Part shown: positions 1 through 50,317 of the stretch, in pieces
Position numbering within the stretch: position 1 is the first letter of the stretch
How the letters are laid out: every line of letters starts with the position of its first letter
Source: an uncultured Candidatus Saccharibacteria bacterium
GTDB taxonomy: Bacteria > Patescibacteriota > Minisyncoccia > 2-02-FULL-40-12
Reading direction: 5' to 3'
Assembly (NCBI GenBank): GCA_964368135.1
Contig: CAYIZI010000003.1
Location: forward strand, 1 to 50,317
Length of the DNA: 50,317 nt
Notes under the pieces: model-generated
The model's input: only the letters and a program-made list of their open reading frames with translations
What the model was told of the DNA's origin: nothing
Database searches by the model: none
Made by a program: the position numbers and the translations under genes

Positions 1-102
1 CATATTTTGCGAAACCGCCAATTCGTTTTTACCCCCAAAATTGAATACAAATTAGCCGCCGAGCGAAGCGAGGCGAACCAAAACTCTTTGACTTTTCTCA
101 CT

Positions 103-190
103 TGGTGCCCGGGGAGAGATTCGAACTCTCACGAGCTTACGCTCATCGCATCTTAAGTGCGAAATGTCTACCAAATTCCATCACCCGGGC
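103..190 (-). tRNA. tRNA-Leu (anticodon TAA), CCA encoded
   Basis: Minus-strand cloverleaf folded by eye. Acceptor GCCCGGG/CCCGGGC. Anticodon stem TCGCA/TGCGA with loop CTTAAGA. Long variable arm GAGC-GTAA-GCTC. T arm GAGAG-TTCGAAT-CTCTC. 3' ACCA. Confidence 0.9.
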
Positions 191-231
191 GTATGTATAA
201 AATCTTATTTTACCGCTTATTTTTAAAAAAT

Positions 232-915
232 TCAAGCGGTATTATGTATTTGATAAATAGGGATTTTTGAAACAAAATTGGCCTTACGTTTCAAGCCGAT
301 AGGAAAATTTTTATAATACATATATCTTAATAATGTTTCAGAATCTTTCATGCCATATCCTAATTTTAAAGAGTTGCCTCTATTATAAATACCGAGTTTT
401 TTGTATTTTAAATTTAGTTCATGCTTTAATGCGTCCATCAGGCCTTCTAGAAATTTTTTACTTCCTGATGTAAAATTTGTTCTCAGTTCTCTTGTATATC
501 TTTTATCCTTAGTTCTGATATATTTAACAAAAAATACACTACCATCGCCATCAAAATAACCGCGAATAAAATCTTTTATATAGTTTTTTGGAATATAAGG
601 GAATTCTATTATTCTACTTTTACATCTTAAACCTCCGAGTTTGATTAATTTTTCATATAATTTCCTAGAATGCATAGCAATTTGCCATACATTGTCTTCT
701 TTGCGTAAGCGAAGAGGATGAGTTGAATTCATTTTAGATCGAATTCTTTCTAGAATTTCCCTATCTTTAGAAAAGAAAAGAATCCTGTAAGATTTCTCCT
801 TTCTCATATAGCCATCCGCAAACCAAAACCCTAATATGTAAGCCATTGTTGGATTCCAGGCGTCAAAAAACGATTCGTTGATTTTGTATTTACGGTTTGT
901 ACTACGGTAGACCAT
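232..915 (-). CDS. LAGLIDADG-family homing endonuclease, free-standing
   Basis: 227-aa ORF with two LAGLIDADG-type motifs (LGFWFADGYM and IRGYFDGDGSV). It lies between tRNA-Cys and tRNA-Leu on the same strand. Confidence 0.85.
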   Translation of the reverse strand: MVYRSTNRKYKINESFFDAWNPTMAYILGFWFADGYMRKEKSYRILFFSKDREILERIRSKMNSTHPLRLRKEDNVWQIAMHSRKLYEKLIKLGGLRCKSRIIEFPYIPKNYIKDFIRGYFDGDGSVFFVKYIRTKDKRYTRELRTNFTSGSKKFLEGLMDALKHELNLKYKKLGIYNRGNSLKLGYGMKDSETLLRYMYYKNFPIGLKRKANFVSKIPIYQIHNTA

Positions 916-950
916 CTAATAAATTATAACACAAAAGAGTACAAAATGAG

Positions 951-1023
951 AGGCGGCAGTGGGAATTGCACCCACATATATCGATTTTGCAGATCGATGC
1001 GTTAACTATTTCGCCATGCCGCC
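951..1023 (-). tRNA. tRNA-Cys (anticodon GCA)
   Basis: Minus-strand cloverleaf. Acceptor GGCGGCA/TGCCGCC. Anticodon stem TCGAT/ATCGA with loop CTGCAAA. T arm GTGGG-TGCAATT-CCCAC. Confidence 0.85.
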
Positions 1024-1024
1024 A

Positions 1025-2587
1025 TTAGATACTTCTTCTAATTTTTTCTTCTTGATAAATTTCTAAAATGTCTCTTTCTTGAATTTCAGCCGGTCCTTCA
1101 AACTTGATTCCGCACTCAAGTCCTTCTTTAACTTCTTCCACATCAGCTTTATTGTGCTGAAGCTGGCCTAATCTGCCGGAAATCATTTTAGCTTTATTTC
1201 TTAAAACGTCAATCAGGGCTCCTCTTTTAGCATAGCCCGAAACAACTTTTCCTCCAACAATTTGATAATTGGCGCCGCTTTTGAAAAGTTTTAAGATTTT
1301 TACTTTACCCAACGGGATTATTTTTATTTCTGGTTCAAGCAGTTCGGAAAGCTCCTTTCTTAATTCTTCAATCAGTTCATAGATGACTTTGAATGTTTTA
1401 ATCGCCACCTTTTCTTTTTCGGCCAGCCGTCTGGCTGAATCCTCGGTTTCAACATGAAATCCGTAGATAAATCCCTGGCCATTGGCCGCGGTCTGGACAT
1501 CATTATCTTTTATATTGCCGATGCCGTAGCTGACCACATTATAACCCACCTCTTCGGTCCCGATGTTTTTAATTGACTCACTTATCGCCTCAAGCGAACT
1601 GTGAGTGTCGGCCTTGAACACCAGATTCATTATTTTTTTGCCTGCCCCGTAGCGATGCGAAGCATCTGCTTCGGGGTTTTCCTCCTTTAGGAACAAAGGC
1701 GGCTCAACAACTAAGGCCTGTTTGGCCGCTTCCTGTGCTTCTTTTTTGTCTTCTACGGCTTTAAACTCCTGGCCCACGTCTGGGCCTTGGCTCCAGCCAA
1801 GAGTTAAAACCGGTTGGGACGGCAGAGCTTCTTTTATGTTTTTGCCGGTAAAATCTTCCATCATTTTGATTTTGGCAAAAGTTCCGCCGCTGACAATGCA
1901 GTCTCCGATTTTTAAAGTTCCTTCTTGGACTAAAAGAGTGGCCACGCAGCCGCGCCTTGAATCCAGGTGGGACTCAATAACTATTCCCTTTGCTTTTTGG
2001 TTTGGGTCAGCTTCCAGATTTTCAAATTCGGCGGTCAAAAGGATTAGTTCTAAAAGTTCATCAATTCCTTTTCCGTTTTTGGCTGAAGTTTCAACAGCCG
2101 GAATCTGGCCGCCATAGCCCTCCAAAAAAACTCCGGCTTCAGCCAACTGTTGTTTTATCATGGCTGGCCTTGCTTCTTCTTTATCAATTTTGTTTAAAGC
2201 CGCGATAAAAGGAATTTTTGCATTTTGAATATGTTTGATTGCTTCTTTGGTTTGGGGTTTGACTCCATCGTCGGCGGCAATTACTAAAATGGCGATGTCA
2301 GCTACTTTGGCCCCGCGGCGGCGAATGGCTGAAAAAGCTTCATGCCCCGGCGTGTCCAGAAAAGTTATTTTTTTAACTTGCCCCGAACTGATTGAAGGAT
2401 GTTCGACCTGGTAAGCACCGATATGCTGGGTAATGCCGCCAGCCTCTTTTTCGGCGATTTTAGTCTTTCTGATATAGTCCAGAATTTTAGTCTTGCCATG
2501 ATCCACGTGTCCTAAAACGACCACTATTGGTGGCCGTTTAGCAGAGCTATTAGTTTTAATATTGGTTTCTTCCATAATTGTCGGCAA
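1025..2587 (-). CDS. infB: translation initiation factor IF-2 (short form, 520 aa)
   Basis: G1 motif [16 protein letters not shown] and NKID GTPase motifs, and C-terminal IF-2 domains. The start is non-ATG (TTG) at 2587, or ATG four codons downstream. Confidence 0.9.
1634..1680 (-). repeat. 47-nt in-frame hairpin element, copy in infB (peptide [15 protein letters not shown])
   Basis: Plus-strand TTTTTTGCCTGCCCCGTAGCGATGCGAAGCATCTGCTTCGGGGTTTT aligns without gaps to 7005..7051 in murB, with 36/47 positions identical. The hairpin architecture is the same, with compensatory changes. Confidence 0.75.
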
Positions 2588-2717
2588 AGATTAATATATA
2601 ATTTTTCAGGACTTTTGGCAATTTGGCTAAGGTTTTACCTTAAAAATACCAAGATAGATATAATCGAATTAGTTTGGAGGCTGTTTTGGGTAGACAAAAC
2701 CTGGTCTTCTGTTTACA

Positions 2718-2745
2718 TTCTATTTAGTTCGTTCTATTTAGTTCG
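2718..2745 (+). repeat. perfect 14-nt tandem direct repeat (TTCTATTTAGTTCG x2)
   Basis: Read directly. It lies immediately upstream of the Kelch/SGNH gene leader. Confidence 0.9.
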
Positions 2746-2781
2746 TTGTTTTTTGTTCATTACAACTTAGGAGAAAATGCA

Positions 2782-4665
2782 ATGAAAAGATGGCTATTGA
2801 CTCTCAGCGCCGCACTTGTGTTTGCTGCTTTGTTTTTCTTTGTCCCAGGACTGTCGGCCTTACAGGTCTTGACTTGGGTTCAGAGATTCCCTTCGCAAAA
2901 TCCAGGAGCCAGATTTTTTCACAGCATGGCTTATGATGAAGCAAGAGGTGGGGCAGTACTCTTTGGCGGATTTACGGGCCAGGACGCTTTAGCCGACACC
3001 TGGGCTTGGAATGGCAGCGATTGGGTTCAGCGGTTCCCCGTTCAAAGCCCTCCAGTGAGATACAGTCATGCAATGGCATACGATGGCGCCCGCGAAGAGG
3101 TTGTGCTCTTTGGAGGATTTCCATTTCCTGCCGGGACACTTTTTTCTGATACCTGGCTCTGGAATGGTGTCAATTGGACACAATCGCCTACAAGCGGTCC
3201 TTCGCGCCGGGGCGCGCATTCAATGGCTTATGATTCTGGGCGTAGAGAAACGCTTTTGTTTGGCGGTTCAAGCCAGACTGGCGGGGTGCTTGGCGATACT
3301 TGGATTTGGAACGGTGCAAACTGGATTCAGTTGTTTCCAACTGAAGCGCCTCCGGCCCGGATGCTTTTTGGGATGGCCTATGATGAAGCAAGAGGAGAAG
3401 TTGTTTTATTCGGAGGCACGACGCTGATCGCCGGGCAAGTCTTTGGTGATACTTGGGTTTGGGATGGCATAAACTGGGCTCAAAAGTCGTCTATTCGTCT
3501 GCCTCCGGCCAGGCGAGACCACAAGATGGTTTACGACAGGGCACGCCAGAGGGTTGTTCTTTTCGGCGGGATCAGTAACGACATTGCATTTTCTGACACC
3601 TGGAGCTGGGATGGTTCAAACTGGACTGAAGAAGCACCGCTGGCAAATCCAGGGCCAAGAGCCAGATATGGTTTGGCTTTTGACTCAACCAGGAATGAGG
3701 CCGTCCTTTTTGGCGGGACCGGTTATTCTGCTGGGGTTGGCTTCGCTGACACCTGGGTTTGGAGTGAAGTTACCGTTCCGGATCCAGTCCCGATTGGGCC
3801 GGAGATTCATTACTTTGCTTTGGGCGATTCGGTGGCTTCGGGTCACGGGCTTATGGATGACGGAACTCCTTGCCGCCGTTCTGATTTGGCGTATCCAAGT
3901 AAAGTAGCCGAGCGCCTTAAGGAACGGTACAAAGAGGTTCACTTTACTTCTTTGGCTTGTTCAGGAGCGAGAGTGAATTTCCCGGTAGAATTTTCCGACC
4001 CACACAAGTTCTTTTCAAACCAAGTCAATGATGTTGTTAGTGCTTTGAGAAGGATTGACGGTGTCCCGACTGTCGTCACCATCACTATCGGTGCCAATGA
4101 CTTTGGGTGGACTGAACTTCGACAGTTCACAGATTTGTTGTATTTAAGCAACCTAAATCGGTTTCAGAGAATTGTGAACAGAATTGGTGCGTCTGTTAGA
4201 CGGACTCTTCGACAGCAGGTTCCCCGGCTTCTTAGGTTCCAGAATGTTACTGTTGTGTTGACCGAGTACCATAATCCGTTCAACACCAACAGTGTATTCT
4301 TTTTAGGACCCGGAGGCCGTTGCGGTTTAATTGAGTGCTATGACCGGACCGAGTACGCCATACATACTTTGAACAACGCAATTGTTCAAGCTTATGTTGA
4401 CTTGGGCCGGCCAAGCAATTTGAAGCTGACGCCTATTCATGGTTTGTTTCACGGTCACGAAAGCCCAAGGCCTTCGTGCGGTAACAATGGGCCAGAAGTA
4501 AACGATACTTGGGTGCAGTACAAGGATGATCCGGACTCAAATAGTTTCCCCTTCAGATTGGATTCGAGTTGGCGAGGGGATTGTATGCACCCTAATAGCC
4601 GAGGCACAGACTTTTACGCGGCTCAAGTTAACTCTGACTTGATTGGCTTGTCCTTTGGTGAGTAG
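2782..4665 (+). CDS. secreted Kelch-repeat beta-propeller fused to an SGNH/GDSL hydrolase
   Basis: ATG at 2782 is preceded by AGGAG; the track start at 2746 is an upstream TTG. A signal peptide is present. About six units of the form W-W-NG-x-W plus MAYD...VLFGG. C-terminal SGNH blocks: GDSVASG, GANDFG and DCMHPN. GC is high (58% in line 3001-3060). Confidence 0.8.
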   Translation: MKRWLLTLSAALVFAALFFFVPGLSALQVLTWVQRFPSQNPGARFFHSMAYDEARGGAVLFGGFTGQDALADTWAWNGSDWVQRFPVQSPPVRYSHAMAYDGAREEVVLFGGFPFPAGTLFSDTWLWNGVNWTQSPTSGPSRRGAHSMAYDSGRRETLLFGGSSQTGGVLGDTWIWNGANWIQLFPTEAPPARMLFGMAYDEARGEVVLFGGTTLIAGQVFGDTWVWDGINWAQKSSIRLPPARRDHKMVYDRARQRVVLFGGISNDIAFSDTWSWDGSNWTEEAPLANPGPRARYGLAFDSTRNEAVLFGGTGYSAGVGFADTWVWSEVTVPDPVPIGPEIHYFALGDSVASGHGLMDDGTPCRRSDLAYPSKVAERLKERYKEVHFTSLACSGARVNFPVEFSDPHKFFSNQVNDVVSALRRIDGVPTVVTITIGANDFGWTELRQFTDLLYLSNLNRFQRIVNRIGASVRRTLRQQVPRLLRFQNVTVVLTEYHNPFNTNSVFFLGPGGRCGLIECYDRTEYAIHTLNNAIVQAYVDLGRPSNLKLTPIHGLFHGHESPRPSCGNNGPEVNDTWVQYKDDPDSNSFPFRLDSSWRGDCMHPNSRGTDFYAAQVNSDLIGLSFGE

Positions 4666-4672
4666 ATCTTTG

Positions 4673-4708
4673 TTCCACTGAGTAGCAACGCAATGCTACT
4701 CAGTGGAA
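4673..4708. terminator. bidirectional hairpin between convergent genes
   Basis: TTCCACTGAGTAGCA-ACGCAA-TGCTACTCAGTGGAA. The 15-bp stem is perfect. Confidence 0.7.
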
Positions 4709-4716
4709 TACTTAAA

Positions 4717-5058
4717 TTAAAGAAAATCGAAGATCGGGTCTATGATTAGAATAAATAGCAGTACAACTATAAAAATAATAGTGTTAGCTAAATAAACCCA
4801 CGAAATCGATTTTCTGAATCTAAAAGCCAAAATACTACTACCTACCCCACTTATTATAAAAAATATAGCCCCATAGTAAATTGATATCGTAAAAATCCAA
4901 GCAAGGCTGTCTATAAAGTATTCAAAAAAACCACACGGTTCACTCAAAAAACCACAGCGTCCCTCAAAAGAAAAACTCCAGATCAAAGCGCCAGACAAAT
5001 TCAAAACAATAAACATAATCAAGGCGCTGGCCAGTCCTTTCAAAATATACTTGAACAT
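4717..5058 (-). CDS. small integral membrane protein (hypothetical)
   Basis: 113-aa ORF with about four hydrophobic segments. I recognise no motif. Confidence 0.5.
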   Translation of the reverse strand: MFKYILKGLASALIMFIVLNLSGALIWSFSFEGRCGFLSEPCGFFEYFIDSLAWIFTISIYYGAIFFIISGVGSSILAFRFRKSISWVYLANTIIFIVVLLFILIIDPIFDFL

Positions 5059-5140
5059 ATTTACATTATAATTATGTTTGAGACTTTCTTACCAGTTTGT
5101 TTTTCCACAGCAAATTTTAATATTTCAAAAATTGTCAAGG

Positions 5141-5222
5141 CGGTGGGTGTGAGAGTCGAACTCACAAGCCCTTGCGGGCGCCGGTTTTCGAAACCGGTGG
5201 AATGCCATTATCCGAACCCACC
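5141..5222 (-). tRNA. tRNA-Ser (anticodon CGA)
   Basis: Acceptor GGTGGGT/ACCCACC. Anticodon stem CCGGT/ACCGG with loop TTCGAAA. Long variable arm GCCC-GCAA-GGGC. T arm GTGAG-TTCGACT-CTCAC. Confidence 0.85.
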
Positions 5223-5237
5223 AAAGATTTTTGCCAA

Positions 5238-5309
5238 TGGACCTGAGGGGATTTGAACCCCTGACCCCGCGAATGCCATTCGCGTGCTCTACCGCTGAGC
5301 TACAGGCCC
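5238..5309 (-). tRNA. tRNA-Ala (anticodon GGC)
   Basis: Acceptor GGGCCTG/CAGGTCC with the G3:U70 identity pair. Anticodon stem CGCGA/TCGCG with loop ATGGCAT. T arm AGGGG-TTCAAAT-CCCCT. Confidence 0.9.
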
Positions 5310-6601
5310 AGTAACCTCTCTCCAACCTTATAAATATCGCCGGCGCCCATTAAGATAATTACATAATTTTTGCCGAAATTAACCATTAAATAATCTACTA
5401 TTTTTCGAAAATTTTCAAGAGCTAAAACACGTCCCCCTTTTTGTTTTATTTTCTCTGCCAGAACTTTAGAGCTTATACTTCCGTCATCTTCTTCTCTGGC
5501 TTTGTAAATCGGCGCTAAGATTATTTTATCCGCCTCGTTAAAACTCTTTGCAAACTCGTTGAGTAGTAGTTTTGTCCGGCTGAAAAGATGGGGCTGGAAA
5601 ACGACTACTAATTTTTTATTAGGAAATTTTTCTCGGAAAGCTTTTAGAGTCGTTTTTATTTCGGTGGGGTGATGGGCATAATCATCATAAACTAAGGCGC
5701 CTATTTTAGTCTTGCCTTTGAATTCAAATCTTCGCCAAACCCCTTGGTAGTTTTTAAGCGCAGTAATTATTTTTTCTTCTGGAATTCCCAAAACCTTAGC
5801 CACTGCGAAAGCTGTCTTTGCGTTTTCAATGTTATGCTGACCTGGGAATTTAAGTTTGAAATTATTTTTAACTTTTGAGTAATTAATGATTTGGCACTTT
5901 GCCGATTTCAGAGCCGGTTTAACTTTTGGATCAACAGGATTACAGATTAGGAATCCGTCTTCGGGAATTTTTGAAACCAGTTCACTGAATGCGTTTTGAA
6001 TATCAACTAAGTTTTTATAATAATCCAAATGGTCAGCTTCAATATTAGTGATCACAAGAATTTTGGGCACGAGATTGAGAAAATGCCGTTGGTACTCGTC
6101 TGCTTCCGCGATAAAGTAATCACTTTTTCCAGCCCGAAAATTACTTTTGGTTTTGGTCCGAAGCGAGCCGACAATCGCGGTCGGATCTTTGCCTGCATCT
6201 TCAAGAATATCAACGAGCATGGCCGTGGTCGTGGTTTTGCCATGGGCCCCGGCAACGGCAATGAGATAATATTTATTGGCAATTTTACCAAGAGCCTGAA
6301 AATATGAGAGCACCGGTACTCCTTTTTGCTTGGCCGCTTCAATAATCGCTGGGTTCATTGTTAGCCAGGCGTCGCTAAAAATGTACAAATCAGCCTCGGG
6401 CAAATGTGTTGGATTTTGGTCCAGCGAGATCTGAACGCCCTGGCTTCGCAGTTCATCCAAAGTTTCCGGGCTCGGATTGTCATTTGTTCCTGAAATTTCT
6501 TTTTTCTCGTGAAGCAACAGCCGAGCAAGCGCTGAAATCCCAACTCCGCCAATGCCGATAAAATGGATTCGCTTTACATTAGATATATTGAATTTCTTCA
6601 T
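5300..6601 (-). CDS. murC: UDP-N-acetylmuramate--L-alanine ligase
   Basis: N-terminal GIGGVGISALA Rossmann motif and the Mur ligase P-loop GAHGKTTTT. 433 aa. The stop codon lies inside the tRNA-Ala 5' acceptor stem. Confidence 0.9.
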   Translation of the reverse strand: MKKFNISNVKRIHFIGIGGVGISALARLLLHEKKEISGTNDNPSPETLDELRSQGVQISLDQNPTHLPEADLYIFSDAWLTMNPAIIEAAKQKGVPVLSYFQALGKIANKYYLIAVAGAHGKTTTTAMLVDILEDAGKDPTAIVGSLRTKTKSNFRAGKSDYFIAEADEYQRHFLNLVPKILVITNIEADHLDYYKNLVDIQNAFSELVSKIPEDGFLICNPVDPKVKPALKSAKCQIINYSKVKNNFKLKFPGQHNIENAKTAFAVAKVLGIPEEKIITALKNYQGVWRRFEFKGKTKIGALVYDDYAHHPTEIKTTLKAFREKFPNKKLVVVFQPHLFSRTKLLLNEFAKSFNEADKIILAPIYKAREEDDGSISSKVLAEKIKQKGGRVLALENFRKIVDYLMVNFGKNYVIILMGAGDIYKVGERLLGL

Positions 6602-7580
6602 CTAAATTTATGCCGAATTTATTTTTAACTTTTTGTTTTAAGATTTTAGCCAGCTTTATTATTTCAGATGATTTGCCTTTGCCCGGATTAAAAATCAAAT
6701 TGCCATGATGCTTAGCTACTTTGATTCTTCCAACCTTCATTCCTTTAGCGCCGACTTCTTCCAGAAGATAACCAGTTGGCACCTTGCCGTGATTGACTTT
6801 GCTTTTGTCTATTTTTGATAAAAATTTTTGCCGCAGAGCCGGCCTTACATTATTAATAACAATATTTTTGAAAAAACTGCCTGGGCACAAAAGACCAGGC
6901 CAATATTTCTTTTCTCGCATTTTTATTATTTCTTTTGATGTTTTTTGAAGTTCCTTGGGATCGCCTTTTTTAAATTTGAACTCCGCCCCCAGAATTATCC
7001 AATCTTTTTTCCCTGCCCCATAGGAAGCCGGAGGCTTTCCTTCGGGGTTTTTAAAAATACTTTCCCGGTAACCAAAACGGCATTGTTTTTTTGAGAGCCA
7101 TTGAGTTTCCTTGCCGTTATAAATTTTCACTTTTGTCAGGCAATCTTTTATCTCTTGGCTGTAGGCGCCAGCCGAACCGTAAATCGCTCCGCCGATTGTG
7201 CCGGGAATCCCGGCCATTTTCTCCATTCCAGCCCAGCCAAACTGATTTAACTTATATATAAATGTAAGAAGATTATTTCCAGCGCCGACAAAAAATCTGT
7301 TTCCATTCTTTTCAAAATTTTTAATTTCATTTTTGATTACCAATCCGTTAAAACCCGAGTCAGACGGTACCAAATTTGAGCCGTCACCAATAATATACCA
7401 TTTAATTTTACTATCTTTTGCCCAGTTAATGGCCGAAATTAAATCATTTTCCTTTTTGGCAATAAAAAAATATTTGGCTGGCCCGCCAATTTTCATAGTC
7501 GTCAGTTTTTTAAGAGGATAATTTGTTAAAATCTTGGCTTTGGGAATCATTTTGGATGTTGATAACTTTTGTTGCACCAT
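6579..7580 (-). CDS. murB: UDP-N-acetylenolpyruvoylglucosamine reductase
   Basis: FAD-binding N-terminus (TTMKIGGPAKYF, GDGSNL) and a MurB C-terminal domain. An alternative start lies at 7550. It overlaps the murC start by 23 nt. Confidence 0.9.
   Translation of the reverse strand: MVQQKLSTSKMIPKAKILTNYPLKKLTTMKIGGPAKYFFIAKKENDLISAINWAKDSKIKWYIIGDGSNLVPSDSGFNGLVIKNEIKNFEKNGNRFFVGAGNNLLTFIYKLNQFGWAGMEKMAGIPGTIGGAIYGSAGAYSQEIKDCLTKVKIYNGKETQWLSKKQCRFGYRESIFKNPEGKPPASYGAGKKDWIILGAEFKFKKGDPKELQKTSKEIIKMREKKYWPGLLCPGSFFKNIVINNVRPALRQKFLSKIDKSKVNHGKVPTGYLLEEVGAKGMKVGRIKVAKHHGNLIFNPGKGKSSEIIKLAKILKQKVKNKFGINLDEEIQYI
7005..7051 (-). repeat. 47-nt in-frame hairpin element, copy in murB (peptide NPEGKPPASYGAGKK)
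   Basis: TTTTTTCCCTGCCCCATAGGAAGCCGGAGGCTTTCCTTCGGGGTTTT. This is the partner of 1634..1680. Confidence 0.75.
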
Positions 7581-7581
7581 T

Positions 7582-7599
7582 TATATCATATATGATATA
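7582..7599. promoter_or_regulatory. perfect 18-bp palindrome in the murB/murA divergent gap (candidate operator)
   Basis: TATATCATATATGATATA equals its own reverse complement. It occupies most of the 32-nt gap between the murB ATG (7580) and the HTH-murA ATG (7613). Confidence 0.5.
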
Positions 7600-7612
7600 T
7601 AAACTGAAAACA

Positions 7613-9088
7613 ATGAGCAATCAAATTACACAAAGAGATATTGGTAAGATGATAATTACTCGACGGACAGAACTCGGCATGACACAAAGTGCCCTTGCTA
7701 AGTTACTCCATACGAGTCAAAGTGCAGTAGCTCGTATTGAGAAGGGTGAGCAAAATCTTACAACTGAGACGCTTGTTAAAATAAGCGGAGCACTTAAGAA
7801 AGACCTCGCTTCTCTTCTAAGCGGCGAATCAAGTTTTTTTATTGAGGGTGGTCATACACTGGAAGGAAAAATTCGGGTACAGGGTGCTAAGAACTCTGCT
7901 CTGAAAATTCTTGCTGCTACACTTCTTTATAAAAGTCCGGTTACTATTCGAAACCTTCCACTTGTTGAAGACATATTCCGTATGATTGAACTTTTAGAAG
8001 ATCTTGGGGCTAAGGTACGCTGGATCGGCGAACGAAGCGTGGAGGCGGATACTTCTGGAGTGAGAAATTATAAGTTGAATCCCGCAATTGCCAAACGTTT
8101 TCGAGGTTCAATTGTACTTGTTGGGCCGCTATTGGCACGATTAGGTAAAGCTATTTTCCCTCACCCTGGTGGATGTGTTATTGGCGAACGCCCAATAGAT
8201 CTTTTTTTGAAGGGGTGGAAGAGTATGGGCGCCAGAGTGAGTAAGAGTGATTCAGGATATAATATTATACTCAAAAATCCTCTTAGTATTGATTATTTCT
8301 TTCGACACGTGAGTGTTACTAGCACCGAGACCTTGATGTTAACTGCAGCCATTCTCGATGGCAAGACCGTATTGCGGAATAGTGCTATGGAGCCGGAAAT
8401 TCCTCACCTTGCCGATTTTTTGAATAAATCCGGCGCAGCGATTACAGGCGCTGGAACGCACACAATAGAGATGACTGGCACTAGAGGATCTTTACTTACC
8501 GCCCGAAAACCATTTAATGTTTTGCCCGATAGAATTGAGACCGCAAATCTTTTGGTACTCGGCGCTCTTTTAGGCAAGAAGGTGGTTATTGAAAATTGTG
8601 TACCTCTTCATGTTCGCCAGATGACTGATACATTGCGTGAGGCAGGAGTTTTAATTGAAGAAGGCGTTAACTCTTTGGTAGTACACAAACCTAGGACACT
8701 AAATAGTATTTCAATACGTACGCATGAGTATCCAGGGTTTGTAACTGACTTCCAGGCACCGTTTACAGTATTGCTTACTCAAGCTTGTGGCGAAAGTACT
8801 GTTTTTGAAACAATCTTTGACGGACGTTTGAATTATTCCGAAGATTTAAACCGCATGGGCGCGCACATCATTATGCATAATCCTTATCGTATTTCTGTAT
8901 CAGGACCTTCTGAACTTCGTGGCCGCAAAATTGAGAGTCCTGACTTGCGAGCTGGTCTTGCTTTTGTAATTGCCGCACTCGTTGCAAAAGGGAAATCTGT
9001 GATTAGCAATATTTACCAGATTGACCGCGGCTATGAACGAATTGATCAAAGATTAAAAGTTCTTGGTGCTAAAATTTCTCGAGGATAA
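7613..9088 (+). CDS. murA: XRE-type HTH domain fused to UDP-N-acetylglucosamine 1-carboxyvinyltransferase
   Basis: About the first 70 aa match the HTH_3 pattern (RRTELGMTQSALAKLLHTSQSAVARIEKGEQN). They continue without a stop into MurA (GAKNSALKILAA). The catalytic-loop Cys is retained (HPGGCVIGERPIDLF). The ATG at 7613 is preferred over the track TTG at 7523, which overlaps murB. Confidence 0.85.
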   Translation: MSNQITQRDIGKMIITRRTELGMTQSALAKLLHTSQSAVARIEKGEQNLTTETLVKISGALKKDLASLLSGESSFFIEGGHTLEGKIRVQGAKNSALKILAATLLYKSPVTIRNLPLVEDIFRMIELLEDLGAKVRWIGERSVEADTSGVRNYKLNPAIAKRFRGSIVLVGPLLARLGKAIFPHPGGCVIGERPIDLFLKGWKSMGARVSKSDSGYNIILKNPLSIDYFFRHVSVTSTETLMLTAAILDGKTVLRNSAMEPEIPHLADFLNKSGAAITGAGTHTIEMTGTRGSLLTARKPFNVLPDRIETANLLVLGALLGKKVVIENCVPLHVRQMTDTLREAGVLIEEGVNSLVVHKPRTLNSISIRTHEYPGFVTDFQAPFTVLLTQACGESTVFETIFDGRLNYSEDLNRMGAHIIMHNPYRISVSGPSELRGRKIESPDLRAGLAFVIAALVAKGKSVISNIYQIDRGYERIDQRLKVLGAKISRG

Positions 9089-9141
9089 CTTTTTAGAAAT
9101 ATTGAAAAAGTAGCTAAATTTCAGTAAAATTACAAATTAAA

Positions 9142-9213
9142 GCCCCTATAGCTCAATGGATAGAGTACCTCATTCCTAACGAGGCGATTCAGGTTCGAAT
9201 CCTGGTAGGGGCG
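9142..9213 (+). tRNA. tRNA-Arg (anticodon CCT)
   Basis: Acceptor GCCCCTA/TAGGGGC. Anticodon loop TTCCTAA. T arm CAGG-TTCGAAT-CCTG. Confidence 0.88.
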
Positions 9214-9223
9214 TAGAATTTTA

Positions 9224-10738
9224 ATGACTCTTCCAAAAGAAATTAAAGATACTTTAGATAAACTGGAAATAGCTGGTTTTGAGGCATTTGTTGTTGGTGG
9301 TTGCGTTCGCGATTTGCTTTTGGGCAAAAAACCAAAAGACTGGGATATTACCACTAAGGCCAAGCCGGAAGAAATTCAGGAAGTTTTTTTGGATAGTTTT
9401 TACGAAAATAAATTTGGGACGGTTGGCGTTAAGACCGAATCAGAAGAAGAATCGCTGAAAGTAGTTGAGATAACCACTTATCGAATTGAATCAAAATATT
9501 CTGACAAGCGGCATCCTGATGAAATTAAGTTTGCCTCAAAAATTGATGAAGATTTAAAGAGGCGTGATTTTACGATTAACGCTTTGGCCATGGATAAAGA
9601 CGGAAACCTGATTGATTTGTTTGGCGGGCAGAAGGACTTGAAGGATAAATTGATTAAGGCAGTGGGCGAGCCGAGAGAGCGGTTTGACGAAGATGCTTTA
9701 AGGCTTATGCGAGCGATCAGGTTAGCCGTAGAACTTGATTTTGAAATTGAAGATAAAACTTTCGAAGCAATAAAAGAAAAGTCCGGCCTGATTCAGATGA
9801 TTGCCAAAGAAAGAGTCAGAGAAGAATTATTGAAAGTAATTCAGCATACGCCTGAAGGCTGGCTTAAAAAATCGAAAAGAAAATCAAATGAAGTCACAGA
9901 AAAAGAATTAGTCCGAGGGCCAGCCCGAGCTTTTGAATTAATGCGCGAAACCGGACTATTAAAAATTATTTTGCCGGAATTTGAAGATGGCTTTGGCGTC
10001 GGCCAAAACAAGCACCATATTTATTCGGTTTGGGAGCATAATTTGCGTGCCTTCACTTACGCCGTCAAAGAAAACTTCAGTTTGTATGTACGCCTCGGCG
10101 CCTTGTTTCATGATATTGCCAAGCCTCACACCAAAAAAGGCGACGGCCCTGATTCAACTTTTTATGGTCATGATGTTATTGGCGCCAAAATGACCGCAAA
10201 AATCATGAGCCGTTTGAAATTTCCAAAAAAAGACATTGAGAAAGTCGTTTTATTGGTTCGGTATCATTTGTTTCAGTCAGACCCGGAAAAAATCACTGAT
10301 TCGGCCGTGCGCCGCGTCCTGCGCAACGTCAGCCAAGAAAATATTTGGGATTTGATTGATGTTCGGCTTTGCGATAGAATCGGTTCCGGCGTGCCCAAGG
10401 CCGAACCTTACCGATTGAGAAAGTTTTTGGTGATGCTTGAAAAGGCCTTGCGCGAGCCGATTTCACTGAAAGAACTCAAAATCAGCGGTAATGAGATTAT
10501 GGAACTTTTGAGAATTCAGCCAGGCCCTAGGATAGGTTTTATTTTAAATGCCTTAATGAATGAGATTTTGGAAGACCCGAAAAAGAACGAAAAAGATTAC
10601 TTAGAGACTCGGGCCAAAGAATTAAACAAGTTATCTGACAGTGAATTAAAAAAGTTTTCTGATCAAGCCAAAAAGAAAATGACTGAAATAGAATACGAAA
10701 AAGAAGAAACAACAAAGAAAAAATATTGGGTGAGTTAA
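9224..10738 (+). CDS. cca: CCA-adding tRNA nucleotidyltransferase with HD domain
   Basis: GGCVRDLLLG and RRDFTINA polymerase-beta-type motifs, plus an HD domain (LFHDIAKP). 504 aa. Confidence 0.85.
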   Translation: MTLPKEIKDTLDKLEIAGFEAFVVGGCVRDLLLGKKPKDWDITTKAKPEEIQEVFLDSFYENKFGTVGVKTESEEESLKVVEITTYRIESKYSDKRHPDEIKFASKIDEDLKRRDFTINALAMDKDGNLIDLFGGQKDLKDKLIKAVGEPRERFDEDALRLMRAIRLAVELDFEIEDKTFEAIKEKSGLIQMIAKERVREELLKVIQHTPEGWLKKSKRKSNEVTEKELVRGPARAFELMRETGLLKIILPEFEDGFGVGQNKHHIYSVWEHNLRAFTYAVKENFSLYVRLGALFHDIAKPHTKKGDGPDSTFYGHDVIGAKMTAKIMSRLKFPKKDIEKVVLLVRYHLFQSDPEKITDSAVRRVLRNVSQENIWDLIDVRLCDRIGSGVPKAEPYRLRKFLVMLEKALREPISLKELKISGNEIMELLRIQPGPRIGFILNALMNEILEDPKKNEKDYLETRAKELNKLSDSELKKFSDQAKKKMTEIEYEKEETTKKKYWVS

Positions 10739-10741
10739 AAA

Positions 10742-10812
10742 CGGGCTGTGGTGTAACAGCAGCACGAGTCCTTCGGGAGGATTTAGCCCGGGTGCAAATC
10801 CCGGCAGCCCGA
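10742..10812 (+). tRNA. tRNA-Pro-like (anticodon CGG) with non-canonical D and T loops
   Basis: Acceptor CGGGCTG/CAGCCCG gives C1:G72 with A73, as in bacterial tRNA-Pro. Anticodon stem AGTCC/GGATT with loop TTCGGGA. T stem CCGGG/CCCGG. However, the D loop AACAGCA lacks GG and the T loop is TGCAAAT. Confidence 0.55.
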
Positions 10813-10871
10813 TTAAATATCTTAAAATATCCAGGTCGATTGCCTAAAATAATTTTAATAGTTTCAATCTT

Positions 10872-11033
10872 ATGACAAAGTGCAAAAAATGCGGGATGAA
10901 AACTGATGGCTATAAGTGCGAGCTTTGCGGGGCCGAATCCGAGAAGCACGACCCCAAGCATTCTTGCGGGGGCGAGCATTGCCTGCCCAAGTGCTCCGGT
11001 TGCGGCCAGGCCGAAACAAAGTGCACCTGTTAG
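10872..11033 (+). CDS. 53-aa cysteine-rich mini-protein (10 Cys), below the ORF-track cut-off
   Basis: Hand translation: MTKCKKCGMKTDGYKCELCGAESEKHDPKHSCGGEHCLPKCSGCGQAETKCTC. CxxC pairs suggest a zinc-ribbon or metallothionein-like fold. The minus-strand track ORF 10539..10979 that covers it looks spurious. Confidence 0.55.
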   Translation: MTKCKKCGMKTDGYKCELCGAESEKHDPKHSCGGEHCLPKCSGCGQAETKCTC

Positions 11034-11131
11034 GCAAAATATCCTTTTTATTTTATAATTTACCCAGCTGTTTTGTTTTTTGTTAGTTTGTTCGTTGAAA
11101 AATCAGACATAAAGACAGATAGGAGGGAGAG

Positions 11132-12226
11132 GTGAGGACTCATCTTCGGATTCTCGTCGGCTTGTTTGGGTTTTTGGTTTTCGGCGGCCCTGCTTTGCTT
11201 CGCAGTCAGAATCCGGCAAGTCACTCGGTACCCGAGTATCTTTGCCAATCAATGAAAGGATATGATCGGGCGATGTGCCTACATGGCGGCGATGGCAACC
11301 CCCAGGGCCCGTTGGCTAACCGCATTCCGGTCATCTTCATCCACGGCTGGAATTCCAAGGAAGTAGCAGGCGAGCCCGGCCTCCAAGTTTGGTCGGGGTT
11401 GGGCAGTCATCTTTACTACAGCCCCTGGTTCAAAGATAACTACAAAATGTACTTTCTTCTGTATTGGAGCAACATTCAAGGCTGGACTTTGAGAGATATG
11501 GGTTTGACTTTCCGTTCTTTGATTGAACAGATTGACCGGGCCGACCCGGATTTTAGAGGAAAGCCCCTAATTTTAATCGGCTACAGCATGGGCGGTTTGA
11601 TTGCCAGGTCTTACATGCAGGAGTTCAGGCCCGGTTCAAGCGGACGTAACGGAGACAGGGTTTTGAGATTGATTACCCTGGGTACGCCGCATCATGGTTC
11701 TCCGTTTGCCAATGGCCCGGCTCGGGATAATAAGGCCGGCGGCGTATGGCTTGAGACTATGCACCTGGTCATTGACGGCGGTCTTTTCGGCTTTGATATC
11801 CGCTGGGATATGGATAACCGTTATGACCTTCACTGGGATAACTATGATGGGCTGTTCGACTACGAAAGGTTTCCTGAAAACAGCATCTGGATGGAATGGC
11901 TGAACTCCGGCGACACGTTTGAGAGAAAAATCGTGGCCTACGGCGGCAAGGTAAGTCAGTTGGGCCAAATCAAGGACTGCGCTTTGGGGGCAGAGGGATC
12001 AGCCTGCTTCACGGCGATAATGAACGGAGCTCTCGGCATTTCCGAGAGCGACGGCTTTGTCCCGTTGAAAAGCGCGCTCTTTGATCCCTGCCAGGACTGC
12101 CTCGCCACTCATGTTTTTGAAGATTACGACCATAATGAGATTGTCCGCGGCAAGCCTCGACTTTTTGGGGAAACGGAGCCGCTCTTTGAGGGCGTCGCGA
12201 ATGATTTACTCAGTTTGGTTCGTTAA
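11132..12226 (+). CDS. secreted alpha/beta-hydrolase (lipase/esterase-like)
   Basis: GTG start after GGAGGGAGAGG. Signal peptide present. IFIHGW, nucleophile elbow GYSMGG and LGTPHHGS. GC is 62% in line 11281-11340. Confidence 0.75.
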   Translation: MRTHLRILVGLFGFLVFGGPALLRSQNPASHSVPEYLCQSMKGYDRAMCLHGGDGNPQGPLANRIPVIFIHGWNSKEVAGEPGLQVWSGLGSHLYYSPWFKDNYKMYFLLYWSNIQGWTLRDMGLTFRSLIEQIDRADPDFRGKPLILIGYSMGGLIARSYMQEFRPGSSGRNGDRVLRLITLGTPHHGSPFANGPARDNKAGGVWLETMHLVIDGGLFGFDIRWDMDNRYDLHWDNYDGLFDYERFPENSIWMEWLNSGDTFERKIVAYGGKVSQLGQIKDCALGAEGSACFTAIMNGALGISESDGFVPLKSALFDPCQDCLATHVFEDYDHNEIVRGKPRLFGETEPLFEGVANDLLSLVR

Positions 12227-12249
12227 GGCGAGGACTTGTTCCTCGCCTT
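12225..12249 (+). terminator. hairpin terminator after the lipase gene
   Basis: AAGGCGAGGA-CTTGT-TCCTCGCCTT followed by T-rich sequence. Confidence 0.6.
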
Positions 12250-12254
12250 TCGCT

Positions 12255-12283
12255 TTGACTTTCTCCATTATTAGTCGTATACT
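12255..12283 (+). promoter_or_regulatory. sigma70-like promoter (TTGACT-17-TATACT)
   Basis: Read directly, about 45 nt upstream of the 12329 ATG. Confidence 0.45.
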
Positions 12284-12328
12284 ATCTTCTTAAGCACCTT
12301 TTGAGCCGGTTTTCCTACGGAGGTCCAT

Positions 12329-13231
12329 ATGAGAGTTTTGAATGCGTTGTTTCTCGGCGGCGCCATCTTGATCTGGTTTGGCTATCCGGCCATGGTTTTT
12401 GGCCAGGAACAACAGTTTAGGGTCATGGTTCAGATGGCTAATATCCGGCTTGAGCCGACCACCTCAAGTCAGATAGTTGGTCGGGCAAAGGCTGGAGCCT
12501 TGCTGACAGTTGTTAAAGAACTCGGAGACTGGGTGAGGATTTATCTTCCGGAAGATGGGAATCTCCAGAGAGTGGGGCATATCTTCAAGTCTTTGGGGGT
12601 TATTGAGAGAGCGGCCGAACCGGTAGTAAGGCCGGAGCGGGCTTCTGGGCCGGCCCCAAAGCTTTTGCCTGTTCCTGTTTCGGTTTCTGAGCCGGAACCA
12701 GCACCTCAGCCTTCGGCGCCAGCAGCTGCTTCAACTCCGGCAGAACCACAGGTAATCGTTGAGCCGGCTTCACAGCCGAACCGACCTATCCAAGCTGATC
12801 AGCCAAAGGCTCCGGGAGGCTTCGGCGCCGGCCTCCAATTGGCGGCGGCTCCGGGCGGGGCGGTTCCGAGCATTCTCTACGACCTGAACGAGCGGCTGAC
12901 CGTCAACGGCGCCATTGGTTTTTACTACGGCGCCGCAACCGGTTTTATGGGTGAACTTCTCTACCGGTTTCCCAGGCCACCGAAAAATCCTCCGTCAGAT
13001 GCTTCTTTCGAGCCGTATCTCGGCGGTGGGTTAATCTTTGTTTCGGTGAATCCGGGGTTCGGTCTTTCCAGATCATACACTGGCTTCATCGGCTCCGGCG
13101 GGACGTTTCTGACTTTCAGGAAGATTCCCCGCTGGCGGTTTAGCGGCGATATAAATCTGGTTCAGTTTGATGTCGAAAGGGTTGCGGTCGCCGGCATTGG
13201 TATCCGGCTCGGCGGTCACTACTTTTTCTGA
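12329..13231 (+). CDS. signal peptide + SH3b-like domain + Pro-rich linker + OMP-like beta-barrel tail
   Basis: GGAGG Shine-Dalgarno site. The N-terminal segment ANIRLEPTTSSQIVGRAKAGALLTVVKELGDWVRIYL is SH3b-like. The C-terminal ~130 aa show alternating-hydrophobic strands and end in GGHYFF (aromatic terminal Phe), as in OMP beta-barrels. GC is 60% in line 12661-12720. Confidence 0.65.
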   Translation: MRVLNALFLGGAILIWFGYPAMVFGQEQQFRVMVQMANIRLEPTTSSQIVGRAKAGALLTVVKELGDWVRIYLPEDGNLQRVGHIFKSLGVIERAAEPVVRPERASGPAPKLLPVPVSVSEPEPAPQPSAPAAASTPAEPQVIVEPASQPNRPIQADQPKAPGGFGAGLQLAAAPGGAVPSILYDLNERLTVNGAIGFYYGAATGFMGELLYRFPRPPKNPPSDASFEPYLGGGLIFVSVNPGFGLSRSYTGFIGSGGTFLTFRKIPRWRFSGDINLVQFDVERVAVAGIGIRLGGHYFF

Positions 13232-13243
13232 CACTGTTCATTA

Positions 13244-13282
13244 GGGCGGAAGAATCAAGGCGATTCTCCGCCCCTCTTTTTT
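13244..13282 (+). terminator. rho-independent terminator
   Basis: GGGCGGAAGAATC-AAGGC-GATTCTCCGCCC (12 bp with one bulge), followed by CTCTTTTTT. Confidence 0.7.
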
Positions 13283-13332
13283 CTAAAACCCCTTTAAAAA
13301 TCTTGATTTTTGACAAAAGAGAGATTGTCCAA

Positions 13333-13401
13333 AAACCAAGCCCGAAATGGAAAGAGGTCAATCCGGGAGGGTTCGCCAAGAAAGGCGAACAAGGCGAAGC
13401 C
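13333..13401 (+). repeat. conserved 40-nt block + covarying hairpin + GGCGAAGCC, copy 1 (intergenic)
   Basis: AAACCAAGCCCGAAATGGAAAGAGGTCAATCCGGGAGGGT matches 24531..24570 at 39/40 positions. It is followed by hairpin GTTCGCC-AAGAAA-GGCGAAC and AAGGCGAAGCC. Confidence 0.65.
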
Positions 13402-13419
13402 AATAAGTAATAGGGTAGG

Positions 13420-13463
13420 TGTGGATAATTTAAACTTGCACAATATTCAGCATGATTTATAAT
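13420..13463 (+). promoter_or_regulatory. perfect DnaA-box 9-mer (TGTGGATAA) abutting a TTGCAC-16-TATAAT promoter
   Basis: Box at 13420..13428, -35 at 13436..13441, -10 at 13458..13463. The gene ATG is at 13485. Confidence 0.45.
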
Positions 13464-13484
13464 TAAATAAATTAAAACACTCAA

Positions 13485-14000
13485 ATGATTAACACTAAAA
13501 TAATAACTATAATTCTGGTTGTAATTGCCGTTGTATTATTGATGTTTATTTTTAAACCCAACCTGCCAGAAAATATTACTCAAAGTCCAACGACTTCTCC
13601 TACTCCAACTCCCAGACAAATAAACCAGAATCTTACCCAAGATGAAAATAAATTATTATCTCAAGTACCGACTCAAGGTAGCAGCCCAGAAGAGTTAATG
13701 GCCCATTATAATTTGGCGGTTAAGCTGGCGGTTAGTTCTTCCCAGCTTGAGATCGGGGGTTGTGAGGTCAAGCCCTTGGTCCTTAAAGTTAAAGACGGTT
13801 CGTCATTCACTATCAAAAATTCCAGCGGCGAAGACAGGAGTATAAGTTTTGATGCTGATAATACTATCTTTGTTCCGGCTGGGAAAACCCATGTCCAACA
13901 GGTTAAGTTTAAAAACGGCCCGGGTCTCTATGGCTACGGATGCGATTTTCCGGATATAAGGCAAGCTGCCGGATTTGTTCTGGTTGAGCCCAAACAGTAA
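13485..14000 (+). CDS. membrane-anchored cupredoxin-like beta-sandwich protein (no obvious Cu ligand set)
   Basis: N-terminal TM helix and a Pro/Thr-rich linker. The C-terminal ~100 aa follow a cupredoxin-like pattern (KPLVLKVKDGSSFTIKNSSGEDRSISF ... PGLYGYGC ... AGFVLVEP). Confidence 0.55.
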   Translation: MINTKIITIILVVIAVVLLMFIFKPNLPENITQSPTTSPTPTPRQINQNLTQDENKLLSQVPTQGSSPEELMAHYNLAVKLAVSSSQLEIGGCEVKPLVLKVKDGSSFTIKNSSGEDRSISFDADNTIFVPAGKTHVQQVKFKNGPGLYGYGCDFPDIRQAAGFVLVEPKQ

Positions 14001-14048
14001 AATAACCTCTCTCCTGTTTTTAAAAACCGGTCAAATGGCTGGGTTTTT

Positions 14049-14077
14049 TTGATTCATCTTATCCAATTGGCTATACT
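14049..14077 (+). promoter_or_regulatory. sigma70-like promoter (TTGATT-17-TATACT)
   Basis: Read directly, 24 nt upstream of the GTG start at 14101. Confidence 0.45.
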
Positions 14078-14100
14078 AAGAGTGAAAGAATATTAAATAA

Positions 14101-15345
14101 GTGAAATCAAATATCAAAAAGACATTTATTATTTTTCTGTTGCTGGACATTGTTTTATTTGTCATTTTTATTTCCAAAAATTATTCGGTATTCAATCCCG
14201 GCGGAAATTTTTCCGGCGGGGATTTCAAAGAAATTGAAGCAATAAAAAATACGGATATGGATTTCCGTTCTTTATCTGTTTTTTTTACTGAACTGGCTGA
14301 TAAAAAAGGGGGCGAATACGCCTATAAATCCCTGGCTTTAGCCGCCCAGTTGTCATATATCCCGCCTAATATTGATCTTCATCTTTTAGGCCATGTGGTC
14401 GGAGATGTTTTATATAAGCAAAAAGGAATAGAAGGCATCAAGGTCTGTACTAATGATTTAAGAAACGCTTGTTCCCATTCAATTGTGGTCGGGGCCTTTC
14501 TTGAAAAAGGAACGTCGGTCTTAAAAGAAGTGGTAGAGCTTTGCAAGCTTGCCCCAGGCGGCAAGGGGGCTTTTACGATGTGTGTTCACGGTCTGGGCCA
14601 TGGGGTTTTGGCCTTTACCGAATACGACATGAAAGCAGCAGTCAAGCTCTGCGAAGATATTGGCAATCCGAACGCCGGGGACCGCATCTATACCGAATGT
14701 GTCGGCGGGATATCAATGGAAATGATGGCCGGAGTCAATGATCCGGAACAATGGGAAAAACAAAAACCCAATTATTTTAGCCAGACCGATCCGCTGGCCC
14801 CTTGTAATATGGATTTTATGCCCGAGGCGGCCAGGCCGATCTGCTATAATTTTTTGACCCCCCATCTTTTTCGGTCTGCCGGCGCAGAACTTAGCCGGCC
14901 GCTGCCAGAACATTTTAAAAAAGCCTTTACCTACTGCAGTAAAATTCCAAATAATCGGCCGGGCGAACGCAGTTCTTGTTTCGGCGGCTTTGGCAAGGAG
15001 TTTGTTGTCTTGGTTAATGACCGGAATGTCCAAAGCGTTGAAAATATGAATGATGACAGATTGGCCAGGATCTATGAATGGTGTTCTTTGACCAATGATC
15101 TTCAGGGCCGGAGCGACTGCATGCATTCGGCGCTCCAATCTCTTTACTGGGGCGGAGAAAATGACCGGGGAGCGGCTCTTAGGTTTTGCCGCCTCATTCA
15201 AAATGAAGACGATAATGCCAGTTGTTTTAACGGACTCATCGGCGCGGTCGGCTACTATATAGACGATAAGAGGTATAAGGAGAGTTTTTGCAATGAAGTT
15301 CCCGATAACATTAAAGATACTTGCCGCAAGCACCTTATCCGTTAG
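14101..15345 (+). CDS. Cys/His-rich membrane-anchored repeat protein, paralogue 1 of 3
   Basis: N-terminal TM helix. 16 Cys arranged as eight C-x(7-16)-C units. His motifs HLLGHVVGDVLY and CVHGLGHG are shared with paralogue 2. Confidence 0.7.
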   Translation: MKSNIKKTFIIFLLLDIVLFVIFISKNYSVFNPGGNFSGGDFKEIEAIKNTDMDFRSLSVFFTELADKKGGEYAYKSLALAAQLSYIPPNIDLHLLGHVVGDVLYKQKGIEGIKVCTNDLRNACSHSIVVGAFLEKGTSVLKEVVELCKLAPGGKGAFTMCVHGLGHGVLAFTEYDMKAAVKLCEDIGNPNAGDRIYTECVGGISMEMMAGVNDPEQWEKQKPNYFSQTDPLAPCNMDFMPEAARPICYNFLTPHLFRSAGAELSRPLPEHFKKAFTYCSKIPNNRPGERSSCFGGFGKEFVVLVNDRNVQSVENMNDDRLARIYEWCSLTNDLQGRSDCMHSALQSLYWGGENDRGAALRFCRLIQNEDDNASCFNGLIGAVGYYIDDKRYKESFCNEVPDNIKDTCRKHLIR

Positions 15346-15353
15346 TTTAAACT

Positions 15354-16451
15354 ATGCCGGCTAAAAATGATAAAAGATCATATGTTATTATATTGGTCCT
15401 GATTTTATTTATAACCGTAACTCTGTTTATTTATCTTAGGTTTGGTTCGGTTTTCGGATTGTATGAGTCATTGAAATATAAAAATAGTTCAAATCAGGAT
15501 TTAGTCGTTCCTAAAACCGGCGACCCTCTGGTCCAAGAGAAGGGTTGGTCTGATCTGATGGACCGGATCGGCGTGGCCGAAGCCTACCTGGCTTTTAAAA
15601 ATCAATACGATAATGAAAATTTTGGCGTTCAGCATACCGTGGCTCACATAATCGGCGAATTAATATATGAGAAAAAAGGCATTGAGGGGTTGACGATCTG
15701 CGACAGCGAATTTGCCTTTGGCTGTTACCATAGTTTTTTCGGATTGGCTTTAGCCGAAAACGGCACCTCGGTTATTCAAAAATTGGATGCCGAATGCGTC
15801 AAAAAGTACGGACCGCTTGGCACCGGCTGTCAGCACGGAATCGGCCATGGTTTGGTAGAGTATTTCGGCCATGACTATGGCGGACTCACAAAATCTCTGG
15901 ATGCTTGTAAGCTGACGACCCAAATGGCGCCCCTGGCTGGATGCACTTCGGGGGTGTTTATGGAGTTTAATCTTTCAACCATCCTCTCGGATAGAGGAGG
16001 AATCAGTAAGACCCGGGATTTTGATCCGGGACAACCCTATTATCCCTGTAACTTGATTTTGGCAAAATACAAAGACTCTTGTTATTATGAAATGGCCCAA
16101 TGGTTGAATAGTATCCCTGATTTTAATGATGATTTTGCCAATATTGGACGGCTTTGCCAGGGAGTTGAGAGCTACGAGAATCGGATTTCGTGCTACTTGG
16201 GCGTTGGAAATGTAGCCGGCCCTTCAAGCAACTATGAAGTCGAGAAAGCCAAAGAGAAGTGCAATAGCTTACCAACTAAAGAAGGCCGGATTGAATGTCT
16301 GGCCGGTGCGTCCTGGAGTTTTGATGCTAACCCGGATTTCAGGCCCTTGGCTTATTTGTTATGCGAAGGATTAAGTTCAACCGATACCGTCCATTGTATC
16401 CGGAGTTCCGATGTTTTAAAACAAAAAAAGAATAATCAGCAAGATATATAA
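15354..16451 (+). CDS. Cys/His-rich membrane-anchored repeat protein, paralogue 2 of 3
   Basis: N-terminal TM helix. HTVAHIIGELIYEKKGIEGL and CQHGIGHG align with paralogue 1. Seven C-x(n)-C units. Confidence 0.7.
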   Translation: MPAKNDKRSYVIILVLILFITVTLFIYLRFGSVFGLYESLKYKNSSNQDLVVPKTGDPLVQEKGWSDLMDRIGVAEAYLAFKNQYDNENFGVQHTVAHIIGELIYEKKGIEGLTICDSEFAFGCYHSFFGLALAENGTSVIQKLDAECVKKYGPLGTGCQHGIGHGLVEYFGHDYGGLTKSLDACKLTTQMAPLAGCTSGVFMEFNLSTILSDRGGISKTRDFDPGQPYYPCNLILAKYKDSCYYEMAQWLNSIPDFNDDFANIGRLCQGVESYENRISCYLGVGNVAGPSSNYEVEKAKEKCNSLPTKEGRIECLAGASWSFDANPDFRPLAYLLCEGLSSTDTVHCIRSSDVLKQKKNNQQDI

Positions 16452-16453
16452 CG

Positions 16454-17665
16454 ATGCCCCGCCGCATTAGAAGAATAAAACCCCTATATTTTATAATTAT
16501 TATTGCGGCGATTATCGCGGCTGAATCGGCTTGGTTGTTTTTTAATTCTGATCAATCTTTTTTTAAGAAAAAAACCATTGAGCAATACGCCCAGGAAGTG
16601 CTTCGGGCTTGCCGCCAGGCTAACTATCGGCCGACCTGCTATGATGAAGAAATTCCAAAACTTATGGATTATATTTCAATGGAGGATGCTTTTAAAGTAA
16701 CGCGGATAGTTCAGGACAATGATTCCAGTTATGCCTATTGTCATGTCTTAGCCCACGAGTTAAGCGCTCGGGAAGTTCAGAAAGACCCTTTAAATTGGAA
16801 AGATGTGGTTACGAGATGTCCAAGCGGGATGTGCTCTAACGGCTGTCTCCATGGCGGTTTTCAGGAAAAGTTCAGAGCCGAAAGTTTTACCCCTGAACAG
16901 ATTGAAGAACTAAAGCCGGATCTTTACTCTTTGTGCGAACGCCGAGATTCTTGGAATCCGACCGGCATGGAACAGGCCTCTTGCTATCACGCTCTCGGCC
17001 ATTTGACAATGTATGTGACCGGGGCCGACATATTCAAGTCGCTCGAAGTTTGCGACGAAACCGCTCTTAAAAAGGACGGCCGGGACTTTCGCCAACTATG
17101 CTATGACGGCGCGTTTATGCAAATATTCCAACCTCTTGAACCAGAGGATTTTGATTTAGTGGAAGGCAAGGAAGTTAAAAAAGAAGAATTGGAAAAGTTC
17201 TGTTCCCAATTCAGCGGCCATGAAAAAGCGTCTTGCCGAAGCGAGGGCTGGCCTCTTTTTCGCGACGAACTTCAAAAACCGGCCGAACTGGTTAAGTATT
17301 GTTCTAAGTCTGACCCGTCTGAATTAGGGAGGTGTTATAGCGCTATAATTTATGTTATGGCCGCCCAGTTTGGTCTGGATTCTGATAAAATTTATGAATA
17401 TTGTTCTGGCTTGCCTAACCCAGTTAGCGGCCAGTGCTTTGCTAATTCTGCTTCCAGGATGATAGAAACTGACTATAGAAATATTAATAAGGCCGTCACT
17501 TTATGCACTCGGGCCGCCGAATTTGACCGTAATAACCAATGCCTGAATGAAATGCTGGTCTACTCTGATTATAATTTCCATAGAGATTCACCCGAGTTTG
17601 CCGAAATTTGCCAGGCCCTGCCTCCCGGCTGGAAAGAAAAATGTCTAAGCGGCAATAAACTATAA
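16454..17665 (+). CDS. Cys/His-rich membrane-anchored repeat protein, paralogue 3 of 3 (divergent)
   Basis: N-terminal TM helix. CHVLAHELSA and CYHALGH motifs. Repeated C-x(9-16)-C units in the same register. Confidence 0.65.
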   Translation: MPRRIRRIKPLYFIIIIAAIIAAESAWLFFNSDQSFFKKKTIEQYAQEVLRACRQANYRPTCYDEEIPKLMDYISMEDAFKVTRIVQDNDSSYAYCHVLAHELSAREVQKDPLNWKDVVTRCPSGMCSNGCLHGGFQEKFRAESFTPEQIEELKPDLYSLCERRDSWNPTGMEQASCYHALGHLTMYVTGADIFKSLEVCDETALKKDGRDFRQLCYDGAFMQIFQPLEPEDFDLVEGKEVKKEELEKFCSQFSGHEKASCRSEGWPLFRDELQKPAELVKYCSKSDPSELGRCYSAIIYVMAAQFGLDSDKIYEYCSGLPNPVSGQCFANSASRMIETDYRNINKAVTLCTRAAEFDRNNQCLNEMLVYSDYNFHRDSPEFAEICQALPPGWKEKCLSGNKL

Positions 17666-17673
17666 TAAATTAA

Positions 17674-19209
17674 ATGTCCGCAAGCAGAATCCAAAGATTT
17701 TTACGGCAACATTGGTCAATCCTAATTTTGATAGCTATAGTAGTACTGGCTCTATGGGCGAGATTCCCGTTGATTGGTTATCCACTGACCGATACTGCCC
17801 AGGGTGAGCCGAGCCGCGATTACCTCGTTGCTAATCATATTTTATCTTTTCATGAGTGGCCGCTGACCGGTCCCTGGAATGGATTTTTCAGCGGTTTCTT
17901 AAATAGTCCCAGCTATTATTATTTAATCGCCTTTTTTCTGTTATTTAGAAATAGTATTGTTTTTTTAGTTTTAGTAAATATTTTACTTCAAGTAATCACC
18001 GGCATACTGCTCTATATTCTGGGGTATAAACTTTTCAGTGAGAGTACAGGATTATCCGCTGCCTTATTATTTCTTTTCAGCAATGAAAATATATTTTTTC
18101 ATTCTCAGTATTTTTGGCAACCCTATGTGATGCAAGTTGTTTTAATACTTGCCTTTCTGCTTATCTGTATGTCTTTTCAAAATAAAAGAATCGGGTGGCT
18201 TTTGGCTGGTATATCTGCTTTTATATTTGCCACGTCACTTCACATGTCTGCGCTGGGAATCTTACCTGTTTTTGGGGTAGCCGCAGCAGCTTCCTTTAAA
18301 AGAATGGATCCTAGTCAAAGGAAATACCCGTTTGTTATTTCTACCGCCGTTGGCAGCTTATTTTTATTGTACGGCCCGCTCCTATTTTTTAATCATCCTT
18401 ATGATCCGGCGGACCGGATGATAAACTTAAACGGCTTAACCACTGCCTCTCTCGGTCCTTATTGGCTGCAATTCAGACTTGTTTTATTGAAGATGGCCGA
18501 GGTTTTTGTCAGAGACATTAATTTTCATAGCGCTATAGCCATTATTTTTGCCGGTCTTTTATTGGCAAAGTCCTTAATCGGCGGCGGAGCATTAACCAGG
18601 ACTAAACTATGTTTTATTACTGCTGGTATTTTTATTTTGCCAATTATGCTTGCTTTCGCAGAGGCGACCTATCATAGATTTTACTTTATACCAATATTCG
18701 GACTGGTTATATTACTTTTAGCCGGTGTTATTGATGATGTCTTTTCCGGATCAGCCCGCGTTTTTAAATGGATAGTTGTGGCCGGATTCTTTATTCTCAT
18801 TTCTGGCAAGTTGAGTTTTTTAGACCTTCAGTCTCGGGGACCGTACAATTCAACAATAGAACAGGCCGTAAGCGCTGTTGCTCACTTTGACATTTTGTCT
18901 TTTTCGGTCGCGGCTTATGCTCAAGAATCGGAGAATGCCCCGGCCTTAGTTTCAATGCATCCCGCTCTATTAATCGCCCCATTGGAAAATTATTTTAAAC
19001 TTCCGCTGTCAAATATTGATACTTTTCTTTCAAGCGGTTATGAATTGAGTAATAATAACTCAAAGAGAATGCTCATACTTTGTAGGGGCTTAGAGCTGGC
19101 CAGCAAGGATATTTGCGCCGCTCAATTTCACAAAGATCATCCGGGTTATACTGTTGAAAGAGAAATTTTTTATACTTACCCCTTGTTAATTTTAATTGCT
19201 GACAAGTGA
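17674..19209 (+). CDS. polytopic membrane protein, possibly GT-C (ArnT/PMT-like) glycosyltransferase fold
   Basis: 511 aa with at least 10 hydrophobic segments, then a soluble C-terminal domain of about 130 aa. The family assignment is tentative and rests on topology only. Confidence 0.45.
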   Translation: MSASRIQRFLRQHWSILILIAIVVLALWARFPLIGYPLTDTAQGEPSRDYLVANHILSFHEWPLTGPWNGFFSGFLNSPSYYYLIAFFLLFRNSIVFLVLVNILLQVITGILLYILGYKLFSESTGLSAALLFLFSNENIFFHSQYFWQPYVMQVVLILAFLLICMSFQNKRIGWLLAGISAFIFATSLHMSALGILPVFGVAAAASFKRMDPSQRKYPFVISTAVGSLFLLYGPLLFFNHPYDPADRMINLNGLTTASLGPYWLQFRLVLLKMAEVFVRDINFHSAIAIIFAGLLLAKSLIGGGALTRTKLCFITAGIFILPIMLAFAEATYHRFYFIPIFGLVILLLAGVIDDVFSGSARVFKWIVVAGFFILISGKLSFLDLQSRGPYNSTIEQAVSAVAHFDILSFSVAAYAQESENAPALVSMHPALLIAPLENYFKLPLSNIDTFLSSGYELSNNNSKRMLILCRGLELASKDICAAQFHKDHPGYTVEREIFYTYPLLILIADK

Positions 19210-19628
19210 TTACCAGAAATAAAGTTTTAATTATAATCTTTTTGACCGTTGCTCTGGCATCCGTTTCTTATGTTTTGTATCTTGGCCGCAAGAAGGGTAC
19301 TTCTTATGGTTACAAAAATGTCCAAAGCTTTGATAAATCTCTTATTGTTTCAAACGATATCGTGGTCACAGGGAAAAGTGATGGATTTTATCCTTCAGAA
19401 ATTGCTATTAAGAAAGGCACTCGGGTGGTTTGGGTGAATGAAAGCGGCCGTCCGTTTTGGCCGGCTTCTAATCTTCATCCGACCCATGAACTGTATCCTG
19501 AATTTGATCCCAAAGAGCCGGTCCCAGACGGCCAGGCCTGGAGTTTTACCTTTAAAAAAATAGGCGATTGGCCGTATCATGACCACTTAAGACCCAGTAG
19601 AAGAGGAATCATCAAAGTAACCGATTAG
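19206..19628 (+). CDS. membrane-anchored cupredoxin-like protein
   Basis: N-terminal TM helix. FYPSEIAIKKGTRVVWVNES ... WSFTFKKIGDWPYHDHL ... GIIKV resembles a plastocyanin-like fold. The canonical Cys ligand is replaced (YHDH). It overlaps the upstream gene by 4 nt. Confidence 0.55.
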   Translation: MITRNKVLIIIFLTVALASVSYVLYLGRKKGTSYGYKNVQSFDKSLIVSNDIVVTGKSDGFYPSEIAIKKGTRVVWVNESGRPFWPASNLHPTHELYPEFDPKEPVPDGQAWSFTFKKIGDWPYHDHLRPSRRGIIKVTD

Positions 19629-19749
19629 CAGCCGCGGATTTGAGTTTTGATTTAGATGCAAGACCCTCCCTAAAACTCTTGATATTAAAACTCTCATAAA
19701 ACCTTGATTTTTGGCAAGATGTGGTGCCAGGATTGGGCCATCACATAGT

Positions 19750-19778
19750 TTGTGAATATCGTATGAAAATGCTATAGT
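19750..19778 (+). promoter_or_regulatory. sigma70-like promoter (TTGTGA-17-TATAGT), apparently giving a near-leaderless mRNA
   Basis: The -10 ends 6 nt before the ATG at 19785. Confidence 0.4.
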
Positions 19779-19784
19779 GGCGAT

Positions 19785-20078
19785 ATGGCTATTAGCAGAG
19801 CCGCCCACTCTTTGCCCGATTTTTTCAGGCCCCTAATGTGGTCCTACGATTTTAATTCTTTGGATTTGGAGAAAAATAAAAAAACCATAATCGTAAATAC
19901 GATCAACTACGGCGACTTAAAGCATTGGCGTTGGATAGCGAAGCATTACGGTAAAAACAGGATTAAAGAGGTTTTAGGGGCGATCCCGGCCCAAGAATTA
20001 AGAAACAGAGCCAGAAAATTAGCTTCCCTGATTTTTTCGTTACAAGATTTCAACTATGCACCGAGAGGCGCTAAATGA
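19785..20078 (+). CDS. small protein of unknown function, upstream partner of the AbiEii-like fragment
   Basis: 97-aa ORF that overlaps the next ORF by 23 nt in another frame. The arrangement is typical of two-gene TA-like modules. Confidence 0.45.
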   Translation: MAISRAAHSLPDFFRPLMWSYDFNSLDLEKNKKTIIVNTINYGDLKHWRWIAKHYGKNRIKEVLGAIPAQELRNRARKLASLIFSLQDFNYAPRGAK

Positions 20079-20454
20079 AGAAGGCAAAAAATTATTCCCC
20101 CTTTTTAACAAGCTTTTCAATCTTATTCAGCCGTTCGTTGAATACGAAGGAGTGAGGCTGTTGAGTATTGAAGAAATCGGCGCGACGAAAGCATACGTGA
20201 TAGGCCGGCGGGGGGACTTTAAGGATTATGTCGATTTGTACTATATTTTATCCGAAGGTTATTCCTCGCTGGAAAAAATAGTTAATGTTGCTGAAACAAA
20301 GTATCAGAATGAGTTTAACTCAAGGTTATTTTTAGAGCAACTGGTGTATTTAGAAGATATAGAAGAGTCTCAACTTATATTTTTGAAAAAACAAATGGCA
20401 AAAAAAGAATTAGAAATTTTTTTTAGCGAAGCAATCAGGAACTTAAAGTTGTAA
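20056..20454 (+). pseudogene. nucleotidyltransferase AbiEii-like toxin, internally truncated
   Basis: The N-terminal MHREALNEEGKKLFPLF and the C-terminal SIEEIGATKAYVIGRRGDFKDYVDLYYIL resemble AbiEii-family proteins from memory. The catalytic segment expected between them is absent. Confidence 0.4.
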
Positions 20455-20539
20455 TCCTAAATCCCAAACTCCTCATAAAACCCGGTGATTTGATAAATTC
20501 GCCAGTTGACTGATTTTTTTGTTTTGATATTATAAAAAT

Positions 20540-20764
20540 ATGGACACGATTACTATTCCTAAGACCGAATATAGAAAGTTAAAGAGTTATTCCTCGGCCT
20601 ATCTTAAAATTGTAGAAAAAATCGCCGAAGCTGAGCGAGATTATTCCTATGATTATAACTATATAGACAAGCTTACTCGTCAGGCAAAATTAGATTACAA
20701 AAAAGGAAAGGCCATTGAAGCAGATTCAGTGGACGAAGCGGTGATGAAATTTAATAAAAAATGA
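20540..20764 (+). CDS. putative antitoxin (74 aa)
   Basis: Small acidic ORF whose stop overlaps the toxin start in ATGA. Confidence 0.5.
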   Translation: MDTITIPKTEYRKLKSYSSAYLKIVEKIAEAERDYSYDYNYIDKLTRQAKLDYKKGKAIEADSVDEAVMKFNKK

Positions 20765-21012
20765 GGATTTTCTATTCCTCTAAATTTCTCCGTTCATTTG
20801 ATAAACTGCCAAAGCCGATTCAAAACGAGTTTCGAAAGAAAGAGATTGTTTTTAGAGAAAATCTTCACGATCCAGGCCTGCGGACGCACAAATTAAAAGA
20901 CAGAAGGGAATGGGGTTTTTTGATCACCTATAAGATTCGGGTGATTTTTGTTTTTGAAAAAAGTCATATTCTTTTCGTAAATATAGGCGACCACTCTATT
21001 TATCGGAGATAA
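20761..21012 (+). CDS. RelE/ParE-superfamily toxin-like protein (83 aa)
   Basis: The pattern FLRSFDKLPKPIQ ... THKLKD ... WGFLITYKIRVIFVFE ... FVNIGDHSIY is typical of RelE/YafQ-like mRNA interferases. Confidence 0.6.
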   Translation: MRIFYSSKFLRSFDKLPKPIQNEFRKKEIVFRENLHDPGLRTHKLKDRREWGFLITYKIRVIFVFEKSHILFVNIGDHSIYRR

Positions 21013-21054
21013 ATTTCTCAAACCACTCATAAAATCAAGGAAAAACCTTAAAAT

Positions 21055-21084
21055 TTGACATTTTTTTAAGAAGCGTCTTATAAT
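21055..21084 (+). promoter_or_regulatory. consensus sigma70 promoter (TTGACA-18-TATAAT)
   Basis: Read directly, about 60 nt upstream of the 21143 ATG. Confidence 0.55.
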
Positions 21085-21142
21085 AGAATTAGCAATTTCT
21101 CTTTAACAATTTTGATAGGAAGCCCAAGAAAGGAGGCTGACT

Positions 21143-22072
21143 ATGCGTAAGAACTTTTTGCCGTCGCTCGTCGTTCTGCTTGCTGGGGCCGCGCTGGTCG
21201 TCTCCAGCGGATGCAATATCTTCAGGAACTTGCCGAGTGCACCGGACAGTTCTGATCCGGGCCCCGCGGTCCAGAGAACTATCCGGGTGGTTTCTTGTGA
21301 AACGTTCAGTCCGATTCAAGGCGCCTTTGTTACCGTGGGGAAGAATAATAGTTCTTCGGTTACCGACGGATCAGGTTACGTAACTCTGGAAGCTGGGGAT
21401 AACGACAGGATCAAAATTGAGGCGACCGGATTTTTGGGCCCTCACGATACTCCTCTGAATGGTGAAGAAGAATTTTGCCTTTTTCCGGAAAGACCGGGAT
21501 TTGAAAGAAGTTTTATCCGCCCGTTTCTTTACAAATATATTGATCTGCGCAAACTCCGCAACTCGACCCTGAAGGTCCACTTTTCTGACGAACTCCGGGC
21601 CAACCGCGAAGTTGTGGCAATATATGAAAAAGCAATTCCGATTGCGATGTCTGCCTTTAACGGTCATGTTCGTCCCCCAGAAACACCAATAGTGATCGAA
21701 ATAATAGACGTCAACGACCAGCCTAACTTTGGGGTGGTTCTGGAAGTGTTCTTTAACTCGAATCCCGATGATCCCCCGAGGATAGATACATCGGTTGATG
21801 GGGATAATATTATCTATAGAGCTTCAAGGTCTTACAACCCAAGACATTTTCCCATCACAAATCTGCCCTCTGTTCTTTACACTCTTGGCGCGGTTACCGG
21901 CCTTGGCTCAACGGGTTGGCCGGGAATTATGCAACAGAACAATCCTTCTCCACCTGACGACTTTACGGATATCGAGAAACTAGCCATGCGTATGTCGCTG
22001 TGGAGAAAAGCTGGCAATCAGTTTCCCGACTGCACGCCTGCAAGACTTCAGCCCTGCCCCGCCATACGGTAA
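21143..22072 (+). CDS. lipoprotein of unknown function (lipobox VSSGC), GC-rich
   Basis: GGAGG Shine-Dalgarno site. Signal peptide plus Cys. A carboxypeptidase-regulatory-like beta-sandwich segment (GAFVTVGKNNSSSVTDGSGYVTLEAGDNDRIKIEATGF). GC is 60% in line 21241-21300. Confidence 0.6.
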   Translation: MRKNFLPSLVVLLAGAALVVSSGCNIFRNLPSAPDSSDPGPAVQRTIRVVSCETFSPIQGAFVTVGKNNSSSVTDGSGYVTLEAGDNDRIKIEATGFLGPHDTPLNGEEEFCLFPERPGFERSFIRPFLYKYIDLRKLRNSTLKVHFSDELRANREVVAIYEKAIPIAMSAFNGHVRPPETPIVIEIIDVNDQPNFGVVLEVFFNSNPDDPPRIDTSVDGDNIIYRASRSYNPRHFPITNLPSVLYTLGAVTGLGSTGWPGIMQQNNPSPPDDFTDIEKLAMRMSLWRKAGNQFPDCTPARLQPCPAIR

Positions 22073-22164
22073 TTTTTACCACCTTAGGCGGGGCTTTTGT
22101 TGATAACTGAGTTTATGTATTTTTAGTCTTAATATATAATTAGATTAAATATAAAAAAGTAAGT

Positions 22165-22713
22165 ATGTCTCAAAACCAACAAACTCTAATCCTAGCGCTA
22201 TCATTGCTTGCTGTCTCAGTTGGGTTTGCTTATAGAAGCCGGGTATCAACTCCTTCCGTATCTAAAAACACCAAGCCTGGAGAAGAGAGGCAAGTATCAT
22301 CTGTTCCAGTAGCTTCTGTTCCTTTTTTGATTTTCCCTTCCGTTGAAAGTCGGAAATTATTGAGGGAAAACTTTGACAATCGAAGCCTTGCCCTGGAGTT
22401 TAATCAATTTATTCATCCTAGCGCTGAAGAAAAATCTATGTATGAATTTGTTTATGCTGGTTCTAATAATACTGTTCTGGGTTTTGAAATATCCTACCAA
22501 TTAATCGACGGCAACTTACCCCAGGTTTATAAAGAAGAGATGGATGCGGCCGGATTAAACGGTTGGAAAATTTTAGCTGCCAATCTCGAAGATGATCATG
22601 CTTTTATAGATGTAGAAAGAAAGACGGGAAATACCAGTTTTCAAGTTCGTCTTTCTCTTGACCGGGAAAATGAATTGCTTATGGCTAACGTCCAATTTTT
22701 AATAAGTCCCTAA
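22165..22713 (+). CDS. membrane-anchored hypothetical protein
   Basis: 182-aa ORF with an N-terminal hydrophobic helix. Its stop overlaps the next start (TAATG). Confidence 0.5.
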   Translation: MSQNQQTLILALSLLAVSVGFAYRSRVSTPSVSKNTKPGEERQVSSVPVASVPFLIFPSVESRKLLRENFDNRSLALEFNQFIHPSAEEKSMYEFVYAGSNNTVLGFEISYQLIDGNLPQVYKEEMDAAGLNGWKILAANLEDDHAFIDVERKTGNTSFQVRLSLDRENELLMANVQFLISP

Positions 22714-24572
22714 TGTTTAAAAAAGTTACTTACATTTATCCTATCTTATTTCTTGTCTCTCTTTTTATTTATTTCATTCCTCAGGCCAGTGCTACCCAGC
22801 ATATTGCTCAATGCGGTTCAGATGTCGGCTGTTCCAGTGACCCCGAATGTATCGGTTGCTGTGATATCGTCCCTGTAATAACTTTTTGTCCTTCGGAAGA
22901 CTATAGAGTTGTTTGCGACCTTGATTCTGATATTACCTGCTTTGGCAGAAATAACACCCAATGGACCTGTCCACGAACTCAAAGCCATTGCGAACTTATC
23001 TATTCCGAAGGCTACTACCAGGCCGACTACTATTCCCAGGGCATTTATTACTCCCAGGGCTATTATCAGAGCTATTACCAAGGTTATTATCAGGGTTACT
23101 ATCAAGGTAGCTATGCTCAACCTGCTATTGGTAATGCAGATGTTATCAACTGCAGTACTATCGAGGGCTGGGCTTTTGACCCAGATTCATCAGCCACTTC
23201 AATTGATGTTCATGTTTATAAAGATGCCCCAGCTGGTTTAGGTGGAACTTTTGTAACAGCTCAATCTGCCAATCAACCTCGGCCTGATGTTAATGCCGCT
23301 TATGGCATTACCGGCAATCATGGTTTTTATTTCTTAACCCCCCTCTCATTAAAGGACGGAATAAATCATAGTATCTGGATTCATGCAATAGATGTCAGTG
23401 GTGGTCCGAATAATTCAATTAGTGGTGATGGTGTAGTTATTAATTGTATTGTCTACTCCCAAGGCTACTATCAGGGCTACTACCAAGGCTACTATCAGGG
23501 CTACTACCAGGGTTATTATCAAGGCTATTACCAGGGTTATTACCAAGGCTATTATGAAGGCTACTATCAGGGTTATTACGAGGGTTTTTACGAAGGCGGC
23601 TACTACTCTGAAGGTTCTTATTATTCCCAATCCTACTACCAAGGCTATTATCAGGGCTATTATGAAGGCTACTATCAAGGCTACTATCAAGGCTACTATC
23701 AAGGCTACTATGAAGGCTTTTATGAAGGCGGTTACTACTCTGAAGGTTCTTATTATTCCCAAGGCTACTACCAAGGCTACTACCAGGGTTATTACCAGGG
23801 CTACTACGAAGGTTTTTATGAAGGTGCCTACTATTCTGAAGCTTCATATTATTCCCAGTCCTACTACCAGGGCTATTACCAGGGTTATTATGAGGGTGCT
23901 TATGAAGGGGCCTACTATTCTGAAGGCGCCTACTACTCCGAAGGTTCTTATGCTTCTCCGCCTTCTGTTTCTAATGTTACCGTAACCGAACCTAATTACT
24001 GCCTCTCTGGTCCGGCCGCCACGGTGAACTGGGATTATTCTCCTGCTGGCGACCCCCAGTCAGCTTATCAGGTTATGATAGATCTACAGGGTTCTTCTTT
24101 TGCTCCGCCTTTATATGACAGCGGAAAAGTAATTTGTGAAAACTGCCGTTCCAACTCCACTCCCCAAGGCATTCTTCAATTCAACACCACCTACAAAGCC
24201 AGAGTCAGGGCTTGGAATCAACTTGATCTTGCTTCTGGTTGGACTGAATCAGCTACCTGGAAGACTCCTAATTTTGCTTACCCTCAAGTTAATTTCACTT
24301 GGGCCCCTCAATTTCCAGGCGCTGGTCAGCTGGTCCAGTTTACTGACCAGACCCAGTTCTTTGATGCCGGCGGCGGCCACACCTGGTCCTGGCTGTTTGG
24401 CGATAGCGGTTCTTCAATTCTCCAGAATCCAACCCATGCTTATAGCACTAACGGCACCTACAATGTCACCTTAACCGCTACCGATAATCAGAATCAGTCC
24501 TGCTCTTTGACCAGGCCGCTTGATATCCAGAAACCAAGCCCGAAATGGAAAGAGGTGAATCCGGGAGGGTAA
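22713..24572 (+). CDS. secreted surface protein: Cys-rich N-domain, (G/S)YYQ low-complexity arrays, beta-sandwich, FN3-like and PKD domains
   Basis: Signal peptide present. Two Tyr/Gln/Gly arrays. The C-terminal segment FTWAPQFPGAGQLVQFTDQT ... HAYSTNGTYNVTLTATD is PKD-like. Confidence 0.8.
   Translation: MFKKVTYIYPILFLVSLFIYFIPQASATQHIAQCGSDVGCSSDPECIGCCDIVPVITFCPSEDYRVVCDLDSDITCFGRNNTQWTCPRTQSHCELIYSEGYYQADYYSQGIYYSQGYYQSYYQGYYQGYYQGSYAQPAIGNADVINCSTIEGWAFDPDSSATSIDVHVYKDAPAGLGGTFVTAQSANQPRPDVNAAYGITGNHGFYFLTPLSLKDGINHSIWIHAIDVSGGPNNSISGDGVVINCIVYSQGYYQGYYQGYYQGYYQGYYQGYYQGYYQGYYEGYYQGYYEGFYEGGYYSEGSYYSQSYYQGYYQGYYEGYYQGYYQGYYQGYYEGFYEGGYYSEGSYYSQGYYQGYYQGYYQGYYEGFYEGAYYSEASYYSQSYYQGYYQGYYEGAYEGAYYSEGAYYSEGSYASPPSVSNVTVTEPNYCLSGPAATVNWDYSPAGDPQSAYQVMIDLQGSSFAPPLYDSGKVICENCRSNSTPQGILQFNTTYKARVRAWNQLDLASGWTESATWKTPNFAYPQVNFTWAPQFPGAGQLVQFTDQTQFFDAGGGHTWSWLFGDSGSSILQNPTHAYSTNGTYNVTLTATDNQNQSCSLTRPLDIQKPSPKWKEVNPGG
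23007..23114 (+). repeat. first YYQ array (36 aa)
   Basis: EGYYQADYYSQGIYYSQGYYQSYYQGYYQGYYQGSY. The DNA has 12-nt periodicity. Confidence 0.9.
23454..23951 (+). repeat. second YYQ/YYE array (166 aa) with about 3.5 super-repeats
   Basis: 12-nt GGCTACTA(C/T)CA(A/G) units are nested in larger units. Each larger unit ends in EGFYEG(G/A)YYSE(G/A)SYYSQ. The array generates three spurious shadow ORFs in the track. Confidence 0.9.
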
Positions 24573-24673
24573 GAGTGCTATGAATAGCACTCTTACGGGC
24601 ATTTTAGGCGAGCGTACCGGCGAGCCGTAAAAATGCCCTGGGTCGCGCCAAGAAAGCGCGACGTGGCGAAGCC
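24531..24673 (+). repeat. conserved 40-nt block + hairpin element, copy 2, carrying a 73-nt double-hairpin insertion
   Basis: Block at 24531..24570. The insertion at 24571..24643 holds hairpins GTAAGAGTGCTA-TGAA-TAGCACTCTTAC and GGGCATTTT...AAAATGCCC. It is followed by GTCGCGC-CAAGAAA-GCGCGAC and GTGGCGAAGCC. Confidence 0.65.
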
Positions 24674-24706
24674 CTCGTAGATTCAAGATTTAGTTATGAC
24701 TTAGAG

Positions 24707-24740
24707 AAATTAAAATTGCCGTTAACGGCAATTTTAATTT
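24707..24740. terminator. perfect 34-nt palindrome abutting the tRNA-Ser 3' end
   Basis: AAATTAAAATTGCCGTT/AACGGCAATTTTAATTT, giving 17-bp arms with no spacer. Confidence 0.6.
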
Positions 24741-24741
24741 A

Positions 24742-24827
24742 TGGCGGTGGGCAGAGGACTCGAACCTCTAAGGGCTTGCGCCCACGAGTTTTCAAGACTC
24801 GCGCCTTGCCAATTCGGCCAGCCCACC
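24742..24827 (-). tRNA. tRNA-Ser (anticodon TGA), CCA encoded
   Basis: Acceptor GGTGGGC/GCCCACC. Anticodon stem CGAGT/ACTCG with loop CTTGAAA. A long variable arm. T arm AGAGG-TTCGAGT-CCTCT. 3' GCCA. Confidence 0.9.
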
Positions 24828-24921
24828 AGACTGAAAATTCTACCAATTTTTTCAACAATTTGCAATTATTTTTTATCCGTGTTATTCTTAAATTCCTGTT
24901 TAATTTTGCGACTCCAGTTTG

Positions 24922-25002
24922 TGGATGCGCGGGTCGGAACAGGTTAATACAAAAATAAATATGGATAGTGTGCTCGATGATAATCAGTCAGCCGCGCATC
25001 CA
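24922..25002 (+). promoter_or_regulatory. long-range 11-bp stem in the 5' leader of the RRM-protein gene
   Basis: TGGATGCGCGG (24922..24932) pairs perfectly with CCGCGCATCCA (24992..25002). The stem closes 15 nt before the TTG start. Confidence 0.4.
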
Positions 25003-25016
25003 GTTTATTCAGTAAG

Positions 25017-25355
25017 TTGGCTAAGAAACTTTATGTAGGAGGTCTTCCTTATGAGACTACCGATGATGAGCTGAAAGAGCTTTTCTCCGGAGCCGGTCAA
25101 GTTGAGTCAGCTAAAGTCATCACCGACCGATACTCTGGCCGAAGCCGGGGTTTCGGATTCGTGGAGATGACTAATGATGATGAAGCTGACAAAGCGATTG
25201 AGTCAATGAACGGCAAACAGGTTGGAGAAAGGACCATTACCGTCAACGAAGCTAAACCGATGGGCGAGAAGAGAGAAGGAGGCTTTGGCGGCCGCCGAGG
25301 CGGCCGGGGCGGATTTGGCGGCAGAGACAGAGGAGGTTTTGGAAGACAGTACTAA
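25017..25355 (+). CDS. RRM-type RNA-binding protein with Gly/Arg-rich tail
   Basis: RNP2 LYVGGL and RNP1 RGFGFVEM. C-terminal GGRRGGRGGFGGRDRGGFG. TTG start. Confidence 0.85.
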   Translation: MAKKLYVGGLPYETTDDELKELFSGAGQVESAKVITDRYSGRSRGFGFVEMTNDDEADKAIESMNGKQVGERTITVNEAKPMGEKREGGFGGRRGGRGGFGGRDRGGFGRQY

Positions 25356-25356
25356 A

Positions 25357-25393
25357 TTAGTTAATTAGTGATTAGTTAATTAGTCATTAGTTG
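25357..25393 (+). repeat. TTAGTNA(A) tandem repeat (15-nt unit x2.5)
   Basis: TTAGTTAATTAGTGA TTAGTTAATTAGTCA TTAGTTG, starting directly after the stop codon. Confidence 0.75.
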
Positions 25394-25404
25394 CTAAAAG
25401 AAAC

Positions 25405-25440
25405 AAAAACAGCCCATTCGATAAACTCAGGGCTGTTTTT
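25405..25440. terminator. bidirectional terminator between convergent genes
   Basis: AAAAACAGCCC-(14 nt)-GGGCTGTTTTT. Confidence 0.65.
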
Positions 25441-25446
25441 GATTTT

Positions 25447-26868
25447 TTAAGGAAAAACTATTTTCACTCGAGTGATAAGGCCGCTACTTCCATTATCGCC
25501 AAAGGGAGCAAGCCAGGCAGCGTTATTGCCACTGTCATAAGCGGCGCCGGTGGACTGAGACACACCCTTGCTCGGATACATCATCCACGAGGACGCCTGA
25601 TTGAAAGGCTGGCGGCTGTCCCAGACGATGAACGGCGGAACGTTCCTGGAACTATTTATCTGGGGTACGAAATGGACGAAGCCGTCTTTATCGGCCCAGC
25701 CGAGCTGATAACCCTCTGCCGCCGGATCCTTCTCGTTGGCGTCGAAGAACTTCCAGGCATTTTTATCGGACAATGATTTGGTGGTGTCGAAGGCGGCAGC
25801 CACGCTCATTATGGTAGCGGTTCCTTTCTTTGAAAGATCTCTCCAGGGAACGAGTACAAGCGTGTTGCCGACTACTATTCCTCCTGTCGGACCTTTGACT
25901 TTGTTGTTCAAAGTGGCAATGTCAAAGGTCTCGTAAGAAGATGGAGAATTGAATAACTTGGTGACATTATAACGGACAATCAAGCTTTCTCCTACGCCAA
26001 AAGGAATAAGATAGACATAAGGATATTTGGTGGCCATGGATTGAAATGCATGGGCCCTTGAATTGACGTTTTTTTCAATGTCATACCAACTCCAAGCCGA
26101 TTGATTATTAAAGGCTAAGCTGGTGTTATATCTTAAAAAGATGCCATGCAGAATTCTGGTGCCTCCTTCTTGGAGAATCGGGCTATAATAGACATAACCT
26201 GATTGGTAGATGCAGGGCGCCCAGCCGGTTCTGGGTAGGCCTAATACTGATACGTCAAAGGTCTCATAGGCAGAACGGTCGGTAACTGACTTGGCACCTT
26301 TATAACGGATCATTAAGGTATTGGGTTGGATACCACTGCCTACATCTTTTCTAAATGCCGGCAGATAAAACCAGCCACTTTGATCTAAGCAGCCGGCACC
26401 AAAACCTTCGGCCGCCGGTCCAATTAACTGGGTCAGGTCAGAAGCTTCATAACTGGCTTTATCAAGAAAATTCTTGTCGGCTTTGTATGATAAAATTACA
26501 CCTCTTGGATTTGTACCCACGCCGCCCCAGGGATAAAAAACGACCTTTCTGCTTATTGGGTCATAGTCGGCCAATTGAAATCCTCTGGCTTCGGGATGAA
26601 CGGTAGTAGCATCAAAAAAGTCAATGGTCTGAGTGGGAAATTTCTGTGATGTTGGAGGAGGGGTTGGGGCGGGACTAGTGCCGTCTGACGGCGGTAGCGG
26701 ACTTTGATTGGGAAGTTTGGAAAGTATCCGTTCCCAAAAACTTTTACGTATTCCTTCTTGCCGGTCTTGTCTGCGATTAATCGCCCGGCCAATAATCAGA
26801 ATAAATAGCAATATTACTACTATAGCTAATATAGTTTGAGCGGTTGTTATGCCTTTTTGTCTTAACAT
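25447..26868 (-). CDS. membrane-anchored repeat protein (beta-propeller-like), unknown function
   Basis: N-terminal TM helix and a Pro-rich linker. About seven repeats of 50-60 aa, marked by recurring (Y/F)(E/x)xFD motifs: YETFDVSVLG, YETFDIATLN, WKFFDANEKD, IDFFDATT, WSWYDIEKN. Confidence 0.55.
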   Translation of the reverse strand: MLRQKGITTAQTILAIVVILLFILIIGRAINRRQDRQEGIRKSFWERILSKLPNQSPLPPSDGTSPAPTPPPTSQKFPTQTIDFFDATTVHPEARGFQLADYDPISRKVVFYPWGGVGTNPRGVILSYKADKNFLDKASYEASDLTQLIGPAAEGFGAGCLDQSGWFYLPAFRKDVGSGIQPNTLMIRYKGAKSVTDRSAYETFDVSVLGLPRTGWAPCIYQSGYVYYSPILQEGGTRILHGIFLRYNTSLAFNNQSAWSWYDIEKNVNSRAHAFQSMATKYPYVYLIPFGVGESLIVRYNVTKLFNSPSSYETFDIATLNNKVKGPTGGIVVGNTLVLVPWRDLSKKGTATIMSVAAAFDTTKSLSDKNAWKFFDANEKDPAAEGYQLGWADKDGFVHFVPQINSSRNVPPFIVWDSRQPFNQASSWMMYPSKGVSQSTGAAYDSGNNAAWLAPFGDNGSSGLITRVKIVFP

Positions 26869-26910
26869 AAAGATTGGTTTAAATATAATAAATTTTTAAG
26901 AAGAGTGCAA

Positions 26911-26942
26911 ATATAAATCAGCGTTTTGACGCTGATTTATAT
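26911..26942 (-). terminator. hairpin after the FG-GAP gene
   Basis: ATATAAATCAGCGT-TTTG-ACGCTGATTTATAT. The 14-bp stem is perfect. Confidence 0.55.
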
Positions 26943-27026
26943 TAATATAGGGCACAATTTCACCCCCTGCAAATGCATCTAACCACCGGCAGTACGAGCA
27001 TCTCCGTACCATTACCTAAACAGTGT

Positions 27027-28415
27027 TTATTTTACGAAAGCCCTCCCCGCATTAACATTTCCGCCTACATCTGCGTACGGACTGCCTGCCACCAAACTTC
27101 CTTGGCCGTAGTCAACGGAAAATCCAAATTGATCGTCAGCAACAGGATTATCAGGTTCAATGAGTGTCGGGGTATTCCATCCGCCGTTCCAAACCATTTC
27201 ATATACCGCTCCCGAATCTTGCGTTGAAGGGGAGTTATCGTATCGGGCCGCACCGATATACACCTTATCTCCCGTATCACTTATGGCTACATTTTTCCCA
27301 TGACGACATTCGTGGAGTTGCCACCATGGCCCGCAATTGCTTTCTGGAAAAACCTCTTTGTACGTTTGACTCCAAGTGTTGCCGGACCGTTCAACAATAT
27401 ATGCTTCATCCGTAAATGGCGCTTCTACAACAACGGTGGAACCCGTAAAATCTGAAGCGATGTGTCTCCCAAAAACTTTATTTGAACCAATATCGGCAGG
27501 AGCATTCCAGAACTTGCCGCGATTAACCCAACTACTCGTACTGTCATCCCATTCAAAAACATAGACAGATCCAGCATTGAGTTTGTCGCCCTGTCCAGGA
27601 TTATACACGCAGTTCCCATTCACATCGTAATCATCATGCATCGCCCCCACAAAAATAACTCGGCCATCCGGCGAAATAGTAGGTTCTGCACCGAACCACA
27701 AAGGCACGCCCTCCGAACTCAAATCAGGACATTCATAACGATCAAATGGCTCGAGGGTTGCTGTTTTCTGCCACGATCCCCCAATTTTCTCAAATACGTA
27801 AACTATGCCGCGATCGCAAAGATTCCCGTTGGGGTCAGGATAAGGACATGGGGGATCGCTATCAAGGTAATTGTACGCTCCAACAACAATTCGGTTCCCC
27901 ATTCGATCGATATCCACGGCGCCAAAATAAGATGATTCGTGCAGTTCGGCCGGCGCGTATAATTTTGCCTGAGTCCAAAATACTGCGCTCCTTTCAAAGA
28001 CATACGCCCTACCAACATCTAGCTTGCCTGTCTCATCCCATTTGGGCGCTCCAACGACGAATATGTCAGAGTTATCCTGCGCTGCGGCTACAAACTTTCC
28101 GAACTCATCATCCGGCTGAACGCTCTCACCGGGGACTACACTGGATGTTTGACTGCTCCAACTTGCTCCAGTTCTTTCTGTCAAGAAAACTCTATTGCTC
28201 GTTGGGTTAGTATTGAACTTGCCAACTACAACGAGTCCCTTCTTGTTCGGATTGATCTGGCTTTGTACATCTGCGATAGATATTGCATATCCATACCGTT
28301 CGCCGGCGTTTGGAGTGGTAAATGGTAGAAGCTCAGTCCAAACTACCGCTCGAACAAGAGTGATGGCAAAAAATGACCCGAACAATAACATGAGTATTTT
28401 GGCACTAGAGTTCAT
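27027..28415 (-). CDS. secreted FG-GAP (integrin-alpha-like) repeat beta-propeller protein
   Basis: Signal peptide present. Recurrent FG...D...GD...D(L/I)xVGAP...GxxYVF units, for example DDEFGKFVAAAQDNSDIFVVGAP and DDQFGFSVDYGQGSLVAGSPYADVGGNVNAGRAFV. Confidence 0.75.
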   Translation of the reverse strand: MNSSAKILMLLFGSFFAITLVRAVVWTELLPFTTPNAGERYGYAISIADVQSQINPNKKGLVVVGKFNTNPTSNRVFLTERTGASWSSQTSSVVPGESVQPDDEFGKFVAAAQDNSDIFVVGAPKWDETGKLDVGRAYVFERSAVFWTQAKLYAPAELHESSYFGAVDIDRMGNRIVVGAYNYLDSDPPCPYPDPNGNLCDRGIVYVFEKIGGSWQKTATLEPFDRYECPDLSSEGVPLWFGAEPTISPDGRVIFVGAMHDDYDVNGNCVYNPGQGDKLNAGSVYVFEWDDSTSSWVNRGKFWNAPADIGSNKVFGRHIASDFTGSTVVVEAPFTDEAYIVERSGNTWSQTYKEVFPESNCGPWWQLHECRHGKNVAISDTGDKVYIGAARYDNSPSTQDSGAVYEMVWNGGWNTPTLIEPDNPVADDQFGFSVDYGQGSLVAGSPYADVGGNVNAGRAFVK

Positions 28416-28504
28416 GTTTTAAGATTTTTGTCGATTCAACAAAAGTCTGATTTATATATTTTATCACAGAAATTAAGAGATCAATACTGTGAGGCTGTGG
28501 ATAA

Positions 28505-28654
28505 TTTCGCGGTCTGTTCCTATTTATCTGGGCATTAGCAGATATTTTAGGAGCCAAAAAGGATGCTATTTGGAAAACTCTTTGGATTATCCTCTGTTTG
28601 ATTCTTCCGATTCTTGGGGTGATTCTTTATGTTCTTTTAGGAAAAGAGAAGTAA
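28505..28654 (+). pseudogene. PLDc_N-type small membrane protein lacking a canonical start
   Basis: Hand translation: FRGLFLFIWALADILGAKKDAIWKTLWIILCLILPILGVILYVLLGKEK*. The frame is closed by the TAA at 28502..28504, which is the 3' end of a perfect TGTGGATAA box. No in-frame ATG, GTG or TTG is present. Confidence 0.4.
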
Positions 28655-28668
28655 AGTTTTAATAAAGA

Positions 28669-28753
28669 CGGCGGGTGTGAGACTCGAACTCACAAGACCC
28701 CTTTCGAGGTCGCAGGTTAGCAACCTGCTGCCATACCTTTAGGCGAACCCGCC
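28669..28753 (-). tRNA. tRNA-Ser (anticodon GCT)
   Basis: Acceptor GGCGGGT/ACCCGCC. Anticodon stem GCAGG/CCTGC with loop TTGCTAA. A long variable arm. T arm GTGAG-TTCGAGT-CTCAC. Confidence 0.9.
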
Positions 28754-28793
28754 CCGATAATTTGAAAAATTCACCATCATCTTATCACTTTCT

Positions 28794-29567
28794 TCACCCC
28801 CTCGCAATCGCTAAACCGATTACCTCTTTTGCCCCAGCTTCTTTTAAAACCCTGGCGCATTCATTCATTGTCGTGCCGGTAGTGTAGACATCATCAACTA
28901 ATAAAATTTTTCTGCCGGAGATTGATTCTGAACCTGAACATTTAAATGCTCCGTCTAAATTTTTAAGCCGTTCGTCTTTTTTTAATTCAACTTGATCTCT
29001 GGTTGATTTTTCTTTAATCAGGTAATTCTTTGCTAATCCGATATTTAAATATTTTGAAATTTTTTGGGCAACCAGCTCTGATTGATTATAGCCCCGCCAG
29101 TTATATTTTCTTTTATGAAGCGGGACAGGAATAATCAGATAGTCATTAAAGCTGAACTCGCCCCCTATTTTGTTGAGATAGTTTATCATTAACTTTCCAA
29201 TTGGTTCGGTCAGCTCTTTAATGAAGCTGTATTTAAAAGCTTTTACTATTTTTTGGATCGCCGGCTCCCGGTAGGAAAAAGGATAAATAAGTTTATCTAT
29301 TTTAAAGCTCCCATTTTCACCGGCAATAGTCTTACAGGAATAGCACATACCCGCATCAACTGATTTTGCTTCGCAAAGCAGGCAGTAAAAATTCAGAGAA
29401 GGAGTTAAATTTTTAAGGCAATCAGAACAGATTAGTTTGTTTTTCCGCGCCCGCCGTAGCTTTGACGAAGGAGGGTTTTCGGTTTCCCTTTCGCAGACAA
29501 CGCATCTAATCGGAAAGAGAAGCTGCAGGAACCCATCTTTTACTGATGTTAATAACTTAAATGCCAT
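28794..29567 (-). CDS. comF: ComF-family phosphoribosyltransferase-domain protein
   Basis: N-terminal CxxC...CxxC zinc finger. PRPP-binding motif ILLVDDVYTTGTTM. The likely start is MAFKLL at 29567; the track ORF begins at 29618. Confidence 0.8.
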   Translation of the reverse strand: MAFKLLTSVKDGFLQLLFPIRCVVCERETENPPSSKLRRARKNKLICSDCLKNLTPSLNFYCLLCEAKSVDAGMCYSCKTIAGENGSFKIDKLIYPFSYREPAIQKIVKAFKYSFIKELTEPIGKLMINYLNKIGGEFSFNDYLIIPVPLHKRKYNWRGYNQSELVAQKISKYLNIGLAKNYLIKEKSTRDQVELKKDERLKNLDGAFKCSGSESISGRKILLVDDVYTTGTTMNECARVLKEAGAKEVIGLAIARG

Positions 29568-29675
29568 AGTGGTTATTTTGAAGTATAATAAGTCCAGTCG
29601 CTCACAGGAGCAAATCAATTTCCACGCCTTCTGAAGGAAGCTAAATTGATTTTATCTGTAAGCGACCGGACTATC

Positions 29676-30731
29676 ATGTCTTTATTTGGCCCAAAAACTG
29701 TTTTAGGAATTGATTTGGGAACATCCGGCGTCAAAATAGCCGAACTTTCCCATTCCGGCGGGAGGTTTGATTTAAAAAACTACGGTCTTCTTGATTTTAC
29801 GGATAAAGACGAAACCGCCCTCAAGCTCGGCGATCAGGTTTTAGCAAACGGAATCAAAGAACTTTTAAGTAAAACCAAGGTTTCAACCAAAAACGTGATT
29901 GTTTCAATTTCTTCTTTTTTAACTTTTGCAACGGTGATTGAACTGCCTTATCTTTCAGAGAAAGATTTGGAAAAGGCAATTCCTTTTGAAGCAAGAAAAT
30001 ATATTCCCGTTCCGCTTGAGGAACTGGTTTTGGACTGGTCAATTGTCAATGTTAAAGAAATTTCCGAGCATCAAAACAGCAATGTTCCCCAGTCAAAGTA
30101 TCCAAACGTAGAAATATTTTTAGCGGCGGTGCCAAAAGCCGAAGCTGAAAAATATAAGAATATTTTCGCTTTAGCCGGGCTTAATCTTAGAGCTCTTGAA
30201 CTGGAAAATATTGCCCTGGTTCGTTCTTTGATCGGCGAAGATTTATCTCCAATGGCAATTATAAATTTGGGCGGCCGGAGCACCTCAATTTTCATCATTG
30301 ATAAGGGCTTTGAAAGAATTACCCGAAACTACGAATTGGGCGGTTTTGAGTTAACAAAAACTTTATCCAGAGCCCTGGGTGTGAGTTTTGAGAGAGCCGA
30401 ACAGATGAAGAAGACCGAAGGTTTAAAGGCGACTTCTTCTGATTTGGCCGATGCCCTTACTCCCTTGGTTGATTTGATTGTTTTTGAAACCCAAAAAATT
30501 ATTTCAAATTATGAGGAAGCTAAAAAAGTCAAAATAAACAAGATTATTTTAAGCGGCCGCCAAGCCAATATGCCAGGCTTTAGAGAGTATTTTAATCAAA
30601 AATTGAAAGTAGCCACCGTCATCGGCGACCCCTTCAGGAATGTTTCCTTTAACCGGCTGCTTGGCCCGACTTTAAAAGATTTAGGGCCGGCTTTGTCAGT
30701 GGCCATAGGCTTGGCAATGAGGAAGATTTAG
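29676..30731 (+). CDS. pilM: type IV pilus assembly ATPase-like protein PilM
   Basis: Actin-like fold N-terminus VLGIDLGTSGVKIAEL. The ATG at 29676 is preferred to the TTG at 29646. Confidence 0.8.
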   Translation: MSLFGPKTVLGIDLGTSGVKIAELSHSGGRFDLKNYGLLDFTDKDETALKLGDQVLANGIKELLSKTKVSTKNVIVSISSFLTFATVIELPYLSEKDLEKAIPFEARKYIPVPLEELVLDWSIVNVKEISEHQNSNVPQSKYPNVEIFLAAVPKAEAEKYKNIFALAGLNLRALELENIALVRSLIGEDLSPMAIINLGGRSTSIFIIDKGFERITRNYELGGFELTKTLSRALGVSFERAEQMKKTEGLKATSSDLADALTPLVDLIVFETQKIISNYEEAKKVKINKIILSGRQANMPGFREYFNQKLKVATVIGDPFRNVSFNRLLGPTLKDLGPALSVAIGLAMRKI

Positions 30732-30734
30732 TTA

Positions 30735-30852
30735 GCAAGATAGCGAGAGAGCAAGATAGGTTTTAGGGCTGTTAATAATTTTAATAGCCGGATGTTTATA
30801 AATATTATAAAATTTATACATTGAAAACCTAAAACCTATCCTGCTATCTGGC
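30735..30852. repeat. imperfect ~30-bp inverted repeat flanking an AT-rich 60-nt spacer (pilM-pilN gap)
   Basis: The left arm GCAAGATAGCGAGAGAGCAAGATAGGTTTTAGG pairs with the right arm CCTAAAACCTATCCTGCTATCTGGC. The 13-bp core GATAGGTTTTAGG/CCTAAAACCTATC is perfect. Confidence 0.5.
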
Positions 30853-30859
30853 TACATTT

Positions 30860-31393
30860 ATGCCTGAATTAGAATTACTTCCGGAAAAAACAAAGAGAGT
30901 TGAGATAAGAACGCAAAGAAAACTCGGCTCGGGTGTTTCGTGGCTTGTTTTAGTTTTAATTTTATACGGAGCTATTTTATTTTATAACCGAAGTTTGGAA
31001 GTTAGGGTCCAGGAGCTTGATGCTCAATTTTCAGCTTTTAACCAGTCAAGAAACAGGGCCCAGGAAGACAGATTAAAAGAAGTTGAATCAAAGTTAAATC
31101 GGGGCCAGACCCTTTTGGGCGAGCATGCTCTTTGGTCTAAGGGATTTGAAAAAGTCCAGGCCCTGACCCTGCCTTCGGTTCAGTTCCTGTCTTTAAATGC
31201 TTCATTGCCGGAGTTGAAATTTGAGTTCAGGGCGACCGCTCCTAATTTAACCGCCATTGCCAAACAAGGAGCCAACTTTTTGTCTGACGGCTCGGTTAAA
31301 GACATATCAATAAGCCAGCTTAAAATTTTAACCACTGGCCGAACCGAGTTTGTCATAAAAATAACCTTTAACCGGGACCAATTTCTAAAATAA
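30860..31393 (+). CDS. PilN-like bitopic pilus assembly protein
   Basis: A single TM helix after a charged N-terminus, plus its position after pilM. The call rests on topology and synteny. Confidence 0.5.
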   Translation: MPELELLPEKTKRVEIRTQRKLGSGVSWLVLVLILYGAILFYNRSLEVRVQELDAQFSAFNQSRNRAQEDRLKEVESKLNRGQTLLGEHALWSKGFEKVQALTLPSVQFLSLNASLPELKFEFRATAPNLTAIAKQGANFLSDGSVKDISISQLKILTTGRTEFVIKITFNRDQFLK

Positions 31394-31401
31394 CAACGAA
31401 C

Positions 31402-31920
31402 ATGACCAAATTCCTTTCCTCAATCTTAACAGCTGGTTCAATCTTGATTTTCTTTATTCTGGTTTTGCCTTCTTTTGACCAGACCAGAATTTTAAGAAAC
31501 GAAATAGAAGAAAGAAACAACATTTTGGCAGAAGCCGAAGAGATTACCAATAGAGTCCGGGAGATTAATAATGAAATAGATTTGCGCCGAAGCGATATAG
31601 AGAGGCTGGATAATCTTTTGCCGGAACAAAAAGAACTTCCGGAGTTGTTGTCCAATCTTGAGTCAATTGTTTCGGCTTCGGGTATGGCCCTGTCGGAGCT
31701 GAATCTTTCCGAGCTTACCGCTGAAGGAGAGTTTAGAAAAATCGGCGGGAGCGCCAGACTTAACGGCAGTTTTACTTCTTTCACTAATTTTTTGGATTTG
31801 CTTGAGAGGAACTTAAGATTGATTGACGTCACTGCCATCAGCGCCACTTTGCAGGCGGCTGAAGGGAGCGGCAGAATAAGTTATGATGTCAGATTTGAGA
31901 CCAGTTATTTGTCCAGATGA
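31402..31920 (+). CDS. PilO-like bitopic pilus assembly protein
   Basis: N-terminal TM helix, a coiled-coil segment, and position after the pilN-like gene. Confidence 0.5.
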   Translation: MTKFLSSILTAGSILIFFILVLPSFDQTRILRNEIEERNNILAEAEEITNRVREINNEIDLRRSDIERLDNLLPEQKELPELLSNLESIVSASGMALSELNLSELTAEGEFRKIGGSARLNGSFTSFTNFLDLLERNLRLIDVTAISATLQAAEGSGRISYDVRFETSYLSR

Positions 31921-31957
31921 TAATATTTAAATATTAAAGTATTTAAACTTTTACTTT

Positions 31958-32254
31958 ATGGCTGATAAACAAGGTTTTAAAATTCAAGGCGGTTCTTCAC
32001 TCCCGATGCTTTTAATTTTTCTGGCCCTGCTCTTTGGGTTCATATTTTATTTCTCGGTAATAAAATCCGGGCAGGTTAATAAGTACGAAATTTCTACCGA
32101 AGTTCAAACAGAAATGGTTAAACTCCGGTCTTTCAAAAATGTAATGCTCAACTTTTCAATTTTTGACCGGGTAGAATTCAGGAACTTAAGAATTTTTGGA
32201 GAAGTACCGGTTCTGCCAGTGCCGGGCGGCAAAACTGATTTATTTGCTCCTTAA
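31958..32254 (+). CDS. small bitopic membrane protein in the pilus operon
   Basis: 98-aa ORF with one TM helix. No motif recognised. Confidence 0.4.
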   Translation: MADKQGFKIQGGSSLPMLLIFLALLFGFIFYFSVIKSGQVNKYEISTEVQTEMVKLRSFKNVMLNFSIFDRVEFRNLRIFGEVPVLPVPGGKTDLFAP

Positions 32255-32311
32255 TCCAAGAATCAAAATGATAAGCTAAAAATTTTAATTTTTGATTTTT
32301 GATATTTTACT

Positions 32312-34057
32312 TTGATAAAAATCCCTCAAACATTAGTCCAAGATTTAATAAAAAGAAAGATACTGGATAAAAAAGGAGCAGATGGGTTGATTCAAAAAGC
32401 CAAAGAGAAAGACAGAGATTTTACTCAAATCATAGTTAATTCGGAAATTATTTCTGATGATGATTTACTAAAGATTAAGTCAGAGCTTTACCGACTGCCG
32501 TCGGTAACTTTGACCAGCGATAAGATAAGACCGGAAGTTTTAAAATCTATTCCAGAAGATACCGCCGAGTTTTACAGAATTGTTCCTTTTGATAAGGAAG
32601 AGAACATATTGAGAGTTGGAATTTTAAATCCAGAAGACAACGATGCTCTTGAAGCTCTGAATTTTGTTGCCCGGGATCAAGGTTTTTCAATAGAGAAGTA
32701 TGTAATTGGCTTTGAAGATTATAGTAAAGTTATTGGTGAATATAGAACCTTGATCGGCGAGGTAAAAGAAGCCCTCCTTGAGTTAGGCCAGGAACTTAAG
32801 AAAGAGACGGCCAAGAAAGCCCCGCCCGGCAAGTTGCCCCAGATTAGCGAGGAAGCGCCGATTATCAGAGCGGTGGCCGTGGTGGTTAAACACGCGGTTG
32901 AATCCCGGGCTTCGGACATTCACATTGAACCGCAGGAAGACGAGATTAAAGTCCGTTTTAGAGTAGATGGCTTGATGCATGTGGCTTTGATTTTGCCTAA
33001 AAGGATTCATTCCGCTATTATCACCAGAATCAAAATTTTATCCGATTTAAAAATAGATGAAACCAGAGTTCCCCAAGATGGAAGATTCAGCACTATCGTC
33101 GGAGACAAAAAAATTGACTTCCGGGTCTCTACTTTACCGACCCGTCACGGCGAGAAAGCGGTTTTGAGGATTTTAGATCCAAGCGTTGGCTTAATTGAAC
33201 TTCCTGATTTAGGTCTGACCGGACGTAATTTAAAGCTGGTGGAAAAATATGTTGAAAAACCATTTGGCAGCATTTTGATTACCGGGCCGACCGGCTCGGG
33301 TAAAACCACCACTCTGTATTCAATTTTAAGAAAAATTAATAATGAGGCCGTCAATATCATTACTTTGGAAGATCCTATTGAAATTCTTTTGCCGGGCGTT
33401 AATCAGTCCCAGACCCAGGAAGAAATCGGCTATACTTTTGCCAGCGGTCTTCGCCATATTTTAAGGCAAGACCCGGATATCATTATGGTCGGCGAGATTC
33501 GGGATTCGGAAACTGCTGGCTTGGCCACTCACGCTTCCTTAACCGGCCACCTTGTTTTCTCCACTTTGCACACCAATGATTCTATCGGCGTGATTCCCCG
33601 TTTGATTGATTTAGGGGTGGAAAAGTACTTAATTGCTCCAACTTTGAATTTGGCGATGGCTCAGCGGCTTTTAAGAAGATTATGTCCGGTTTGTAAGATA
33701 AAAAACAAGGCCAACCAAGCCGAGCAGAAAATAATAACCAAATCAATAGAAGAAATGCCGGAAGATTTAAAAAAAGACCTGGCCAATAAAGATTTTCTTG
33801 TTTATAAAGCAAGCGAGACGGGGTGCACCGAATGCAAAGGCAAGGCCTATAAGGGCCGAATCGCGATTTTTGAGATTTTTGAGATAACCGATCAAGTGGA
33901 AAAAATTGTTTTGACTGATTTATCTGAAGTGAGCTTAAGAGAAGAATCAAAAAGACAGGGGATGTTAACAATGTTTCAAGACGGGATTTTGAAAGTGATA
34001 GAAGGCGTAGTATCATTAGAAGAGTTGTTAGAGGTTGCCGAAGCCGGGAATGCTTGA
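32312..34057 (+). CDS. pilB: type IV pilus assembly ATPase PilB (GspE family)
   Basis: Walker A GPTGSGKTTT. Asp and His boxes. Tetracysteine motif CPVC...CTEC. TTG start. Confidence 0.9.
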   Translation: MIKIPQTLVQDLIKRKILDKKGADGLIQKAKEKDRDFTQIIVNSEIISDDDLLKIKSELYRLPSVTLTSDKIRPEVLKSIPEDTAEFYRIVPFDKEENILRVGILNPEDNDALEALNFVARDQGFSIEKYVIGFEDYSKVIGEYRTLIGEVKEALLELGQELKKETAKKAPPGKLPQISEEAPIIRAVAVVVKHAVESRASDIHIEPQEDEIKVRFRVDGLMHVALILPKRIHSAIITRIKILSDLKIDETRVPQDGRFSTIVGDKKIDFRVSTLPTRHGEKAVLRILDPSVGLIELPDLGLTGRNLKLVEKYVEKPFGSILITGPTGSGKTTTLYSILRKINNEAVNIITLEDPIEILLPGVNQSQTQEEIGYTFASGLRHILRQDPDIIMVGEIRDSETAGLATHASLTGHLVFSTLHTNDSIGVIPRLIDLGVEKYLIAPTLNLAMAQRLLRRLCPVCKIKNKANQAEQKIITKSIEEMPEDLKKDLANKDFLVYKASETGCTECKGKAYKGRIAIFEIFEITDQVEKIVLTDLSEVSLREESKRQGMLTMFQDGILKVIEGVVSLEELLEVAEAGNA

Positions 34058-34092
34058 AATATTTAAACATTTAAATATTTAAATGTGAGAAG

Positions 34093-35157
34093 ATGCCTGA
34101 TTATCGAGAGTTAGTTAATGACTTGCTTACTTACACGGCTAATCAGAAAGCCTCGGATTTGCATTTGTCGCCGGGTCACTACCCGACGATCAGGCTTTCC
34201 GGCCGGCTTATTCCGGTTAAAAAATACAATATTTTAGATCCCGAAACCCTGGAAGGCATTACTGATTTCTTGTTGGGTGAAAGGAGGTCAAGATTTTTAG
34301 TGGAAAAAGAAGTTGATTTTTCTTACGCCTTGGACAGTGAAGCCCGTTTTAGAGTCAATATTTACACCACTAAAAATATTTCGGCCGCGACTTTCCGTTT
34401 CATCCCTTCAATTATTCCTGAAATCGAGGAACTTAATCTGCCGCCAATCGTGAAAATATTCGCTCGTATTAGCCAAGGCTTTGTTTTAATTGTCGGCCCG
34501 AATGGTCATGGGAAGTCAACGACTTTGGCCGCTTTGATTAATCTGATTAATCGCGAAAGAAACGTGAAAGTGGTAACCATTGAAGACCCGATTGAATATA
34601 TTTTCAATCCTGACAAAAGTATTATTGACCAAAGAGAGCTTTATGGCGATACCCTTTCTTTTAACAAAGCCCTCCGTTCTACTTTCCGCCAGAATGTGGA
34701 TGTGATTTTAGTTGGCGAGATGCGGGATTATGAAACAATGTCGGCCGCGGTGAGCGCGGCTGAAACCGGCCATTTGGTTTTTGCCTCTTTGCATACTAAC
34801 AATGCCGCCCAGACCGTGGAGAGAATAATTGACAGCTTTCCGGCTTCCCAGCAGTCGCAAATTAGAATTCAGTTAGCTAACACAATTTCGGGCGTAGTTT
34901 CCCAAAGGTTGATTCCCAGAACCAAAGGCGGCTTAATTCCGGCAGCCGAAGTGATGATTGCTAATTCCGCGGTCAGAAATTTAATAAGAGAGAATAAGGA
35001 AAACCAGCTCAATTTGGTGATTGAGACTAGTTCTGATATGGGGATGGTTTCTTTAAACCGCTCCTTGGTTGAGTTGGTAAGGAAGAATGAAATCTCTATG
35101 GACCAGGCTGAATTTTATTCGCTCAATCCTGAAGAATTAAAAGAGTTAATGAAGTAG
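34093..35157 (+). CDS. pilT: twitching-motility retraction ATPase PilT
   Basis: Walker A GPNGHGKSTT. LVGEMRD. AHLVFASLHTN-type His box. 354 aa. Confidence 0.9.
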   Translation: MPDYRELVNDLLTYTANQKASDLHLSPGHYPTIRLSGRLIPVKKYNILDPETLEGITDFLLGERRSRFLVEKEVDFSYALDSEARFRVNIYTTKNISAATFRFIPSIIPEIEELNLPPIVKIFARISQGFVLIVGPNGHGKSTTLAALINLINRERNVKVVTIEDPIEYIFNPDKSIIDQRELYGDTLSFNKALRSTFRQNVDVILVGEMRDYETMSAAVSAAETGHLVFASLHTNNAAQTVERIIDSFPASQQSQIRIQLANTISGVVSQRLIPRTKGGLIPAAEVMIANSAVRNLIRENKENQLNLVIETSSDMGMVSLNRSLVELVRKNEISMDQAEFYSLNPEELKELMK

Positions 35158-35160
35158 ACA

Positions 35161-36390
35161 ATGGAATTCATCTATCAGGCTAAAACAAGAGAAGGTCAGA
35201 TCACTCAAGGAATCGTTGAGGCCCATAAAGAGTCAGAAGCGGTTTCTGTTTTACAAGAAAGAGGGTTGATAGTTTTGTCTTTGGAACCGAAAGAAAAAGG
35301 GCTTTTGAAAAAAGAAGTAGGCACTTTTTTTGTAAGGCCTAGCCGAAAAGATGTAGTTTTTTTTACGAGGCAATTGGCTACTTTGGTTGATGCCGATGTT
35401 CCTTTGGTCAGTGCTTTAAATACTTTGGCCGAAGAGGCGGCCAATCCGGCTTTTAAAAAGATTTTAGTGGATCTGACTTCTTCGGTTGACGCCGGCAGTT
35501 CTCTTTCCGAGGCCTTAGCCGGATATCCAAATGTTTTTTCCGATTTTTTCGTGAGCCTGGTCAGGTCAGGAGAAACAGCCGGAAAACTTCATCAAGTTTC
35601 AAATTATCTGGCTGATTATTTAGAAAAGCAGGCGGAGATTAGGTCAAGAACTTTAGGCGCTTTGATTTATCCGGTCTTTCTGCTTTTTGCGGTGATCGCC
35701 GTATTCATTGTTTTATTCTTCGGTTTTCCGCTTTTGGAGGTGCCGCCGGTCATTCCGCAGATTTTAGTCATCGTTGAAGAAGCCGGGATAGAGGATTTGC
35801 CTTTAACCACCAGAACCCTGATTTTCGTAAATAATATTTTGATAAATTTCTGGTACATAATTTTTGGCCTGGCGGCAATCGCCATCATTTGGCTGATTCA
35901 GTATGTTCGGACTCCGGAAGGAAGAGAAAGATATGATTGGATTAAATTAAAAATCCCGTTTCTTAAAAAAGCGATTCAAGGCATTTACTTGGCCAGGTTA
36001 TCTGAAACTCTGTCCACCTTAACCAAAGCCGGGGTGCCGATTTTGGATTCTTTGGAGATAACTTCAACCGTGGTCGGGAACAAAGTTTACGAAAATATAC
36101 TTTTGGAAACAAAAGAAAAGGTGGGCACCGGAGCGAGGATTTCCGATGTCTTCAGCCGCTACCCAGATGTTATCCCGCCGATTATCACCCAGATGGTTGT
36201 GGTCGGCGAGAAGACCGGTAAACTGGATTTTATGCTGGAACACATATCTAAATTCTACTCTAATGAAGCCGACTCAATAATCAGAAATTTACCAGCCACG
36301 ATAGAGCCGGTGGTCATCCTGATATTTGGCGGGATAGTGTTTATAATTGTATCTGGCGTATTATTGCCGTTATTTAGTATAATAAGGTAA
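35161..36390 (+). CDS. pilC: type IV pilus platform protein PilC (GspF family)
   Basis: Two T2SSF repeats and three TM segments. 409 aa. Confidence 0.9.
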   Translation: MEFIYQAKTREGQITQGIVEAHKESEAVSVLQERGLIVLSLEPKEKGLLKKEVGTFFVRPSRKDVVFFTRQLATLVDADVPLVSALNTLAEEAANPAFKKILVDLTSSVDAGSSLSEALAGYPNVFSDFFVSLVRSGETAGKLHQVSNYLADYLEKQAEIRSRTLGALIYPVFLLFAVIAVFIVLFFGFPLLEVPPVIPQILVIVEEAGIEDLPLTTRTLIFVNNILINFWYIIFGLAAIAIIWLIQYVRTPEGRERYDWIKLKIPFLKKAIQGIYLARLSETLSTLTKAGVPILDSLEITSTVVGNKVYENILLETKEKVGTGARISDVFSRYPDVIPPIITQMVVVGEKTGKLDFMLEHISKFYSNEADSIIRNLPATIEPVVILIFGGIVFIIVSGVLLPLFSIIR

Positions 36391-36582
36391 AGCTTTTGTC
36401 TGAGCGCAGCGAAGCGAGCACAGCTACAAAGCTTTACCCAGCCCTCTAAGCCCATCGGATATAGGGGGATAGTAATAGTAATGTAAACTAAAGTATATTA
36501 CTAAATATCTGTTCTGCGGGCATAGAGGGCTGGGTGCTCAATGTTGTAGCTATTCGCTACGCTCATAGACAACATTGGCAGG
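36389..36582 (+). repeat. three-hairpin palindromic element, upstream copy (pilC-pilin gap)
   Basis: L hairpin: AAAGCTTTTG...CAAAGCTTT. Central stem: ACCCAGCCCTCTAAGC (36436..36451) pairs with GCATAGAGGGCTGGGT (36520..36535) around a 68-nt loop. R hairpin: CAATGTTGT...ACAACATTG. Confidence 0.7.
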
Positions 36583-36663
36583 TCGATTTTTAAAAAGTTT
36601 TAACCGCAGGATTTTAAGGATTTTTAAAATACTTAATTTCCTGAAGTTAAAATAAGTATCAAA

Positions 36664-37221
36664 ATGAGAGTTAGTTTAAGAAAAGAGAGAGGCTTCACTT
36701 TGGTCGAGCTTTTGGTGGTTATTGCCATTATTGGGGTTTTGGCTACTTTGCTTTTGCTTCAATTAGGCGGAGCCAGGGCTAAGGCCAGGGATACCAAGAG
36801 GGTTTCTGATGTCGCCCAGTTAAGAACAGCAATTGAGCAGTATTTTGACGATAACTGCGGTACATATGTTGGAGGAAATAACTGCGCTGGAGTGGTCATT
36901 GCTAGTTTATATGATGCTTCTAATCCTCTTGGTCCTTACCTTGGAACCGCAATGCCGACTGATCCGCTTGACCAGGCCCAATACGGTTATTCAAGTGCTC
37001 CAGCTGTTGCTACAAGAGTATTAAGATTCCAAATTTGGGCTGAATTAGAGAACGGCAGTACCGGCTTGAGAACAGACCACGATATTACCACCACCGGCTG
37101 GACCGCCAGAAGCACCGGCCGAATGGGAGTTTTGACTAATGGTACAGATCCGGTAACCGGCACTTGTCCAGACAACAATCTGGCTGTCTTCGACTGCGTG
37201 TTTGATGTCGGGGTAAGATAA
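36664..37221 (+). CDS. major type IV pilin
   Basis: Class III signal MRVSLRKERG/FTLVELLVVIAIIG, followed by a 150-aa globular domain with Cys pairs. Confidence 0.85.
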   Translation: MRVSLRKERGFTLVELLVVIAIIGVLATLLLLQLGGARAKARDTKRVSDVAQLRTAIEQYFDDNCGTYVGGNNCAGVVIASLYDASNPLGPYLGTAMPTDPLDQAQYGYSSAPAVATRVLRFQIWAELENGSTGLRTDHDITTTGWTARSTGRMGVLTNGTDPVTGTCPDNNLAVFDCVFDVGVR

Positions 37222-37355
37222 TTTTTTGTTCAAGAGCGAAGCGATTGATTACAAAAAGTTACCCAGCCCTCTAAGCATCTGAAAAAGTATTTAGCATAGA
37301 GGGCTGGGTGCTCAAATTTGTATCTGCTCGCTGTGCTCGCAGACAAATTTGGCAG
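37222..37355 (+). repeat. three-hairpin palindromic element, downstream copy (pilin-pilD gap)
   Basis: The same central stem (37261..37276 pairs with 37294..37309) around a 17-nt loop. The R hairpin is CAAATTTGT...ACAAATTTG, with compensatory changes relative to the upstream copy. The 61-nt right arms are 50/61 identical. Confidence 0.7.
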
Positions 37356-38143
37356 TTTTTTTTATTTTCATTTTTGGCCTGGCAGTAGGCAGCTTTCTAA
37401 ATGTCCTGATTCACCGATTACCAAAAGGGGAGTCAATCCTTGGTTTTTCAAAATGTCAGCATTGCCGTAGGACTATTTATTGGTCCGACAACATCCCGGT
37501 TTTAAGTTTTTTGATTTTGAAAGGTAAGTGCCGGCACTGCGGCCAGGAAATTTCCTGGCAGTATCCGTTGGTTGAGTTATTAACCGGTTTTTTGTTTCTG
37601 TTTTCTTTCTGGGTCTACCCCGAAGAGCCTATTTTTTTGATTTATATCTTGTTTCTTATGAGTTTATTGGTTGTGATTGGTTTAATTGATTTAAAAAAAT
37701 TCTTAATATTGGACAGTCTTATTTTGACAGGCCTTATCGGGAGTCTTATTTTTATGTTTTTGTTTAATGTCTCATGCTTAAAGTTTCAGGAACTGACCAG
37801 CTGTTCCTTTAGAGATTCCTTATTCGGGGTCTTATTTTTTGCCGGTTTGTTTTTGTTAATTTTTTTAATGTCTAAGGGCCGGGGGATCGGCTTTGGCGAT
37901 GTTAAATTCTCGGCTTTACTGGGCTTTATATTTGGCTTGATAAATTCAATCAACCTCTTCTACCTGACCTTTTTAATCGGTTTTATTATTGCTATAATAT
38001 TATTGGCCTTTAAAAAATCAGATTTAAAGACCGAAATTCCCCTTGGTTCAATAATGGCCGGCACAGGCATTTTGCTTTTGTTATCAGGTTTTAATCTTTT
38101 TGGTATAATAGATATAAATTTCATTTTAAGATTATTTTACTAA
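37349..38143 (+). CDS. pilD: prepilin peptidase (A24 family) PilD
   Basis: GSFLNVLIHRLP. Zinc-finger CQHC...CRHC. Catalytic GFGDVKF. The TTG start is embedded in the repeat element. Confidence 0.85.
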   Translation: MAVFFIFIFGLAVGSFLNVLIHRLPKGESILGFSKCQHCRRTIYWSDNIPVLSFLILKGKCRHCGQEISWQYPLVELLTGFLFLFSFWVYPEEPIFLIYILFLMSLLVVIGLIDLKKFLILDSLILTGLIGSLIFMFLFNVSCLKFQELTSCSFRDSLFGVLFFAGLFLLIFLMSKGRGIGFGDVKFSALLGFIFGLINSINLFYLTFLIGFIIAIILLAFKKSDLKTEIPLGSIMAGTGILLLLSGFNLFGIIDINFILRLFY

Positions 38144-38149
38144 AGGATA

Positions 38150-38548
38150 ATGAAAAATTTCAGAAGGCTGACAAAGAATCGTGATTTTTGGGTTGTGGTA
38201 GCAGTTATTGCCTTTGGCTTTTACACCGGTTTTTTTACTGATTTAGTTAATCCCCCGGCTTATTTGGAGATTGACTTTGGCGAGAGAAAAAGAGCTTTCA
38301 GCGGCGAGATAACCGATGATATGTCTGTTTTGGATGCTTTGGTTGCTTCAAGCCGGGCCGGCGATTTTGATTTAAGATACGCAATTTTGAACGACCAGGT
38401 GAATCTAATGGTCATAGACGGGTTCGTAAAAGACGGCCTTGATTCTAAAAATTGGAATTTCCGACTTAATGGGGAATCAGTAGAGACTCCTTTAATTCAT
38501 AAACAGAGGATTAATCCAGGCGATAGAGTTTTAATAAAATACGAATAG
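38150..38548 (+). CDS. membrane-anchored DUF4430-like protein
   Basis: N-terminal TM helix. The C-terminal pattern WNFRLNGESVE ... INPGDRVLIKY resembles the DUF4430 beta-domain, recalled from memory. Confidence 0.45.
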   Translation: MKNFRRLTKNRDFWVVVAVIAFGFYTGFFTDLVNPPAYLEIDFGERKRAFSGEITDDMSVLDALVASSRAGDFDLRYAILNDQVNLMVIDGFVKDGLDSKNWNFRLNGESVETPLIHKQRINPGDRVLIKYE

Positions 38549-38598
38549 TCTACAGTCCATCATTCCAATTCTTAAACGTTTCTCTTGTCAAAAAAAAC

Positions 38599-39140
38599 AT
38601 GAATTCATACCCCTTTGTTCTAAGGGGTTTACCCTTTTTGAAGTTTTAGTAGTCGGGATGATAATTGGAACGGTGACGGTGGTTATTTTGCAAAATTTTA
38701 GAGGCGGTCAGACAAAAGCAAGATTAAACAGAGTCTCGGCAGCTTTAGAATCTCAAGTCAGAAGAACCCAGAATTTAGCTATTTTCGGCACTAAATTCGG
38801 GGGCGGAATTCCCTGCGGATACGGAATAAATTATGTTGACGGCCAAACCTACAGGATTTACGTTGGCCAGCGCACCAGCTCTAATCCATGCAGTAACTCA
38901 AATCGCAATTATTCAAATGGTACCGATGATATTTATGAAGATATTAAATTAATTGATGCCGGTATAGTTTTTAAGAATTCATTTAATGATTTGTTTTTTG
39001 AACCGCCTGACCCGACAGTTTATATAAATAATAGTAGAACTCCTGGGAGCTCGGTGACGATGGAAGTTTGTTTAGAAGATGACCAGACAAAATGCAAGAT
39101 ATTAACCGTAGATCTGATCGGAAGAATTATAATTCAATGA
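38599..39140 (+). CDS. minor pilin with an apparent frameshift between its ATG and the prepilin motif
   Basis: KGFTLFEVLVVVGMI starts at 38622 in a frame that has no ATG, GTG or TTG upstream. The only ATG (38599, MNSYPFVLRG...) is in the +1 frame. The two are separated by the homopolymers CCCC and TTT (38610..38616). The track reports only 38658..39140. Confidence 0.55.
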
Positions 39141-39610
39141 GAGGCTTCACTTTAATTGAAGTGGTTGTATCAATCTCAATAGTATCTTTGGTTGTAGTCG
39201 GAGTGATGTTTGTTTTCAGTCTAAACTTAACCAGCGCTTCAAGGAGCATTAATAATCTTATTGCTGCTAACTTGGCTCAAGAGGGTCTGGAAATCGTCCG
39301 GAATATTAGAGATAAAGATTGGCATTTGGGAAATCCTTTTGGAACTTCTTTGCCCAACGGAACTTATTTGGCTGACTGGAATTCTCAAAACCTTATTTCC
39401 TTTTCCGATATTCCTCTGAAGAAAGATTCAACTGGAATTTACAATTATACTTCGGGCCAGGATACAAACTTTAAAAGAAAAATAATCATTGAAGATTCTT
39501 TGCAAAATCCGCCGACAATTGAAAAAGTGGTCAAGGTTGAAATTTCTTGGCAGGAGAGAGGGGGCTTAAAAACAATTCAAGCCGAACTACGTCTATTTAA
39601 TTGGCGTTAA
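39137..39610 (+). CDS. minor pilin (prepilin-type N-terminus)
   Basis: MRG/FTLIEVVVSISIV. ATGA overlap with the upstream stop. The track start at 39092 is upstream in frame. Confidence 0.75.
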   Translation: MRGFTLIEVVVSISIVSLVVVGVMFVFSLNLTSASRSINNLIAANLAQEGLEIVRNIRDKDWHLGNPFGTSLPNGTYLADWNSQNLISFSDIPLKKDSTGIYNYTSGQDTNFKRKIIIEDSLQNPPTIEKVVKVEISWQERGGLKTIQAELRLFNWR

Positions 39611-39616
39611 AGCAAA

Positions 39617-40123
39617 ATGAATAAAGGTTTTACCTTAATTGAAATCATTGTTTCTTTAGCCATTTTTTCTGTTTTGGTGATGATTGTTGGCGGGGTTTCG
39701 GTCGCCAGCTTAAACTTAGAGAGAAAAGCCCTTAATCTTAAGAAAGTTGAAGAGAATAGCCGCTTCGTCTTAGAGTTGATGTCGCGTGAATTAAGAGTGG
39801 CTGACCCGATTAATACACCTGATAATGTTTGTCCCGGTTCAGGCGGTTCTTTTATTAGTTTTACTCACCCGGTTAATGGGAATATTGAATATGACTTGGT
39901 TAATTCGCAGATTGTCCGAAGGGTTAATGGCGTGGAGTCAGCTATCTCTAATCCGGATGTTGAAATTGCCAGTTTACTCTTTTGTATTTCCGGAAATCTG
40001 GCCGGCGATCGAAATCAGCCCAAAGTTTCAATAGTTTTAAGAGTTCGAGCCGGCGGTTTAGCCGGCCAAGCGACAACGTTTGATTTACAAACAACTGTTT
40101 CTGAAAGAAGAGTTGTTGATTAG
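39617..40123 (+). CDS. minor pilin (PulJ/FimT-like)
   Basis: MNKG/FTLIEIIVSLAIFSVL. Confidence 0.75.
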   Translation: MNKGFTLIEIIVSLAIFSVLVMIVGGVSVASLNLERKALNLKKVEENSRFVLELMSRELRVADPINTPDNVCPGSGGSFISFTHPVNGNIEYDLVNSQIVRRVNGVESAISNPDVEIASLLFCISGNLAGDRNQPKVSIVLRVRAGGLAGQATTFDLQTTVSERRVVD

Positions 40124-40125
40124 AG

Positions 40126-41154
40126 ATGAATAGAGGCACGGTTTTAATTTATGTTTTGTTGACCATCAGCATTATTTTATCAATGGCTTTGTTTTTGACG
40201 GCTATTTTTGCCGACAAAGTAAGAACCTCTTTTGATTATCCGAATTCGGTTACGGCTCTTTACGCCGCTGACAGCGGAGTGGAGTGGTGCCTCTATGTTA
40301 ATTTATCTAATGTGTCTCCTCCGGTGCCAGGTCTCGTCGCTCACTGGAAGCTTGATGAAACTTCGCCTAGTACCACCGCCGCCGACTCTTCGGGCAACGG
40401 CAATACCGGAACTTTGGTTAATGGTCCTACCTGGACCACGGGTCAGATCAATGGCGCTCTTGATTTTGACGGGGTTAATGATTATGTGGATTTTGGCACG
40501 GGGACCAGTTTAGATATGGGTGCGGGAAATTTCTCCTTGTCAGGATGGTTTAAATCTGGTTTTGGATTTGGAAGAACTATGGCAGGGAAAGGGGGAACCG
40601 GCCCGGGCGGAACGAGATATTTGATAACATTAGACGAAACCGATTGCGGCGGAGGAATGAAAATAAAAGTGGAGATTGACGATGATACCACTAAGAAGTT
40701 TACATGTTCGTCCGGAAGCAGTTTTAACGATAACGCCTGGCATCACGCAGTATTGGTTAGAAACGGCAATAACCTAAGGCTTTACGAGGACGGTCAGCAA
40801 GTGGCAACTCCTACCGATATCACGGGTTACGGCAATATCAATAGTACCCGCATTTTTAGTATCGGCTCAATGTTCGATGAAGGTGCTCTTAATCAGTCCA
40901 GTTTTTTTTCGGGTCTCATCGATGATGTCCGTATCTATGACCGGGCTCTGTCGGCGGCCGAAGTTACAGATTTATTTAATCCTCCGCCCCCGCCCACTAC
41001 TATACCCCAGCCGGTTTTGACTAATGGCGCCACTTATGCGATTTATTCTCCGGCGACCGGATCCACTGTTTCAGACTGCACCGAGAGCACGCTTAATCAT
41101 AAAATTGTCGGATCATATCGGGATGTAGCTCGTTCACTGGAGATTTCTCAATAA
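40126..41154 (+). CDS. PilX-like minor pilin fused to a LamG/concanavalin-like domain
   Basis: Hydrophobic N-terminus. LVAHWKLDE...GNGNTGTL...GALDFDGVNDYV...DDVRIYDRALSAAEV is the classic LamG_3 pattern. Confidence 0.7.
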   Translation: MNRGTVLIYVLLTISIILSMALFLTAIFADKVRTSFDYPNSVTALYAADSGVEWCLYVNLSNVSPPVPGLVAHWKLDETSPSTTAADSSGNGNTGTLVNGPTWTTGQINGALDFDGVNDYVDFGTGTSLDMGAGNFSLSGWFKSGFGFGRTMAGKGGTGPGGTRYLITLDETDCGGGMKIKVEIDDDTTKKFTCSSGSSFNDNAWHHAVLVRNGNNLRLYEDGQQVATPTDITGYGNINSTRIFSIGSMFDEGALNQSSFFSGLIDDVRIYDRALSAAEVTDLFNPPPPPTTIPQPVLTNGATYAIYSPATGSTVSDCTESTLNHKIVGSYRDVARSLEISQ

Positions 41155-41175
41155 ATTAGGTATATTATTGAGTTC

Positions 41176-43236
41176 ATGGATAGATCCGGAATCAAAAAAA
41201 GGATTGAAAAACTTCGCGAAGTAATCAATCGCCACCGTTATCTTTATCATGTTTTGGATAAGCAGGAGATATCTGATTCGGCTCTGGACTCTTTAAAAAA
41301 AGAGCTTTTTGATCTGGAGCAGGAATACCCTGAATTTATTACGGCAGATTCGCCGACCCAAAGAGTGGGGGGAAAGCCGCTGAAAGAGTTTAAGAAATTT
41401 AAGCACCCTGAATCAATGCTTTCCTTCAATGACGCATTTGACGAAAAAGATATTCAGGAGTGGGAGAATCGTTTTGAGAGATTGGCTCCCGGGGCTAAAA
41501 AAAACGGTTACTACTGTGAACTAAAAATAGACGGGTTGGCGATTGAGCTTATTTACCAGAAAGGGATCCTTCGGGTTGGCTCAACTCGCGGCGATGGGGT
41601 GACTGGCGAGGATGTTACCCAAAATCTTCGGACCATAGAGGCGATACCATTACAACTATTGAACAATCGAGAGATAGTTAAAAATTTAAAAAAGGGAAAG
41701 TCAGATAATTTTACCAGCAGGGTTATAAAATCTCTTAGTGGAGAGTTAGTTGTCCGGGGAGAAGTTTTTATTACCAAAAAAGAATTTGAAAGAATAAATA
41801 AAGATCAGGAGAAAAAAGGATTAAAAATTTATGCCAATCCCCGAAACCTTGCCGCCGGTTCTGTCCGCCAACTCGATCCTTCAATAACCAGTTCTAGGAA
41901 ACTTGATTCTTATGCTTATGCTCTTAAGACCGATGTTGGTCAAAAAACCCACGAAGAAGAACATCTGATACTTAAAGCTCTGGGATTTAAAACCAATCCT
42001 CACAATAAATTTATTAAGGGTCTGAATGAGGTTCAAAAATTCCGCGACTATTGGGAGAAAAACCGGGAAAAGCTTGGTTACGAAATAGATGGCGTGGTCA
42101 TAAACATTAATGACAATGATGTTTTTGAAAAATTAGGGGTGGTCGGCAAATCGCCCCGCGGTTCAATCGCTTATAAATTTTCACCCAAAGAAGCGACCAC
42201 CAAAGTCAAAGATATCATTGTTTCAGTGGGCCGGACCGGTACTTTAACGCCGATTGCTGTTTTGGAGCCGGTTGAAATCGGCGGGGTTACGGTTTCCCGG
42301 GCCACTTTGCATAACGAGGATGAGATAAAAAGACTGGGAATTAAAATTGGCGACACCGTAGTTGTCGGACGAGCCGGGGATGTTATTCCGGACGTGATTA
42401 AGGTTTTAAAAGAATTGAGAACCGGCAAAGAAAGAGAATTTCATATGCCTAAAAAATGTCCGGTTTGCGGCGGGGCGGTAAAAAGAATGGAAGGCGAGGC
42501 GGCTCATCGCTGCATCAATAAAAATTGTCCAGCCATAAAAAGAGAAGCGATTTACCACTATGTCGGTAAAAATGGGATGGATATGGAGGGCGTCGGTCCT
42601 AAAATCATTGACCAGCTTATGGATGCCGGTTTAATTAAAAGTGCGCCTGATTTATATTCTTTAAAGAAAGAGGACTTGCTTAATCTGCCGCGTTTTGCCG
42701 AAAAGTCAGCGGAAAATGTCATAAAGGCAATTCAGGAAAGAAAGAATCCGGCTTTGGATAAATTTATTTATTCTTTAGGCATCCGTCATGTTGGCGAAGA
42801 AACCGCTTTTGATTTGGCTAAGAAATTCGGCAGTTTGGATAAGCTGGCCAAGGTTTCTTTGGAGGAATTGAGTAAGATTCCGAATATCGGTGAAGTGGTG
42901 GCTCAAAGCATTTACGAGTGGTTCAGGAATAAATACAATCAGGGCCTTCTTGAGAAATTCAAAAAAGCAGGCGTGAAGCCGAAAGGATTCAAAATCACCA
43001 AAGCAATGACTAAGCTGGCTGGCAAGAATTTTGTTTTTACCGGCGGGTTGGAAAAGATGACCCGGGAAGAAGCCCAAAAACGGGTGCGGGAGATGGGCGG
43101 TGATGTTTCATCAGCAGTTTCGGAGGATGTAGATTATGTAGTCGCCGGTTCAGAGCCGGGTTCAAAGTATGAGAAAGCCAAGAAACTTGGTATAAAGATA
43201 CTAAATGAAAAAGAGTTCTTATTAATGATAAAATAA
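41176..43236 (+). CDS. ligA: NAD-dependent DNA ligase
   Basis: Adenylation motif CELKIDG. A Cys4 zinc finger (CPVCGG...CIN). HhH and BRCT regions. 686 aa. Confidence 0.92.
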   Translation: MDRSGIKKRIEKLREVINRHRYLYHVLDKQEISDSALDSLKKELFDLEQEYPEFITADSPTQRVGGKPLKEFKKFKHPESMLSFNDAFDEKDIQEWENRFERLAPGAKKNGYYCELKIDGLAIELIYQKGILRVGSTRGDGVTGEDVTQNLRTIEAIPLQLLNNREIVKNLKKGKSDNFTSRVIKSLSGELVVRGEVFITKKEFERINKDQEKKGLKIYANPRNLAAGSVRQLDPSITSSRKLDSYAYALKTDVGQKTHEEEHLILKALGFKTNPHNKFIKGLNEVQKFRDYWEKNREKLGYEIDGVVININDNDVFEKLGVVGKSPRGSIAYKFSPKEATTKVKDIIVSVGRTGTLTPIAVLEPVEIGGVTVSRATLHNEDEIKRLGIKIGDTVVVGRAGDVIPDVIKVLKELRTGKEREFHMPKKCPVCGGAVKRMEGEAAHRCINKNCPAIKREAIYHYVGKNGMDMEGVGPKIIDQLMDAGLIKSAPDLYSLKKEDLLNLPRFAEKSAENVIKAIQERKNPALDKFIYSLGIRHVGEETAFDLAKKFGSLDKLAKVSLEELSKIPNIGEVVAQSIYEWFRNKYNQGLLEKFKKAGVKPKGFKITKAMTKLAGKNFVFTGGLEKMTREEAQKRVREMGGDVSSAVSEDVDYVVAGSEPGSKYEKAKKLGIKILNEKEFLLMIK

Positions 43237-43242
43237 GAGTCT

Positions 43243-43542
43243 ATGGCTTTATCCGCTAAAGAGATAGATTATATTGCTAAACTTGCCAGATTAGGCCTTA
43301 GCGATTCAGAAAAGAAGAAATACTCAAAAGAGTTGAGCCAGATTTTGGATTATATGAATAAGTTAAATGAGGTAGATACAAAAGACGTAGAGCCAACCAG
43401 CCAGGTTACCGGCTTGATTAATGTTTTCAGAAAAGATGAAAATCCTTTTGGAGTTGAGCCTGAGAAAATTAAAAAAATAATCGGCCAGGCGCCGGAAAGA
43501 GAAGATAATTTCATTAAAACTAAACCGATAATTGAGAAGTAA
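43243..43542 (+). CDS. gatC: Asp/Glu-tRNA amidotransferase subunit C
   Basis: 99 aa. [13 protein letters not shown] ... VEPT pattern. Position immediately upstream of gatA. Confidence 0.88.
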
Positions 43543-44954
43543 TGGACATTAAATCCCTAACAATAAAAGATACGATAAATGGATTCAAGAAGAAGGAGTT
43601 TTTGCCTGAGGAATTAAGACAGGCATTTTTAAGGTTAATAAAAAAAGAGAATAAGGAATTAAACGCTTATTTGAACATTTTTGAAGAAAGCGATTCCGGC
43701 GAAGGGAGAGGGATTTTAGCCGGTGTTCCTTGTGCTGTAAAAGATAATATTCTTATTGAAGATACACGGTGTACTGCCGGCTCTAAAATTTTAGAAAACT
43801 ATGTCTCTACTTATGATTCCACGGTTATAAAAAAACTGAAAGAAGCGGGAGCGGTTTTTTTAGGCAAAACTAATCTTGATGAATTTGCTATGGGTTCTTC
43901 AACCGAGAATTCTGCTTTTGGGCCGACAAAAAACCCTCATGACTTAACTCGTGTTCCCGGCGGTTCTTCAGGTGGTTCAGCAGCCGCGGTGGCAGGGGGA
44001 TTAGCGGTGTTTGCGTTAGGTTCTGATACTGGCGGTTCAATTAGGTTGCCAGCCAGCTTCTGCGGGGTAGTGGGGTTGAAGCCGACTTACGGACGGGTTT
44101 CCCGTTATGGTCTTATGGCCATGGCTTCTTCTTTGGATCAGATTGGGACTTTAACCAAGAATGTTTATGATTCGGCTTTAGTTTTAAATTTAATTGCCGG
44201 TCAAGACAATTATGATTCTACTACTCTATCTGAAGAGATTAAAGATTACACTCAAGATTTAGATAGACCGCTTAAAGGCCTGAAGATCGGAGTGCCCAAA
44301 GAATACTTTGGCCAGGGTTTAGATAGTGAAGTGGCTAATTCAATTCAAAAAGCGATAGCCAAATTGCAAAGTTTGGGCGGGGAAATAGTTGAGGTGTCTT
44401 TGCCTCATTCCGAATACGCCTTGGCGGCTTATTATATTATTATGCCGTCAGAGGTTTCAGCTAATTTGGCCAGGTATGACGGCATCAAGTACGGTTTTTC
44501 AAAAAGCAAGGCAAAAAATTTAATGAATGTTTACCTTGAAAGCAGAGGCCAGGGCTTCGGGGAAGAGGCGAGAAGAAGAATAATGCTTGGAACCCATTCT
44601 TTATCCAGCGGTTATTATGATGCCTATTATAGGAAGGCCCAGCAGGTAAGGACTTTAGTAAAAAAAGATTTTGATGAAGCCTTTAAAAAAGTTGATGTGA
44701 TAATCGGACCAACCGCCCCAACCGTGGCCTTTAAGATAGGAGAAAAAATTAATGACCCTTTGAGTATGTATCTCTCCGATATTTATACTGTGGCCATTAA
44801 CTTGGCGGGCATTCCGGCAATTTCAGTGCCTTGCGGTTTTGTCCAGGTGGAAGATAAAAACTTACCAGTCGGCCTTCAGATAATAGGGAATCAGTTTGAC
44901 GAGGCGACGATTTTAAGAGTGGCGTATAATTACGAGAGAGGGAGAAGTGAATAA
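43542..44954 (+). CDS. gatA: Asp/Glu-tRNA amidotransferase subunit A
   Basis: Amidase signature [12 protein letters not shown] and [13 protein letters not shown]. 470 aa. Confidence 0.92.
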
Positions 44955-44983
44955 TTCTAATTATTTACTTCGACCGAACGAAT

Positions 44984-45014
44984 TAATTATATAGCTGAGT
45001 GAGCTATATAATTA
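44984..45014. terminator. 13-bp perfect hairpin after gatA
   Basis: TAATTATATAGCT-GAGTG-AGCTATATAATTA. Confidence 0.5.
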
Positions 45015-45026
45015 CGAACAGAATCA

Positions 45027-45491
45027 ATGAATGTCGGCACTATAATCACAATCATATCCTTGATTTTAATTGCCGTTTTTTTAATCCTGATAGTTTTTCT
45101 TTTAGTCAGAGCAAAAAAGTTAAAATTAGATACAGGTGTCAAAAGGGGAAAGGGAGAAGTAGTAGATTCTCAAAAAATAAGAGAAGACTGGCAGGCAGTT
45201 TTAAGTCACTTTAATTCAAGTAATGAAAGTGATTGGAAGTTGGCGATTATTGAAGCCGACAAACTAATTGATAATTTATTAATTCAAAAAGGATATAAGG
45301 GAGAATCAATGGCCGAGAGAATGTCTTTGATTAAAAGGAAAGAGTTAAAAAGTATTGAACTTCTTTGGGAAGCCCACAAACTTAGAAATAGAATTGCTCA
45401 TAAGCCCGGTTTTAAACTTGATTATCGCCAAACCCAAAAAGCAATTTCCTATTACGAAGAAGCCTTGAAAGATTTAAGAGAAGAACTATAA
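45027..45491 (+). CDS. membrane-anchored helical protein, unknown function
   Basis: 154-aa ORF with an N-terminal TM helix. Confidence 0.5.
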   Translation: MNVGTIITIISLILIAVFLILIVFLLVRAKKLKLDTGVKRGKGEVVDSQKIREDWQAVLSHFNSSNESDWKLAIIEADKLIDNLLIQKGYKGESMAERMSLIKRKELKSIELLWEAHKLRNRIAHKPGFKLDYRQTQKAISYYEEALKDLREEL

Positions 45492-45728
45492 TTCTTCAAC
45501 TAAGATTTTTTTCGTTTTGAAAGCGGCCGGTTCAGCCGTTTTTTTATCTCGGCTTTCGTCTATGTCCTTAAGGAGATTTTCTACATCCTCAACTTTATAA
45601 ACCCGATAATTATTCATCGGATTTCGGTAGGCTTGAAGCCGGCCACGTTTATCCCAGTTACGGATTGTCAAGGGGGTGACTCCTAATAATTTTGCGACTT
45701 GTTTTACGGTCAAAAATTGTTTTGGCAT
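45486..45728 (-). CDS. excisionase/MerR-type HTH DNA-binding protein (80 aa)
   Basis: LTVKQVAKLLGVTPLTIRNWDKRGRL...YRVYKVEDV is the HTH_17 pattern. Confidence 0.7.
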   Translation of the reverse strand: MPKQFLTVKQVAKLLGVTPLTIRNWDKRGRLQAYRNPMNNYRVYKVEDVENLLKDIDESRDKKTAEPAAFKTKKILVEEL

Positions 45729-45754
45729 TTTAATTTTTTAAACCTTTAAATTCC

Positions 45755-45775
45755 TAAACTTAAATTTTAAGTTTA
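45755..45775. promoter_or_regulatory. 21-nt palindrome 27 nt upstream of the excisionase-like gene
   Basis: TAAACTTAAA-T-TTTAAGTTTA, giving 10-bp arms. Confidence 0.35.
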
Positions 45776-45877
45776 ACTTTTAATAATCTTTTCATTTTAA
45801 AGTTTCAGATATTTTTTATTTCAATCTTTATTAAGGTTTCAACATCTATTTTAGTTTTTAACTGGATAAATAACAAC

Positions 45878-45886
45878 TGTGGATAA
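45878..45886 (+). promoter_or_regulatory. perfect DnaA-box 9-mer TGTGGATAA
   Basis: Reverse complement of TTATCCACA. Its extended context TGTGGATAATTTAAA is identical to the box at 13420. An imperfect CTGGATAAA lies 17 nt upstream. Confidence 0.45.
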
Positions 45887-45938
45887 TTTAAAAGCCCAGT
45901 TATTACGGAGAAAAAAAATATATAAGTAAACATATGAT

Positions 45939-46180
45939 AGGGACAGTGCTGGCTAGGTCAAGATATTTGTCGGGCTAAAAATAAAAATAGATGGCCAAGA
46001 TTATTATCTGGTTATACTTCCCGGTCATCTCTTCTTGGCCTCCCAACTCGGCTTTTCGAAGCCACCAAAAGAGGCCTAAATGGTTTACCCTGTTATTTAT
46101 ATAGAGGGGAGTCCGCGTTACTTTATTCAATTTGCTGACTATACCCGAGAGGCTTTTCGTTTGGCCATACCCTCGATTTT
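45939..46180. ncRNA. candidate structured non-coding RNA (GC-rich island in an AT-rich gap)
   Basis: Nested helices. GGCCAAGA...TCTTGGCC (8 bp). GGCCTC...GAGGCC (6 bp) enclosing GGCTT-TTCG-AAGCC. CGAGAGG...CCCTCG followed by ATTTTT, which is terminator-like on the plus strand. No convincing ORF. The strand is not resolved. Confidence 0.4.
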
Positions 46181-46285
46181 TCAAGAAATATTGCGTGTTT
46201 TAATAATTTTATATATGTTTTTCTTCAAATAAATACCAGAACTTTTACAACAAATCCTCAAGAAATAATCAACTAATAAACACTT

Positions 46286-46329
46286 TGTGGATAACTTTAT
46301 TGACACTATATAACCAGAAAACCTAATAT
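46286..46329 (+). promoter_or_regulatory. perfect DnaA-box 9-mer abutting a TTGACA-18-TAATAT promoter
   Basis: Box at 46286..46294, -35 at 46300..46305, -10 at 46324..46329. This lies upstream of the giant ORF. Confidence 0.5.
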
Positions 46330-46422
46330 TTAGATATCGCAATATTCTATTAAAGAGTAAGGAATATCGCGTCCTTAAAAATATTATTTATCGGCTATAG
46401 GGAAGGCTTTCGAAGTTAGAAT

Positions 46423-49400
46423 TTGGAAGCCATCGAAAGGGAAGGAAAAAAGTTTATAGCTGCTTCGGTATTAGCCGAAGAATTTGGTTATGATCGGAAT
46501 CACATTGGGTTATTAGCTCGCCAAGGAAAAGTTGAAGGAATTTTAGTGGAGAAAAAGTGGTACGTAACTAAAGAATCGCTTGAAAGTTATCGAATCAAAG
46601 CAGCTAAAAACAGAAAGGAAGTCGCCCGCCAAGGCATTCAACTGACTCGAAGGCCAATAGCTCCTTCGTTAGCTTCTTCCCATATAGCCGATGGGACCAG
46701 AGCCATCAGGACATATCTTAGCTCCAGCAATTTGAAACTGGGTTTAAGATATGGCCTGGTGGCTCTTTTTATTTTACTGATAAGCGCGACCAGCCTTAGC
46801 TATTACAAAAATCCGGCCCTTGGCCATAAGACTGGTAAACTTATTAAAGATTCTTTTGATTTGGTTGGCGATACTATTAAACTTCCTTCCTTAACATTAT
46901 TCGAAGCTGCCAAAAACTTAGACACAATTACCCAAGTAGTTACTAAGCCAGCCCGAAGGCTTTTATATGGCGAGCTAATAAAGTTTGAGTCTCCGAAAGT
47001 TATTTCAAATTTTGATTCAGTTTCTAAACCAGCAAATAATTTTAAACGAAATCTGTTTTCTCTTTTGTTAAACAGCAGGAATCTTTTTAAAGAGTATTCT
47101 TATTCTGTTAGAAATGAATACAAAGATTCTCTTTTCGCTATTCATAATGAGCTTATAATCCCATTAGCTGATGCTATTTCTGGCCCCATAACTTATCTTT
47201 TAACTCATCTTTTTGGAAAAGAAGAGCCTAAAGAAGATTTAGCCGAGGAATTAATTCAGAGAATTAAAGAATTAGAGCAGCAGTTAAAAGATGGTCGGTT
47301 CTTTATCTTGTCAAATAACAACATCATAAGAGAAATTGTTGAGAGAGTAGTAGTTGAAACCCAAACTCCAGCCCCGCCTCAAACAGTCCAGCCCTTACCG
47401 GCCATTACTTTTAACCAGGCCCTAGAACAACGTTTTTCAGCGATTGAAAATACTTTGCTTTCTTTTGAGGAAAGATTTTTGAAAACCCCAACTATTATAT
47501 CGCCAATCCCAACTTATTCTGGTGGCGGTAATACTGGAATGACAATTTTAAACCCGGCTACTATTGATAGCGAAACTGTAAAAGCCGTAACTTTGACTGT
47601 CAGCGGCAGCGGAACGATCAGCAAAAACTTAACAATTAACGGAGATTTAACCGTTGATACCAACACTTTCTATGTAGATTCAACAAATAATCGGGTCGGT
47701 ATCTTAACCACCAGTCCGGAAACTGCTTTTGAAGTAATCGGCCTGGCTTCAGTCAGCCAACTGGCTGGCGCTGGTCTGACTGATTGCGATGGCGGCACCC
47801 AATCACTTAAATGGGATGGGACAAATAAGGTATTTTCCTGCGGTAGCGGGGGAGTATCTTCTAATTCTATTGACTTCGATGAAATCGTCGCCTCGGCCAC
47901 CTTTGACACTAACTGGGATATTGCTTTAAACAGCAAGAATCTTGATATTGGGGATGCTAAGTTCTTTATTGAGGGCTCTTCCGGTAAAATCGGTATTGGC
48001 ACCAGACAATTAACCGAAGTTTTAGAGATTTCGGGCAATGCTTCGGTTTCAGGCGGTTTCTTTGGTCCCTCTTTCCCGGCCACTGATTGTTCTACTGAAT
48101 CTCAAACAATTTTATGGAACTCAACTACTGGTAAATTTTCCTGCGGTACTGATGCTTCTGGCGGTGGTGGCGGTGCTTTTCAAGTTAGAGAATACCCACC
48201 CGGTGTAACCGTTTCTGATATCGCCACTATCTCTTTTGATGCCGGGGCTTTTAATATCACTGCTTCAGCCGGCACTGATGCGGTGGTTAAGCTTGACTAT
48301 ACCAATGGCCCGGCTTCAAGAGCGGCTGACCAGACCATTACCGGCAACTGGCTCTTTAACAATGACGTTGAGTTCCAGGATAACTCTCTCACCCGCTTCA
48401 AGTTCGCCTCCACTTCCCTTGGCCGGTTCGGCTTTGGCGACACTTCTCCGGAAACCTTTTTTGAGATTGCGAGTTCTTCAGGGATCGTGGCGAGTATCTC
48501 TGATACCTTCTTTGTTGACGCAACGAACAAATTTATCGGCATCGGGACGACGGGGCCGACTACCGTTCTGCATGTGTCCGGTCCGAGTAGCGGTGGAACT
48601 ATTTGGAACTCTGGGTTGAGAGTTGACCGAGATGGTGGAGGTTCTGTTAATCAATACACGGTCATAAACACGAATGGCGGTGCGACGCAGATCATCGGAG
48701 TTGATTTAACTGCCGGTGCTGGTAATGGGGCAGAAATTATTTTCAATCGCAGCAATACAGGTTCCGGTACACCTTCAGTAAGTATGCGTATTAGTTCTTC
48801 CGGCAACGTCGGCATCGGCGCCGCCCCTTCCACCAAATTTGAAGTCCAGGGCACGGCTTCGGCCTCATACCTTCTGACCGGCAATACTCTGCAGGTTGGA
48901 GGCTTCGCATCGGCGGCATACTCAAGATTCGGGACTTCGACTCTTACTGCCAATCCAGCCGGCAACTGGATAACCGGAAGCAGTGACCTTCTTGTTTCAG
49001 GTGATCTGTACGGCGTCGGTTCAATCGCCTTTGCCGGTCCGGCATCAATGTCTAACACGTTATGGGTATCGCCGGGAGGGTATTCCGGCAACGTCGGGAT
49101 TGGGACGACAAGTCCACAAGCAAAGCTGCATGTTTCAGGTGGCACAATATTATTGGACCATAACAAATACTTGCAAGGCAAAGATTCAGGTGGGACCGTT
49201 AGGGACATTATTGGGACAATTTTCTCTAGCCAAGACATTTTTGATCTTGCTGGAACTGCGGCGTATAACGTACGTATCGCAGCTGGCGGAGGAGATATCT
49301 TATTCCCTGGTTCTGGAGTTTGGAAATCTACAGGTTTCGTCGGCATCGGGACCACTGCCCCCTCCACCAAGTTTGAAGTCCAGGGCACGGCCTCGGCCTC

Positions 49401-50317
49401 CTACCTGCTTACAGGGAATACTCTCCAAGTTGGGGGCTTCGCCTCGGCCGCCTACTCGAGGTTCGGGACAAGTATCACATCCTACTCCCGACTGGGAGAT
49501 ACCAACGATCTCTTAATCACCGACGACCTTGAAGTTGACGGCACGGCTTGGTTTGACGGCACCGTCAACTTCTCAACTATCGCTTCGGCCTCTCTTTTCC
49601 ACGCCCAAGACGGCACCGCTGCTTCTCCCAGTTATACTTTTGCCGTAGATAAAGACACGGGCATGTTCAGAAGAGCAATCAATGCTCTGGGTTTCTCCAC
49701 CCTTGGCCAAGAACGTCTGACCATTGATTCCACCGGCAACGTCGGCATCGGGACGACGAGTCCAACTGTTCCGTTCCATGTTTCGGCGAATGCTCCCACC
49801 GCGGACTACCTGGCCAGGTTCATTAATAGCCAAGGAACCCGCGCGTTAGGGCTTATAATCCAAACGAATACGGCCAGTGCGGTTGCGAGTGACCCGCTGT
49901 TCAACGTTATCGGCGGTGCCGACACGAGATTCAAAGTTGAAACCGGCGGCAACGTCGGCATCGGGACGAGTACTCCAACCTCTCTCCTGACTGTCCAAGG
50001 AAGAGGTGAGTTCCAAGGCACCGCCTCTGCCTCCTACCTTTTGACCGGCAACACTCTCCAGGTCGGGGGTTTTGCTTCGGTCGCTTATTCAAGATTCGGT
50101 ACTGACGCAACTACTCACGCCGGGACCATTGATGCCTCAAACGATCTTCTTATTTCTGGCGGTCTTGAAGTGAATTCTGATGTCTTCTTTGATTCAAAAG
50201 CCAGTATCTCTTCCAATCTTCAAATCTCTGGCCGATTCATTGCCGATACCGCCGCCTCCCACTCTTTTACCGGTGATCTTAATATCTCTGATGATTTATC
50301 AGTTGACGGTTCTGCTT
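46423..50317 (+). CDS. giant HTH-TM-anchored surface protein with tail-fibre-like GNVGIGT repeats (3' partial, at least 1298 codons)
   Basis: This ORF is absent from the track. I split every 60-nt line from 46441 to 50317 into codons (line starts are in frame) and found no stop. An in-frame TAG at 46417..46419 closes the frame upstream. The first start candidate is TTG at 46423. The N-terminus has an HTH_17-like segment (ASVLAEEFGYDRNHIGLLARQGKVEG...KKWYVTKESLESY) and then a TM helix (LRYGLVALFILLISATSL). Confidence 0.85.
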   Translation, partial: MEAIEREGKKFIAASVLAEEFGYDRNHIGLLARQGKVEGILVEKKWYVTKESLESYRIKAAKNRKEVARQGIQLTRRPIAPSLASSHIADGTRAIRTYLSSSNLKLGLRYGLVALFILLISATSLSYYKNPALGHKTGKLIKDSFDLVGDTIKLPSLTLFEAAKNLDTITQVVTKPARRLLYGELIKFESPKVISNFDSVSKPANNFKRNLFSLLLNSRNLFKEYSYSVRNEYKDSLFAIHNELIIPLADAISGPITYLLTHLFGKEEPKEDLAEELIQRIKELEQQLKDGRFFILSNNNIIREIVERVVVETQTPAPPQTVQPLPAITFNQALEQRFSAIENTLLSFEERFLKTPTIISPIPTYSGGGNTGMTILNPATIDSETVKAVTLTVSGSGTISKNLTINGDLTVDTNTFYVDSTNNRVGILTTSPETAFEVIGLASVSQLAGAGLTDCDGGTQSLKWDGTNKVFSCGSGGVSSNSIDFDEIVASATFDTNWDIALNSKNLDIGDAKFFIEGSSGKIGIGTRQLTEVLEISGNASVSGGFFGPSFPATDCSTESQTILWNSTTGKFSCGTDASGGGGGAFQVREYPPGVTVSDIATISFDAGAFNITASAGTDAVVKLDYTNGPASRAADQTITGNWLFNNDVEFQDNSLTRFKFASTSLGRFGFGDTSPETFFEIASSSGIVASISDTFFVDATNKFIGIGTTGPTTVLHVSGPSSGGTIWNSGLRVDRDGGGSVNQYTVINTNGGATQIIGVDLTAGAGNGAEIIFNRSNTGSGTPSVSMRISSSGNVGIGAAPSTKFEVQGTASASYLLTGNTLQVGGFASAAYSRFGTSTLTANPAGNWITGSSDLLVSGDLYGVGSIAFAGPASMSNTLWVSPGGYSGNVGIGTTSPQAKLHVSGGTILLDHNKYLQGKDSGGTVRDIIGTIFSSQDIFDLAGTAAYNVRIAAGGGDILFPGSGVWKSTGFVGIGTTAPSTKFEVQGTASASYLLTGNTLQVGGFASAAYSRFGTSITSYSRLGDTNDLLITDDLEVDGTAWFDGTVNFSTIASASLFHAQDGTAASPSYTFAVDKDTGMFRRAINALGFSTLGQERLTIDSTGNVGIGTTSPTVPFHVSANAPTADYLARFINSQGTRALGLIIQTNTASAVASDPLFNVIGGADTRFKVETGGNVGIGTSTPTSLLTVQGRGEFQGTASASYLLTGNTLQVGGFASVAYSRFGTDATTHAGTIDASNDLLISGGLEVNSDVFFDSKASISSNLQISGRFIADTAASHSFTGDLNISDDLSVDGSA
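48802..50103 (+). repeat. three ~135-156-nt intragenic repeats (48802..48936, 49333..49470, 49948..50103)
   Basis: Each encodes G(N/F)VGIG..P(S/T)..(F/L).VQG..TASASYLLTGNTLQVGGFAS(A/V)AYSRFGT. Copies A and B are identical over 37 aa but differ at about 16 synonymous sites. Confidence 0.85.

Follow-up and report, generated by a model that had tools for sequence, protein, structure and literature searches.

A 36-nt palindromic repeat, probably mobile, inserted in frame in infB and murB of a Saccharibacteria genome and related to repeats across the Patescibacteria

The infB and murB genes in the 50,317-nt stretch of DNA analyzed here (the window) each contain a 36-nt GC-rich hairpin element (Table 1), and the two copies are independent insertions of one family. 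The element is very probably an inserted mobile repeat. The fuller reading, in which both segments are very small non-autonomous mobile palindromic repeats, carried as passengers and spread by a hairpin-based mobilization, is likely. The element is a palindromic mobile repeat of the REP/RPE (Rickettsia palindromic element) kind, but with a different end tag and with superphylum-wide conservation.

An element of 47 nt had been described in the original prediction. The two 47-nt strings were located exactly at positions 1634 to 1680 (infB) and 7005 to 7051 (murB), where they align without gaps (36 of 47 positions identical) between unrelated flanks. The sequence pair is thus real, but the element proper is the 36-nt core from CCCC to CAGG; the A/T runs belong to the target site, because orthologues without the element have these runs. 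The element consists of CCCCGAAGG, a variable stem and loop, and CCTACGGGG, followed by an unpaired CAGG tail at the 3' end. The basal stem (CCCCG-A-AGG with CCT-A-CGGGG on the sense strand, A.A mismatch included) is conserved, one A is bulged, the apical stem is freely variable, and the loop is short. Family members are 33 to 42 nt long, most commonly 36 nt. The infB boundary is uncertain by 1 nt (1640 to 1675 or 1641 to 1676), and the strictly defined murB block is 7011 to 7046, the core reading (7012 to 7047) requiring one later synonymous change of GGC to GGG.

The proposed common fold was recovered, with the same hairpin predicted for both copies as sense RNA (-19.9 kcal/mol, z = -4.0, and -18.8 kcal/mol, z = -2.0), and both minus-strand copies are indeed translated in one shared frame (15-aa murB reading, NPEGKPPASYGAGKK). 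Eight of the 11 differences between them are four double compensatory changes, as had been claimed for the longer string; in the numbering of the 36-nt core, these affect pairs 9-24, 11-23, 13-21, and 14-20. Of the remainder, one is in the loop, one turns a G-C pair into G-U, and one is the base that follows CAGG.

Table 1. Features of the window. Bit scores are from a covariance model built from 23 sequences, the two window copies among them.
Feature	Positions	Strand	Description
Host infB (IF-2, short CPR form)	1025..2587	-	Insert immediately N-terminal to the C1 domain, in the variable linker
infB right-hand target flank	1634..1640	-	Sense C AAAAAA, Lys-Lys codons; AAC AAA AAA in orthologue P0122, which is without the element
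infB copy	1641..1676	-	Core CCCCGAAGCAGATGCTTCGCATCGCTACGGGGCAGG; hairpin and unpaired CAGG; adds (N)+12 aa; 55.8 bits
infB left-hand target flank	1677..1680	-	Sense ...GAAAA, immediately 5' of the core
Host murB	6579..7580	-	FAD_binding_4 and MurB_C domains; 332-aa product
murB right-hand target flank	7005..7011	-	Sense G AAAAAA; empty site in P0002
murB copy	7012..7047	-	Core CCCCGAAGGAAAGCCTCCGGCTTCCTATGGGGCAGG; translated (N)PEGKPPASYGAG; 57.2 bits
murB left-hand target flank	7048..7051	-	Sense ...AAAA
Possible distant relative	22053..22093	-	CCCCG, 27 nt, CGGGGCAGG; only basal stem and tail in common; membership uncertain

Both inserts lie at linker or loop positions, as the original prediction had placed them. 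The linker position in IF-2 follows from alignment to Thermus thermophilus IF-2 (PDB 3j4j). In the AlphaFold2 model of MurB (mean pLDDT, 89.8), the insert (residues 178 to 189 of the product) is a disordered surface loop between two strands, and residues 180 to 189 are the sole internal segment with a pLDDT below 50. Empty sites were identified for both copies, in orthologues P0122 (GAA AAC^AAA AAA ATA; infB) and P0002 (TTT AAA AAC^AAA AAA GAC; murB). Each pair shows an exact 36-nt gain between identical flanks, neither filled/empty DNA pair has a target-site duplication, and the target of both copies is the same, AAAAC^AAAAAA. The Lys-Lys pair that follows the insert is kept in all aligned IF-2 orthologues and is nearly universal among 120 MurB homologues. 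The insert itself is absent from 119 of these, the window's own protein being the exception, and from the ~25 closest IF-2 orthologues; the peptide is therefore not ancestral, and this check of the original prediction came out in its favor. In three further IF-2 lineages, that same linker is occupied by different variants of the family.

Pattern scans identified at least 118 loci in genomes and at least 120 in metagenomes, which together hold at least 222 nonredundant copies, with at least 77 distinct hairpin cores in the genome set alone. Since both scans demanded conserved ends, decayed or divergent copies are undersampled. The search for further copies thus also favors the original prediction, and the family is not peculiar to this genome but spans the Patescibacteria: among the matches listed, nearly all of the records are labeled Patescibacteria (labels as written in the records, some of which look like misbinning). 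The per-genome count, available for this 50-kb window only, is two copies, possibly three, and no further in-frame palindromic inserts were found among the other strong hairpins scanned in it. Copies are intergenic as well as intragenic, about two thirds (143 of 222 among the matches listed) being internal to ORFs. The 78 ORF-borne copies of the genome scan are spread, among the matches listed, over at least 39 unrelated protein clusters, and the hosts include UvrA (with two copies in loci L038 and L109), RuvB, RpoC, DnaE, EF-G, TopA, LeuRS, ComEC, PheT, and RNR. UvrC, tRNA synthetases, Mur enzymes, and IF-2 are also among the core genes that the element has entered. In a viral-contig collection, the element was not found; the specific pattern gave one chance-like match, and a loose pattern gave 12 chance-like matches lacking hairpin and flanks. 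Against Rfam 15, only eight tRNAs in the whole window reached the gathering threshold, and positions 1590 to 1730 gave nothing meaningful at E values up to 10. A full-text literature search found no published description in CPR/Patescibacteria, in agreement with the original statement that none was known for such genomes.

These numbers also dispose of an explanation by chance similarity or by an artefact of assembly or sequencing. Taken by itself, a simple pattern scan is only weakly significant for the window (two matches against 0.23 expected, with two reached in 4 of 100 shuffles), but over 200 independent copies in other genomes share the consensus and the fold. Assemblies of many unrelated projects contain hundreds of copies, as lineage-specific variants lying in frame in conserved genes with empty-site alleles, and we regard this explanation as refuted.

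Insertion takes place exactly between the A and the C of A^CAA-like sites and duplicates no target sequence. This assignment is based on flank composition, on the two empty sites with DNA, on a RuvB empty site inferred from protein, and on nested copies. Among the matches listed, unbiased flanks have A at -1 (65%), C (64%) or T (23%) at +1, and A at +2 (66%) and +3 (55%). In locus L206, an inner element lies in the loop of an outer one at G^CAAG, and in L185, two elements are nested, at A^CAAG and A^CGGGG. The A run was also considered, and rejected, as a part of the element or an obligatory target; copies found without requiring it differ in their right flanks, and because of this variation the idea of a poly-A tail or a retroelement was dropped. 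The empty sites, the many copies, and the preserved helix support the initial interpretation that the structured element is mobile or has been duplicated and tolerates being translated.

Coding sequence has left a clear imprint on the surviving copies. Lengths are multiples of 3 in 126 of the 131 sense-orientation ORF-internal copies, compared with 50 of 79 terminal or intergenic ones (among the matches listed), and the same 126 copies are open in frame. Gene-borne survivors are thus those copies that keep the frame and give a tolerated peptide. The three frames are used 93:29:9 by the 131 internal sense copies, whereas A^CAA sites are about equally available in them (308:370:351). Sense orientation is favored 11:1 and tracks the host gene, whether or not the neighbors share its strand (81:6 against 24:1, on short contigs). 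Target availability cannot explain this bias, because the ratios of ACAA to TTGT (1.3:1) and of AACAAA to TTTGTT (2:1) are too small. No link of orientation to replication was detected through neighboring genes or GC skew, a comparison in which peptide selection could mask a bias.

The commonest frame reads PEGK..YGAG, a Gly/Pro/Ser-rich peptide, which, together with the frame shared by the two window copies, might suggest a selected protein motif (a PEGK..YGAGKK loop), ancestral or convergent, with the DNA likeness secondary. The distribution among MurB and IF-2 homologues described above speaks against such a motif. The same DNA is also read in other frames (PKESKLPTGQ, PRRK..) and occurs antisense and outside ORFs, and its nucleotides are conserved at degenerate code positions. 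Furthermore, the MurB model shows the peptide as disordered, and RuvB is less conserved in the insert than elsewhere (0.63 versus 0.83). A protein motif is thus very improbable and effectively refuted.

The hairpin is strongly maintained across the family. In an alignment of copies, 95.7% of the cells are paired and six pairs have changed on both sides, giving a covariation score of 0.389, compared with 0.106 in shuffles (reached in 0 of 500) and at most 0.094 with the partners slid. Additional copies therefore keep the helix, with covariation, where its loss would have weakened the case. RuvB allowed orthologous copies to be compared in place. The insert is present in about half of the close RuvB relatives (48 of 120), and in diverged orthologous copies, chosen regardless of their DNA pattern, mismatches are uncompensated and both stems and the tail decay. 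In pattern-selected RuvB orthologues, the core was 94% identical and synonymous sites of the flanks were 51% identical, a comparison biased by the selection of loci. The structure-preserving covariation proposed originally is accordingly real between family variants, but it does not represent upkeep of each copy in place; because old orthologous copies decay uncompensated, it mirrors the needs of mobility rather than a host function of every copy.

A host-selected cis-acting signal is a rival explanation. The hairpin could act in mRNA (pausing, processing, or stabilization), in DNA (uptake, recombination, or protein binding), or as an antisense terminator, with the peptide as a by-product. The strong covariation, a basal stem and tail that are near-invariant in distant lineages, the 11:1 sense bias that follows the host gene rather than neighbors or GC skew, the selection-biased difference between RuvB core and flanks, and the terminator-like TTTT after both window copies on the antisense strand are all compatible with it. 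However, close orthologues of essential genes differ in presence or absence of the element, which is scattered at inconsistent positions over at least 39 unrelated gene families, is found nested in itself, and occurs in all three frames and both orientations. The uncompensated decay of stems and tail in the RuvB orthologues chosen regardless of pattern also argues against it. The antisense T run is not general (A at -2 to -4 in only ~47 to 48% of the copies), and the mismatch types (14 G:T and 10 A:C) show no preference for, and are uninformative on, an RNA strand. Such a signal is therefore unlikely. A terminator role of the terminal and intergenic copies was considered separately and rejected, as the two orientations are about equally frequent downstream of genes (14 versus 13).

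Among known systems, a close parallel to this mobile repeat is that of the RPEs, reportedly described by Ogata et al. in 2000/2002, of which RPE-1 is ~100 to 150 bp long. In both cases, the host bacterium has a small genome, and palindromes lie in frame in its functional genes, many of them essential, and are translated as extra loop residues, and one family occupies many unrelated genes and intergenic regions. The copies reported here lie in frame in functional ORFs, are compatible with translation, and are absent from orthologues, so that the RPE analogy drawn at the outset is supported. RPEs are confined to one genus, unlike this superphylum-wide family, which in addition has a defined target (A^CAA) and inserts into its own copies. 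No likeness to RPEs in sequence was noticed. Size and tag also differ from those in published RPE descriptions, in which RPE-4 and RPE-6 figure as short REPs with a CGTC tag (PMC3733652).

Like the GTAG and CGTC REPs (Di Nocera et al. 2013, PMC3733652), which are imperfect palindromes of 20 to 40 bp that vary in stem and loop and carry a short unpaired terminal tag, the family consists of dispersed 33- to 42-nt palindromes with covarying stem and loop variants in at least 222 nonredundant copies. Intragenic copies in repair and replication genes (two inserts in uvrA, dnaE, recBCD) and the lack of target-site duplications are further similarities, and CGTC REPs also have no known transposase (PMC3733652). 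In the present family, CAGG (CCTG on the complementary strand) is the tag left unpaired, unlike GTAG and CGTC, and CGTC is absent from either end of the 77 distinct cores. REPs are mainly extragenic, whereas most of the copies reported here are ORF internal. REP families are normally species-specific, and this sequence is conserved far beyond the species level. Nested or adjacent copies were seen, and no REP-type inverted dimers (BIMEs) were noticed in passing.

A true GTAG-superfamily REP, moved by a dedicated RAYT outside the sampled loci, would fit the size of 33 to 42 nt and the GTAG motif that, in the antisense strand, lies 5' to the variable stem. Intragenic REPs favor repair and replication genes, with double uvrA insertions in Opitutus terrae and others (PMC3733652); UvrA has two copies here as well, and Y1_Tnp genes are present in the element-bearing genomes. 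But the antisense GTAG lies inside the helix (G-C, T.T [A.A in the sense strand], A-T, G-C), and the tag that defines the superfamily is a terminal, unpaired one (PMC3733652). Of the seven Y1_Tnp genes inspected in element-bearing loci (~1.6 Mb of fragments; the count omits an eighth in L115, a chance-hit locus), none was flanked by the element, as a RAYT in a REPtron would be by its repeat. Six were flanked by their own, different palindrome, on both sides or on the one side available (in L166, for example, GATGGAGGTT[G/C]AACCTCCATC), and no clear palindrome was picked out in the flanks of the seventh, in L186. An Escherichia coli RayT query against ~1 Mb of retrieved loci gave a single weak match, in a nonfamily locus. 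Taken with the superphylum-wide spread, which contrasts with the normal lineage specificity of REP families, these observations make a GTAG-superfamily REP improbable. Small GIY-YIG and Y1_Tnp genes near intergenic copies were examined as candidate partners, and own palindromes or inconsistent geometry gave no link.

Three other kinds of element share single traits with the repeat. IS200/IS605 elements and their miniature derivatives have ends defined by hairpins, not by inverted repeats, and can be mobilized in trans. Precise insertion without target-site duplication at a short fixed target (3 to 5 nt in IS200/IS605) is found here also. Unlike in IS200/IS605, there is a single hairpin without distinct left and right ends, no link to replication direction was detected, and no transposase is tied to the copies. 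MITEs (Correia/NEMIS, RUP, Nezha) are likewise short, non-autonomous, and dispersed, with some in-frame gene fusions. The whole 36-nt element is one hairpin and lacks target-site duplication, unlike MITEs, which are 70 to 300 bp long and have terminal inverted repeats and target-site duplications (PMC3733652). Bypass inserts, as in T4 gene 60 and the "byp" of Magnusiomyces mitochondria, are also short hairpin-containing inserts in coding sequence. Bypassed inserts need neither keep the frame nor avoid stop codons. Translational bypass or removal from the mRNA was rejected for the present family; the internal copies are read through, as 126 of the 131 have a length divisible by 3 and contain no stop codon.

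For the mobile repeat, hairpin and tail may together be the recognition signal for mobilization, which would explain why pairing is kept by covariation in active variants while settled copies decay. Mobilization would most likely act on a single-stranded DNA hairpin, and the infB and murB copies are presumably passengers without a host function. An HUH (Y1-type) nuclease acting in trans, in the style of REP-RAYT or IS200/IS605, is a tentative candidate. The lack of target-site duplication and of terminal inverted repeats, the hairpin with its short single-stranded tail, the short fixed target, and the presence of Y1_Tnp genes in these genomes favor it, whereas the failure to find a cognate transposase and an orientation that follows the host gene, unlike lagging-strand-targeted IS200/IS605 insertion (a pattern that peptide selection could mask), count against it. 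The near-invariant basal stem and tail in very distant lineages are unusual for a REP and hint at a conserved partner or function. More speculatively, the family could be a new class of mobile hairpin, extremely small and specific for the site A^CAA, whose basal stem and CAGG would be read by a conserved, Patescibacteria-wide non-RAYT protein. This protein might be a dedicated mobilization enzyme or a host system that co-opts some copies for DNA uptake, recombination, or mRNA processing, and it would explain the persistence of one sequence throughout the superphylum, unlike the species-specific REPs.

The genomes of Patescibacteria are very small and densely packed with genes, and mobile DNA is considered scarce in them. 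In the present case, core genes have been entered time and again by a 36-nt element, which, as predicted from the ORFs, is translated and thus steadily supplies essential proteins with new loop sequence. Beyond Rickettsia and a small number of species rich in REPs, the family clearly exemplifies selfish DNA within protein-coding genes, and does so on a superphylum scale. Its insertions can be used as presence/absence markers in CPR phylogeny and strain tracking, call for caution in alignment-based trees and structure prediction, and mark permissive sites for protein tagging in the newly tractable Saccharibacteria. With a defined target, no target-site duplication, and a conserved tail, the mobilizing enzyme becomes a concrete object of search.

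The possible third copy in the window scored 16.1 bits (E = 0.036) with the covariance model, and its predicted fold has an energy of -21.6 kcal/mol (z = -3.85). On the plus strand, the same sequence reads as a terminator-like hairpin followed by TTTTGTT at the 3' end of the ORF at 21143 to 22072.

The shared hairpin segment in infB and murB is real. Both 47-nt strings of the original prediction are present, at 1634-1680 and 7005-7051, and they align without gaps at 36 of 47 positions, the surrounding sequence being unrelated. Four double compensatory changes account for eight of the 11 differences, and the same hairpin forms from either strand in both copies, with sense-RNA fold energies of -19.9 kcal/mol (z -4.0) and -18.8 kcal/mol (z -2.0). 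The two host ORFs have homologues from Patescibacteria/Parcubacteria whose labels are IF-2 and UDP-N-acetylmuramate dehydrogenase; the nearest named relatives are Giovannonibacteria-like. A regular-expression and covariance-model search of the 50-kb window gave no clear copies beyond this pair; a weak third hairpin has only CCCCG...CGGGGCAGG in common with the element.

The indel anticipated by the original prediction was found in both proteins. Among 120 aligned MurB homologues, the extra 12 residues occur only in the window's own protein, and the closest orthologue (79% identity) has the sequence FKN-KKDW at the insert site. Similarly, the segment is missing from the closest ~25 IF-2 orthologues; it falls within a linker whose length varies. 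The murB site reads ...TTT AAA AAC^AAA AAA GAC in the nearest orthologue and ...TTT AAA AAC^CCC GAA ... GCA GGG^AAA AAA GAT in the window; the infB site reads GAA AAC^AAA AAA ATA and GAA AAC^CCC GAA ... GCA GGC^AAA AAA ATA, respectively. Both genes thus have the same target, AAAAC^AAAAAA, and gain exactly 36 nt with no bases duplicated. Because filled and empty sites differ by 36 nt, the element is the core CCCC...CAGG, and the A/T runs within the 47-nt unit originally proposed are target sequence. The claimed linker or loop placement also held. In the AlphaFold2 model of the window MurB (mean pLDDT, 89.8), no internal segment drops below 50 except residues 180-189, which fall inside the insert (residues 178-189), and the IF-2 insert lies in the linker directly ahead of the first C1-domain strand (alignment to PDB 3j4j). 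Judging from the model and the alignment, added residues should be tolerated at both positions.

Related inserts are found in the same linker of IF-2 orthologues of other lineages, where the DNA is the same element in other variants: CCCCGAAGGAGCCCGCCAAGGCGGACCCTACGGGGCAAG in P0143, a 60-nt form in P0178, and CCCCGGTACC...ACTACGGGGCAAG in P0179, the last translated in another reading frame as PVPSASSGTTGQ. Scans of one genome per species (CCCCGAAN{18,27}GGGGCARGNAAAAA) and of metagenomes (CCCCGAAGGN{12,24}CCTACGGGGCAGG) yielded at least 118 and at least 120 loci, respectively, and at least 222 copies were left after weak hairpins and duplicates had been discarded from the pooled set. The 77 distinct cores among the listed matches of the genome scan have in common a conserved basal helix (CCCCG.AGG/CCT.CGGGG) that contains an A.A mismatch, a bulged A, a freely varying apical stem and loop, and an unpaired CAGG tail. 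The helix is kept in the additional copies: in 23 distinct 36-nt copies, 95.7% of cells are paired, six pairs show changes on both sides, and the covariation score is 0.389; shuffles score 0.106 (0 of 500 reach 0.389), and sliding the partners gives no more than 0.094. As G:T mismatches are just as rare as A:C mismatches, wobble pairs do not tell which strand matters. We also observed a subfamily whose 5' arm, CCCC(A/G)GTAC..., replaces CCCCGAAGG (in IF-2 orthologues P0178 and P0179, in P0185, P0202, and P0224, and in loci L083, L095, and L122); it is often in another frame (PVP..(A/T)TGQ) and recurs at a second position of Yanofskybacteria-type IF-2 linkers.

Among the matches listed, the records with true copies are overwhelmingly labelled Patescibacteria (Saccharibacteria, Nomura-, Nealson-, Giovannoni-, Yanofsky-, Kaiser-, Moran-, Falkow-, Brenner-, Zambryskii-, and Roizmanbacteria and Paceibacterota), and a few carry the label Elusimicrobia, Ignavibacteria, or Armatimonadota. 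Some of the labels look like mis-binning. Five loci in public MAGs (L111, L026, L045, L049, and L113) carry the element with typical Patescibacteria genes and are filed as "Thermoplasmatota archaeon" or "uncultured Gammaproteobacteria," probably through mis-binning; the element could mark CPR contamination in bins. No copies were found in the viral-contig collection searched, and no Rfam family matched.

Seventy-eight copies from the first scan are ORF borne; among the matches listed, they represent at least 39 protein clusters. By Pfam, the hosts include UvrA (two copies per gene in several genomes), UvrC, RuvB, DnaE, topoisomerase I, RpoC, EF-G, LeuRS, PheT, ribonucleotide reductase, ComM-like and CDC48-like ATPases, a P-type ATPase, ComEC, a DNA methylase, Mur ligases, and an O-antigen ligase. 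Of the 222 copies among the matches listed, 131 are ORF internal and sense (126 with a length that is a multiple of 3), 12 are ORF internal and antisense (10 such), and 79 lie at gene ends or between genes (50 such). Sense copies use the three frames 93:29:9, and A^CAA sites are equally frequent across frames; the favored frame encodes a Gly/Pro/Ser-rich peptide, PEGK..YGAG. Orientation tracks the host gene, not the strand of the neighbors or GC skew, and strand-wise target availability, at just 1.3-2:1, was ruled out as its source. The simplest reading is that the encoded peptide is under purifying selection. In five metagenome contigs (L186, L188, L195, L208, and L230), an antisense copy occupies the same site of a putative ligA gene, assigned by eye from its resemblance to NAD-dependent DNA ligase; a Y1_Tnp gene is inserted directly downstream of this gene in L186 and L230 and is absent there in L195 and L188.

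In pattern-selected RuvB loci, a set biased to intact copies, conservation was 0.94 in the core versus 0.51 at flanking synonymous sites. Four more RuvB orthologues, picked solely by diverged insert peptides, had uncompensated changes in the basal stem, apical stem, and tail. Conservation of the RuvB protein was 0.63 in the insert versus 0.83 in the rest. These results indicate that settled copies decay. The covariation lies between family variants, as would be expected if pairing served propagation rather than a function of each copy.

In the scan that left flanks free, position -1 was A (65%), +1 was C (64%) or T (23%), +2 was A (66%), and +3 was A (55%), which defines the target A^CAA. This agrees with the murB and infB empty sites and with the RuvB site AQVH^KK (CA[C/T]^AAA, inferred from protein). 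At this one RuvB site, proteins at least 82% identical form two clades, one filled (48 of 120) and one empty, and several distinct hairpin subtypes as well as degraded remnants occur in the filled site. Copies also nest: one locus (L206) has a complete element within the loop of another, at G^CAAG, and a second (L185) has two inner elements in one outer, at A^CAAG and A^CGGGG. In nine loci (L145, L168, L209, L219, L158, L095, L103, L106, and L087), copies lie within CAAAAAT heptanucleotide runs (tcaaaaat-ELEMENT-caaaaatcaaaa) of long ORFs, in different frames; such A-rich simple-sequence tracts hold the A^CAA target repeatedly.

The element combines a hairpin and single-stranded tail with a fixed short target and self-nesting. 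By analogy with REP-RAYT and IS200/IS605 systems, a trans-acting HUH/Y1-type enzyme might mobilize the single-stranded hairpin, a model that we consider rather doubtful. Y1_Tnp genes are present in the studied loci (three confirmed by Pfam), but none of the seven inspected is bracketed by the element: six have their own, different palindrome, either on both sides or on the single side covered, and none was picked out in the inspected flanks of the L186 gene. The six IS200-like (RAYT-like, ~230 to 250 aa) genes lie in Patescibacteria fragments, and their private palindromes (e.g., GATGGAGGTT[G/C]AACCTCCATC and GAACGACTTGCGATGTCGTTC) form arrangements that look like REPtrons or TIRtrons unrelated to the element. 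Small GIY-YIG genes are also common near copies, with inconsistent geometry. An E. coli RayT query against the loci gave nothing relevant.

Among known elements, the Rickettsia palindromic elements and GTAG/CGTC-tagged REPs come closest. Some of the latter are intragenic; these favor genes of repair and replication and include double insertions in uvrA (PMC3733652), a preference strikingly paralleled by the hosts UvrA, UvrC, RuvB, and DnaE. The unpaired end here is CAGG/CCTG and GTAG is paired, so by its tag the element falls in neither REP superfamily; it is also mostly intragenic and conserved in sequence across a superphylum, unlike REPs, and no REPtron with the element flanking Y1_Tnp was seen among the inspected loci. 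Neither target duplication nor terminal inverted repeats were found, so it is not a MITE, and preservation of the frame rules out a bypassed or spliced insert. No account of the element in CPR bacteria was found in the literature searched in full text, although journals outside that literature may have one. The insertions, the family, and the helix covariation support the original reading of a mobile, RPE-like structured element that tolerates translation. It is a REP/RPE-like coding palindrome whose tag is new, whose A^CAA target is defined, and whose taxonomic spread is exceptional.

Coordinates of the element copies and of other features (window positions unless a locus is named)
Feature	Position	Strand	Remark
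Element core in infB	1641-1676	minus	
Element core in murB	7012-7047	minus	
Short-form IF-2 ORF (infB)	1025-2587	minus	by homologue labels
MurB ORF	6579-7580	minus	by homologue labels
Weak third hairpin	22053-22093		
tRNA genes	106-190, 951-1023		
LAGLIDADG homing-endonuclease-like ORF	232-915	minus	free-standing, 227 aa
Kelch-repeat and GDSL-lipase protein	2746-4665	plus	639 aa; G+C 0.48 vs ~0.40 around
G+C-raised region	48000-50000		0.52 vs ~0.40 around
Perfect hairpin, 15-bp arms	4673-4708		-25.2 kcal/mol
murC-like ORF	5300-6601	minus	beside murB at divergence point
HTH-fused MurA/EPSP-synthase-family ORF	7523-9088	plus	
GC skew sign change	~7000-8500		cumulative-skew minimum, gene divergence
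IF-2 P0179, GTAC-arm subfamily	L257:1001-2611		
MurB orthologue P0023	L256:1001-1972		labelled Giovannonibacteria
Y1_Tnp	L166:848-1558		same private palindrome both sides
Y1_Tnp	L155:292-975		same private palindrome both sides
Y1_Tnp, first gene	L230:1850-2596		same private palindrome both sides
Y1_Tnp, second gene	L230:8327-9049		other repeats as flanks
Y1_Tnp	L040:1814-2494		same private palindrome both sides
Y1_Tnp	L152:2368-3069		one private palindrome, upstream

Two MurB orthologues, P0023 and P0036, carry a different 10-aa in-frame insert (STSGGSVADG/SASGGSAVGG), located ~11 residues downstream of where the window protein has its insert. The DNA of this second insert consists of two tandem 15-nt mini-hairpins, TCCACCTCCGGTGGA and TCCGTCGCAGATGGA, and may represent a second coding-palindrome family in these genomes. 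The LAGLIDADG-like ORF lies among tRNA genes directly downstream of infB. The region of skew change could be a replication origin or merely an operon boundary. The perfect hairpin, TTCCACTGAGTAGCA-ACGCAA-TGCTACTCAGTGGAA, lies between convergent ORFs and is probably a bidirectional terminator unrelated to the element family.

What the first reader, a model, noticed from the sequence alone, without database searches (positions are those of the whole stretch)
7005..7051. murB copy of the in-frame hairpin element
This is the partner of the infB element, with the same length, orientation and reading frame relative to the host gene. It interrupts the motif YRESIF|...|WIILGAEF with NPEGKPPASYGAGKKD. 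Both host genes are essential: translation initiation and peptidoglycan precursor synthesis. The element therefore must be neutral or beneficial at both the protein and the mRNA level. I list it separately so the locus can be inspected on its own.
Basis: seen in the sequence. Interest (0 to 1): 0.8.

Follow-up and report, generated by a model that had tools for sequence, protein, structure and literature searches.

The report
Tiny hairpin insertion element in murB
The extra 12 amino acids in this bacterium's MurB come from a 36-base hairpin-forming DNA element that occurs, with the same conserved base and a freely varying tip, at hundreds of unrelated places in genomes of the candidate phyla radiation, and I found no description of it.

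Summary
Window 7012..7047 (- strand) is a clean 36-nt insertion in murB: CCCCGAAG, a 16-nt variable hairpin top, then CTATGGGGCAGG. It adds PEGKPPASYGAG between FKN and KKD. None of 119 other MurB homologues carries it, and the closest one (79% identical) reads AAAAAC|AAAAAA at the empty site. The infB copy (1641..1676) sits in the same AAAAC^AAAAAA site, strand and codon phase.

They share an invariant foot, a bulged A and a top stem that covaries (89% Watson-Crick against 45% when shuffled). Flanks are unrelated and there is no target duplication.

Copies deep inside genes are multiples of 3 in 45 of 51 cases, against 56 of 113 outside genes. They lie mostly in the sense orientation, so they are read through, not spliced.

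The MurB model keeps its fold, and only the insert is disordered.

Best reading: a non-autonomous palindromic mobile DNA, in the manner of REP elements or Rickettsia palindromic elements, carried as a tolerated surface loop. The enzyme that moves it was not identified. No Rfam family matches, and four literature searches found no description. This is a new variant of a known kind.

The parts
7012..7047 (-). murB copy of the element (36 nt). It reads 5'-CCCCGAAG (7047..7040), top stem-loop GAAAGCC-TCC-GGCTTC (7039..7024), CTATGGGG (7023..7016), tail CAGG (7015..7012). It encodes PEGKPPASYGAG. The boundary is ambiguous by one base; the alternative is 7011..7046.
6579..7580 (-). Host gene murB (UDP-N-acetylmuramate dehydrogenase). 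The deposited start is probably Met11, at 7550.
   Evidence: TIGR00179 at 210.7 bits against a cut-off of 144.5. Matches to solved MurBs. Model and fold match. Start variants.
7048..7055 (-). Host A-tract upstream of the insertion (TTTAAAAA on the - strand), part of the AAAAC^AAAAAA target.
   Evidence: The empty site in L001 reads TTT AAA AAC AAA AAA GAC.
7005..7011 (-). Host sequence downstream of the insertion (GAAAAAA on the - strand; the Lys-Lys codons).
   Evidence: The flank statistics show A-rich flanks in the family generally.
1641..1676 (-). infB copy of the element (36 nt): CCCCGAAG-CAGATGC-TTC-GCATCG-CTACGGGG-CAGG. It encodes [12 protein letters not shown]. The alternative boundary is 1640..1675.
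   Evidence: The empty site in the 77%-identical IF2 gene of L123 reads AAG GAA AAC|AAA AAA ATA.
1025..2587 (-). Host gene infB (IF-2, a short form that starts at the G domain). The likely start is the ATG at 2575.
   Evidence: TIGR00487 at 543 bits..
22053..22093 (-). Possible diverged relative: CCCCGCC-TAAGGTGGTAAAAATTACCGTATG-GCGGGG-CAGG. It has the same first 5 and last 9 bases but a different interior. It lies at the 3' end of ORF 21118..22069 and looks like a terminator on the + strand. Membership is not established.

Best explanation
Window 7012..7047 is one copy of a dispersed family of 34-42-nt (mostly 36-nt) palindromic insertion elements found in Patescibacteria (CPR).

**Anatomy.** 5'-CCCCG A AG N A [5-8 bp stem closed by C-G, 3-nt loop] N' CU A CGGGG CAGG-3'. 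The 8+12-nt foot, the A.A mismatch and the bulged A are conserved. The top stem is free to vary as long as it pairs.

**Shown here.**
- It arrived in murB as a clean 36-nt insertion into an A-tract (AAAAC^AAAAAA), with no target-site duplication.
- A second copy entered the same sequence motif in infB.
- Because its length is a multiple of three and it carries no stop codon in this orientation, it keeps the reading frame. The 3n excess among coding copies indicates it is translated, as a 12-residue Pro/Gly-rich loop (PEGKPPASYGAG) placed seven residues after the catalytic Arg.
- The predicted MurB fold is kept, and only the insert is modelled with low confidence.

**Inferred.**
- The element is a non-autonomous mobile DNA. 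A trans-acting enzyme recognises the conserved foot, probably on a single-stranded DNA hairpin. The complementary strand carries GNA triloops closed by C-G, which I recall (from memory, not checked here) to be a very stable DNA hairpin motif.
- It prefers A-rich sequence on its own sense strand. This preference, together with selection on the encoded peptide, would explain why copies inside genes are nearly all sense-oriented.
- In murB it is most likely a tolerated passenger, not a functional module.
For: **Insertion.**
- Only the window protein has the insert among 120 MurB homologues.
- The empty sites are exact for murB and infB.
- The insert is present in three independent assemblies.

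**Family.**
- More than 118 genome loci and more than 120 metagenome loci were returned, with unrelated flanks.
- The organisms are overwhelmingly Patescibacteria of several classes.
- There are only 2 hits in 2.9 million viral contigs.

**Structure.**
- 79 of 103 distinct tops fit one model, and the bulged base is A in 76 of those 79.
- In 76 distinct 36-mers the six variable pairs are 89.5% Watson-Crick. Shuffled partners give a mean of 45% and a maximum of 52%. Each pair shows 3-4 pair types.

**Translated, not removed.**
- Copies deep inside ORFs are 3n in 18/22 and 27/29 cases, against 28/59 and 28/54 outside ORFs (Fisher p = 0.006 and 9e-5).
- Deleting non-3n copies never rejoins a split gene.
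- Two reading phases dominate, PE..YGAG and PK..TGQ.

**DNA-level behaviour.**
- G.T and A.C mismatches are equally frequent, 6 against 9.
- Intergenic copies show no orientation bias, 15 against 16.
- Flanks are A-rich on the element's sense strand.
- Inverted doublets of the REPIN type occur in L065, L081 and L105.
- Identical tops recur within one locus (L085, L086, L089) and across distant lineages.

**Protein tolerance.**
- The MurB model has pLDDT 90.3, with values below 50 only at residues 180-188 and at the N-terminus.
- TM-scores against solved MurBs are 0.85-0.87.
- An independent 39-nt copy sits in the same IF2 linker of another lineage (L124).
Against: - No mobilising enzyme was identified. 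The IS200-like Y1 transposase genes found within 2 kb of copies (8 in about 1.6 Mb) each carry their own, different terminal hairpins.
- No recent transposition was caught. There is no filled/empty polymorphism within one species. The two window copies have different tops, so neither is a fresh copy of the other.
- Copy number is modest, about 1 per 25-50 kb, unlike classical REPs.
- A 20-nt foot conserved across classes of a whole phylum is unusual for selfish DNA and could point to a host function.
- Sense bias in genes (51:7) exceeds what stop codons alone predict (60%, p = 5.6e-6). An RNA-level role in the sense orientation is therefore not excluded.
- Translation of the insert is inferred from frame statistics and was not observed.
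Confidence: 0.7

Rival explanations
1. It is a functional RNA or DNA module that has been retained or domesticated. The conserved foot would be a binding site for a conserved CPR protein, or the hairpin would act on expression. One such role is as an intrinsic terminator for antisense transcription: on the + strand both window copies read as a hairpin followed by TTTT(T). Another is as an mRNA-stabilising or ribosome-pausing hairpin.
For: - The foot, the A.A mismatch and the bulged A are conserved across several CPR classes.
- Both window copies are flagged as terminator-like on the + strand.
- Sense bias inside genes exceeds the stop-codon expectation.
- The loop is strand-asymmetric, TNC on the sense strand.
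- Several non-coding copies lie just upstream of start codons.
Against: - Only 18% of copies have at least 5 A in the 8 nt upstream, so most are not followed by a T-run on the other strand.
- Positions are not conserved between orthologues. 119 MurB homologues and the 70 closest IF2 homologues do without the insert.
- Intergenic copies have no preferred orientation relative to neighbouring genes.
- There is no excess of G.U over A.C, which RNA-level selection would produce.
- No Rfam family matches.
Confidence: 0.15
2. The element spreads without a dedicated enzyme. Replication would switch templates, or gene conversion would occur, between A-tracts. A nascent strand ending in AAAAC mispairs at another locus that already has AAAAC-hairpin-AAAAAA, copies the stable hairpin, and returns through the downstream A-run.
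For: - Both window copies, and the independent IF2 copy in L124, are followed by AAAAAA. The two window copies are also preceded by AAAAC.
- Flanks are A-enriched on both sides in the whole family: 18% and 27% of 8-nt flanks have at least 5 A, against 10% background.
- There is no target duplication.
- No cognate transposase was found.
Against: - Most copies lack long A-runs on both sides.
- This mechanism gives no reason for the invariant foot, the bulged A and the A.A mismatch to be preserved while the top varies.
- Copies occur in tRNA-like D- and T-loops with no A-tract.
Confidence: 0.1
3. It is an intron-like or bypassed sequence. The hairpin would be excised from the RNA, or skipped by the ribosome as in T4 gene 60, so that MurB and IF2 are made without the extra residues.
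For: - It is a stable hairpin lying in the sense strand of two essential genes.
- Gene-internal copies are mostly in the sense orientation.
Against: - If the sequence were removed, its length would not need to be 3n. Yet 45 of 51 deep-coding copies are 3n, against 56 of 113 non-coding ones.
- Non-3n copies never interrupt an otherwise intact gene.
- The copies contain no stop codons and have no matched take-off and landing codons.
- Seven in-frame antisense copies exist.
- Copies next to tRNA genes sit in decayed tRNA fragments, not in working tRNAs.
- 36 nt is far below any self-splicing intron, and there is no bulge-helix-bulge motif.
Confidence: 0.03
4. It is an ordinary lineage-specific loop of MurB, and the resemblance to infB is coincidental or a product of compositional bias.
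For: The site is a loop that varies in length between MurB subfamilies. E. coli MurB has HEYQDR at this position.
Against: - The 20 conserved foot bases are shared exactly with infB apart from one C/T difference, with 0 matches expected by chance.
- About 240 further copies with unrelated flanks were found.
- The insert is absent from all 119 other MurB homologues.
Confidence: 0.01

Closest known systems
Rickettsia palindromic elements (RPEs). Characteristics are from my own knowledge; the in-frame behaviour is mentioned in the MITE review PMC10969869, which came up.
   Same: [quoted passage not shown] Both are translated as an extra surface peptide and also occur in non-coding DNA and RNA genes.
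   Different: RPEs are roughly 100-150 bp and confined to Rickettsia. This element is 34-42 nt and forms a single hairpin with an invariant foot and a hypervariable top. It is spread across a whole phylum-level radiation. There is no sequence relationship.
REP / REPIN elements mobilised by RAYT (Y1 HUH) transposases (PMC3116915, PMC3733652 and PMC2817692, listed)
   Same: Both are imperfect GC-rich palindromes of 20-40 nt with a conserved foot. On the complementary strand a GTAG sits at the 5' foot (CCCC-GTAG-...). Occasional inverted doublets occur, and there is no target duplication.
   Different: REPs are extragenic, number in the hundreds per genome, are specific to a species or genus, and have a cognate RAYT gene flanked by REPs. 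Here a large share of copies lies inside ORFs (51 of about 240 deep inside). Density is about 1 per 25-50 kb. The foot is shared across classes. No cognate RAYT was found, since nearby Y1 genes have their own different hairpins.
GC clusters of yeast mitochondrial DNA and the 'byp' elements derived from them (from my own knowledge)
   Same: Both are short (30-50 nt) GC-rich hairpin elements scattered in an AT-richer genome. Both insert into A/T-rich targets, sometimes inside coding sequences.
   Different: GC clusters are organellar, are flanked by short target repeats, and in some yeasts are skipped by the ribosome. Here the frame statistics argue for translation, no target repeat is seen, and the host is bacterial.
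IS200/IS605-family derivatives (PATEs) and their single-strand hairpin transposition
   Same: Insertion leaves no target duplication, recognition of a DNA hairpin is implied, and the element is very small and non-autonomous.
   Different: PATEs keep two different subterminal hairpins (left and right ends) and insert 3' of a fixed tetra- or pentanucleotide. This element has one hairpin, and only a loose A-rich target with a possible C^A junction.

Membership tests
REP/REPIN-RAYT system | Short (20-40 nt) imperfect palindrome repeated in the genome | tested here: met
   Hairpin of 34-42 nt. There are 2 copies in the window and about 240 in other CPR sequences.
REP/REPIN-RAYT system | Conserved GTAG (or CGTC) tetranucleotide at one end of the palindrome | tested here: inconclusive
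   The complementary strand reads CCTG-CCCC-GTAG-stem..., so a GTAG is present in essentially all copies. It lies inside the outer stem, not at the terminus.
REP/REPIN-RAYT system | Extragenic location | tested here: not met
   51 sense and 7 antisense copies lie deep inside long ORFs, including murB, infB and pnp.
REP/REPIN-RAYT system | Cognate single-copy RAYT gene flanked by the repeats | tested here: not met
   8 Y1_Tnp genes lie within 2 kb of copies, but each is bracketed by its own unrelated hairpins of the ordinary IS200 type. Whole genomes were not available, so a distant RAYT cannot be excluded.
REP/REPIN-RAYT system | Hundreds of copies per genome, often as inverted doublets | tested here: not met
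   There are 2 copies in 50 kb here, and about 18 extra copies in 0.9 Mb of ascertained loci. Doublets occur in only 3 loci.
Rickettsia palindromic elements | In-frame insertion into ORFs, translated with the host protein | tested here: met
   Clean 36-nt insertions and 3n enrichment in coding copies. Translation is inferred and was not observed.
Rickettsia palindromic elements | Size of about 100-150 bp and sequence families RPE-1 to RPE-8 of Rickettsia | tested here: not met
   The element is 36 nt and the host is Patescibacteria.
MITE (miniature inverted-repeat transposable element) | Terminal inverted repeats plus a target-site duplication | tested here: not met
   Comparison of filled and empty sites shows no duplication. 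The whole element is one hairpin.
Intrinsic (Rho-independent) terminator | GC-rich hairpin followed directly by a U-run on the transcribed strand | tested here: inconclusive
   The feature is met on the + strand (antisense to the genes) for both window copies. Only 18% of all copies have an A-rich upstream flank.
Self-splicing or enzyme-spliced intron / translational bypass element | Removal from the RNA, or skipping, makes length and frame irrelevant. Interrupted genes are restored by deletion. | tested here: not met
   Coding copies show a 3n bias. No split gene is restored by deleting a copy. No Rfam intron or ribozyme matches.
Rfam RNA families | Match to a curated covariance model | tested here: not met
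   No family matches at the gathering threshold. Only chance-level hits appear at E up to 10.

The most novel reading that the evidence does not exclude
The hairpin is a previously unrecognised class of element specific to the candidate phyla radiation. Its invariant foot, with the A.A mismatch, the bulged A and the CAGG tail, would be the recognition site of a conserved, still unknown host or mobile-element protein. Its top would be free to vary. Under this reading it is either a new single-hairpin ssDNA transposition system that can colonise essential genes in frame, or a domesticated module with a role in these reduced genomes, such as antisense termination or a protein-binding site. Conservation of the foot across several CPR classes would then reflect function and not recent spread.
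Probability: 0.25. Interest if true: 0.8.

Novelty: new variant of a known kind. Interest (0 to 1): 0.62.

Why it matters
CPR bacteria have tiny, streamlined genomes and make up a large share of bacterial diversity, yet their mobile DNA is poorly charted.

- **Scientific point.** A 36-nt element that can sit inside murB, infB and pnp without breaking them, and whose recognition foot is shared across the radiation, would be one of the smallest mobile elements known. It would also be a source of 12-14-residue loop insertions in CPR proteins.
- **Practical consequences.** Such inserts inflate apparent protein divergence and disturb alignments and phylogenies of marker genes. They can also mimic terminators on the opposite strand. 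Once characterised, the element could serve as a lineage marker.
- **What finding the enzyme would show.** It would identify either a new hairpin-DNA transposition mechanism or a conserved CPR nucleic-acid-binding function.

Tried and rejected
- **Rfam.** The whole window at the gathering threshold found only 8 tRNAs. The locus at E up to 10 gave only chance hits. A further 18 non-coding loci showed no rRNA, tmRNA or RNase P host.
- **tRNA intron idea.** Several copies looked as if they sat in D- or T-loops. After deleting the element, ARAGORN found no tRNA spanning any junction. The copies lie in decayed tRNA fragments beside intact tRNAs.
- **Intron or bypass idea.** Deleting non-3n copies never restored a gene. 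The candidate cases (L065, L106, L022, L098 and others) turned out to lie in 5' leaders or to give spurious ORFs.
- **RNA signature.** There is no excess of G.U over A.C mismatches.
- **Replication- or transcription-coupled strand bias.** Intergenic copies are unbiased.
- **Phage vector.** There are only 2 hits in the viral collection.
- **Cognate transposase.** Clustering 755 neighbouring ORFs turned up IS200-like Y1 genes and small GIY-YIG genes. The Y1 genes have their own hairpins. The GIY-YIG proximity (7 within 300 nt) is about what intergenic co-location predicts, by my rough estimate.
- **Literature.** The foot sequence appears in three unrelated papers and in none that describes this element. 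Four searches combining CPR group names (Patescibacteria, candidate phyla radiation, Saccharibacteria, Parcubacteria) with repeat, REP, MITE or IS200 terms found no description.
- **More copies in the window.** Scans allowing mismatches, and a generic hairpin scan, found only the two copies plus one doubtful relative at 22053..22093.
- **Steps skipped.** A covariance model was not built, because the regular-expression and mismatch scans already answered the question. A second structure model without the insert was not run, because solved MurBs lacking the insert superpose well on the model.
Full report
**1. The observation**

On the - strand, the sense strand of murB (6579..7580) and of infB (1025..2587), the window holds two near-identical arrangements. 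Each reads AAAAC-CCCGAAG, then a 16-nt variable stretch, then CTAYGGGGCAGGS-AAAAAA. The pattern AACCCCGAAG-N(10-40)-GGGGCAGG matches exactly twice, with 0 matches in 100 shuffles. Looser searches find no other copy in the window. Each copy folds into a 32-nt hairpin of about -19 to -20 kcal/mol as RNA.

The conserved parts form the bottom of the hairpin. The two tops differ in sequence (GAAAGCC-TCC-GGCTTC and CAGATGC-TTC-GCATCG), but both pair. Both copies are in the same codon phase: AAC CCC GAA ... GGG GCA GGS AAA AAA.

**2. It is an insertion, and its size is 36 nt**

The host ORFs are MurB (TIGR00179) and IF-2 (TIGR00487). The nearest relatives are Patescibacteria/Parcubacteria.

In an alignment of the 120 best MurB homologues, only the window protein has extra residues here. 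The others read FK(N/K/S..)-KKDW without a gap, so the insert is PEGKPPASYGAG, 12 aa. The gene of the closest homologue (79% identical, locus L001) reads TTT AAA AAC|AAA AAA GAC. The window reads TTT AAA AAC [36 nt] AAA AAA GAT. This is an exact 36-nt insertion with no target duplication.

For infB, the 77%-identical gene in L123 reads AAG GAA AAC|AAA AAA ATA at the homologous place. That is again an exact 36-nt insertion into AAAAC^AAAAAA. None of the 70 closest IF2 homologues inspected shares this insert.

The element can be written as CCCC...CAGG (7012..7047) or, shifted one base, as CCC...CAGGS (7011..7046). A scan that did not require the first C still found C there in 109 of 110 regular copies. 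I therefore count the C as part of the element, or as an obligatory target base.

**3. It belongs to a large family**

These are overwhelmingly Patescibacteria: Saccharibacteria, Nomura-, Kaiser-, Giovannoni-, Nealson-, Moran-, Yanofsky-bacteria and others. A few irregular chance matches fall in other phyla, and a few regular copies fall in MAGs labelled otherwise.

The viral collection gave 2. Flanks are unrelated between copies. In the ascertained loci, about 18 further copies with one to three foot mismatches turned up in 0.9 Mb. A relative's contig fetched for a different reason carries a copy inside pnp (L123 5158..5189). This suggests roughly one copy per 25-50 kb.

**4. Anatomy**

Of 103 distinct tops, 79 fit a single model. 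That model has one base pair, a one-base bulge (A in 76 of 79), an ungapped stem, and a loop of 3 nt (62 cases) or 4 nt (17 cases).

In 76 distinct 36-mers, the six variable pairs are 89.5% Watson-Crick. With partners shuffled the mean is 45% and the maximum over 500 shuffles is 52%. With the partner slid by one or two positions the figure is 17-37%. Every pair shows three or four Watson-Crick types.

The consensus is 5'-CCCCG A AG N A [stem] loop [stem] N' CU A CGGGG CAGG-3'. The loop is TNC on this strand in most copies (TTC 31, TCC 9, TGC 9, TAC 4 of 76), so it is GNA closed by C-G on the complementary strand. From memory, d(C-GNA-G) triloops are exceptionally stable DNA mini-hairpins. I use that only as a hint that a single-stranded DNA form matters.

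G.T and A.C oppositions are about equally frequent, 6 against 9. Pairing therefore shows no RNA-specific or strand-specific signature. No Rfam family matches.

**5. Context statistics**

- **Orientation.** With ORFs of at least 120 codons, 49 copies lie inside an ORF in the sense orientation and 4 in the antisense. Intergenic copies between co-directional genes split 15 (same) to 16 (opposite).
- **Replication with stricter criteria.** Requiring at least 60 codons on both sides and regular hairpins only, the genome set gives 22 sense and 0 antisense. The metagenome set gives 29 sense and 7 antisense.
- **Length.** Deep-coding copies are 3n in 18/22 and 27/29 cases. Non-coding copies are 3n in 28/59 and 28/54 cases (p = 0.006 and 9e-5).
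- **Reading phase.** Two phases dominate, giving PE..YGAG (24 copies) and PK..TGQ (18). The Arg-rich phase PR..LRGR is rare (3).
- **Non-3n copies.** Removing them never rejoins a split gene. The apparent cases lie in 5' leaders or in spurious ORFs.
- **Stop codons.** These alone would give 60% sense, whereas 88% is observed (p = 5.6e-6).
- **Flanks.** These are A-rich on the element's own sense strand and poor in T. Upstream, 18% of 8-nt flanks have at least 5 A; downstream, 27%; background is 10%. Position -1 is A in 60% of copies and position +1 is C in 60-68%.

Coding strands of these genomes are A-rich (my inference from the Lys/Glu/Asn codon runs seen here). An orientation-specific preference for A-tracts, together with selection on the encoded peptide, therefore explains the sense bias without invoking RNA processing.

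**6. Effect on MurB**

With a 67-sequence alignment, AlphaFold2 gives pLDDT 90.3 and pTM 0.86. Only residues 1-7 and 180-188 fall below 50. The insert is a coil between the segment carrying the invariant Tyr170-Arg171 and strand 194-201. The model matches solved MurBs that lack the insert at TM 0.85-0.87 normalised to the target (4pyt, 1hsk, 3tx1).

The site is a loop whose length differs between MurB subfamilies. E. coli has HEYQDR there. Distances to FAD and substrate could not be measured, because model coordinates are not exposed by the tools.

**7. What moves it**

This remains unknown. Clustering 755 ORFs within 1.5 kb of copies revealed IS200-like Y1 transposases, confirmed as PF01797 in five that were tested. 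Eight such genes lie within 2 kb of a copy and none lies further out in the same loci. However, each is bracketed by its own perfect hairpins, which are unrelated to this element. They look like ordinary IS200-type insertion sequences and not like a dedicated mobiliser.

Small GIY-YIG genes are common: 19 hits in 17 of the pattern-selected loci, plus one in each of three related MurB loci. Seven lie within 300 nt of a copy, mostly beside tRNA genes. By my rough estimate that is what co-location in intergenic DNA would give.

Inverted doublets reminiscent of REPINs occur in L065, L081 and L105. An enzyme-free route, template switching between A-tracts, fits the two window sites but not most others.

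**8. Comparison with known systems**

The element behaves like Rickettsia palindromic elements in being in-frame, translated palindromic DNA inside essential genes. In size and form it resembles REPs, with a GTAG at the foot of the complementary strand. It also recalls the GC clusters of yeast mitochondria.

It fails the defining tests for each. It is not extragenic, not high-copy, and has no REP-flanked RAYT, so it is not a REP. It is a third to a quarter of the size of an RPE and lives in another phylum. It has no terminal repeats or target duplication, so it is not a MITE. It has one hairpin instead of two, so it is not a PATE.

The foot sequence appears in three unrelated papers and in none that describes this element. 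Searches combining CPR group names with terms for repeats and mobile elements found no description. I therefore rate it a new variant of a known kind.

**9. Verdict**

- **Observation.** It is confirmed, with corrected boundaries.
It is supported and extended.
- **What the murB insert is.** It is a tolerated copy of a CPR-wide 36-nt hairpin insertion element.
- **Confidence.** Confidence is high that it is a real insertion belonging to a dispersed family.
- **Mechanism.** The proposed mechanism is moderately supported: recognition of the foot on hairpin DNA by a trans-acting enzyme, a preference for A-tracts, and selection for benign in-frame copies. The enzyme is not identified.

Noticed in passing
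window 22053..22093 (- strand): This hairpin has the same first five and last nine bases as the element (CCCCG...CGGGGCAGG) but a different, AT-richer interior. It lies at the 3' end of ORF 21118..22069. On the + strand it is followed by CTTTTGT and looks like that gene's terminator. It may be a diverged relative or a coincidence.
   Followed up: partly
window 7028..7045 and 1658..1673 (+ strand): The complements of both copies are flagged as intrinsic-terminator-like (hairpin plus a T-run) on the strand antisense to murB and infB. This is only a consensus match. Only about 18% of family members have the A-rich upstream flank it needs.
   Followed up: partly
L124 1281..1319; proteins P0143, P0178, P0179, P0185: The IF2 inter-domain linker is a repeated landing place. 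P0143 carries an independent 39-nt copy of another subfamily (PEGARQGGPYGAS), directly before the same AAAAAA. Three other IF2s carry 'PVP..(A/T)TGQ' inserts, which suggest a variant foot (CCCCGTAC...).
   Followed up: partly
L123 5158..5189: The relative whose infB site is empty carries a copy in frame inside its polynucleotide phosphorylase gene. The tail there is TAAA instead of CAGG.
   Followed up: no
L041, L078, L010, L068 (sense); L079, L099, L069, L092 (antisense): Copies sit in D-loop or T-loop positions of partial tRNA sequences lying directly beside intact tRNA genes. In L041 the fragment duplicates the first 20 nt of the neighbouring tRNA-Lys. This suggests that tRNA copies hit by the element decay while a duplicate stays intact.
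   Followed up: partly
L010 and L104 (upstream flanks shown): A second hairpin family with a similar look, CC(G/A)CC TTCGCTAAAGCT(T/A)CGG GTGG (A)CAAGC, is also seen in a tRNA D-loop-like context.
   Followed up: no
L247 (murB of P0023; also P0036): Other Giovannonibacteria-like MurBs have a different 10-aa insert (STSGGSVADG) two strands further on. It is encoded by another small GC-rich hairpin, TCCACC-TCC-GGTGGA..., which is not a member of this family.
   Followed up: partly
L105 1..110 and 655..765: Two inverted modules of about 100 nt bracket the ribosomal protein S19 gene. Each contains two element-like hairpins in opposite orientation, with feet CCCCGAAG and CCCCGGTAG.
   Followed up: no
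L020, L059, L066, L163, L166, L181, L206, L214: IS200-like Y1 transposase genes (PF01797, about 220-250 aa) are each flanked by their own perfect hairpins. They show that active single-strand hairpin transposons exist in these CPR genomes.
   Followed up: partly
17 of the pattern-selected loci (for example L012, L079, L099, L101, L104, L163, L167); also L002, L003, L004: Small free-standing GIY-YIG nuclease genes (about 85-95 aa) are frequent: 19 hits in the pattern-selected loci, plus one in each of the three related MurB loci. They often lie next to tRNA genes and to copies of the element.
   Followed up: partly
window infB, residues ~63-70 ([13 protein letters not shown]): Relative to the IF2 of L002, the window's IF2 has six extra residues inside the G domain (SISSGQ region). 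I did not examine whether this is another small insertion.
   Followed up: no
L025, L035, L070, L071, L073, L074: Regular, well-formed copies occur in MAGs labelled Planctomycetia, Gammaproteobacteria, Omnitrophota and Elusimicrobia. These are either mis-binned CPR contigs or evidence that the element is not strictly confined to CPR.
   Followed up: no

What the first reader, a model, noticed from the sequence alone, without database searches (positions are those of the whole stretch)
7523..9088. XRE-family HTH fused to MurA, with a perfect 18-bp palindrome in the murB/murA divergent promoter
**The fusion.** The MurA ORF begins with about 70 aa that match the HTH_3 (XRE) pattern (GKMIITRRTELGMTQSALAKLLHTSQSAVARIEKGEQNLT..L.KI). 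It runs without interruption into a full-length MurA that keeps the catalytic-loop cysteine (GGCVIGERP).

**The candidate operator.** The 32-nt gap to the divergently transcribed murB is almost filled by TATATCATATATGATATA (7582..7599), which is a perfect palindrome. XRE regulators are dimeric and bind such sites.

**Interpretation.** An enzyme for the first committed step of peptidoglycan synthesis, tethered to a DNA-binding domain and facing a palindromic site shared with murB-murC, suggests direct enzyme-mediated autoregulation (a trigger-enzyme arrangement). I am not aware of this architecture being characterised.
Basis: partly seen in the sequence, partly recalled or inferred. Interest (0 to 1): 0.72.

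Follow-up and report, generated by a model that had tools for sequence, protein, structure and literature searches.

The report
Self-repressing MurA enzyme with fused HTH
The first enzyme of cell-wall synthesis (MurA) is fused here to a DNA-binding domain whose palindromic target sits on the gene's own promoter, and the same uncharacterised fusion-plus-site arrangement recurs in at least 130 other bacterial assemblies.

Summary
ATG 7613..9088 encodes 491 aa: an XRE-type HTH (PF01381, 50 bits), a flexible linker, then a complete canonical MurA (TIGR01072 437 bits, cut-off 392.7) with all catalytic residues. The perfect palindrome TATATCATATATGATATA lies at 7582-7599.

- **Spread.** An HTH-MurA(-like) family of 505-530 aa occurs in many Patescibacteria and in cultured Actinomycetota (Janibacter, Blastococcus, Modestobacter, Kineosphaera). 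Databases name it only generically.
- **Site.** In about 150 of 165 loci one copy of an 18-bp dyad, TAT[AC][TG]CAYATRTG[AC][TG]ATA, lies just upstream of the fusion gene and almost never elsewhere. The arms change symmetrically, and the arm type tracks substitutions in the recognition helix. The right arm forms the gene's own -10, mostly 4-30 nt before the start codon.
- **Mosaic.** The window's small clade (six protein clusters) pairs a canonical MurA (55-62% identical to unfused Paceibacterota MurA) with the widespread family's HTH and operator. HTH identity to that family is 53%; enzyme identity is 29%.

Best reading: autorepression. Here and in at least 10 other loci the site also covers the divergent murB promoter. 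Substrate control of DNA binding is untested. I found no publication on this.

The parts
7613..9088 (+). HTH-MurA fusion gene (491 aa plus stop); probable start ATG 7613
   Evidence: Pfam HTH_3 plus EPSP_synthase. TIGR01072 murA 437 bits, above the 392.7 cut-off. N-terminus aligns with relatives. AF2 mean pLDDT 89.9.
7631..7819 (+). XRE/Cro-C1-type five-helix HTH domain (aa 7-69); recognition helix SQSAVARI at aa 36-43
   Evidence: PF01381 50.2 bits at aa 17-66. AF2 helices 7-20, 25-32, 36-43, 51-60 and 65-69. Nearest solved relatives are dimeric DNA binders: HigA, P22 C2, C.BclI, HipB.
7808..7831 (+). Flexible linker between the HTH and MurA (aa 66-73)
   Evidence: AF2 pLDDT below 50 for residues 66-71. 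The first MurA strand begins at aa 74.
7832..9085 (+). Canonical MurA catalytic domain (aa 74-491)
   Evidence: phmmer E 5.7e-93 to PDB 5bq2. Foldseek target-normalised TM-score 0.94-0.96, rmsd 1.5-1.8 A to solved MurA. K22, N23, R91, C115, R120, D305, D369, R371 and R397 (E. coli numbering) all kept.
8168..8194 (+). Catalytic loop GGCVIGERP; Cys188 codon 8174-8176 (equivalent to E. coli Cys115)
   Evidence: Read directly from the sequence. Column counts. Low pLDDT at 188-192, as expected for the mobile loop.
7582..7599 (.). 18-bp perfect palindrome TATATCATATATGATATA: inferred operator of the fused HTH
   Evidence: Unique in the window. Identical or near-identical site upstream of the fusion gene in about 150 of 165 related loci, with no equal match elsewhere in any locus whose site has 6 or fewer mismatches, except L135. 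Symmetric arm covariation. Covaries with the recognition helix.
7593..7601 (+). Putative extended -10 (TGATATATA) of the HTH-murA promoter, inside the right arm of the palindrome. An alternative hexamer is TATAAA at 7598-7603. The start codon lies 9-11 nt downstream, so the leader is very short or absent.
   Evidence: In 81 low-GC loci the consensus is T12 G13 n T A T A n T (74% T at the last position), with a median of 13 nt from site end to start codon. Examples. The simple sigma-70 scan, which needs a -35, did not call it. This feature is inferred.
7580..7588 (-). Putative extended -10 (TGATATAAA on the - strand) for murB-murC, inside the left arm of the palindrome
   Evidence: Mirror image of the + strand element. 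In L027 and L050 the same arm gives TGATATAAT or TGATATGAT followed by 6 nt and then the murB ATG. This feature is inferred.
6579..7550 (-). murB (UDP-N-acetylenolpyruvoylglucosamine reductase); probable start ATG 7550 (longest ORF reaches 7580)
   Evidence: Pfam FAD_binding_4 plus MurB_C. Start inferred from L004 murB and from the position of the -10.
5300..6601 (-). murC (Mur ligase); overlaps murB by 23 nt, so probably co-transcribed with it
   Evidence: Pfam Mur_ligase, Mur_ligase_M and Mur_ligase_C. Coordinates.

Best explanation
The gene encodes a catalytically competent MurA that carries its own repressor module.

**Proposed mechanism.** The N-terminal XRE-type HTH, joined by a flexible linker of about 8 residues, binds as a pair to the 18-bp dyad TATATCATATATGATATA (half-site centres about 11 bp apart). 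The right arm of the dyad is the extended -10 (TGnTATAnT) of the gene's own promoter, which gives an mRNA with a very short or absent leader. Occupancy would therefore block RNA polymerase and hold MurA at a set level (negative autoregulation). In this window the left arm is the mirror-image -10 for the divergent murB-murC. One site would then co-repress the first three committed steps of peptidoglycan precursor synthesis.

**Origin.** The HTH-plus-operator module is shared with a large family of HTH-MurA-like proteins in Patescibacteria and Actinomycetota. In the window's small clade it has been grafted onto a canonical murA.

**Shown here:** the domain architecture, intact catalytic residues, the conservation, position and dyad covariation of the site, and its overlap with -10-like sequences.

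**Inferred:** DNA binding by this HTH, repression rather than activation, the transcription start sites, and dimerisation.

**Speculative:** that substrate, product or fosfomycin binding (the open/closed MurA states) modulates DNA binding.
For: **Architecture**
- HTH_3 and murA both score above their curated cut-offs.
- AF2 gives a confident five-helix HTH, a disordered linker and a MurA fold. Foldseek target-normalised TM-score to solved MurA is 0.94-0.96.

**The site is tied to the fusion gene**
- Among 165 loci with an HTH-MurA relative, the best match to the 18-mer within -150..+40 of the start has 0 mismatches in 16 loci, 1 in 24, 2 in 32, 3 in 38 and 4 in 29.
- In every locus whose site has 6 or fewer mismatches, except L135, no equal or better match occurs elsewhere in the locus.
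- The degenerate motif TATNNCRYATRYGNNATA hits once per locus in 76 loci, always upstream of the gene, with one extra hit in L027. It does not occur in the unfused murA loci L167-L170.
- In the window it hits once; 0.00 hits are expected by chance.

**Dyad selection**
- A2, T3, C6, G13 and T17 are invariant.
- The variable pairs 4-15 and 5-14 are complementary in 88% of sites. Shuffles give 60% and 47%, with maxima of 70% and 62%.

**Protein-DNA covariation**
- TATAGCA/TGCTATA operators go with helix TTQSVIARIEKG.
- TATATCA/TGATATA operators go with TSQSA[VI]ARIE[KS]G.
- TATCTCA/TGAGATA operators go with TSQSA[VI]ARIEQG.

**The site is independent of neighbourhood**
- It is present with a divergent murB, with a divergent mreB, and with no divergent gene at all (L001, L009 and the Actinomycetota).

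**Promoter overlap**
- In low-GC loci the right arm plus 2 nt reads TGnTATAnT.
- In the four Actinomycetota loci read (L071, L065, L041, L028), T17 A18 nnn T forms TANNNT, followed by 7-8 nt and then the start codon, the classic leaderless layout.
- For the two ATG-start loci looked up (L071 Janibacter, L065 Kineosphaera), the protein read from the predicted start is exactly the deposited RefSeq protein.

**Loss goes with decay**
- The two HTH-less proteins nested inside the window clade (P0006, P0008) keep only degraded, no longer symmetric versions of the site.
Against: - There is no experimental binding, transcription-start or expression data for any member.
- Half of the dyad is itself a generic extended -10. 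Where a divergent gene exists, two back-to-back promoters would also give some symmetry.
- The operator/helix covariation follows phylogeny and reflects only a few independent events.
- MurA is usually monomeric and XRE domains alone dimerise weakly, so how two HTHs are brought together is unknown.
- AF2 shows no fixed contact between the HTH and the enzyme (linker pLDDT below 50). This gives no structural hint of allosteric coupling.
- The + strand -10 in the window (TATATA or TATAAA) is imperfect, and the simple promoter scan did not call it.
Confidence: 0.72

Rival explanations
1. Ligand-gated trigger enzyme. DNA binding by the HTH is switched by the catalytic state of MurA: UDP-GlcNAc or PEP bound, the UDP-MurNAc/PEP-Cys 'dormant' complex, or the fosfomycin adduct. 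Transcription of murA and murB-murC would then report precursor supply. This extends the best explanation and does not exclude it.
For: - All catalytic and ligand-binding residues are kept in the window protein.
- From established knowledge, MurA undergoes a large open-to-closed domain movement and binds UDP-MurNAc tightly. Solved complexes are listed (3su9, 3swd, 8d84).
- Precedents exist for enzyme-repressor fusions gated by their own ligands (BirA, NadR, PutA).
- The HTH is attached by only about 8 residues to the first strand of MurA.
Against: - Nothing computed here tests it.
- The linker is predicted to be disordered, and no HTH-enzyme interface is predicted.
- In the large family the canonical Asp369 is Ala in 126 of 127 members. 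The enzyme half may therefore behave differently there, yet the operator is equally conserved.
Confidence: 0.3
2. The palindrome is only a pair of overlapping divergent extended -10 promoters (TGnTATAAT on each strand). The HTH would have another target or no DNA target at all.
For: - Each arm plus its flank matches TGnTATAnT.
- In loci with long intergenic regions, mreB has its own separate ATTATAGCA (= TGCTATAAT) element.
- An operator-like site also precedes a valS-like gene in L027.
Against: - Full dyads occur where there is no divergent gene: L001 (nested in a dyad of about 38 bp), L009 (22-bp perfect dyad after a terminator), and Actinomycetota loci where the upstream gene is on the same strand.
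- The central CATATATG and the fixed arm spacing are conserved, which two independent promoters would not need.
- Arm variants covary with the recognition helix.
- The motif is absent upstream of unfused murA and decays where the HTH was lost.
Confidence: 0.1
3. The HTH is a protein-interaction module like the cytoplasmic HTH of RodZ. It would tether MurA to MreB, whose gene is the commonest neighbour, and would not bind DNA.
For: - mreB is adjacent in 41 loci and follows the fusion gene in the window clade.
- One Actinomycetota member gives a weak RodZ hit (NF008109, 22.7 bits).
Against: - The window HTH gives no RodZ hit in NCBIfam and no HTH_25 hit in Pfam at the thresholds used. The one RodZ hit in the family is far below its cut-off (22.7 against 208).
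- The nearest solved relatives are all DNA-binding repressors or antitoxins.
- This idea does not explain the conserved dyad or its covariation with helix 3.
- The window has no mreB within 50 kb.
Confidence: 0.04
4. Artefact: a frameshift or mis-assembly has joined a small XRE gene to murA.
For: None beyond the general possibility in metagenome assemblies.
Against: - The same uninterrupted frame occurs in 134 complete ORFs from independent assemblies, and in isolate genomes with RefSeq proteins of 509-513 aa.
- The linker sequence is conserved within the clade.
Confidence: 0.01

Closest known systems
BirA (biotin protein ligase / bio operon repressor)
   Same: One polypeptide has an N-terminal HTH and a biosynthetic-pathway enzyme. 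It binds a dyad operator that overlaps divergent promoters of its own pathway genes.
   Different: - BirA has a winged HTH, not an XRE fold.
- Its dimerisation and DNA binding are known to be triggered by its reaction intermediate, biotinyl-AMP. No such gating is shown here.
- BirA does not regulate its own gene from the bio operator, whereas here the operator sits on the fusion gene's own -10.
NadR and BzdR (XRE-type HTH fused N-terminally to an enzyme or enzyme-like domain)
   Same: Same class of HTH (Cro/C1, HTH_3) at the N-terminus, followed by a linker and a metabolic-enzyme fold. Both act as repressors of the related pathway. The BzdR-type model NF006015 is among the weak hits to this HTH.
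   Different: - The partner domains differ: NMN adenylyltransferase/ribosylnicotinamide kinase in NadR, and a shikimate-kinase-like sensor in BzdR.
- BzdR's partner domain is a sensor and is not an active pathway enzyme.
- No relation to cell-wall synthesis.
- The hits are far below the family cut-offs (26-30 bits against 204), so this protein is not a member.
Controller (C) proteins of restriction-modification systems and phage cI/C2 repressors
   Same: Small XRE HTH dimers that bind dyad operators overlapping their own promoters. They are often expressed from leaderless mRNAs. C.BclI, C.AhdI and P22 C2 are among the nearest solved relatives of this HTH.
   Different: They are stand-alone regulators with no enzyme attached. 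Many also activate at low concentration. The sequence similarity is only at the generic family level (E about 1e-3).
Known MurA control systems (CwlM in mycobacteria; ReoM/ReoY-ClpCP and PASTA kinases in Firmicutes; LpxC-MurA in Pseudomonas)
   Same: They act on the same control point, the first committed step of peptidoglycan synthesis (papers listed: PMC4946905, PMC7286690, PMC9995270).
   Different: All of these act after translation, through partner proteins. Here the control would be transcriptional and built into the enzyme itself.
Unfused canonical MurA of Paceibacterota
   Same: The enzyme domain is 55-62% identical. The gene order murA-mreB-holB-frr is the same as in the window clade's relatives L001 and L002.
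   Different: The unfused genes have no HTH, sit 10-18 nt behind proS inside an operon, and have no palindrome.

Membership tests
MurA, UDP-N-acetylglucosamine 1-carboxyvinyltransferase (TIGR01072 equivalog) | Whole-protein score above the curated equivalog cut-off | tested here: met
   437.1 bits against a cut-off of 392.7. The wider HTH-MurA-like family scores 303-337 bits. It fails the equivalog cut-off and passes only the subfamily model NF006873 (cut-off 297).
MurA, UDP-N-acetylglucosamine 1-carboxyvinyltransferase (TIGR01072 equivalog) | Catalytic and substrate-binding residues (E. coli numbering: K22, N23, R91, C115, R120, D305, D369, R371, R397) | tested here: met
   All are present in the window clade (5 of 5 sequences). 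In the wide family D369 is Ala in 126 of 127 members and P121 is Thr.
MurA, UDP-N-acetylglucosamine 1-carboxyvinyltransferase (TIGR01072 equivalog) | Two-domain inside-out alpha/beta barrel fold | tested here: met
   AF2 mean pLDDT 89.9. Foldseek target-normalised TM-score 0.94-0.96 and rmsd 1.5-1.8 A to 5bq2, 6q0a, 1uae and others.
MurA, UDP-N-acetylglucosamine 1-carboxyvinyltransferase (TIGR01072 equivalog) | Enolpyruvyl transfer from PEP to UDP-GlcNAc; fosfomycin sensitivity through the Cys | not testable with these tools
   Needs an enzyme assay.
XRE / Cro-C1 HTH (Pfam PF01381 HTH_3) | Score above the gathering threshold | tested here: met
   50.2 bits against 23. Family members score 43-56 bits.
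XRE / Cro-C1 HTH (Pfam PF01381 HTH_3) | Five-helix bundle with helices 2-3 forming the HTH | tested here: met
   AF2 helices 7-20, 25-32, 36-43, 51-60 and 65-69, with block pLDDT of 77-90 over residues 11-60.
XRE / Cro-C1 HTH (Pfam PF01381 HTH_3) | Sequence-specific binding to a dyad-symmetric operator | tested here: inconclusive
   Strong comparative support, but there is no binding experiment.
Trigger enzymes / bifunctional enzyme-repressors (BirA, NadR, PutA type) | An active enzyme domain and a DNA-binding domain in one polypeptide | tested here: met
   By sequence and predicted fold. Activity itself was not assayed.
Trigger enzymes / bifunctional enzyme-repressors (BirA, NadR, PutA type) | Operator at promoters of genes of the same pathway | tested here: inconclusive
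   The conserved dyad lies on its own -10. It is shared with a divergent murB in the window, in L004 and in about 10 further loci, or with a divergent mreB in others. Binding is inferred.
Trigger enzymes / bifunctional enzyme-repressors (BirA, NadR, PutA type) | DNA binding controlled by substrate, product or catalytic state | not testable with these tools
   Needs EMSA or reporter assays with and without UDP-GlcNAc, PEP, UDP-MurNAc and fosfomycin.
RodZ-type cytoskeletal HTH | RodZ-type HTH signature (HTH_25, or NF008109 above its cut-off), followed by a transmembrane segment | tested here: not met
   The window protein gives no RodZ hit at E of 0.001 or better in NCBIfam and no HTH_25 hit at E of 0.01 or better in Pfam. 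The best family hit is 22.7 bits against a cut-off of 208. The HTH is followed directly by MurA.
Type II antitoxins with XRE HTH (HipB, HigA, PezA, Y4mF) | Score above the family cut-off, and an adjacent toxin gene | tested here: not met
   The best hit is TIGR03070 at 38.8 bits against 71.65. The neighbours are murB and tRNA-Arg/cca, with no toxin.

The most novel reading that the evidence does not exclude
HTH-MurA would be a true trigger enzyme. The ligand state of MurA (UDP-GlcNAc/PEP against the UDP-MurNAc-locked form) would set how strongly its HTH occupies a bidirectional promoter-operator. It would thereby tune murA, murB-murC or mreB in bacteria that have very few transcription factors. 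The module would also be mobile: it moved between Patescibacteria and Actinomycetota, which are known hosts of Saccharibacteria, and within Paceibacterota it was grafted from a divergent MurA-like protein onto the canonical enzyme.
Probability: 0.3. Interest if true: 0.82.

Novelty: new member of a known kind. Interest (0 to 1): 0.68.

Why it matters
- **A new mode of MurA control.** MurA is the committed step of peptidoglycan synthesis, the target of fosfomycin, and a known hub of post-translational control. A version that carries its own repressor and sits on its own promoter would be a new, self-contained transcriptional control of cell-wall precursor supply.
- **A rare regulatory handle in Patescibacteria.** The family is common in Patescibacteria, whose regulation is almost unknown. 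A sharply defined operator there is one of the few predicted regulator-site pairs that could be tested.
- **It can be tested now.** The family also occurs in culturable Actinomycetota (Janibacter, Blastococcus, Modestobacter, Kineosphaera), so the hypothesis is directly testable.
- **An example of module transfer.** The mosaic origin of the window's gene shows a promoter-operator-HTH cassette moving between paralogous enzymes.

Tried and rejected
- **Full-length protein search.** The MurA domain dominated the results, which made the fusion look confined to six clusters. The picture changed only when I searched with the N-terminal 100 aa.
- **Profile search with the N-terminal alignment.** It returned only fragments shorter than 200 aa, useful for source names only.
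- **Exhaustive representative search.** Multi-HTH repeat proteins crowded the list. Only seven full-length family representatives of 488-517 aa were visible, so I could not get a family size from it.
- **Literature.** No paper on an HTH-MurA protein was found. The only trace is a table entry for 'HTH_3' as an EPSPS-associated domain. PMC12565409 on XRE palindromes matched only on an author name.
- **RNA explanations.** No Rfam hit in 7300-7900. The palindrome folds weakly as RNA (-7.3 kcal/mol, z = -1.0). The asymmetric arm variants are mismatches such as G-A and C-A, not wobble pairs.
- **RodZ-like tether and antitoxin readings.** Rejected on the family cut-offs and the gene context.
- **The 490-nt region upstream of the L001 gene.** It looked tRNA-like, but ARAGORN and Rfam found nothing.
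- **Simple sigma-70 scan.** It did not call a promoter at the palindrome because it requires a -35. The extended -10 reading rests on the comparative logo instead.


Full report
**1. What is in the window**

The + strand ORF that the finding refers to runs from TTG 7523 to the stop at 9088. The N-terminus conserved among relatives begins at ATG 7613 (MSNQITQRDIGK...).

That 491-aa protein has two domain hits:
- Pfam HTH_3 at aa 17-66 (50.2 bits, cut-off 23).
- EPSP_synthase at aa 78-480 (249.9 bits).

It also exceeds NCBI's murA equivalog cut-off (TIGR01072, 437.1 bits against 392.7).

AlphaFold2, run on a 51-sequence alignment, gives mean pLDDT 89.9. The model has:
- a five-helix N-terminal domain (helices 7-20, 25-32, 36-43, 51-60, 65-69);
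- a disordered linker (residues 66-71, pLDDT below 50);
- a MurA fold that superposes on solved MurA structures with a target-normalised TM-score of 0.94-0.96 and rmsd 1.5-1.8 A.

No solved MurA carries an HTH. All residues known to matter for MurA catalysis are present, including the Cys of GGCVIGERP at codon 8174-8176. The residue numbering comes from an E. coli sequence that I supplied from memory.

The palindrome TATATCATATATGATATA is exactly at 7582-7599. It is unique in the window even with 3 mismatches allowed. murB (FAD_binding_4 plus MurB_C) and murC lie divergently upstream.

**2. Corrections to the observation**

- The deposited protein for this contig is 510 aa, starting at ATG 7556. 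The longest ORF starts at 7523. Both starts would put the palindrome inside coding sequence. The family alignment argues for 7613, as does the fact that the Janibacter RefSeq protein begins at the equivalent position.
- murB probably starts at ATG 7550 (MIPKAKILTNYPLKK...), as in the 82%-identical relative L004. The intergenic region is then 62 nt, not 32, with the dyad near its centre.
- Perfect 18-bp palindromes are not rare in this window: there are 4, against 0.35 expected. The palindrome alone proves little.

**3. The fusion is widespread**

A full-length protein search made the fusion look confined to six 90%-identity clusters among thousands of unfused Patescibacteria MurA proteins. Searching public genomes and metagenomes with only the N-terminal 100 residues changed that picture.
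- In GTDB species representatives, 528 candidate stretches were confirmed by tblastn. All 80 listed matches run through the HTH into the start of MurA.
- 295 more were confirmed in metagenomes.
- From the 165 loci held, I recovered 134 complete ORFs of 488-532 aa (median 508) with the same architecture.

Hosts are Saccharibacteria, Paceibacterota, Kerfeldbacteria, Abawacabacteria and Taylorbacteria. They also include cultured Actinomycetota: Janibacter, Humibacillus, Kineosphaera, Piscicoccus, Blastococcus, Modestobacter, Occultella, Actinotalea and Nocardioides.

RefSeq and UniProt call these proteins 'helix-turn-helix domain-containing protein' or 'UDP-N-acetylglucosamine 1-carboxyvinyltransferase'. 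I found no paper that describes them. The only trace is a table listing HTH_3 as a 'promiscuous' domain associated with PF00275 (other searches). A frameshift or mis-assembly is therefore excluded.

**4. The palindrome is a conserved dyad tied to the fusion gene**

*Position and uniqueness.*
- In the 165 loci, the best match to the 18-mer within -150..+40 of the predicted start has 4 or fewer mismatches in 139 loci and 6 or fewer in 158.
- In every locus whose site has 6 or fewer mismatches, except L135, no equal or better match exists anywhere else in the locus.
- The degenerate pattern TATNNCRYATRYGNNATA hits once per locus in 76 loci, always at that place. The single exception is a second hit in L027. 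It never hits in four loci with unfused murA.

*Sequence conservation.* Positions A2, T3, C6, G13 and T17 are invariant across two phyla whose genomic G+C ranges from 0.30 to 0.77.

*Symmetric change.* The variable positions change symmetrically. Pairs 4-15 and 5-14 are complementary in 88% of sites, against 60% and 47% when arms are shuffled between loci. This gives three main classes:
- TATATCA/TGATATA
- TATAGCA/TGCTATA
- TATCTCA/TGAGATA

*Match to the recognition helix.*
- The TATATCA class goes with TSQSA[VI]ARIE[KS]G.
- The TATAGCA class goes with TTQSVIARIEKG.
- The TATCTCA class goes with TSQSA[VI]ARIEQG.
- Hybrid operators go with mixed helices.

This covariation follows the phylogeny, so it reflects a few events and not a hundred independent ones. 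It is still what co-evolution of a dimeric reader with its half-sites would produce.

*Independence from gene context.* The dyad is present whatever lies upstream:
- a divergent murB (the window, L004 and about 10 Saccharibacteria/Paceibacterota loci);
- a divergent mreB;
- a same-strand gene followed by a terminator (L009);
- a 490-nt non-coding stretch (L001);
- a same-strand fadB-like gene (Actinomycetota).

*Decay after HTH loss.* Two HTH-less proteins nest inside the window's clade (P0006, P0008). Upstream of their genes only degraded, asymmetric remnants remain.

**5. Relation to the promoter**

- **Low-GC loci.** The right arm plus two flanking bases reads T12 G13 n T A T A n T, an extended -10. 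The start codon lies a median of 13 nt after the site.
- **Actinomycetota.** In the four loci read, T17 A18 n n n T forms the TANNNT -10. It is followed by 7-8 nt and then the start codon, the classic leaderless layout. For the two ATG-start loci looked up (Janibacter L071, Kineosphaera L065), the protein read from the predicted start is exactly the deposited RefSeq protein.
- **The window.** The element is TGATATATA (7593-7601) or TATAAA (7598-7603), 9-11 nt before ATG 7613, with no Shine-Dalgarno sequence. On the other strand the mirror element TGATATAAA (7588-7580) points at murB.
- **L027 and L050.** The same arm is followed by exactly 6 nt and then the murB ATG.

A protein bound to the dyad would therefore occlude the -10 of its own gene and, where present, that of the divergent murB (and hence murC) or mreB. 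The transcription start sites are inferred, not measured. The simple sigma-70 scan, which demands a -35, did not call these elements.

**6. The window's gene is a mosaic**

A neighbour-joining tree of the enzyme domains has two deep clades. The window clade (window, L004, L002, L001/L088, L005) sits inside canonical Patescibacteria MurA. The widespread fusion family forms the other clade, with the Actinomycetota nested among Patescibacteria.

| Comparison with the window protein | HTH identity | Enzyme-domain identity |
|---|---|---|
| Unfused Paceibacterota MurA | no HTH | 55-62% |
| Widespread fusion family (median) | 53% (up to 66%) | 28.7% |
| Within the window's own clade | 66-82% | 66-83% |

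The widespread family keeps K22, N23, R91, C115, R120, D305, R331, R371 and R397. It has Ala for Asp369 in 126 of 127 members and Thr for Pro121. It passes only the MurA subfamily model.

Gene order agrees with this split:
- Unfused murA lies in proS-murA-mreB-holB-frr-rseP.
- Window-clade relatives have HTH-murA-mreB-holB-frr.
- The widespread family has holB and mreB divergent from HTH-murA-like, followed by priA and def.

The simplest account is that the promoter-operator-HTH cassette of the widespread family was recombined onto a canonical murA in an ancestor of the window clade. It was later lost again in some descendants. In the window the gene has also moved next to murB-murC. The window has no mreB and no second murA within 50 kb.

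**7. Mechanism and its rivals**

*Best explanation (confidence about 0.7).* This is a bifunctional MurA whose HTH binds the dyad and represses its own promoter, which gives an mRNA with a very short or absent leader. In this window it would also repress the divergent murB-murC promoter.

*Unresolved.* Whether the catalytic or ligand state of MurA gates binding, which is the true trigger-enzyme idea, is open. The linker is predicted to be flexible and no interface is predicted. I put this at about 0.3.

*Rivals.*
- The dyad is only two back-to-back promoters (about 0.1). Against this are the dyads that have no divergent gene, the conserved centre, and the helix covariation.
- The HTH is a RodZ-like tether to MreB (about 0.04). 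Against this are the family cut-offs, the nearest solved relatives, and the operator evidence.
- An RNA hairpin. The fold is weak (z = -1.0), there is no Rfam hit, and the asymmetric variants are not wobble pairs.
- An assembly artefact (about 0.01).

**8. Comparison with known systems**

- It works like BirA, NadR, PutA and BzdR in being an enzyme, or enzyme-like domain, fused to a repressor domain.
- It works like controller proteins and phage repressors in being an XRE dimer sitting on the promoter of its own, often leaderless, gene.
- It is a member of MurA and of the HTH_3 family by every feature I could test. It is not a member of the RodZ or antitoxin families.
- Known MurA regulation (CwlM, ReoM/ClpCP, LpxC) acts after translation through partner proteins. 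An operator-bound MurA would be a new mode of control at the same point.

**9. Verdict**

It is unproven for enzyme-state sensing, and it was wrong about rarity. The thing is best filed as a new, uncharacterised member of the enzyme-repressor kind. It comes with an unusually clean comparative case and with culturable hosts for testing. Interest 0.68.

Noticed in passing
window 24715-24732, 34068-34085, 37542-37559: Three further perfect 18-bp palindromes (4 in the window against 0.35 expected). ATTGCCGTTAACGGCAAT is the core of a hairpin of about 34 bp, between a gene end and tRNA-Ser, and looks like a terminator. CATTTAAATATTTAAATG is intergenic (34058-34092). GCCAGGAAATTTCCTGGC lies inside ORF 37349-38143.
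   Followed up: partly
L027 7766-7783: A second operator-like dyad, TATAGCGTATATGATATA, lies 10 nt upstream of a valS-like ORF in a Saccharibacteria contig. It is the only extra hit of the degenerate motif in 170 loci. It could be a regulon member or just a look-alike promoter.
   Followed up: partly
window 7556-7612: The protein deposited for this contig is 510 aa and starts at ATG 7556. That start would overlap murB and place the operator in coding sequence, so it is probably mis-called. ATG 7613 fits the family.
   Followed up: yes
L003 5981-5998 and L006 about 2016-2033: Two unfused MurA proteins (P0006, P0008) nest inside the fused clade. Upstream of their genes are decayed remnants of the dyad. 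P0006 also keeps a linker-like N-terminal extension (MVKHISKVIATRGNRPSSF). This looks like secondary loss of the HTH.
   Followed up: partly
L021-L085 (Actinomycetota loci), e.g. L071 3972-4003: The Actinomycetota HTH-MurA-like clade nests among Patescibacteria in the tree. It keeps an AT-rich dyad in genomes of 65-77% G+C, which suggests transfer between phyla. This is of interest because Saccharibacteria live on Actinomycetota hosts. These genes sit between a fadB-like gene and dxs, not among cell-wall genes.
   Followed up: partly
L001 3262-3310: Here the 18-mer is nested in a longer dyad of about 38 bp (ATCATATCC-TATATCATATATGATATA-GGATATGAT). A 490-nt non-coding stretch lies upstream. It looked tRNA-like but gave no ARAGORN or Rfam hit.
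   Followed up: partly
window 2746-4665, 11132-13231, 48000-50317: Islands of 50-55% G+C in a contig of about 40% G+C. One carries a 639-aa repeat-rich ORF (Kelch-like repeats followed by a lipase-like C-terminal part, judged by eye). Others carry secreted-looking ORFs. They may be acquired DNA.
   Followed up: no
window 10872-11033: A 53-aa ORF with 11 Cys, including several CxxC motifs (MTKCKKCGMKTDGYKCELCG...), lies just after tRNA-Pro. It was not examined.
   Followed up: no
window 5237-5310 and 5300-6601: The 3' end of murC overlaps tRNA-Ala by 11 nt on the same strand. murB and murC overlap by 23 nt.
   Followed up: no

What the first reader, a model, noticed from the sequence alone, without database searches (positions are those of the whole stretch)
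13485..19628. Six-gene cluster of unknowns: two cupredoxin-like proteins flanking three tandem Cys/His-rich paralogues and a polytopic membrane protein
**Organisation.** All six genes are co-directional, with gaps of 2-9 nt or overlaps between 14101 and 19628. This suggests one operon. Every product has an N-terminal membrane anchor or many TM segments, so the system acts outside the cytoplasm.

**The three central proteins** (414, 365 and 403 aa) are paralogues built from 7-9 units of C-x(7-16)-C followed by a short helix-like segment. In the first units this segment is His-rich:
- HLLGHVVGDVLY / HTVAHIIGELIY / HVLAHELSA
- CVHGLGHG / CQHGIGHG / CYHALGH

That looks like disulfide-stapled helical repeats with a metal-binding or catalytic His cluster.

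**The flanking genes.** These small beta-sandwich proteins resemble cupredoxins but lack the classical Cys/His/Met ligand set.

**The 511-aa membrane protein** has the topology of GT-C (ArnT/PMT-like) transferases.

**Interpretation.** I cannot assign any of the six to a characterised pathway. The combination suggests an undescribed extracytoplasmic redox, metal-handling or envelope-modification module. The cluster is preceded by a DnaA-box-flanked promoter.
Basis: inference. Interest (0 to 1): 0.72.

Follow-up and report, generated by a model that had tools for sequence, protein, structure and literature searches.

The report
Uncharacterised His-cluster solenoid plus Cys-less cupredoxin cluster
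This is a real gene cluster, widespread in the tiny "candidate phyla radiation" bacteria, that pairs a cysteine-stapled helical protein family with no known relatives with copper-protein-like domains that have lost the usual copper ligands; it probably forms a metal-binding complex on the cell surface, but its function has never been tested.

Summary
**Observation.** All six genes are present as described. The three central proteins are true paralogues. Each has an N-terminal membrane anchor followed by an all-alpha solenoid of about 8 helical hairpins that carry conserved Cys pairs. Five His are near-invariant across 356 family members.

**Homology.** The paralogues have no Pfam, NCBIfam, PDB-sequence or PDB-fold relative.
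- g6 is a true cupredoxin homologue (amicyanin, E 5e-9). It keeps only one of the four type-1 copper ligands (Cys replaced by Asp) but has four invariant His.
- g1 is a second cupredoxin-like protein with two invariant Cys.
- g5 is a GT-C-fold glycosyltransferase.

**Conservation in 82 Patescibacteria loci.**
- The helical module occurs in arrays of 2-10 copies (median 4.5).
- A g6 domain is present in 61 loci, often fused to the module in one polypeptide.
- g1 occurs in 34 loci and g5 in only 8.
- The conserved unit is therefore module + g6 (± g1); g5 is an accessory.

**Rejected.** The "DnaA-box-flanked promoter" is not more than chance.

**Best reading (about 0.4, inferred).** A membrane-anchored extracytoplasmic metalloprotein complex, most likely binding copper. 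Its closest architectural analogue is EfeO (cupredoxin domain plus helical metal-binding domain), but it is not homologous to the helical part of EfeO.

The parts
13485..14000 (+). g1: membrane-anchored, Thr/Pro-rich linker, cupredoxin-like beta domain with two invariant Cys (C93, C153)
   Evidence: The ORF is. The family alignment A4 (31 sequences) has invariant C93, P97, N112, C153 and G163. Its profile hits PDB cupredoxins: NirK 1.2e-4, plastocyanin 2.6e-4, 4hcf 6e-4. hhalign against the g6 family gives 93.9%, E 1.6e-7, with C153 aligned to the canonical Cys-ligand position. A g1 orthologue lies directly upstream of pA in L001 (39% identity, 3e-40). g1 is present in 34 of 82 loci.
14027..14077 (+). 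Terminator-like hairpin with T-run, followed by a sigma-70-like promoter match, between g1 and pA
   Evidence: Consensus scan only; function untested.
14101..15345 (+). pA: Cys/His-rich solenoid paralogue 1 (N-terminal TM helix plus about 21 helices, 8 Cys pairs)
   Evidence: The AF2 model has pLDDT 93.6 and pTM 0.85 and is all-alpha. There are 1045 homologues, all unnamed or 'hypothetical'. Invariant residues are listed. No PDB fold match reaches E<=1e-3.
14374..14721 (+). His-cluster region of pA (D92, H94, H98, C116, C124, H126, C148, C161, H163, H167, C184, C200, M206, E207)
   Evidence: Conservation across 356 paralogues from 85 loci: H94 250/253, H98 252/253, H126 239/261, H163 328/329, H167 328/329, M206 278/316, position 207 E 211 and Q 63.
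15354..16451 (+). pB: Cys/His-rich solenoid paralogue 2 (7 Cys pairs)
   Evidence: pA-type and pB-type modules occur fused in one chain in P0008.
16454..17665 (+). pC: Cys/His-rich solenoid paralogue 3 (20 Cys)
   Evidence: A pC-type gene was found in 72 of 85 loci.
17674..19209 (+). g5: GT-C-fold polytopic glycosyltransferase-like protein (accessory, not a conserved part of the cluster)
   Evidence: - PMT_2 scores E 2.6e-4, below the family cut-off.
- 5 of its 6 orthologues from related loci also give a weak PMT_2 hit over the same profile region.
- R48-D49 is invariant in the first loop.
- BLASTP gives 1e-11 to the PMT_2 region of P0171.
- About 10 TM segments.
- The top 35 Foldseek hits are all GT-C enzymes (AglB 8.5e-5, ArnT, Pmt4), obtained with a moderate model (pLDDT 60.7).
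- Present in only 8 of 82 loci.
19206..19628 (+). g6: membrane-anchored Cys-less cupredoxin with invariant H91, H94, H125, H127 (WPASNLHPTH ... YHDH)
   Evidence: The family profile matches amicyanin at E 4.9e-9. In that alignment H91 corresponds to the amicyanin His53 ligand, D126 replaces Cys92, and the His95 and Met98 positions are lost. The g6 domain is fused to the Cys/His module in L001, P0289, P0271, P0265 and L058.

Best explanation
**What it is.** The cluster encodes a Patescibacteria-specific complex anchored on the outer face of the membrane.

**Main components.** pA, pB and pC are paralogous alpha-solenoids. Each is tethered by one N-terminal TM helix, is built from about 8 helical hairpins carrying conserved Cys pairs (probable disulfides), and carries five near-invariant His (plus Met/Glu) on its first helices.

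**Partner proteins.**
- g6 is a cupredoxin domain that has lost the Cys and Met of a blue-copper site but keeps four invariant His at the loops where cupredoxins bind copper.
- g1 is a second cupredoxin-like protein with two invariant Cys at the canonical metal end.

**Proposed mechanism (inferred).** The His-bearing face of the solenoid and the His loops of the cupredoxin domain bind one or more transition-metal ions. Copper is the most likely. The role would be metal capture and hand-off, or oxidoreductase chemistry, outside the cell.

**Role of g5.** It is an occasional accessory GT-C glycosyltransferase. It may glycosylate the Ser/Thr/Pro-rich linkers of these anchored proteins.

**Shown:**
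- the gene anatomy, paralogy, fold class and residue conservation;
- the gene co-occurrence and the gene fusions;
- the cupredoxin homology of g6 and g1, and the GT-C fold of g5.

**Inferred:**
- disulfide formation and extracytoplasmic location;
- complex formation between the proteins;
- metal binding, and which metal.
For: - **Conserved His and Cys.** Five His are conserved in 92-99.7% of aligned residues across 356 divergent paralogues, while the rest of the protein diverges to about 22-28% identity. Two of the motifs are HxxxH on helices. Cys pairs are conserved and sometimes lost together (279/293: 10 sequences lack both, 1+1 lack one). Total Cys count is even in 276 of 356 members.
- **Disulfide machinery nearby.** DsbA-like genes lie next to the cluster in 10 loci.
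- **g6 is a cupredoxin homologue.** E 4.9e-9 to amicyanin. The invariant H91/H94 and H125/H127 sit exactly at the two ligand-bearing loops.
- **Physical linkage.** The g6 domain and the module are fused in many architectures: g6-module, g6-module-g6-module and module-module-g6-g6. pA-type and pB-type modules are also fused.
- **Co-occurrence.** A g6 domain is present in 61 of 82 loci. By BLAST, 40 loci carry a g6-module fusion; the profile count gives 39 fused ORFs in 29 loci.
- **No other recurrent partner.** Cupredoxin_1 is the only Pfam domain recurrently fused to the module.
- **g1.** It is cupredoxin-like and keeps the Cys-ligand position.
- **A further neighbour.** A small Ig-like protein, adjacent and co-directional in 28 of 82 related loci but absent from the window, has an invariant His at the predicted signal-peptidase site.
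- **Family size.** 3170 clusters at 50% identity.
Against: - No metal binding was tested.
- Simple helix-register reasoning and a noisy DCA suggest the His may form a ladder about 30 A long rather than one compact site.
- No metal transporter, metallochaperone, metal-responsive regulator or riboswitch recurs near the clusters.
- Arrays of up to 10 paralogues, and giant proteins with 7-8 modules, fit a diversified surface or binding family as well as an enzyme.
- Many of these organisms live without oxygen, which limits the scope for copper-oxidase chemistry.
Confidence: 0.4

Rival explanations
1. The cluster is a diversifying family of surface or adhesion proteins. The solenoid modules would be non-catalytic binding scaffolds on the cell surface of an episymbiont, used for host attachment or ligand capture. 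The cupredoxin-like domains would act as Ig-like spacers, and the invariant His would be structural or ligand-contacting rather than metal ligands.
For: - Tandem arrays of 2-10 paralogues per locus, and giant proteins with 7-8 modules.
- Low identity between paralogues.
- A generic ARM/HEAT/Sel1-like solenoid fold, typical of binding scaffolds.
- All products are membrane-anchored and predicted to face outwards.
- Patescibacteria are enriched in novel transmembrane and secreted proteins thought to serve cell-cell interaction (PMC10849945).
Against: - Adhesin families rarely keep five His, one Met and one Glu/Gln nearly invariant while everything else drifts.
- The four invariant His of g6 lie exactly at the cupredoxin metal loops.
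- The g6-module fusion is too regular for g6 to be a mere spacer.
Confidence: 0.2
2. The cluster is an EfeO-like iron (or other cation) acquisition system. The cupredoxin domain would oxidise or capture the ion. The helical domain would hold it for delivery to a permease encoded elsewhere.
For: - The architecture matches EfeO/EfeM: an N-terminal cupredoxin-like domain plus a helical metal-binding domain, occurring both fused and as a helical-domain-only form (PMC9174327).
- The location is extracytoplasmic.
Against: - No Peptidase_M75/imelysin similarity was found by Pfam or by fold.
- The helical-domain motif is HxxxH, not the conserved HxxE motif of M75.
- No FTR1/EfeU-type permease or DyP peroxidase appears among the recurrent neighbours or in the window.
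Confidence: 0.12
3. The solenoid modules are extracellular enzymes, hydrolases or lyases acting on host or environmental polymers or lipids. The His residues would serve as catalytic or Zn-binding residues (HxxxH plus a Glu ligand, as in zincin HExxH sites but without their catalytic Glu).
For: - HxxxH on a helix plus a downstream Glu/Gln on another helix.
- One relative fuses an Abhydrolase_2 esterase to the module (L007).
- Secreted alpha/beta-hydrolase, SGNH and sulfatase genes are occasional neighbours.
Against: - There is no catalytic Glu in the HxxxH motifs (HLLGH, HGLGH).
- No similarity to any peptidase, lyase or hydrolase family or fold was found.
- The hydrolase neighbours are sporadic.
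Confidence: 0.1
4. The six genes form an envelope-modification operon centred on the GT-C transferase. The other five products would be its substrates or helpers.
For: - g5 has the GT-C fold with an invariant first-loop Asp.
- It is translationally coupled to g6 by a 4-nt overlap.
- g1 has a Ser/Thr/Pro-rich linker of the kind that PMT-type enzymes glycosylate (the enzyme preference is established knowledge).
- Carbamoyltransferase, GT2 and SGNH genes lie near some relatives.
Against: - g5 occurs in only 8 of 82 loci.
- It is absent from the closest relative, where the order is 184-aa (no Pfam; g1-sized), pA, pB, pC, 117-aa, g6.
- It sits on the opposite strand in L008/L086.
- The other five genes therefore function without it.
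Confidence: 0.06

Closest known systems
EfeO / EfeM of the EfeUOB iron-uptake system (cupredoxin 'Cup' domain plus peptidase-M75/imelysin-like helical domain)
   Same: Both are extracytoplasmic. Both pair an N-terminal cupredoxin-like domain that lacks a classical type-1 site with an all-helical domain carrying a conserved metal-binding motif. Both exist as fused and as helical-only forms (PMC9174327).
   Different: The helical domain shows no detectable sequence or fold relationship to M75/imelysin. The motifs differ: HxxxH / CxH / CxHGxGHG with Cys pairs here, HxxE and GEEDRY in M75. No EfeU permease or EfeB peroxidase partner was found. The proteins here are TM-anchored and occur in multi-paralogue arrays.
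Type-1 blue copper proteins (amicyanin, plastocyanin)
   Same: g6 and g1 are homologous to this fold. g6 keeps the first His ligand. g1 keeps the Cys position.
   Different: g6 has Asp in place of the Cys ligand and lacks the second His and the Met. Instead it has three extra invariant His (H94, H125, H127). In the window, g1 has none of the His or Met ligands. Neither protein can form a classical blue copper electron-transfer site. The 'plastocyanin' names given by some sources are therefore misleading.
Sel1-like-repeat / Helicobacter cysteine-rich proteins (Hcp) (comparison from my own knowledge)
   Same: Both are solenoids of alpha-helical hairpin repeats in which each repeat has a pair of Cys that can form a disulfide. 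Both are secreted or extracytoplasmic.
   Different: No Sel1 (or TPR/HEAT) Pfam match appears even at E<=1. Foldseek gives only generic solenoid matches with TM about 0.2. Hcp proteins have no invariant His cluster and no cupredoxin partner.
Inter-domain copper sites of multicopper oxidases and NirK; CupA of Streptococcus pneumoniae (from my own knowledge; leads, not tests)
   Same: In multicopper oxidases and NirK, His residues flanking the type-1 ligands (HCH, HPxH) point to a domain interface and bind further copper ions. g6 has HDH and HPTH at the same places. CupA is a membrane-anchored cupredoxin-fold protein that binds Cu(I) with Cys, which resembles g1.
   Different: Only one HxH motif is present, there is no Cys, and the partner is a helical solenoid rather than another cupredoxin domain. 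Matches of the g6 profile to laccase or ascorbate oxidase are insignificant (E 0.6-0.8). CupA was not among the PDB hits of the g1 profile.
GT-C glycosyltransferases (ArnT, PMT, STT3/AglB) - for g5 only
   Same: Polytopic topology, PMT_2-type N-terminal module, invariant Asp in the first outer loop, and GT-C fold matches.
   Different: g5 scores below the Pfam gathering threshold. It has a family-specific C-terminal domain with two invariant Cys. Donor and acceptor are unknown.

Membership tests
Type-1 cupredoxin (plastocyanin/amicyanin family) | Homology to the cupredoxin beta-sandwich | tested here: met
   The g6 family profile matches amicyanin at E 4.9e-9. The g1 family profile matches NirK and plastocyanin at 1e-4. 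g1 against g6 by hhalign gives 93.9%.
Type-1 cupredoxin (plastocyanin/amicyanin family) | His-Cys-His-Met (or Gln) copper ligand set | tested here: not met
   g6 keeps only the first His; Cys is replaced by Asp126, and the second His and the Met are absent. In the window, g1 keeps only the Cys position.
EfeO/EfeM (Cup + M75 imelysin-like) | Cupredoxin-like domain combined with a helical metal-binding domain, fused or separate, outside the cytoplasm | tested here: met
   Fusions of g6-type and module domains are seen in L001, P0289, P0271, P0265 and L058, and as separate genes in the window. This is architecture only.
EfeO/EfeM (Cup + M75 imelysin-like) | Peptidase_M75/imelysin homology with HxxE and GEEDRY motifs | tested here: not met
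   No Pfam hit at E<=1. No imelysin-like protein is in the top 50 Foldseek hits. The motifs are absent from the sequences.
EfeO/EfeM (Cup + M75 imelysin-like) | Genomic association with an EfeU (FTR1) permease and an EfeB (DyP) peroxidase | tested here: not met
   Neither appears among the recurrent neighbour families of 82 loci, nor among the window ORFs that were scanned.
Sel1-like repeat / Hcp proteins | Match to the Sel1 repeat profile | tested here: not met
   No Sel1, TPR or HEAT family at E<=1 for pA, pB or pC.
Sel1-like repeat / Hcp proteins | Helical hairpin repeats, each with a Cys pair | tested here: met
   8 Cys pairs located at helix ends and starts. Units are detectably homologous. 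Cys pairs are conserved and lost together. Disulfide formation itself was not tested.
GT-C glycosyltransferase (g5) | Polytopic membrane protein with a conserved acidic residue in the first extracytoplasmic loop | tested here: met
   About 10 hydrophobic segments. R48-D49 is invariant in 7 orthologues and lies in the G(E/D)xxRD motif shared with P0171.
GT-C glycosyltransferase (g5) | Sequence membership of a GT-C Pfam family (PMT_2) above the curated cut-off | tested here: inconclusive
   21.7 bits against a cut-off of 26.1. Five of its 6 orthologues from related loci also score 16-25 bits. There is a transitive link to P0171, which scores 61.9 bits for PMT_2.
GT-C glycosyltransferase (g5) | GT-C fold | tested here: met
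   The top 35 Foldseek PDB hits are all GT-C enzymes, 11 of them at E<=1e-3. The model is only moderate: pLDDT 60.7, pTM 0.64.
Type-3 / multicopper centres (hemocyanin, tyrosinase, laccase) | Six His in a four-helix bundle (type 3), or four HxH motifs including HCH (multicopper oxidase) | tested here: not met
   The module has five invariant His, and no Tyrosinase or Hemocyanin Pfam match. g6 has one HxH and no Cys.

The most novel reading that the evidence does not exclude
The Cys-less cupredoxin domain and the disulfide-stapled His-bearing solenoid together form a previously unknown kind of extracytoplasmic multi-His metal centre, probably copper. It would be assembled at the interface of two unrelated folds and multiplied into arrays. 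This would give otherwise metabolically minimal CPR bacteria a dedicated surface redox or metal-acquisition machine.
Probability: 0.25. Interest if true: 0.85.

Novelty: categorically new. Interest (0 to 1): 0.68.

Why it matters
- **Scale of the unknown.** Patescibacteria (CPR) make up a large share of bacterial diversity and have tiny genomes. Genes they keep, and expand into arrays of up to ten copies, are likely to be important. This module family has about 3170 clusters at 50% identity and 1045+ close relatives of pA alone. It has no Pfam, NCBIfam or solved-structure relative, and I found no paper describing it.
- **A testable hypothesis.** The regular fusion of the module to a cupredoxin domain that has exchanged the blue-copper ligands for four invariant His gives a concrete, testable idea (metal binding at a two-fold interface) for a family that is otherwise blank.
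- **An annotation warning.** g6-type proteins are named 'plastocyanin' by some sources. [quoted passage not shown] I did not check whether those proteins are g6-type. The g6 type lacks the Cys ligand and cannot be a classical type-1 carrier.

Tried and rejected
**Homology and fold searches that found nothing useful.**
- Pfam, NCBIfam and PHROGs scans of all six proteins gave nothing for pA-pC.
- PDB sequence searches with pA alone and with the 59-sequence profile gave nothing.
- Foldseek of the high-confidence pA model against PDB and BFVD returned only generic ARM/HEAT/Sel1/TPR solenoids (best E 0.012 for PDB and 0.005 for BFVD, TM about 0.2).
- Rfam scans of the window and of the g1 leader found no riboswitch or leader RNA.

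**First-reader point rejected.** DnaA-box enrichment upstream of g1 is chance.

**Geometry of the His cluster.** Mean-field DCA on 319 module sequences was meant to show whether the invariant His are neighbours. It gave plausible hairpin registers but also couplings that do not fit a monomer, so it is inconclusive.

**Other checks.**
- The search for g5 homologues returned only 4 proteins because of the word filter. The g5 model is therefore shallow, although the fold answer was still clear.
- Six literature searches bearing on this family found no description of it: Patescibacteria/CPR with cupredoxin, cysteine-rich families, Cys-less cupredoxin, and copper with structure prediction.
- The small adjacent neighbour family gave only weak Ig/PKD/filamin matches and no YcnI or CopC match.

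**Ideas considered and rejected.**
- A quinol-oxidase subunit II-like role for g6: similarity to COX2 is only E 0.44 and there is no CyoB nearby.
- A type-3 copper protein: five rather than six His, and no family match.

Full report
**1.
- The six + strand ORFs are at the stated coordinates.
- From pA to g6 the junctions are 8, 2 and 8 nt, then a 4-nt overlap.
- g1 is set apart by 100 nt. That gap holds a terminator-like hairpin and a good sigma-70-like match, so g1 may be transcribed separately.
- pA, pB and pC are paralogues: BLASTP 4e-20, 2e-8 and 6e-4. The window has no further copy.
- pA has 16 Cys in eight pairs, pB has 14 in seven pairs, and pC has 20.
- g1, pA, pB, pC and g6 each have one N-terminal hydrophobic segment. 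g5 has about ten.
- The one part that fails is the 'DnaA-box-flanked promoter'. There is a single perfect box at 13420-13428, and the window's count of near-matches (16) lies within the shuffle range of 10.9 +/- 3.4.

**2. The central proteins.**
- An alignment of 59 pA orthologues (45-69% identical to pA) has these invariant residues: D92, H94, H98, R121, S125, H126, H163, H167, E207 and all 16 Cys.
- AlphaFold2 on this alignment gives a confident model (pLDDT 93.6, pTM 0.85). It shows a TM helix (residues 2-31) followed by about 20 helices and no strands.
- Each Cys pair sits at the end of one helix and the first turns of the next.
- Profile-profile comparison shows that units 3, 5, 7 and 8 are homologous repeats.
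- Across 356 family members from 85 loci, pairs are conserved or lost together, and total Cys number is even in 78%.
- The protein is therefore a solenoid of helical hairpins with conserved Cys pairs (probable disulfides). Its first three long helices carry HxxxH, CxH and CxHGxGHG.
- Family-wide conservation:
  - H94: 250/253
  - H98: 252/253
  - H126: 239/261
  - H163: 328/329
  - H167: 328/329
  - M206: 278/316
  - position 207: Glu (211) or Gln (63)
- The family has no known relative:
  - nothing in Pfam, NCBIfam or PHROGs;
  - nothing in PDB sequences with a single sequence or a profile;
  - only generic ARM/HEAT/Sel1-type solenoids by Foldseek, best E 0.012 and TM about 0.2.
- It is large. 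There are 1045 clusters at 90% identity for pA-like proteins, all unnamed or 'hypothetical'. The family has 3170 clusters at 50% identity, including proteins of up to 3580 aa with 7-8 modules.
- Named sources are almost all Patescibacteria: Nomura-, Doudna-, Kaiser-, Colwell-, Sungii-, Yanofsky- and Daviesbacteria, and Paceibacterota.

**3. The flanking proteins.**
- g6:
  - It is a true cupredoxin homologue. Its family profile matches amicyanin at E 4.9e-9.
  - In that alignment H91 corresponds to the His53 ligand, and Asp126 replaces the Cys92 ligand. The positions of the His95 and Met98 ligands are not conserved.
  - Instead W85-P-A-S88, H91, P92, H94, F100-D-P102, H125 and H127 are invariant.
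  - It thus keeps one of four type-1 ligands but has four invariant His on the two loops that normally hold copper.
- g1:
  - It has no Pfam hit, but its 31-sequence profile matches NirK, plastocyanin and the Cupredoxin_1 structure 4hcf at 1e-4 to 6e-4.
  - It matches the g6 family at 93.9% probability.
  - Its invariant residues are C93, P97, N112, C153 and G163. C153 aligns with the canonical Cys-ligand position.

**4. The membrane protein.** g5 scores below threshold for PMT_2, but several lines agree on a GT-C fold:
- Five of its six orthologues from related loci also give a weak PMT_2 hit over the same profile region.
- R48-D49 in the first loop is invariant.
- Residues 44-240 align at 1e-11 with the bona fide PMT_2 domain of P0171, including a shared G(E/D)xxRD motif.
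- A moderate AF2 model (pLDDT 60.7) retrieves only GT-C enzymes in its top 35 Foldseek hits: AglB/STT3, ArnT, Pmt4, ALG12, PglB, EmbB.

**5. What is conserved around it.**
- I fetched 80 loci from GTDB species representatives plus five from contig look-ups and searched all their ORFs. BLAST found pA-type and pB-type genes in 84 of 85 loci and pC-type in 72.
- Profile counts in the 82 non-redundant loci:
  - helical module: 81 loci
  - g6 domain: 61
  - g1: 34
  - g5: 8
- Many loci are cut by contig ends, so these are lower bounds.
- Modules come in arrays, median 4.5 and up to 10 per locus.
- The closest relative examined has this order: 184-aa gene (no Pfam; g1-sized), pA, pB, pC, a 117-aa gene, g6. 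It has no g5.
- In L008/L086, g5 lies on the opposite strand.
- The most telling result is domain fusion:
  - The 505-aa protein of L001 is a g6-type domain (41% identical to g6, E 3e-35) followed by a module (E 3e-9 to pB).
  - BLAST finds such fusions in 40 of 82 loci. The profile count gives 39 fused ORFs in 29 loci.
  - Other architectures are g6-module-g6-module (P0289), module-module-g6-g6 (P0271, P0265), g6-module-module (L058) and pA-type plus pB-type (P0008).
  - Cupredoxin_1 is the only Pfam domain that recurs with the module.
- Other recurrent neighbours:
  - A roughly 170-aa Ig-like protein in 28 loci. It is always adjacent and co-directional, has an invariant His at the predicted signal-peptidase site and a C-terminal TM helix, and is absent from the window.
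  - DsbA-like thioredoxins in 10 loci.
- No transporter, chaperone, regulator or riboswitch recurs.

**6. How it most likely works.**
- Shown:
  - a conserved, co-directional and frequently fused pair of domains, both predicted to lie outside the membrane;
  - near-invariant His residues in both domains (five in the module, four in g6).
- Inferred:
  - The Cys pairs form disulfides.
  - The paralogues and g6 assemble into a complex. Fusions of adjacent genes suggest this.
  - The His residues bind transition-metal ions.
- Copper is the first guess, for these reasons:
  - The g6 His sit on the cupredoxin copper loops.
  - HPxH and HxH flanking the type-1 positions are how multicopper oxidases and NirK build interface copper sites (my own knowledge; the matching hits are insignificant).
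  - A conserved Met accompanies one HxxxH.
  - g1 keeps a Cys pair at the metal end.
- I could not read the model coordinates. Helix-register reasoning and a noisy DCA place H94/H98 and H163/H167 on neighbouring parallel helices one to two turns apart, with H126 further along. That could be two sites or a ladder, so the geometry is open.
- I put about 0.4 on 'extracytoplasmic metal-binding complex', and less on copper specifically.
- g5, where present, plausibly glycosylates the Ser/Thr/Pro linkers (for example SPTTSPTPTP in g1). That is inference from what PMT-type enzymes do.

**7. Rivals.**
- A non-metal surface or adhesion family fits the arrays, the giant multi-module proteins and the generic solenoid fold. 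It fits the invariant His set poorly.
- An EfeO-like iron system fits the architecture (PMC9174327). It fails on homology, motifs and partner genes.
- A hydrolase reading has one esterase fusion (L007) and sporadic hydrolase neighbours. There is no catalytic motif and no fold match.
- A GT-C-centred envelope operon is contradicted by the rarity of g5.

**8. Comparison and novelty.**
- The cupredoxin and GT-C parts belong to known folds. Neither cupredoxin passes the ligand test for a blue copper protein.
- The module family, and its systematic pairing with a Cys-less, His-rich cupredoxin, match nothing I could find in family libraries, solved structures or the literature.
- I therefore rate it categorically new as a system, with the function still hypothetical.

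**9. Interest.** I score it 0.68. It is a large, phylum-specific and expanded family, with a concrete hypothesis that can be tested cheaply by metal analysis of two soluble domains and by a multimer model.

Noticed in passing
L022:17714-18202 and 27 other related loci (e.g. L003:16271-16813, L031:13301-13795); absent from the window: A family of about 170 aa lies immediately next to the module/g6 genes and is always co-directional with them. It has a signal peptide ending in an invariant Ala-His (so a predicted mature N-terminal His), an invariant Glu 7 residues later, an Ig-like beta domain (weak PKD/filamin hits only) and a C-terminal TM helix. The layout recalls His-brace copper proteins such as YcnI or CopC (my own recollection). 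No homology to them was found.
   Followed up: partly
L001:15455-16972; P0289, P0271, P0265, P0008; L058:14500-16890; L007:13767-15905: Natural fusions occur in several forms: g6-type cupredoxin plus module (single and doubled), two modules plus two g6 domains, pA-type plus pB-type modules in one chain, and one Abhydrolase_2 esterase plus module. The representative library also holds giants of up to 3580 aa with 7-8 modules (P0198, P0237).
   Followed up: partly
L038:4670-5416 and 9 other loci: A DsbA-like thioredoxin gene (Thioredoxin_4, E 5e-38) lies a median of 58 nt from the cluster in 10 loci. This fits disulfide formation in the Cys-pair proteins.
   Followed up: partly
window 14027-14077: A terminator-like hairpin with a T-run is followed by a TTGATT-17-TATACT promoter-like site in the 100-nt gap between g1 and pA. 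g1 may be a separate transcription unit.
   Followed up: no
window 19206-19628 and homologues P0123, P0132, P0135, P0142: JGI names g6 homologues 'plastocyanin'. These proteins lack the Cys and Met ligands. [quoted passage not shown] I did not check whether those are g6-type. If they are, the role is doubtful.
   Followed up: partly
window 19785-20454: A DUF6922 protein (97 aa) overlaps a truncated AbiEii-like nucleotidyltransferase toxin gene (132 aa) directly downstream of g6. This is probably a type IV toxin-antitoxin pair. A further small ORF at 20761-21012 has no Pfam match.
   Followed up: no
window 7523-9088: One ORF carries both an HTH_3 (XRE-type) domain (residues 47-96, E 3e-13) and a full EPSP-synthase/MurA-family domain (E 5e-74). 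This is either an unusual fusion or a mis-called TTG start that reads through a small regulator gene.
   Followed up: no
window 45729-47513: About 1.8 kb has no ORF of 80 aa or more. It holds two perfect DnaA boxes (45878 and 46286, both on the - strand). The window has four perfect boxes in total, against about 0.4 expected for a 9-mer. Cumulative GC skew peaks here and the flanking genes converge. There is no Rfam match. It may be a replication-related or non-coding RNA region.
   Followed up: partly
window 11132-12226 and 2746-4665: A secreted alpha/beta-hydrolase (PGAP1-like or lipase-like) lies two genes upstream of g1. A Kelch-repeat plus GDSL-lipase fusion protein lies further upstream. 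SGNH/GDSL genes and a carbamoyltransferase also sit near the cluster in L001 and L003. Any link to the cluster is unclear.
   Followed up: no
window 29646-36390: Type IV pilus genes (PilM, PilB-like and PilT-like ATPases, PilC). Together with NAD-dependent ligase LigA (41176-43236), the amidase at 43542-44954 and 8 tRNA genes, this is ordinary Patescibacteria chromosomal context.
   Followed up: no
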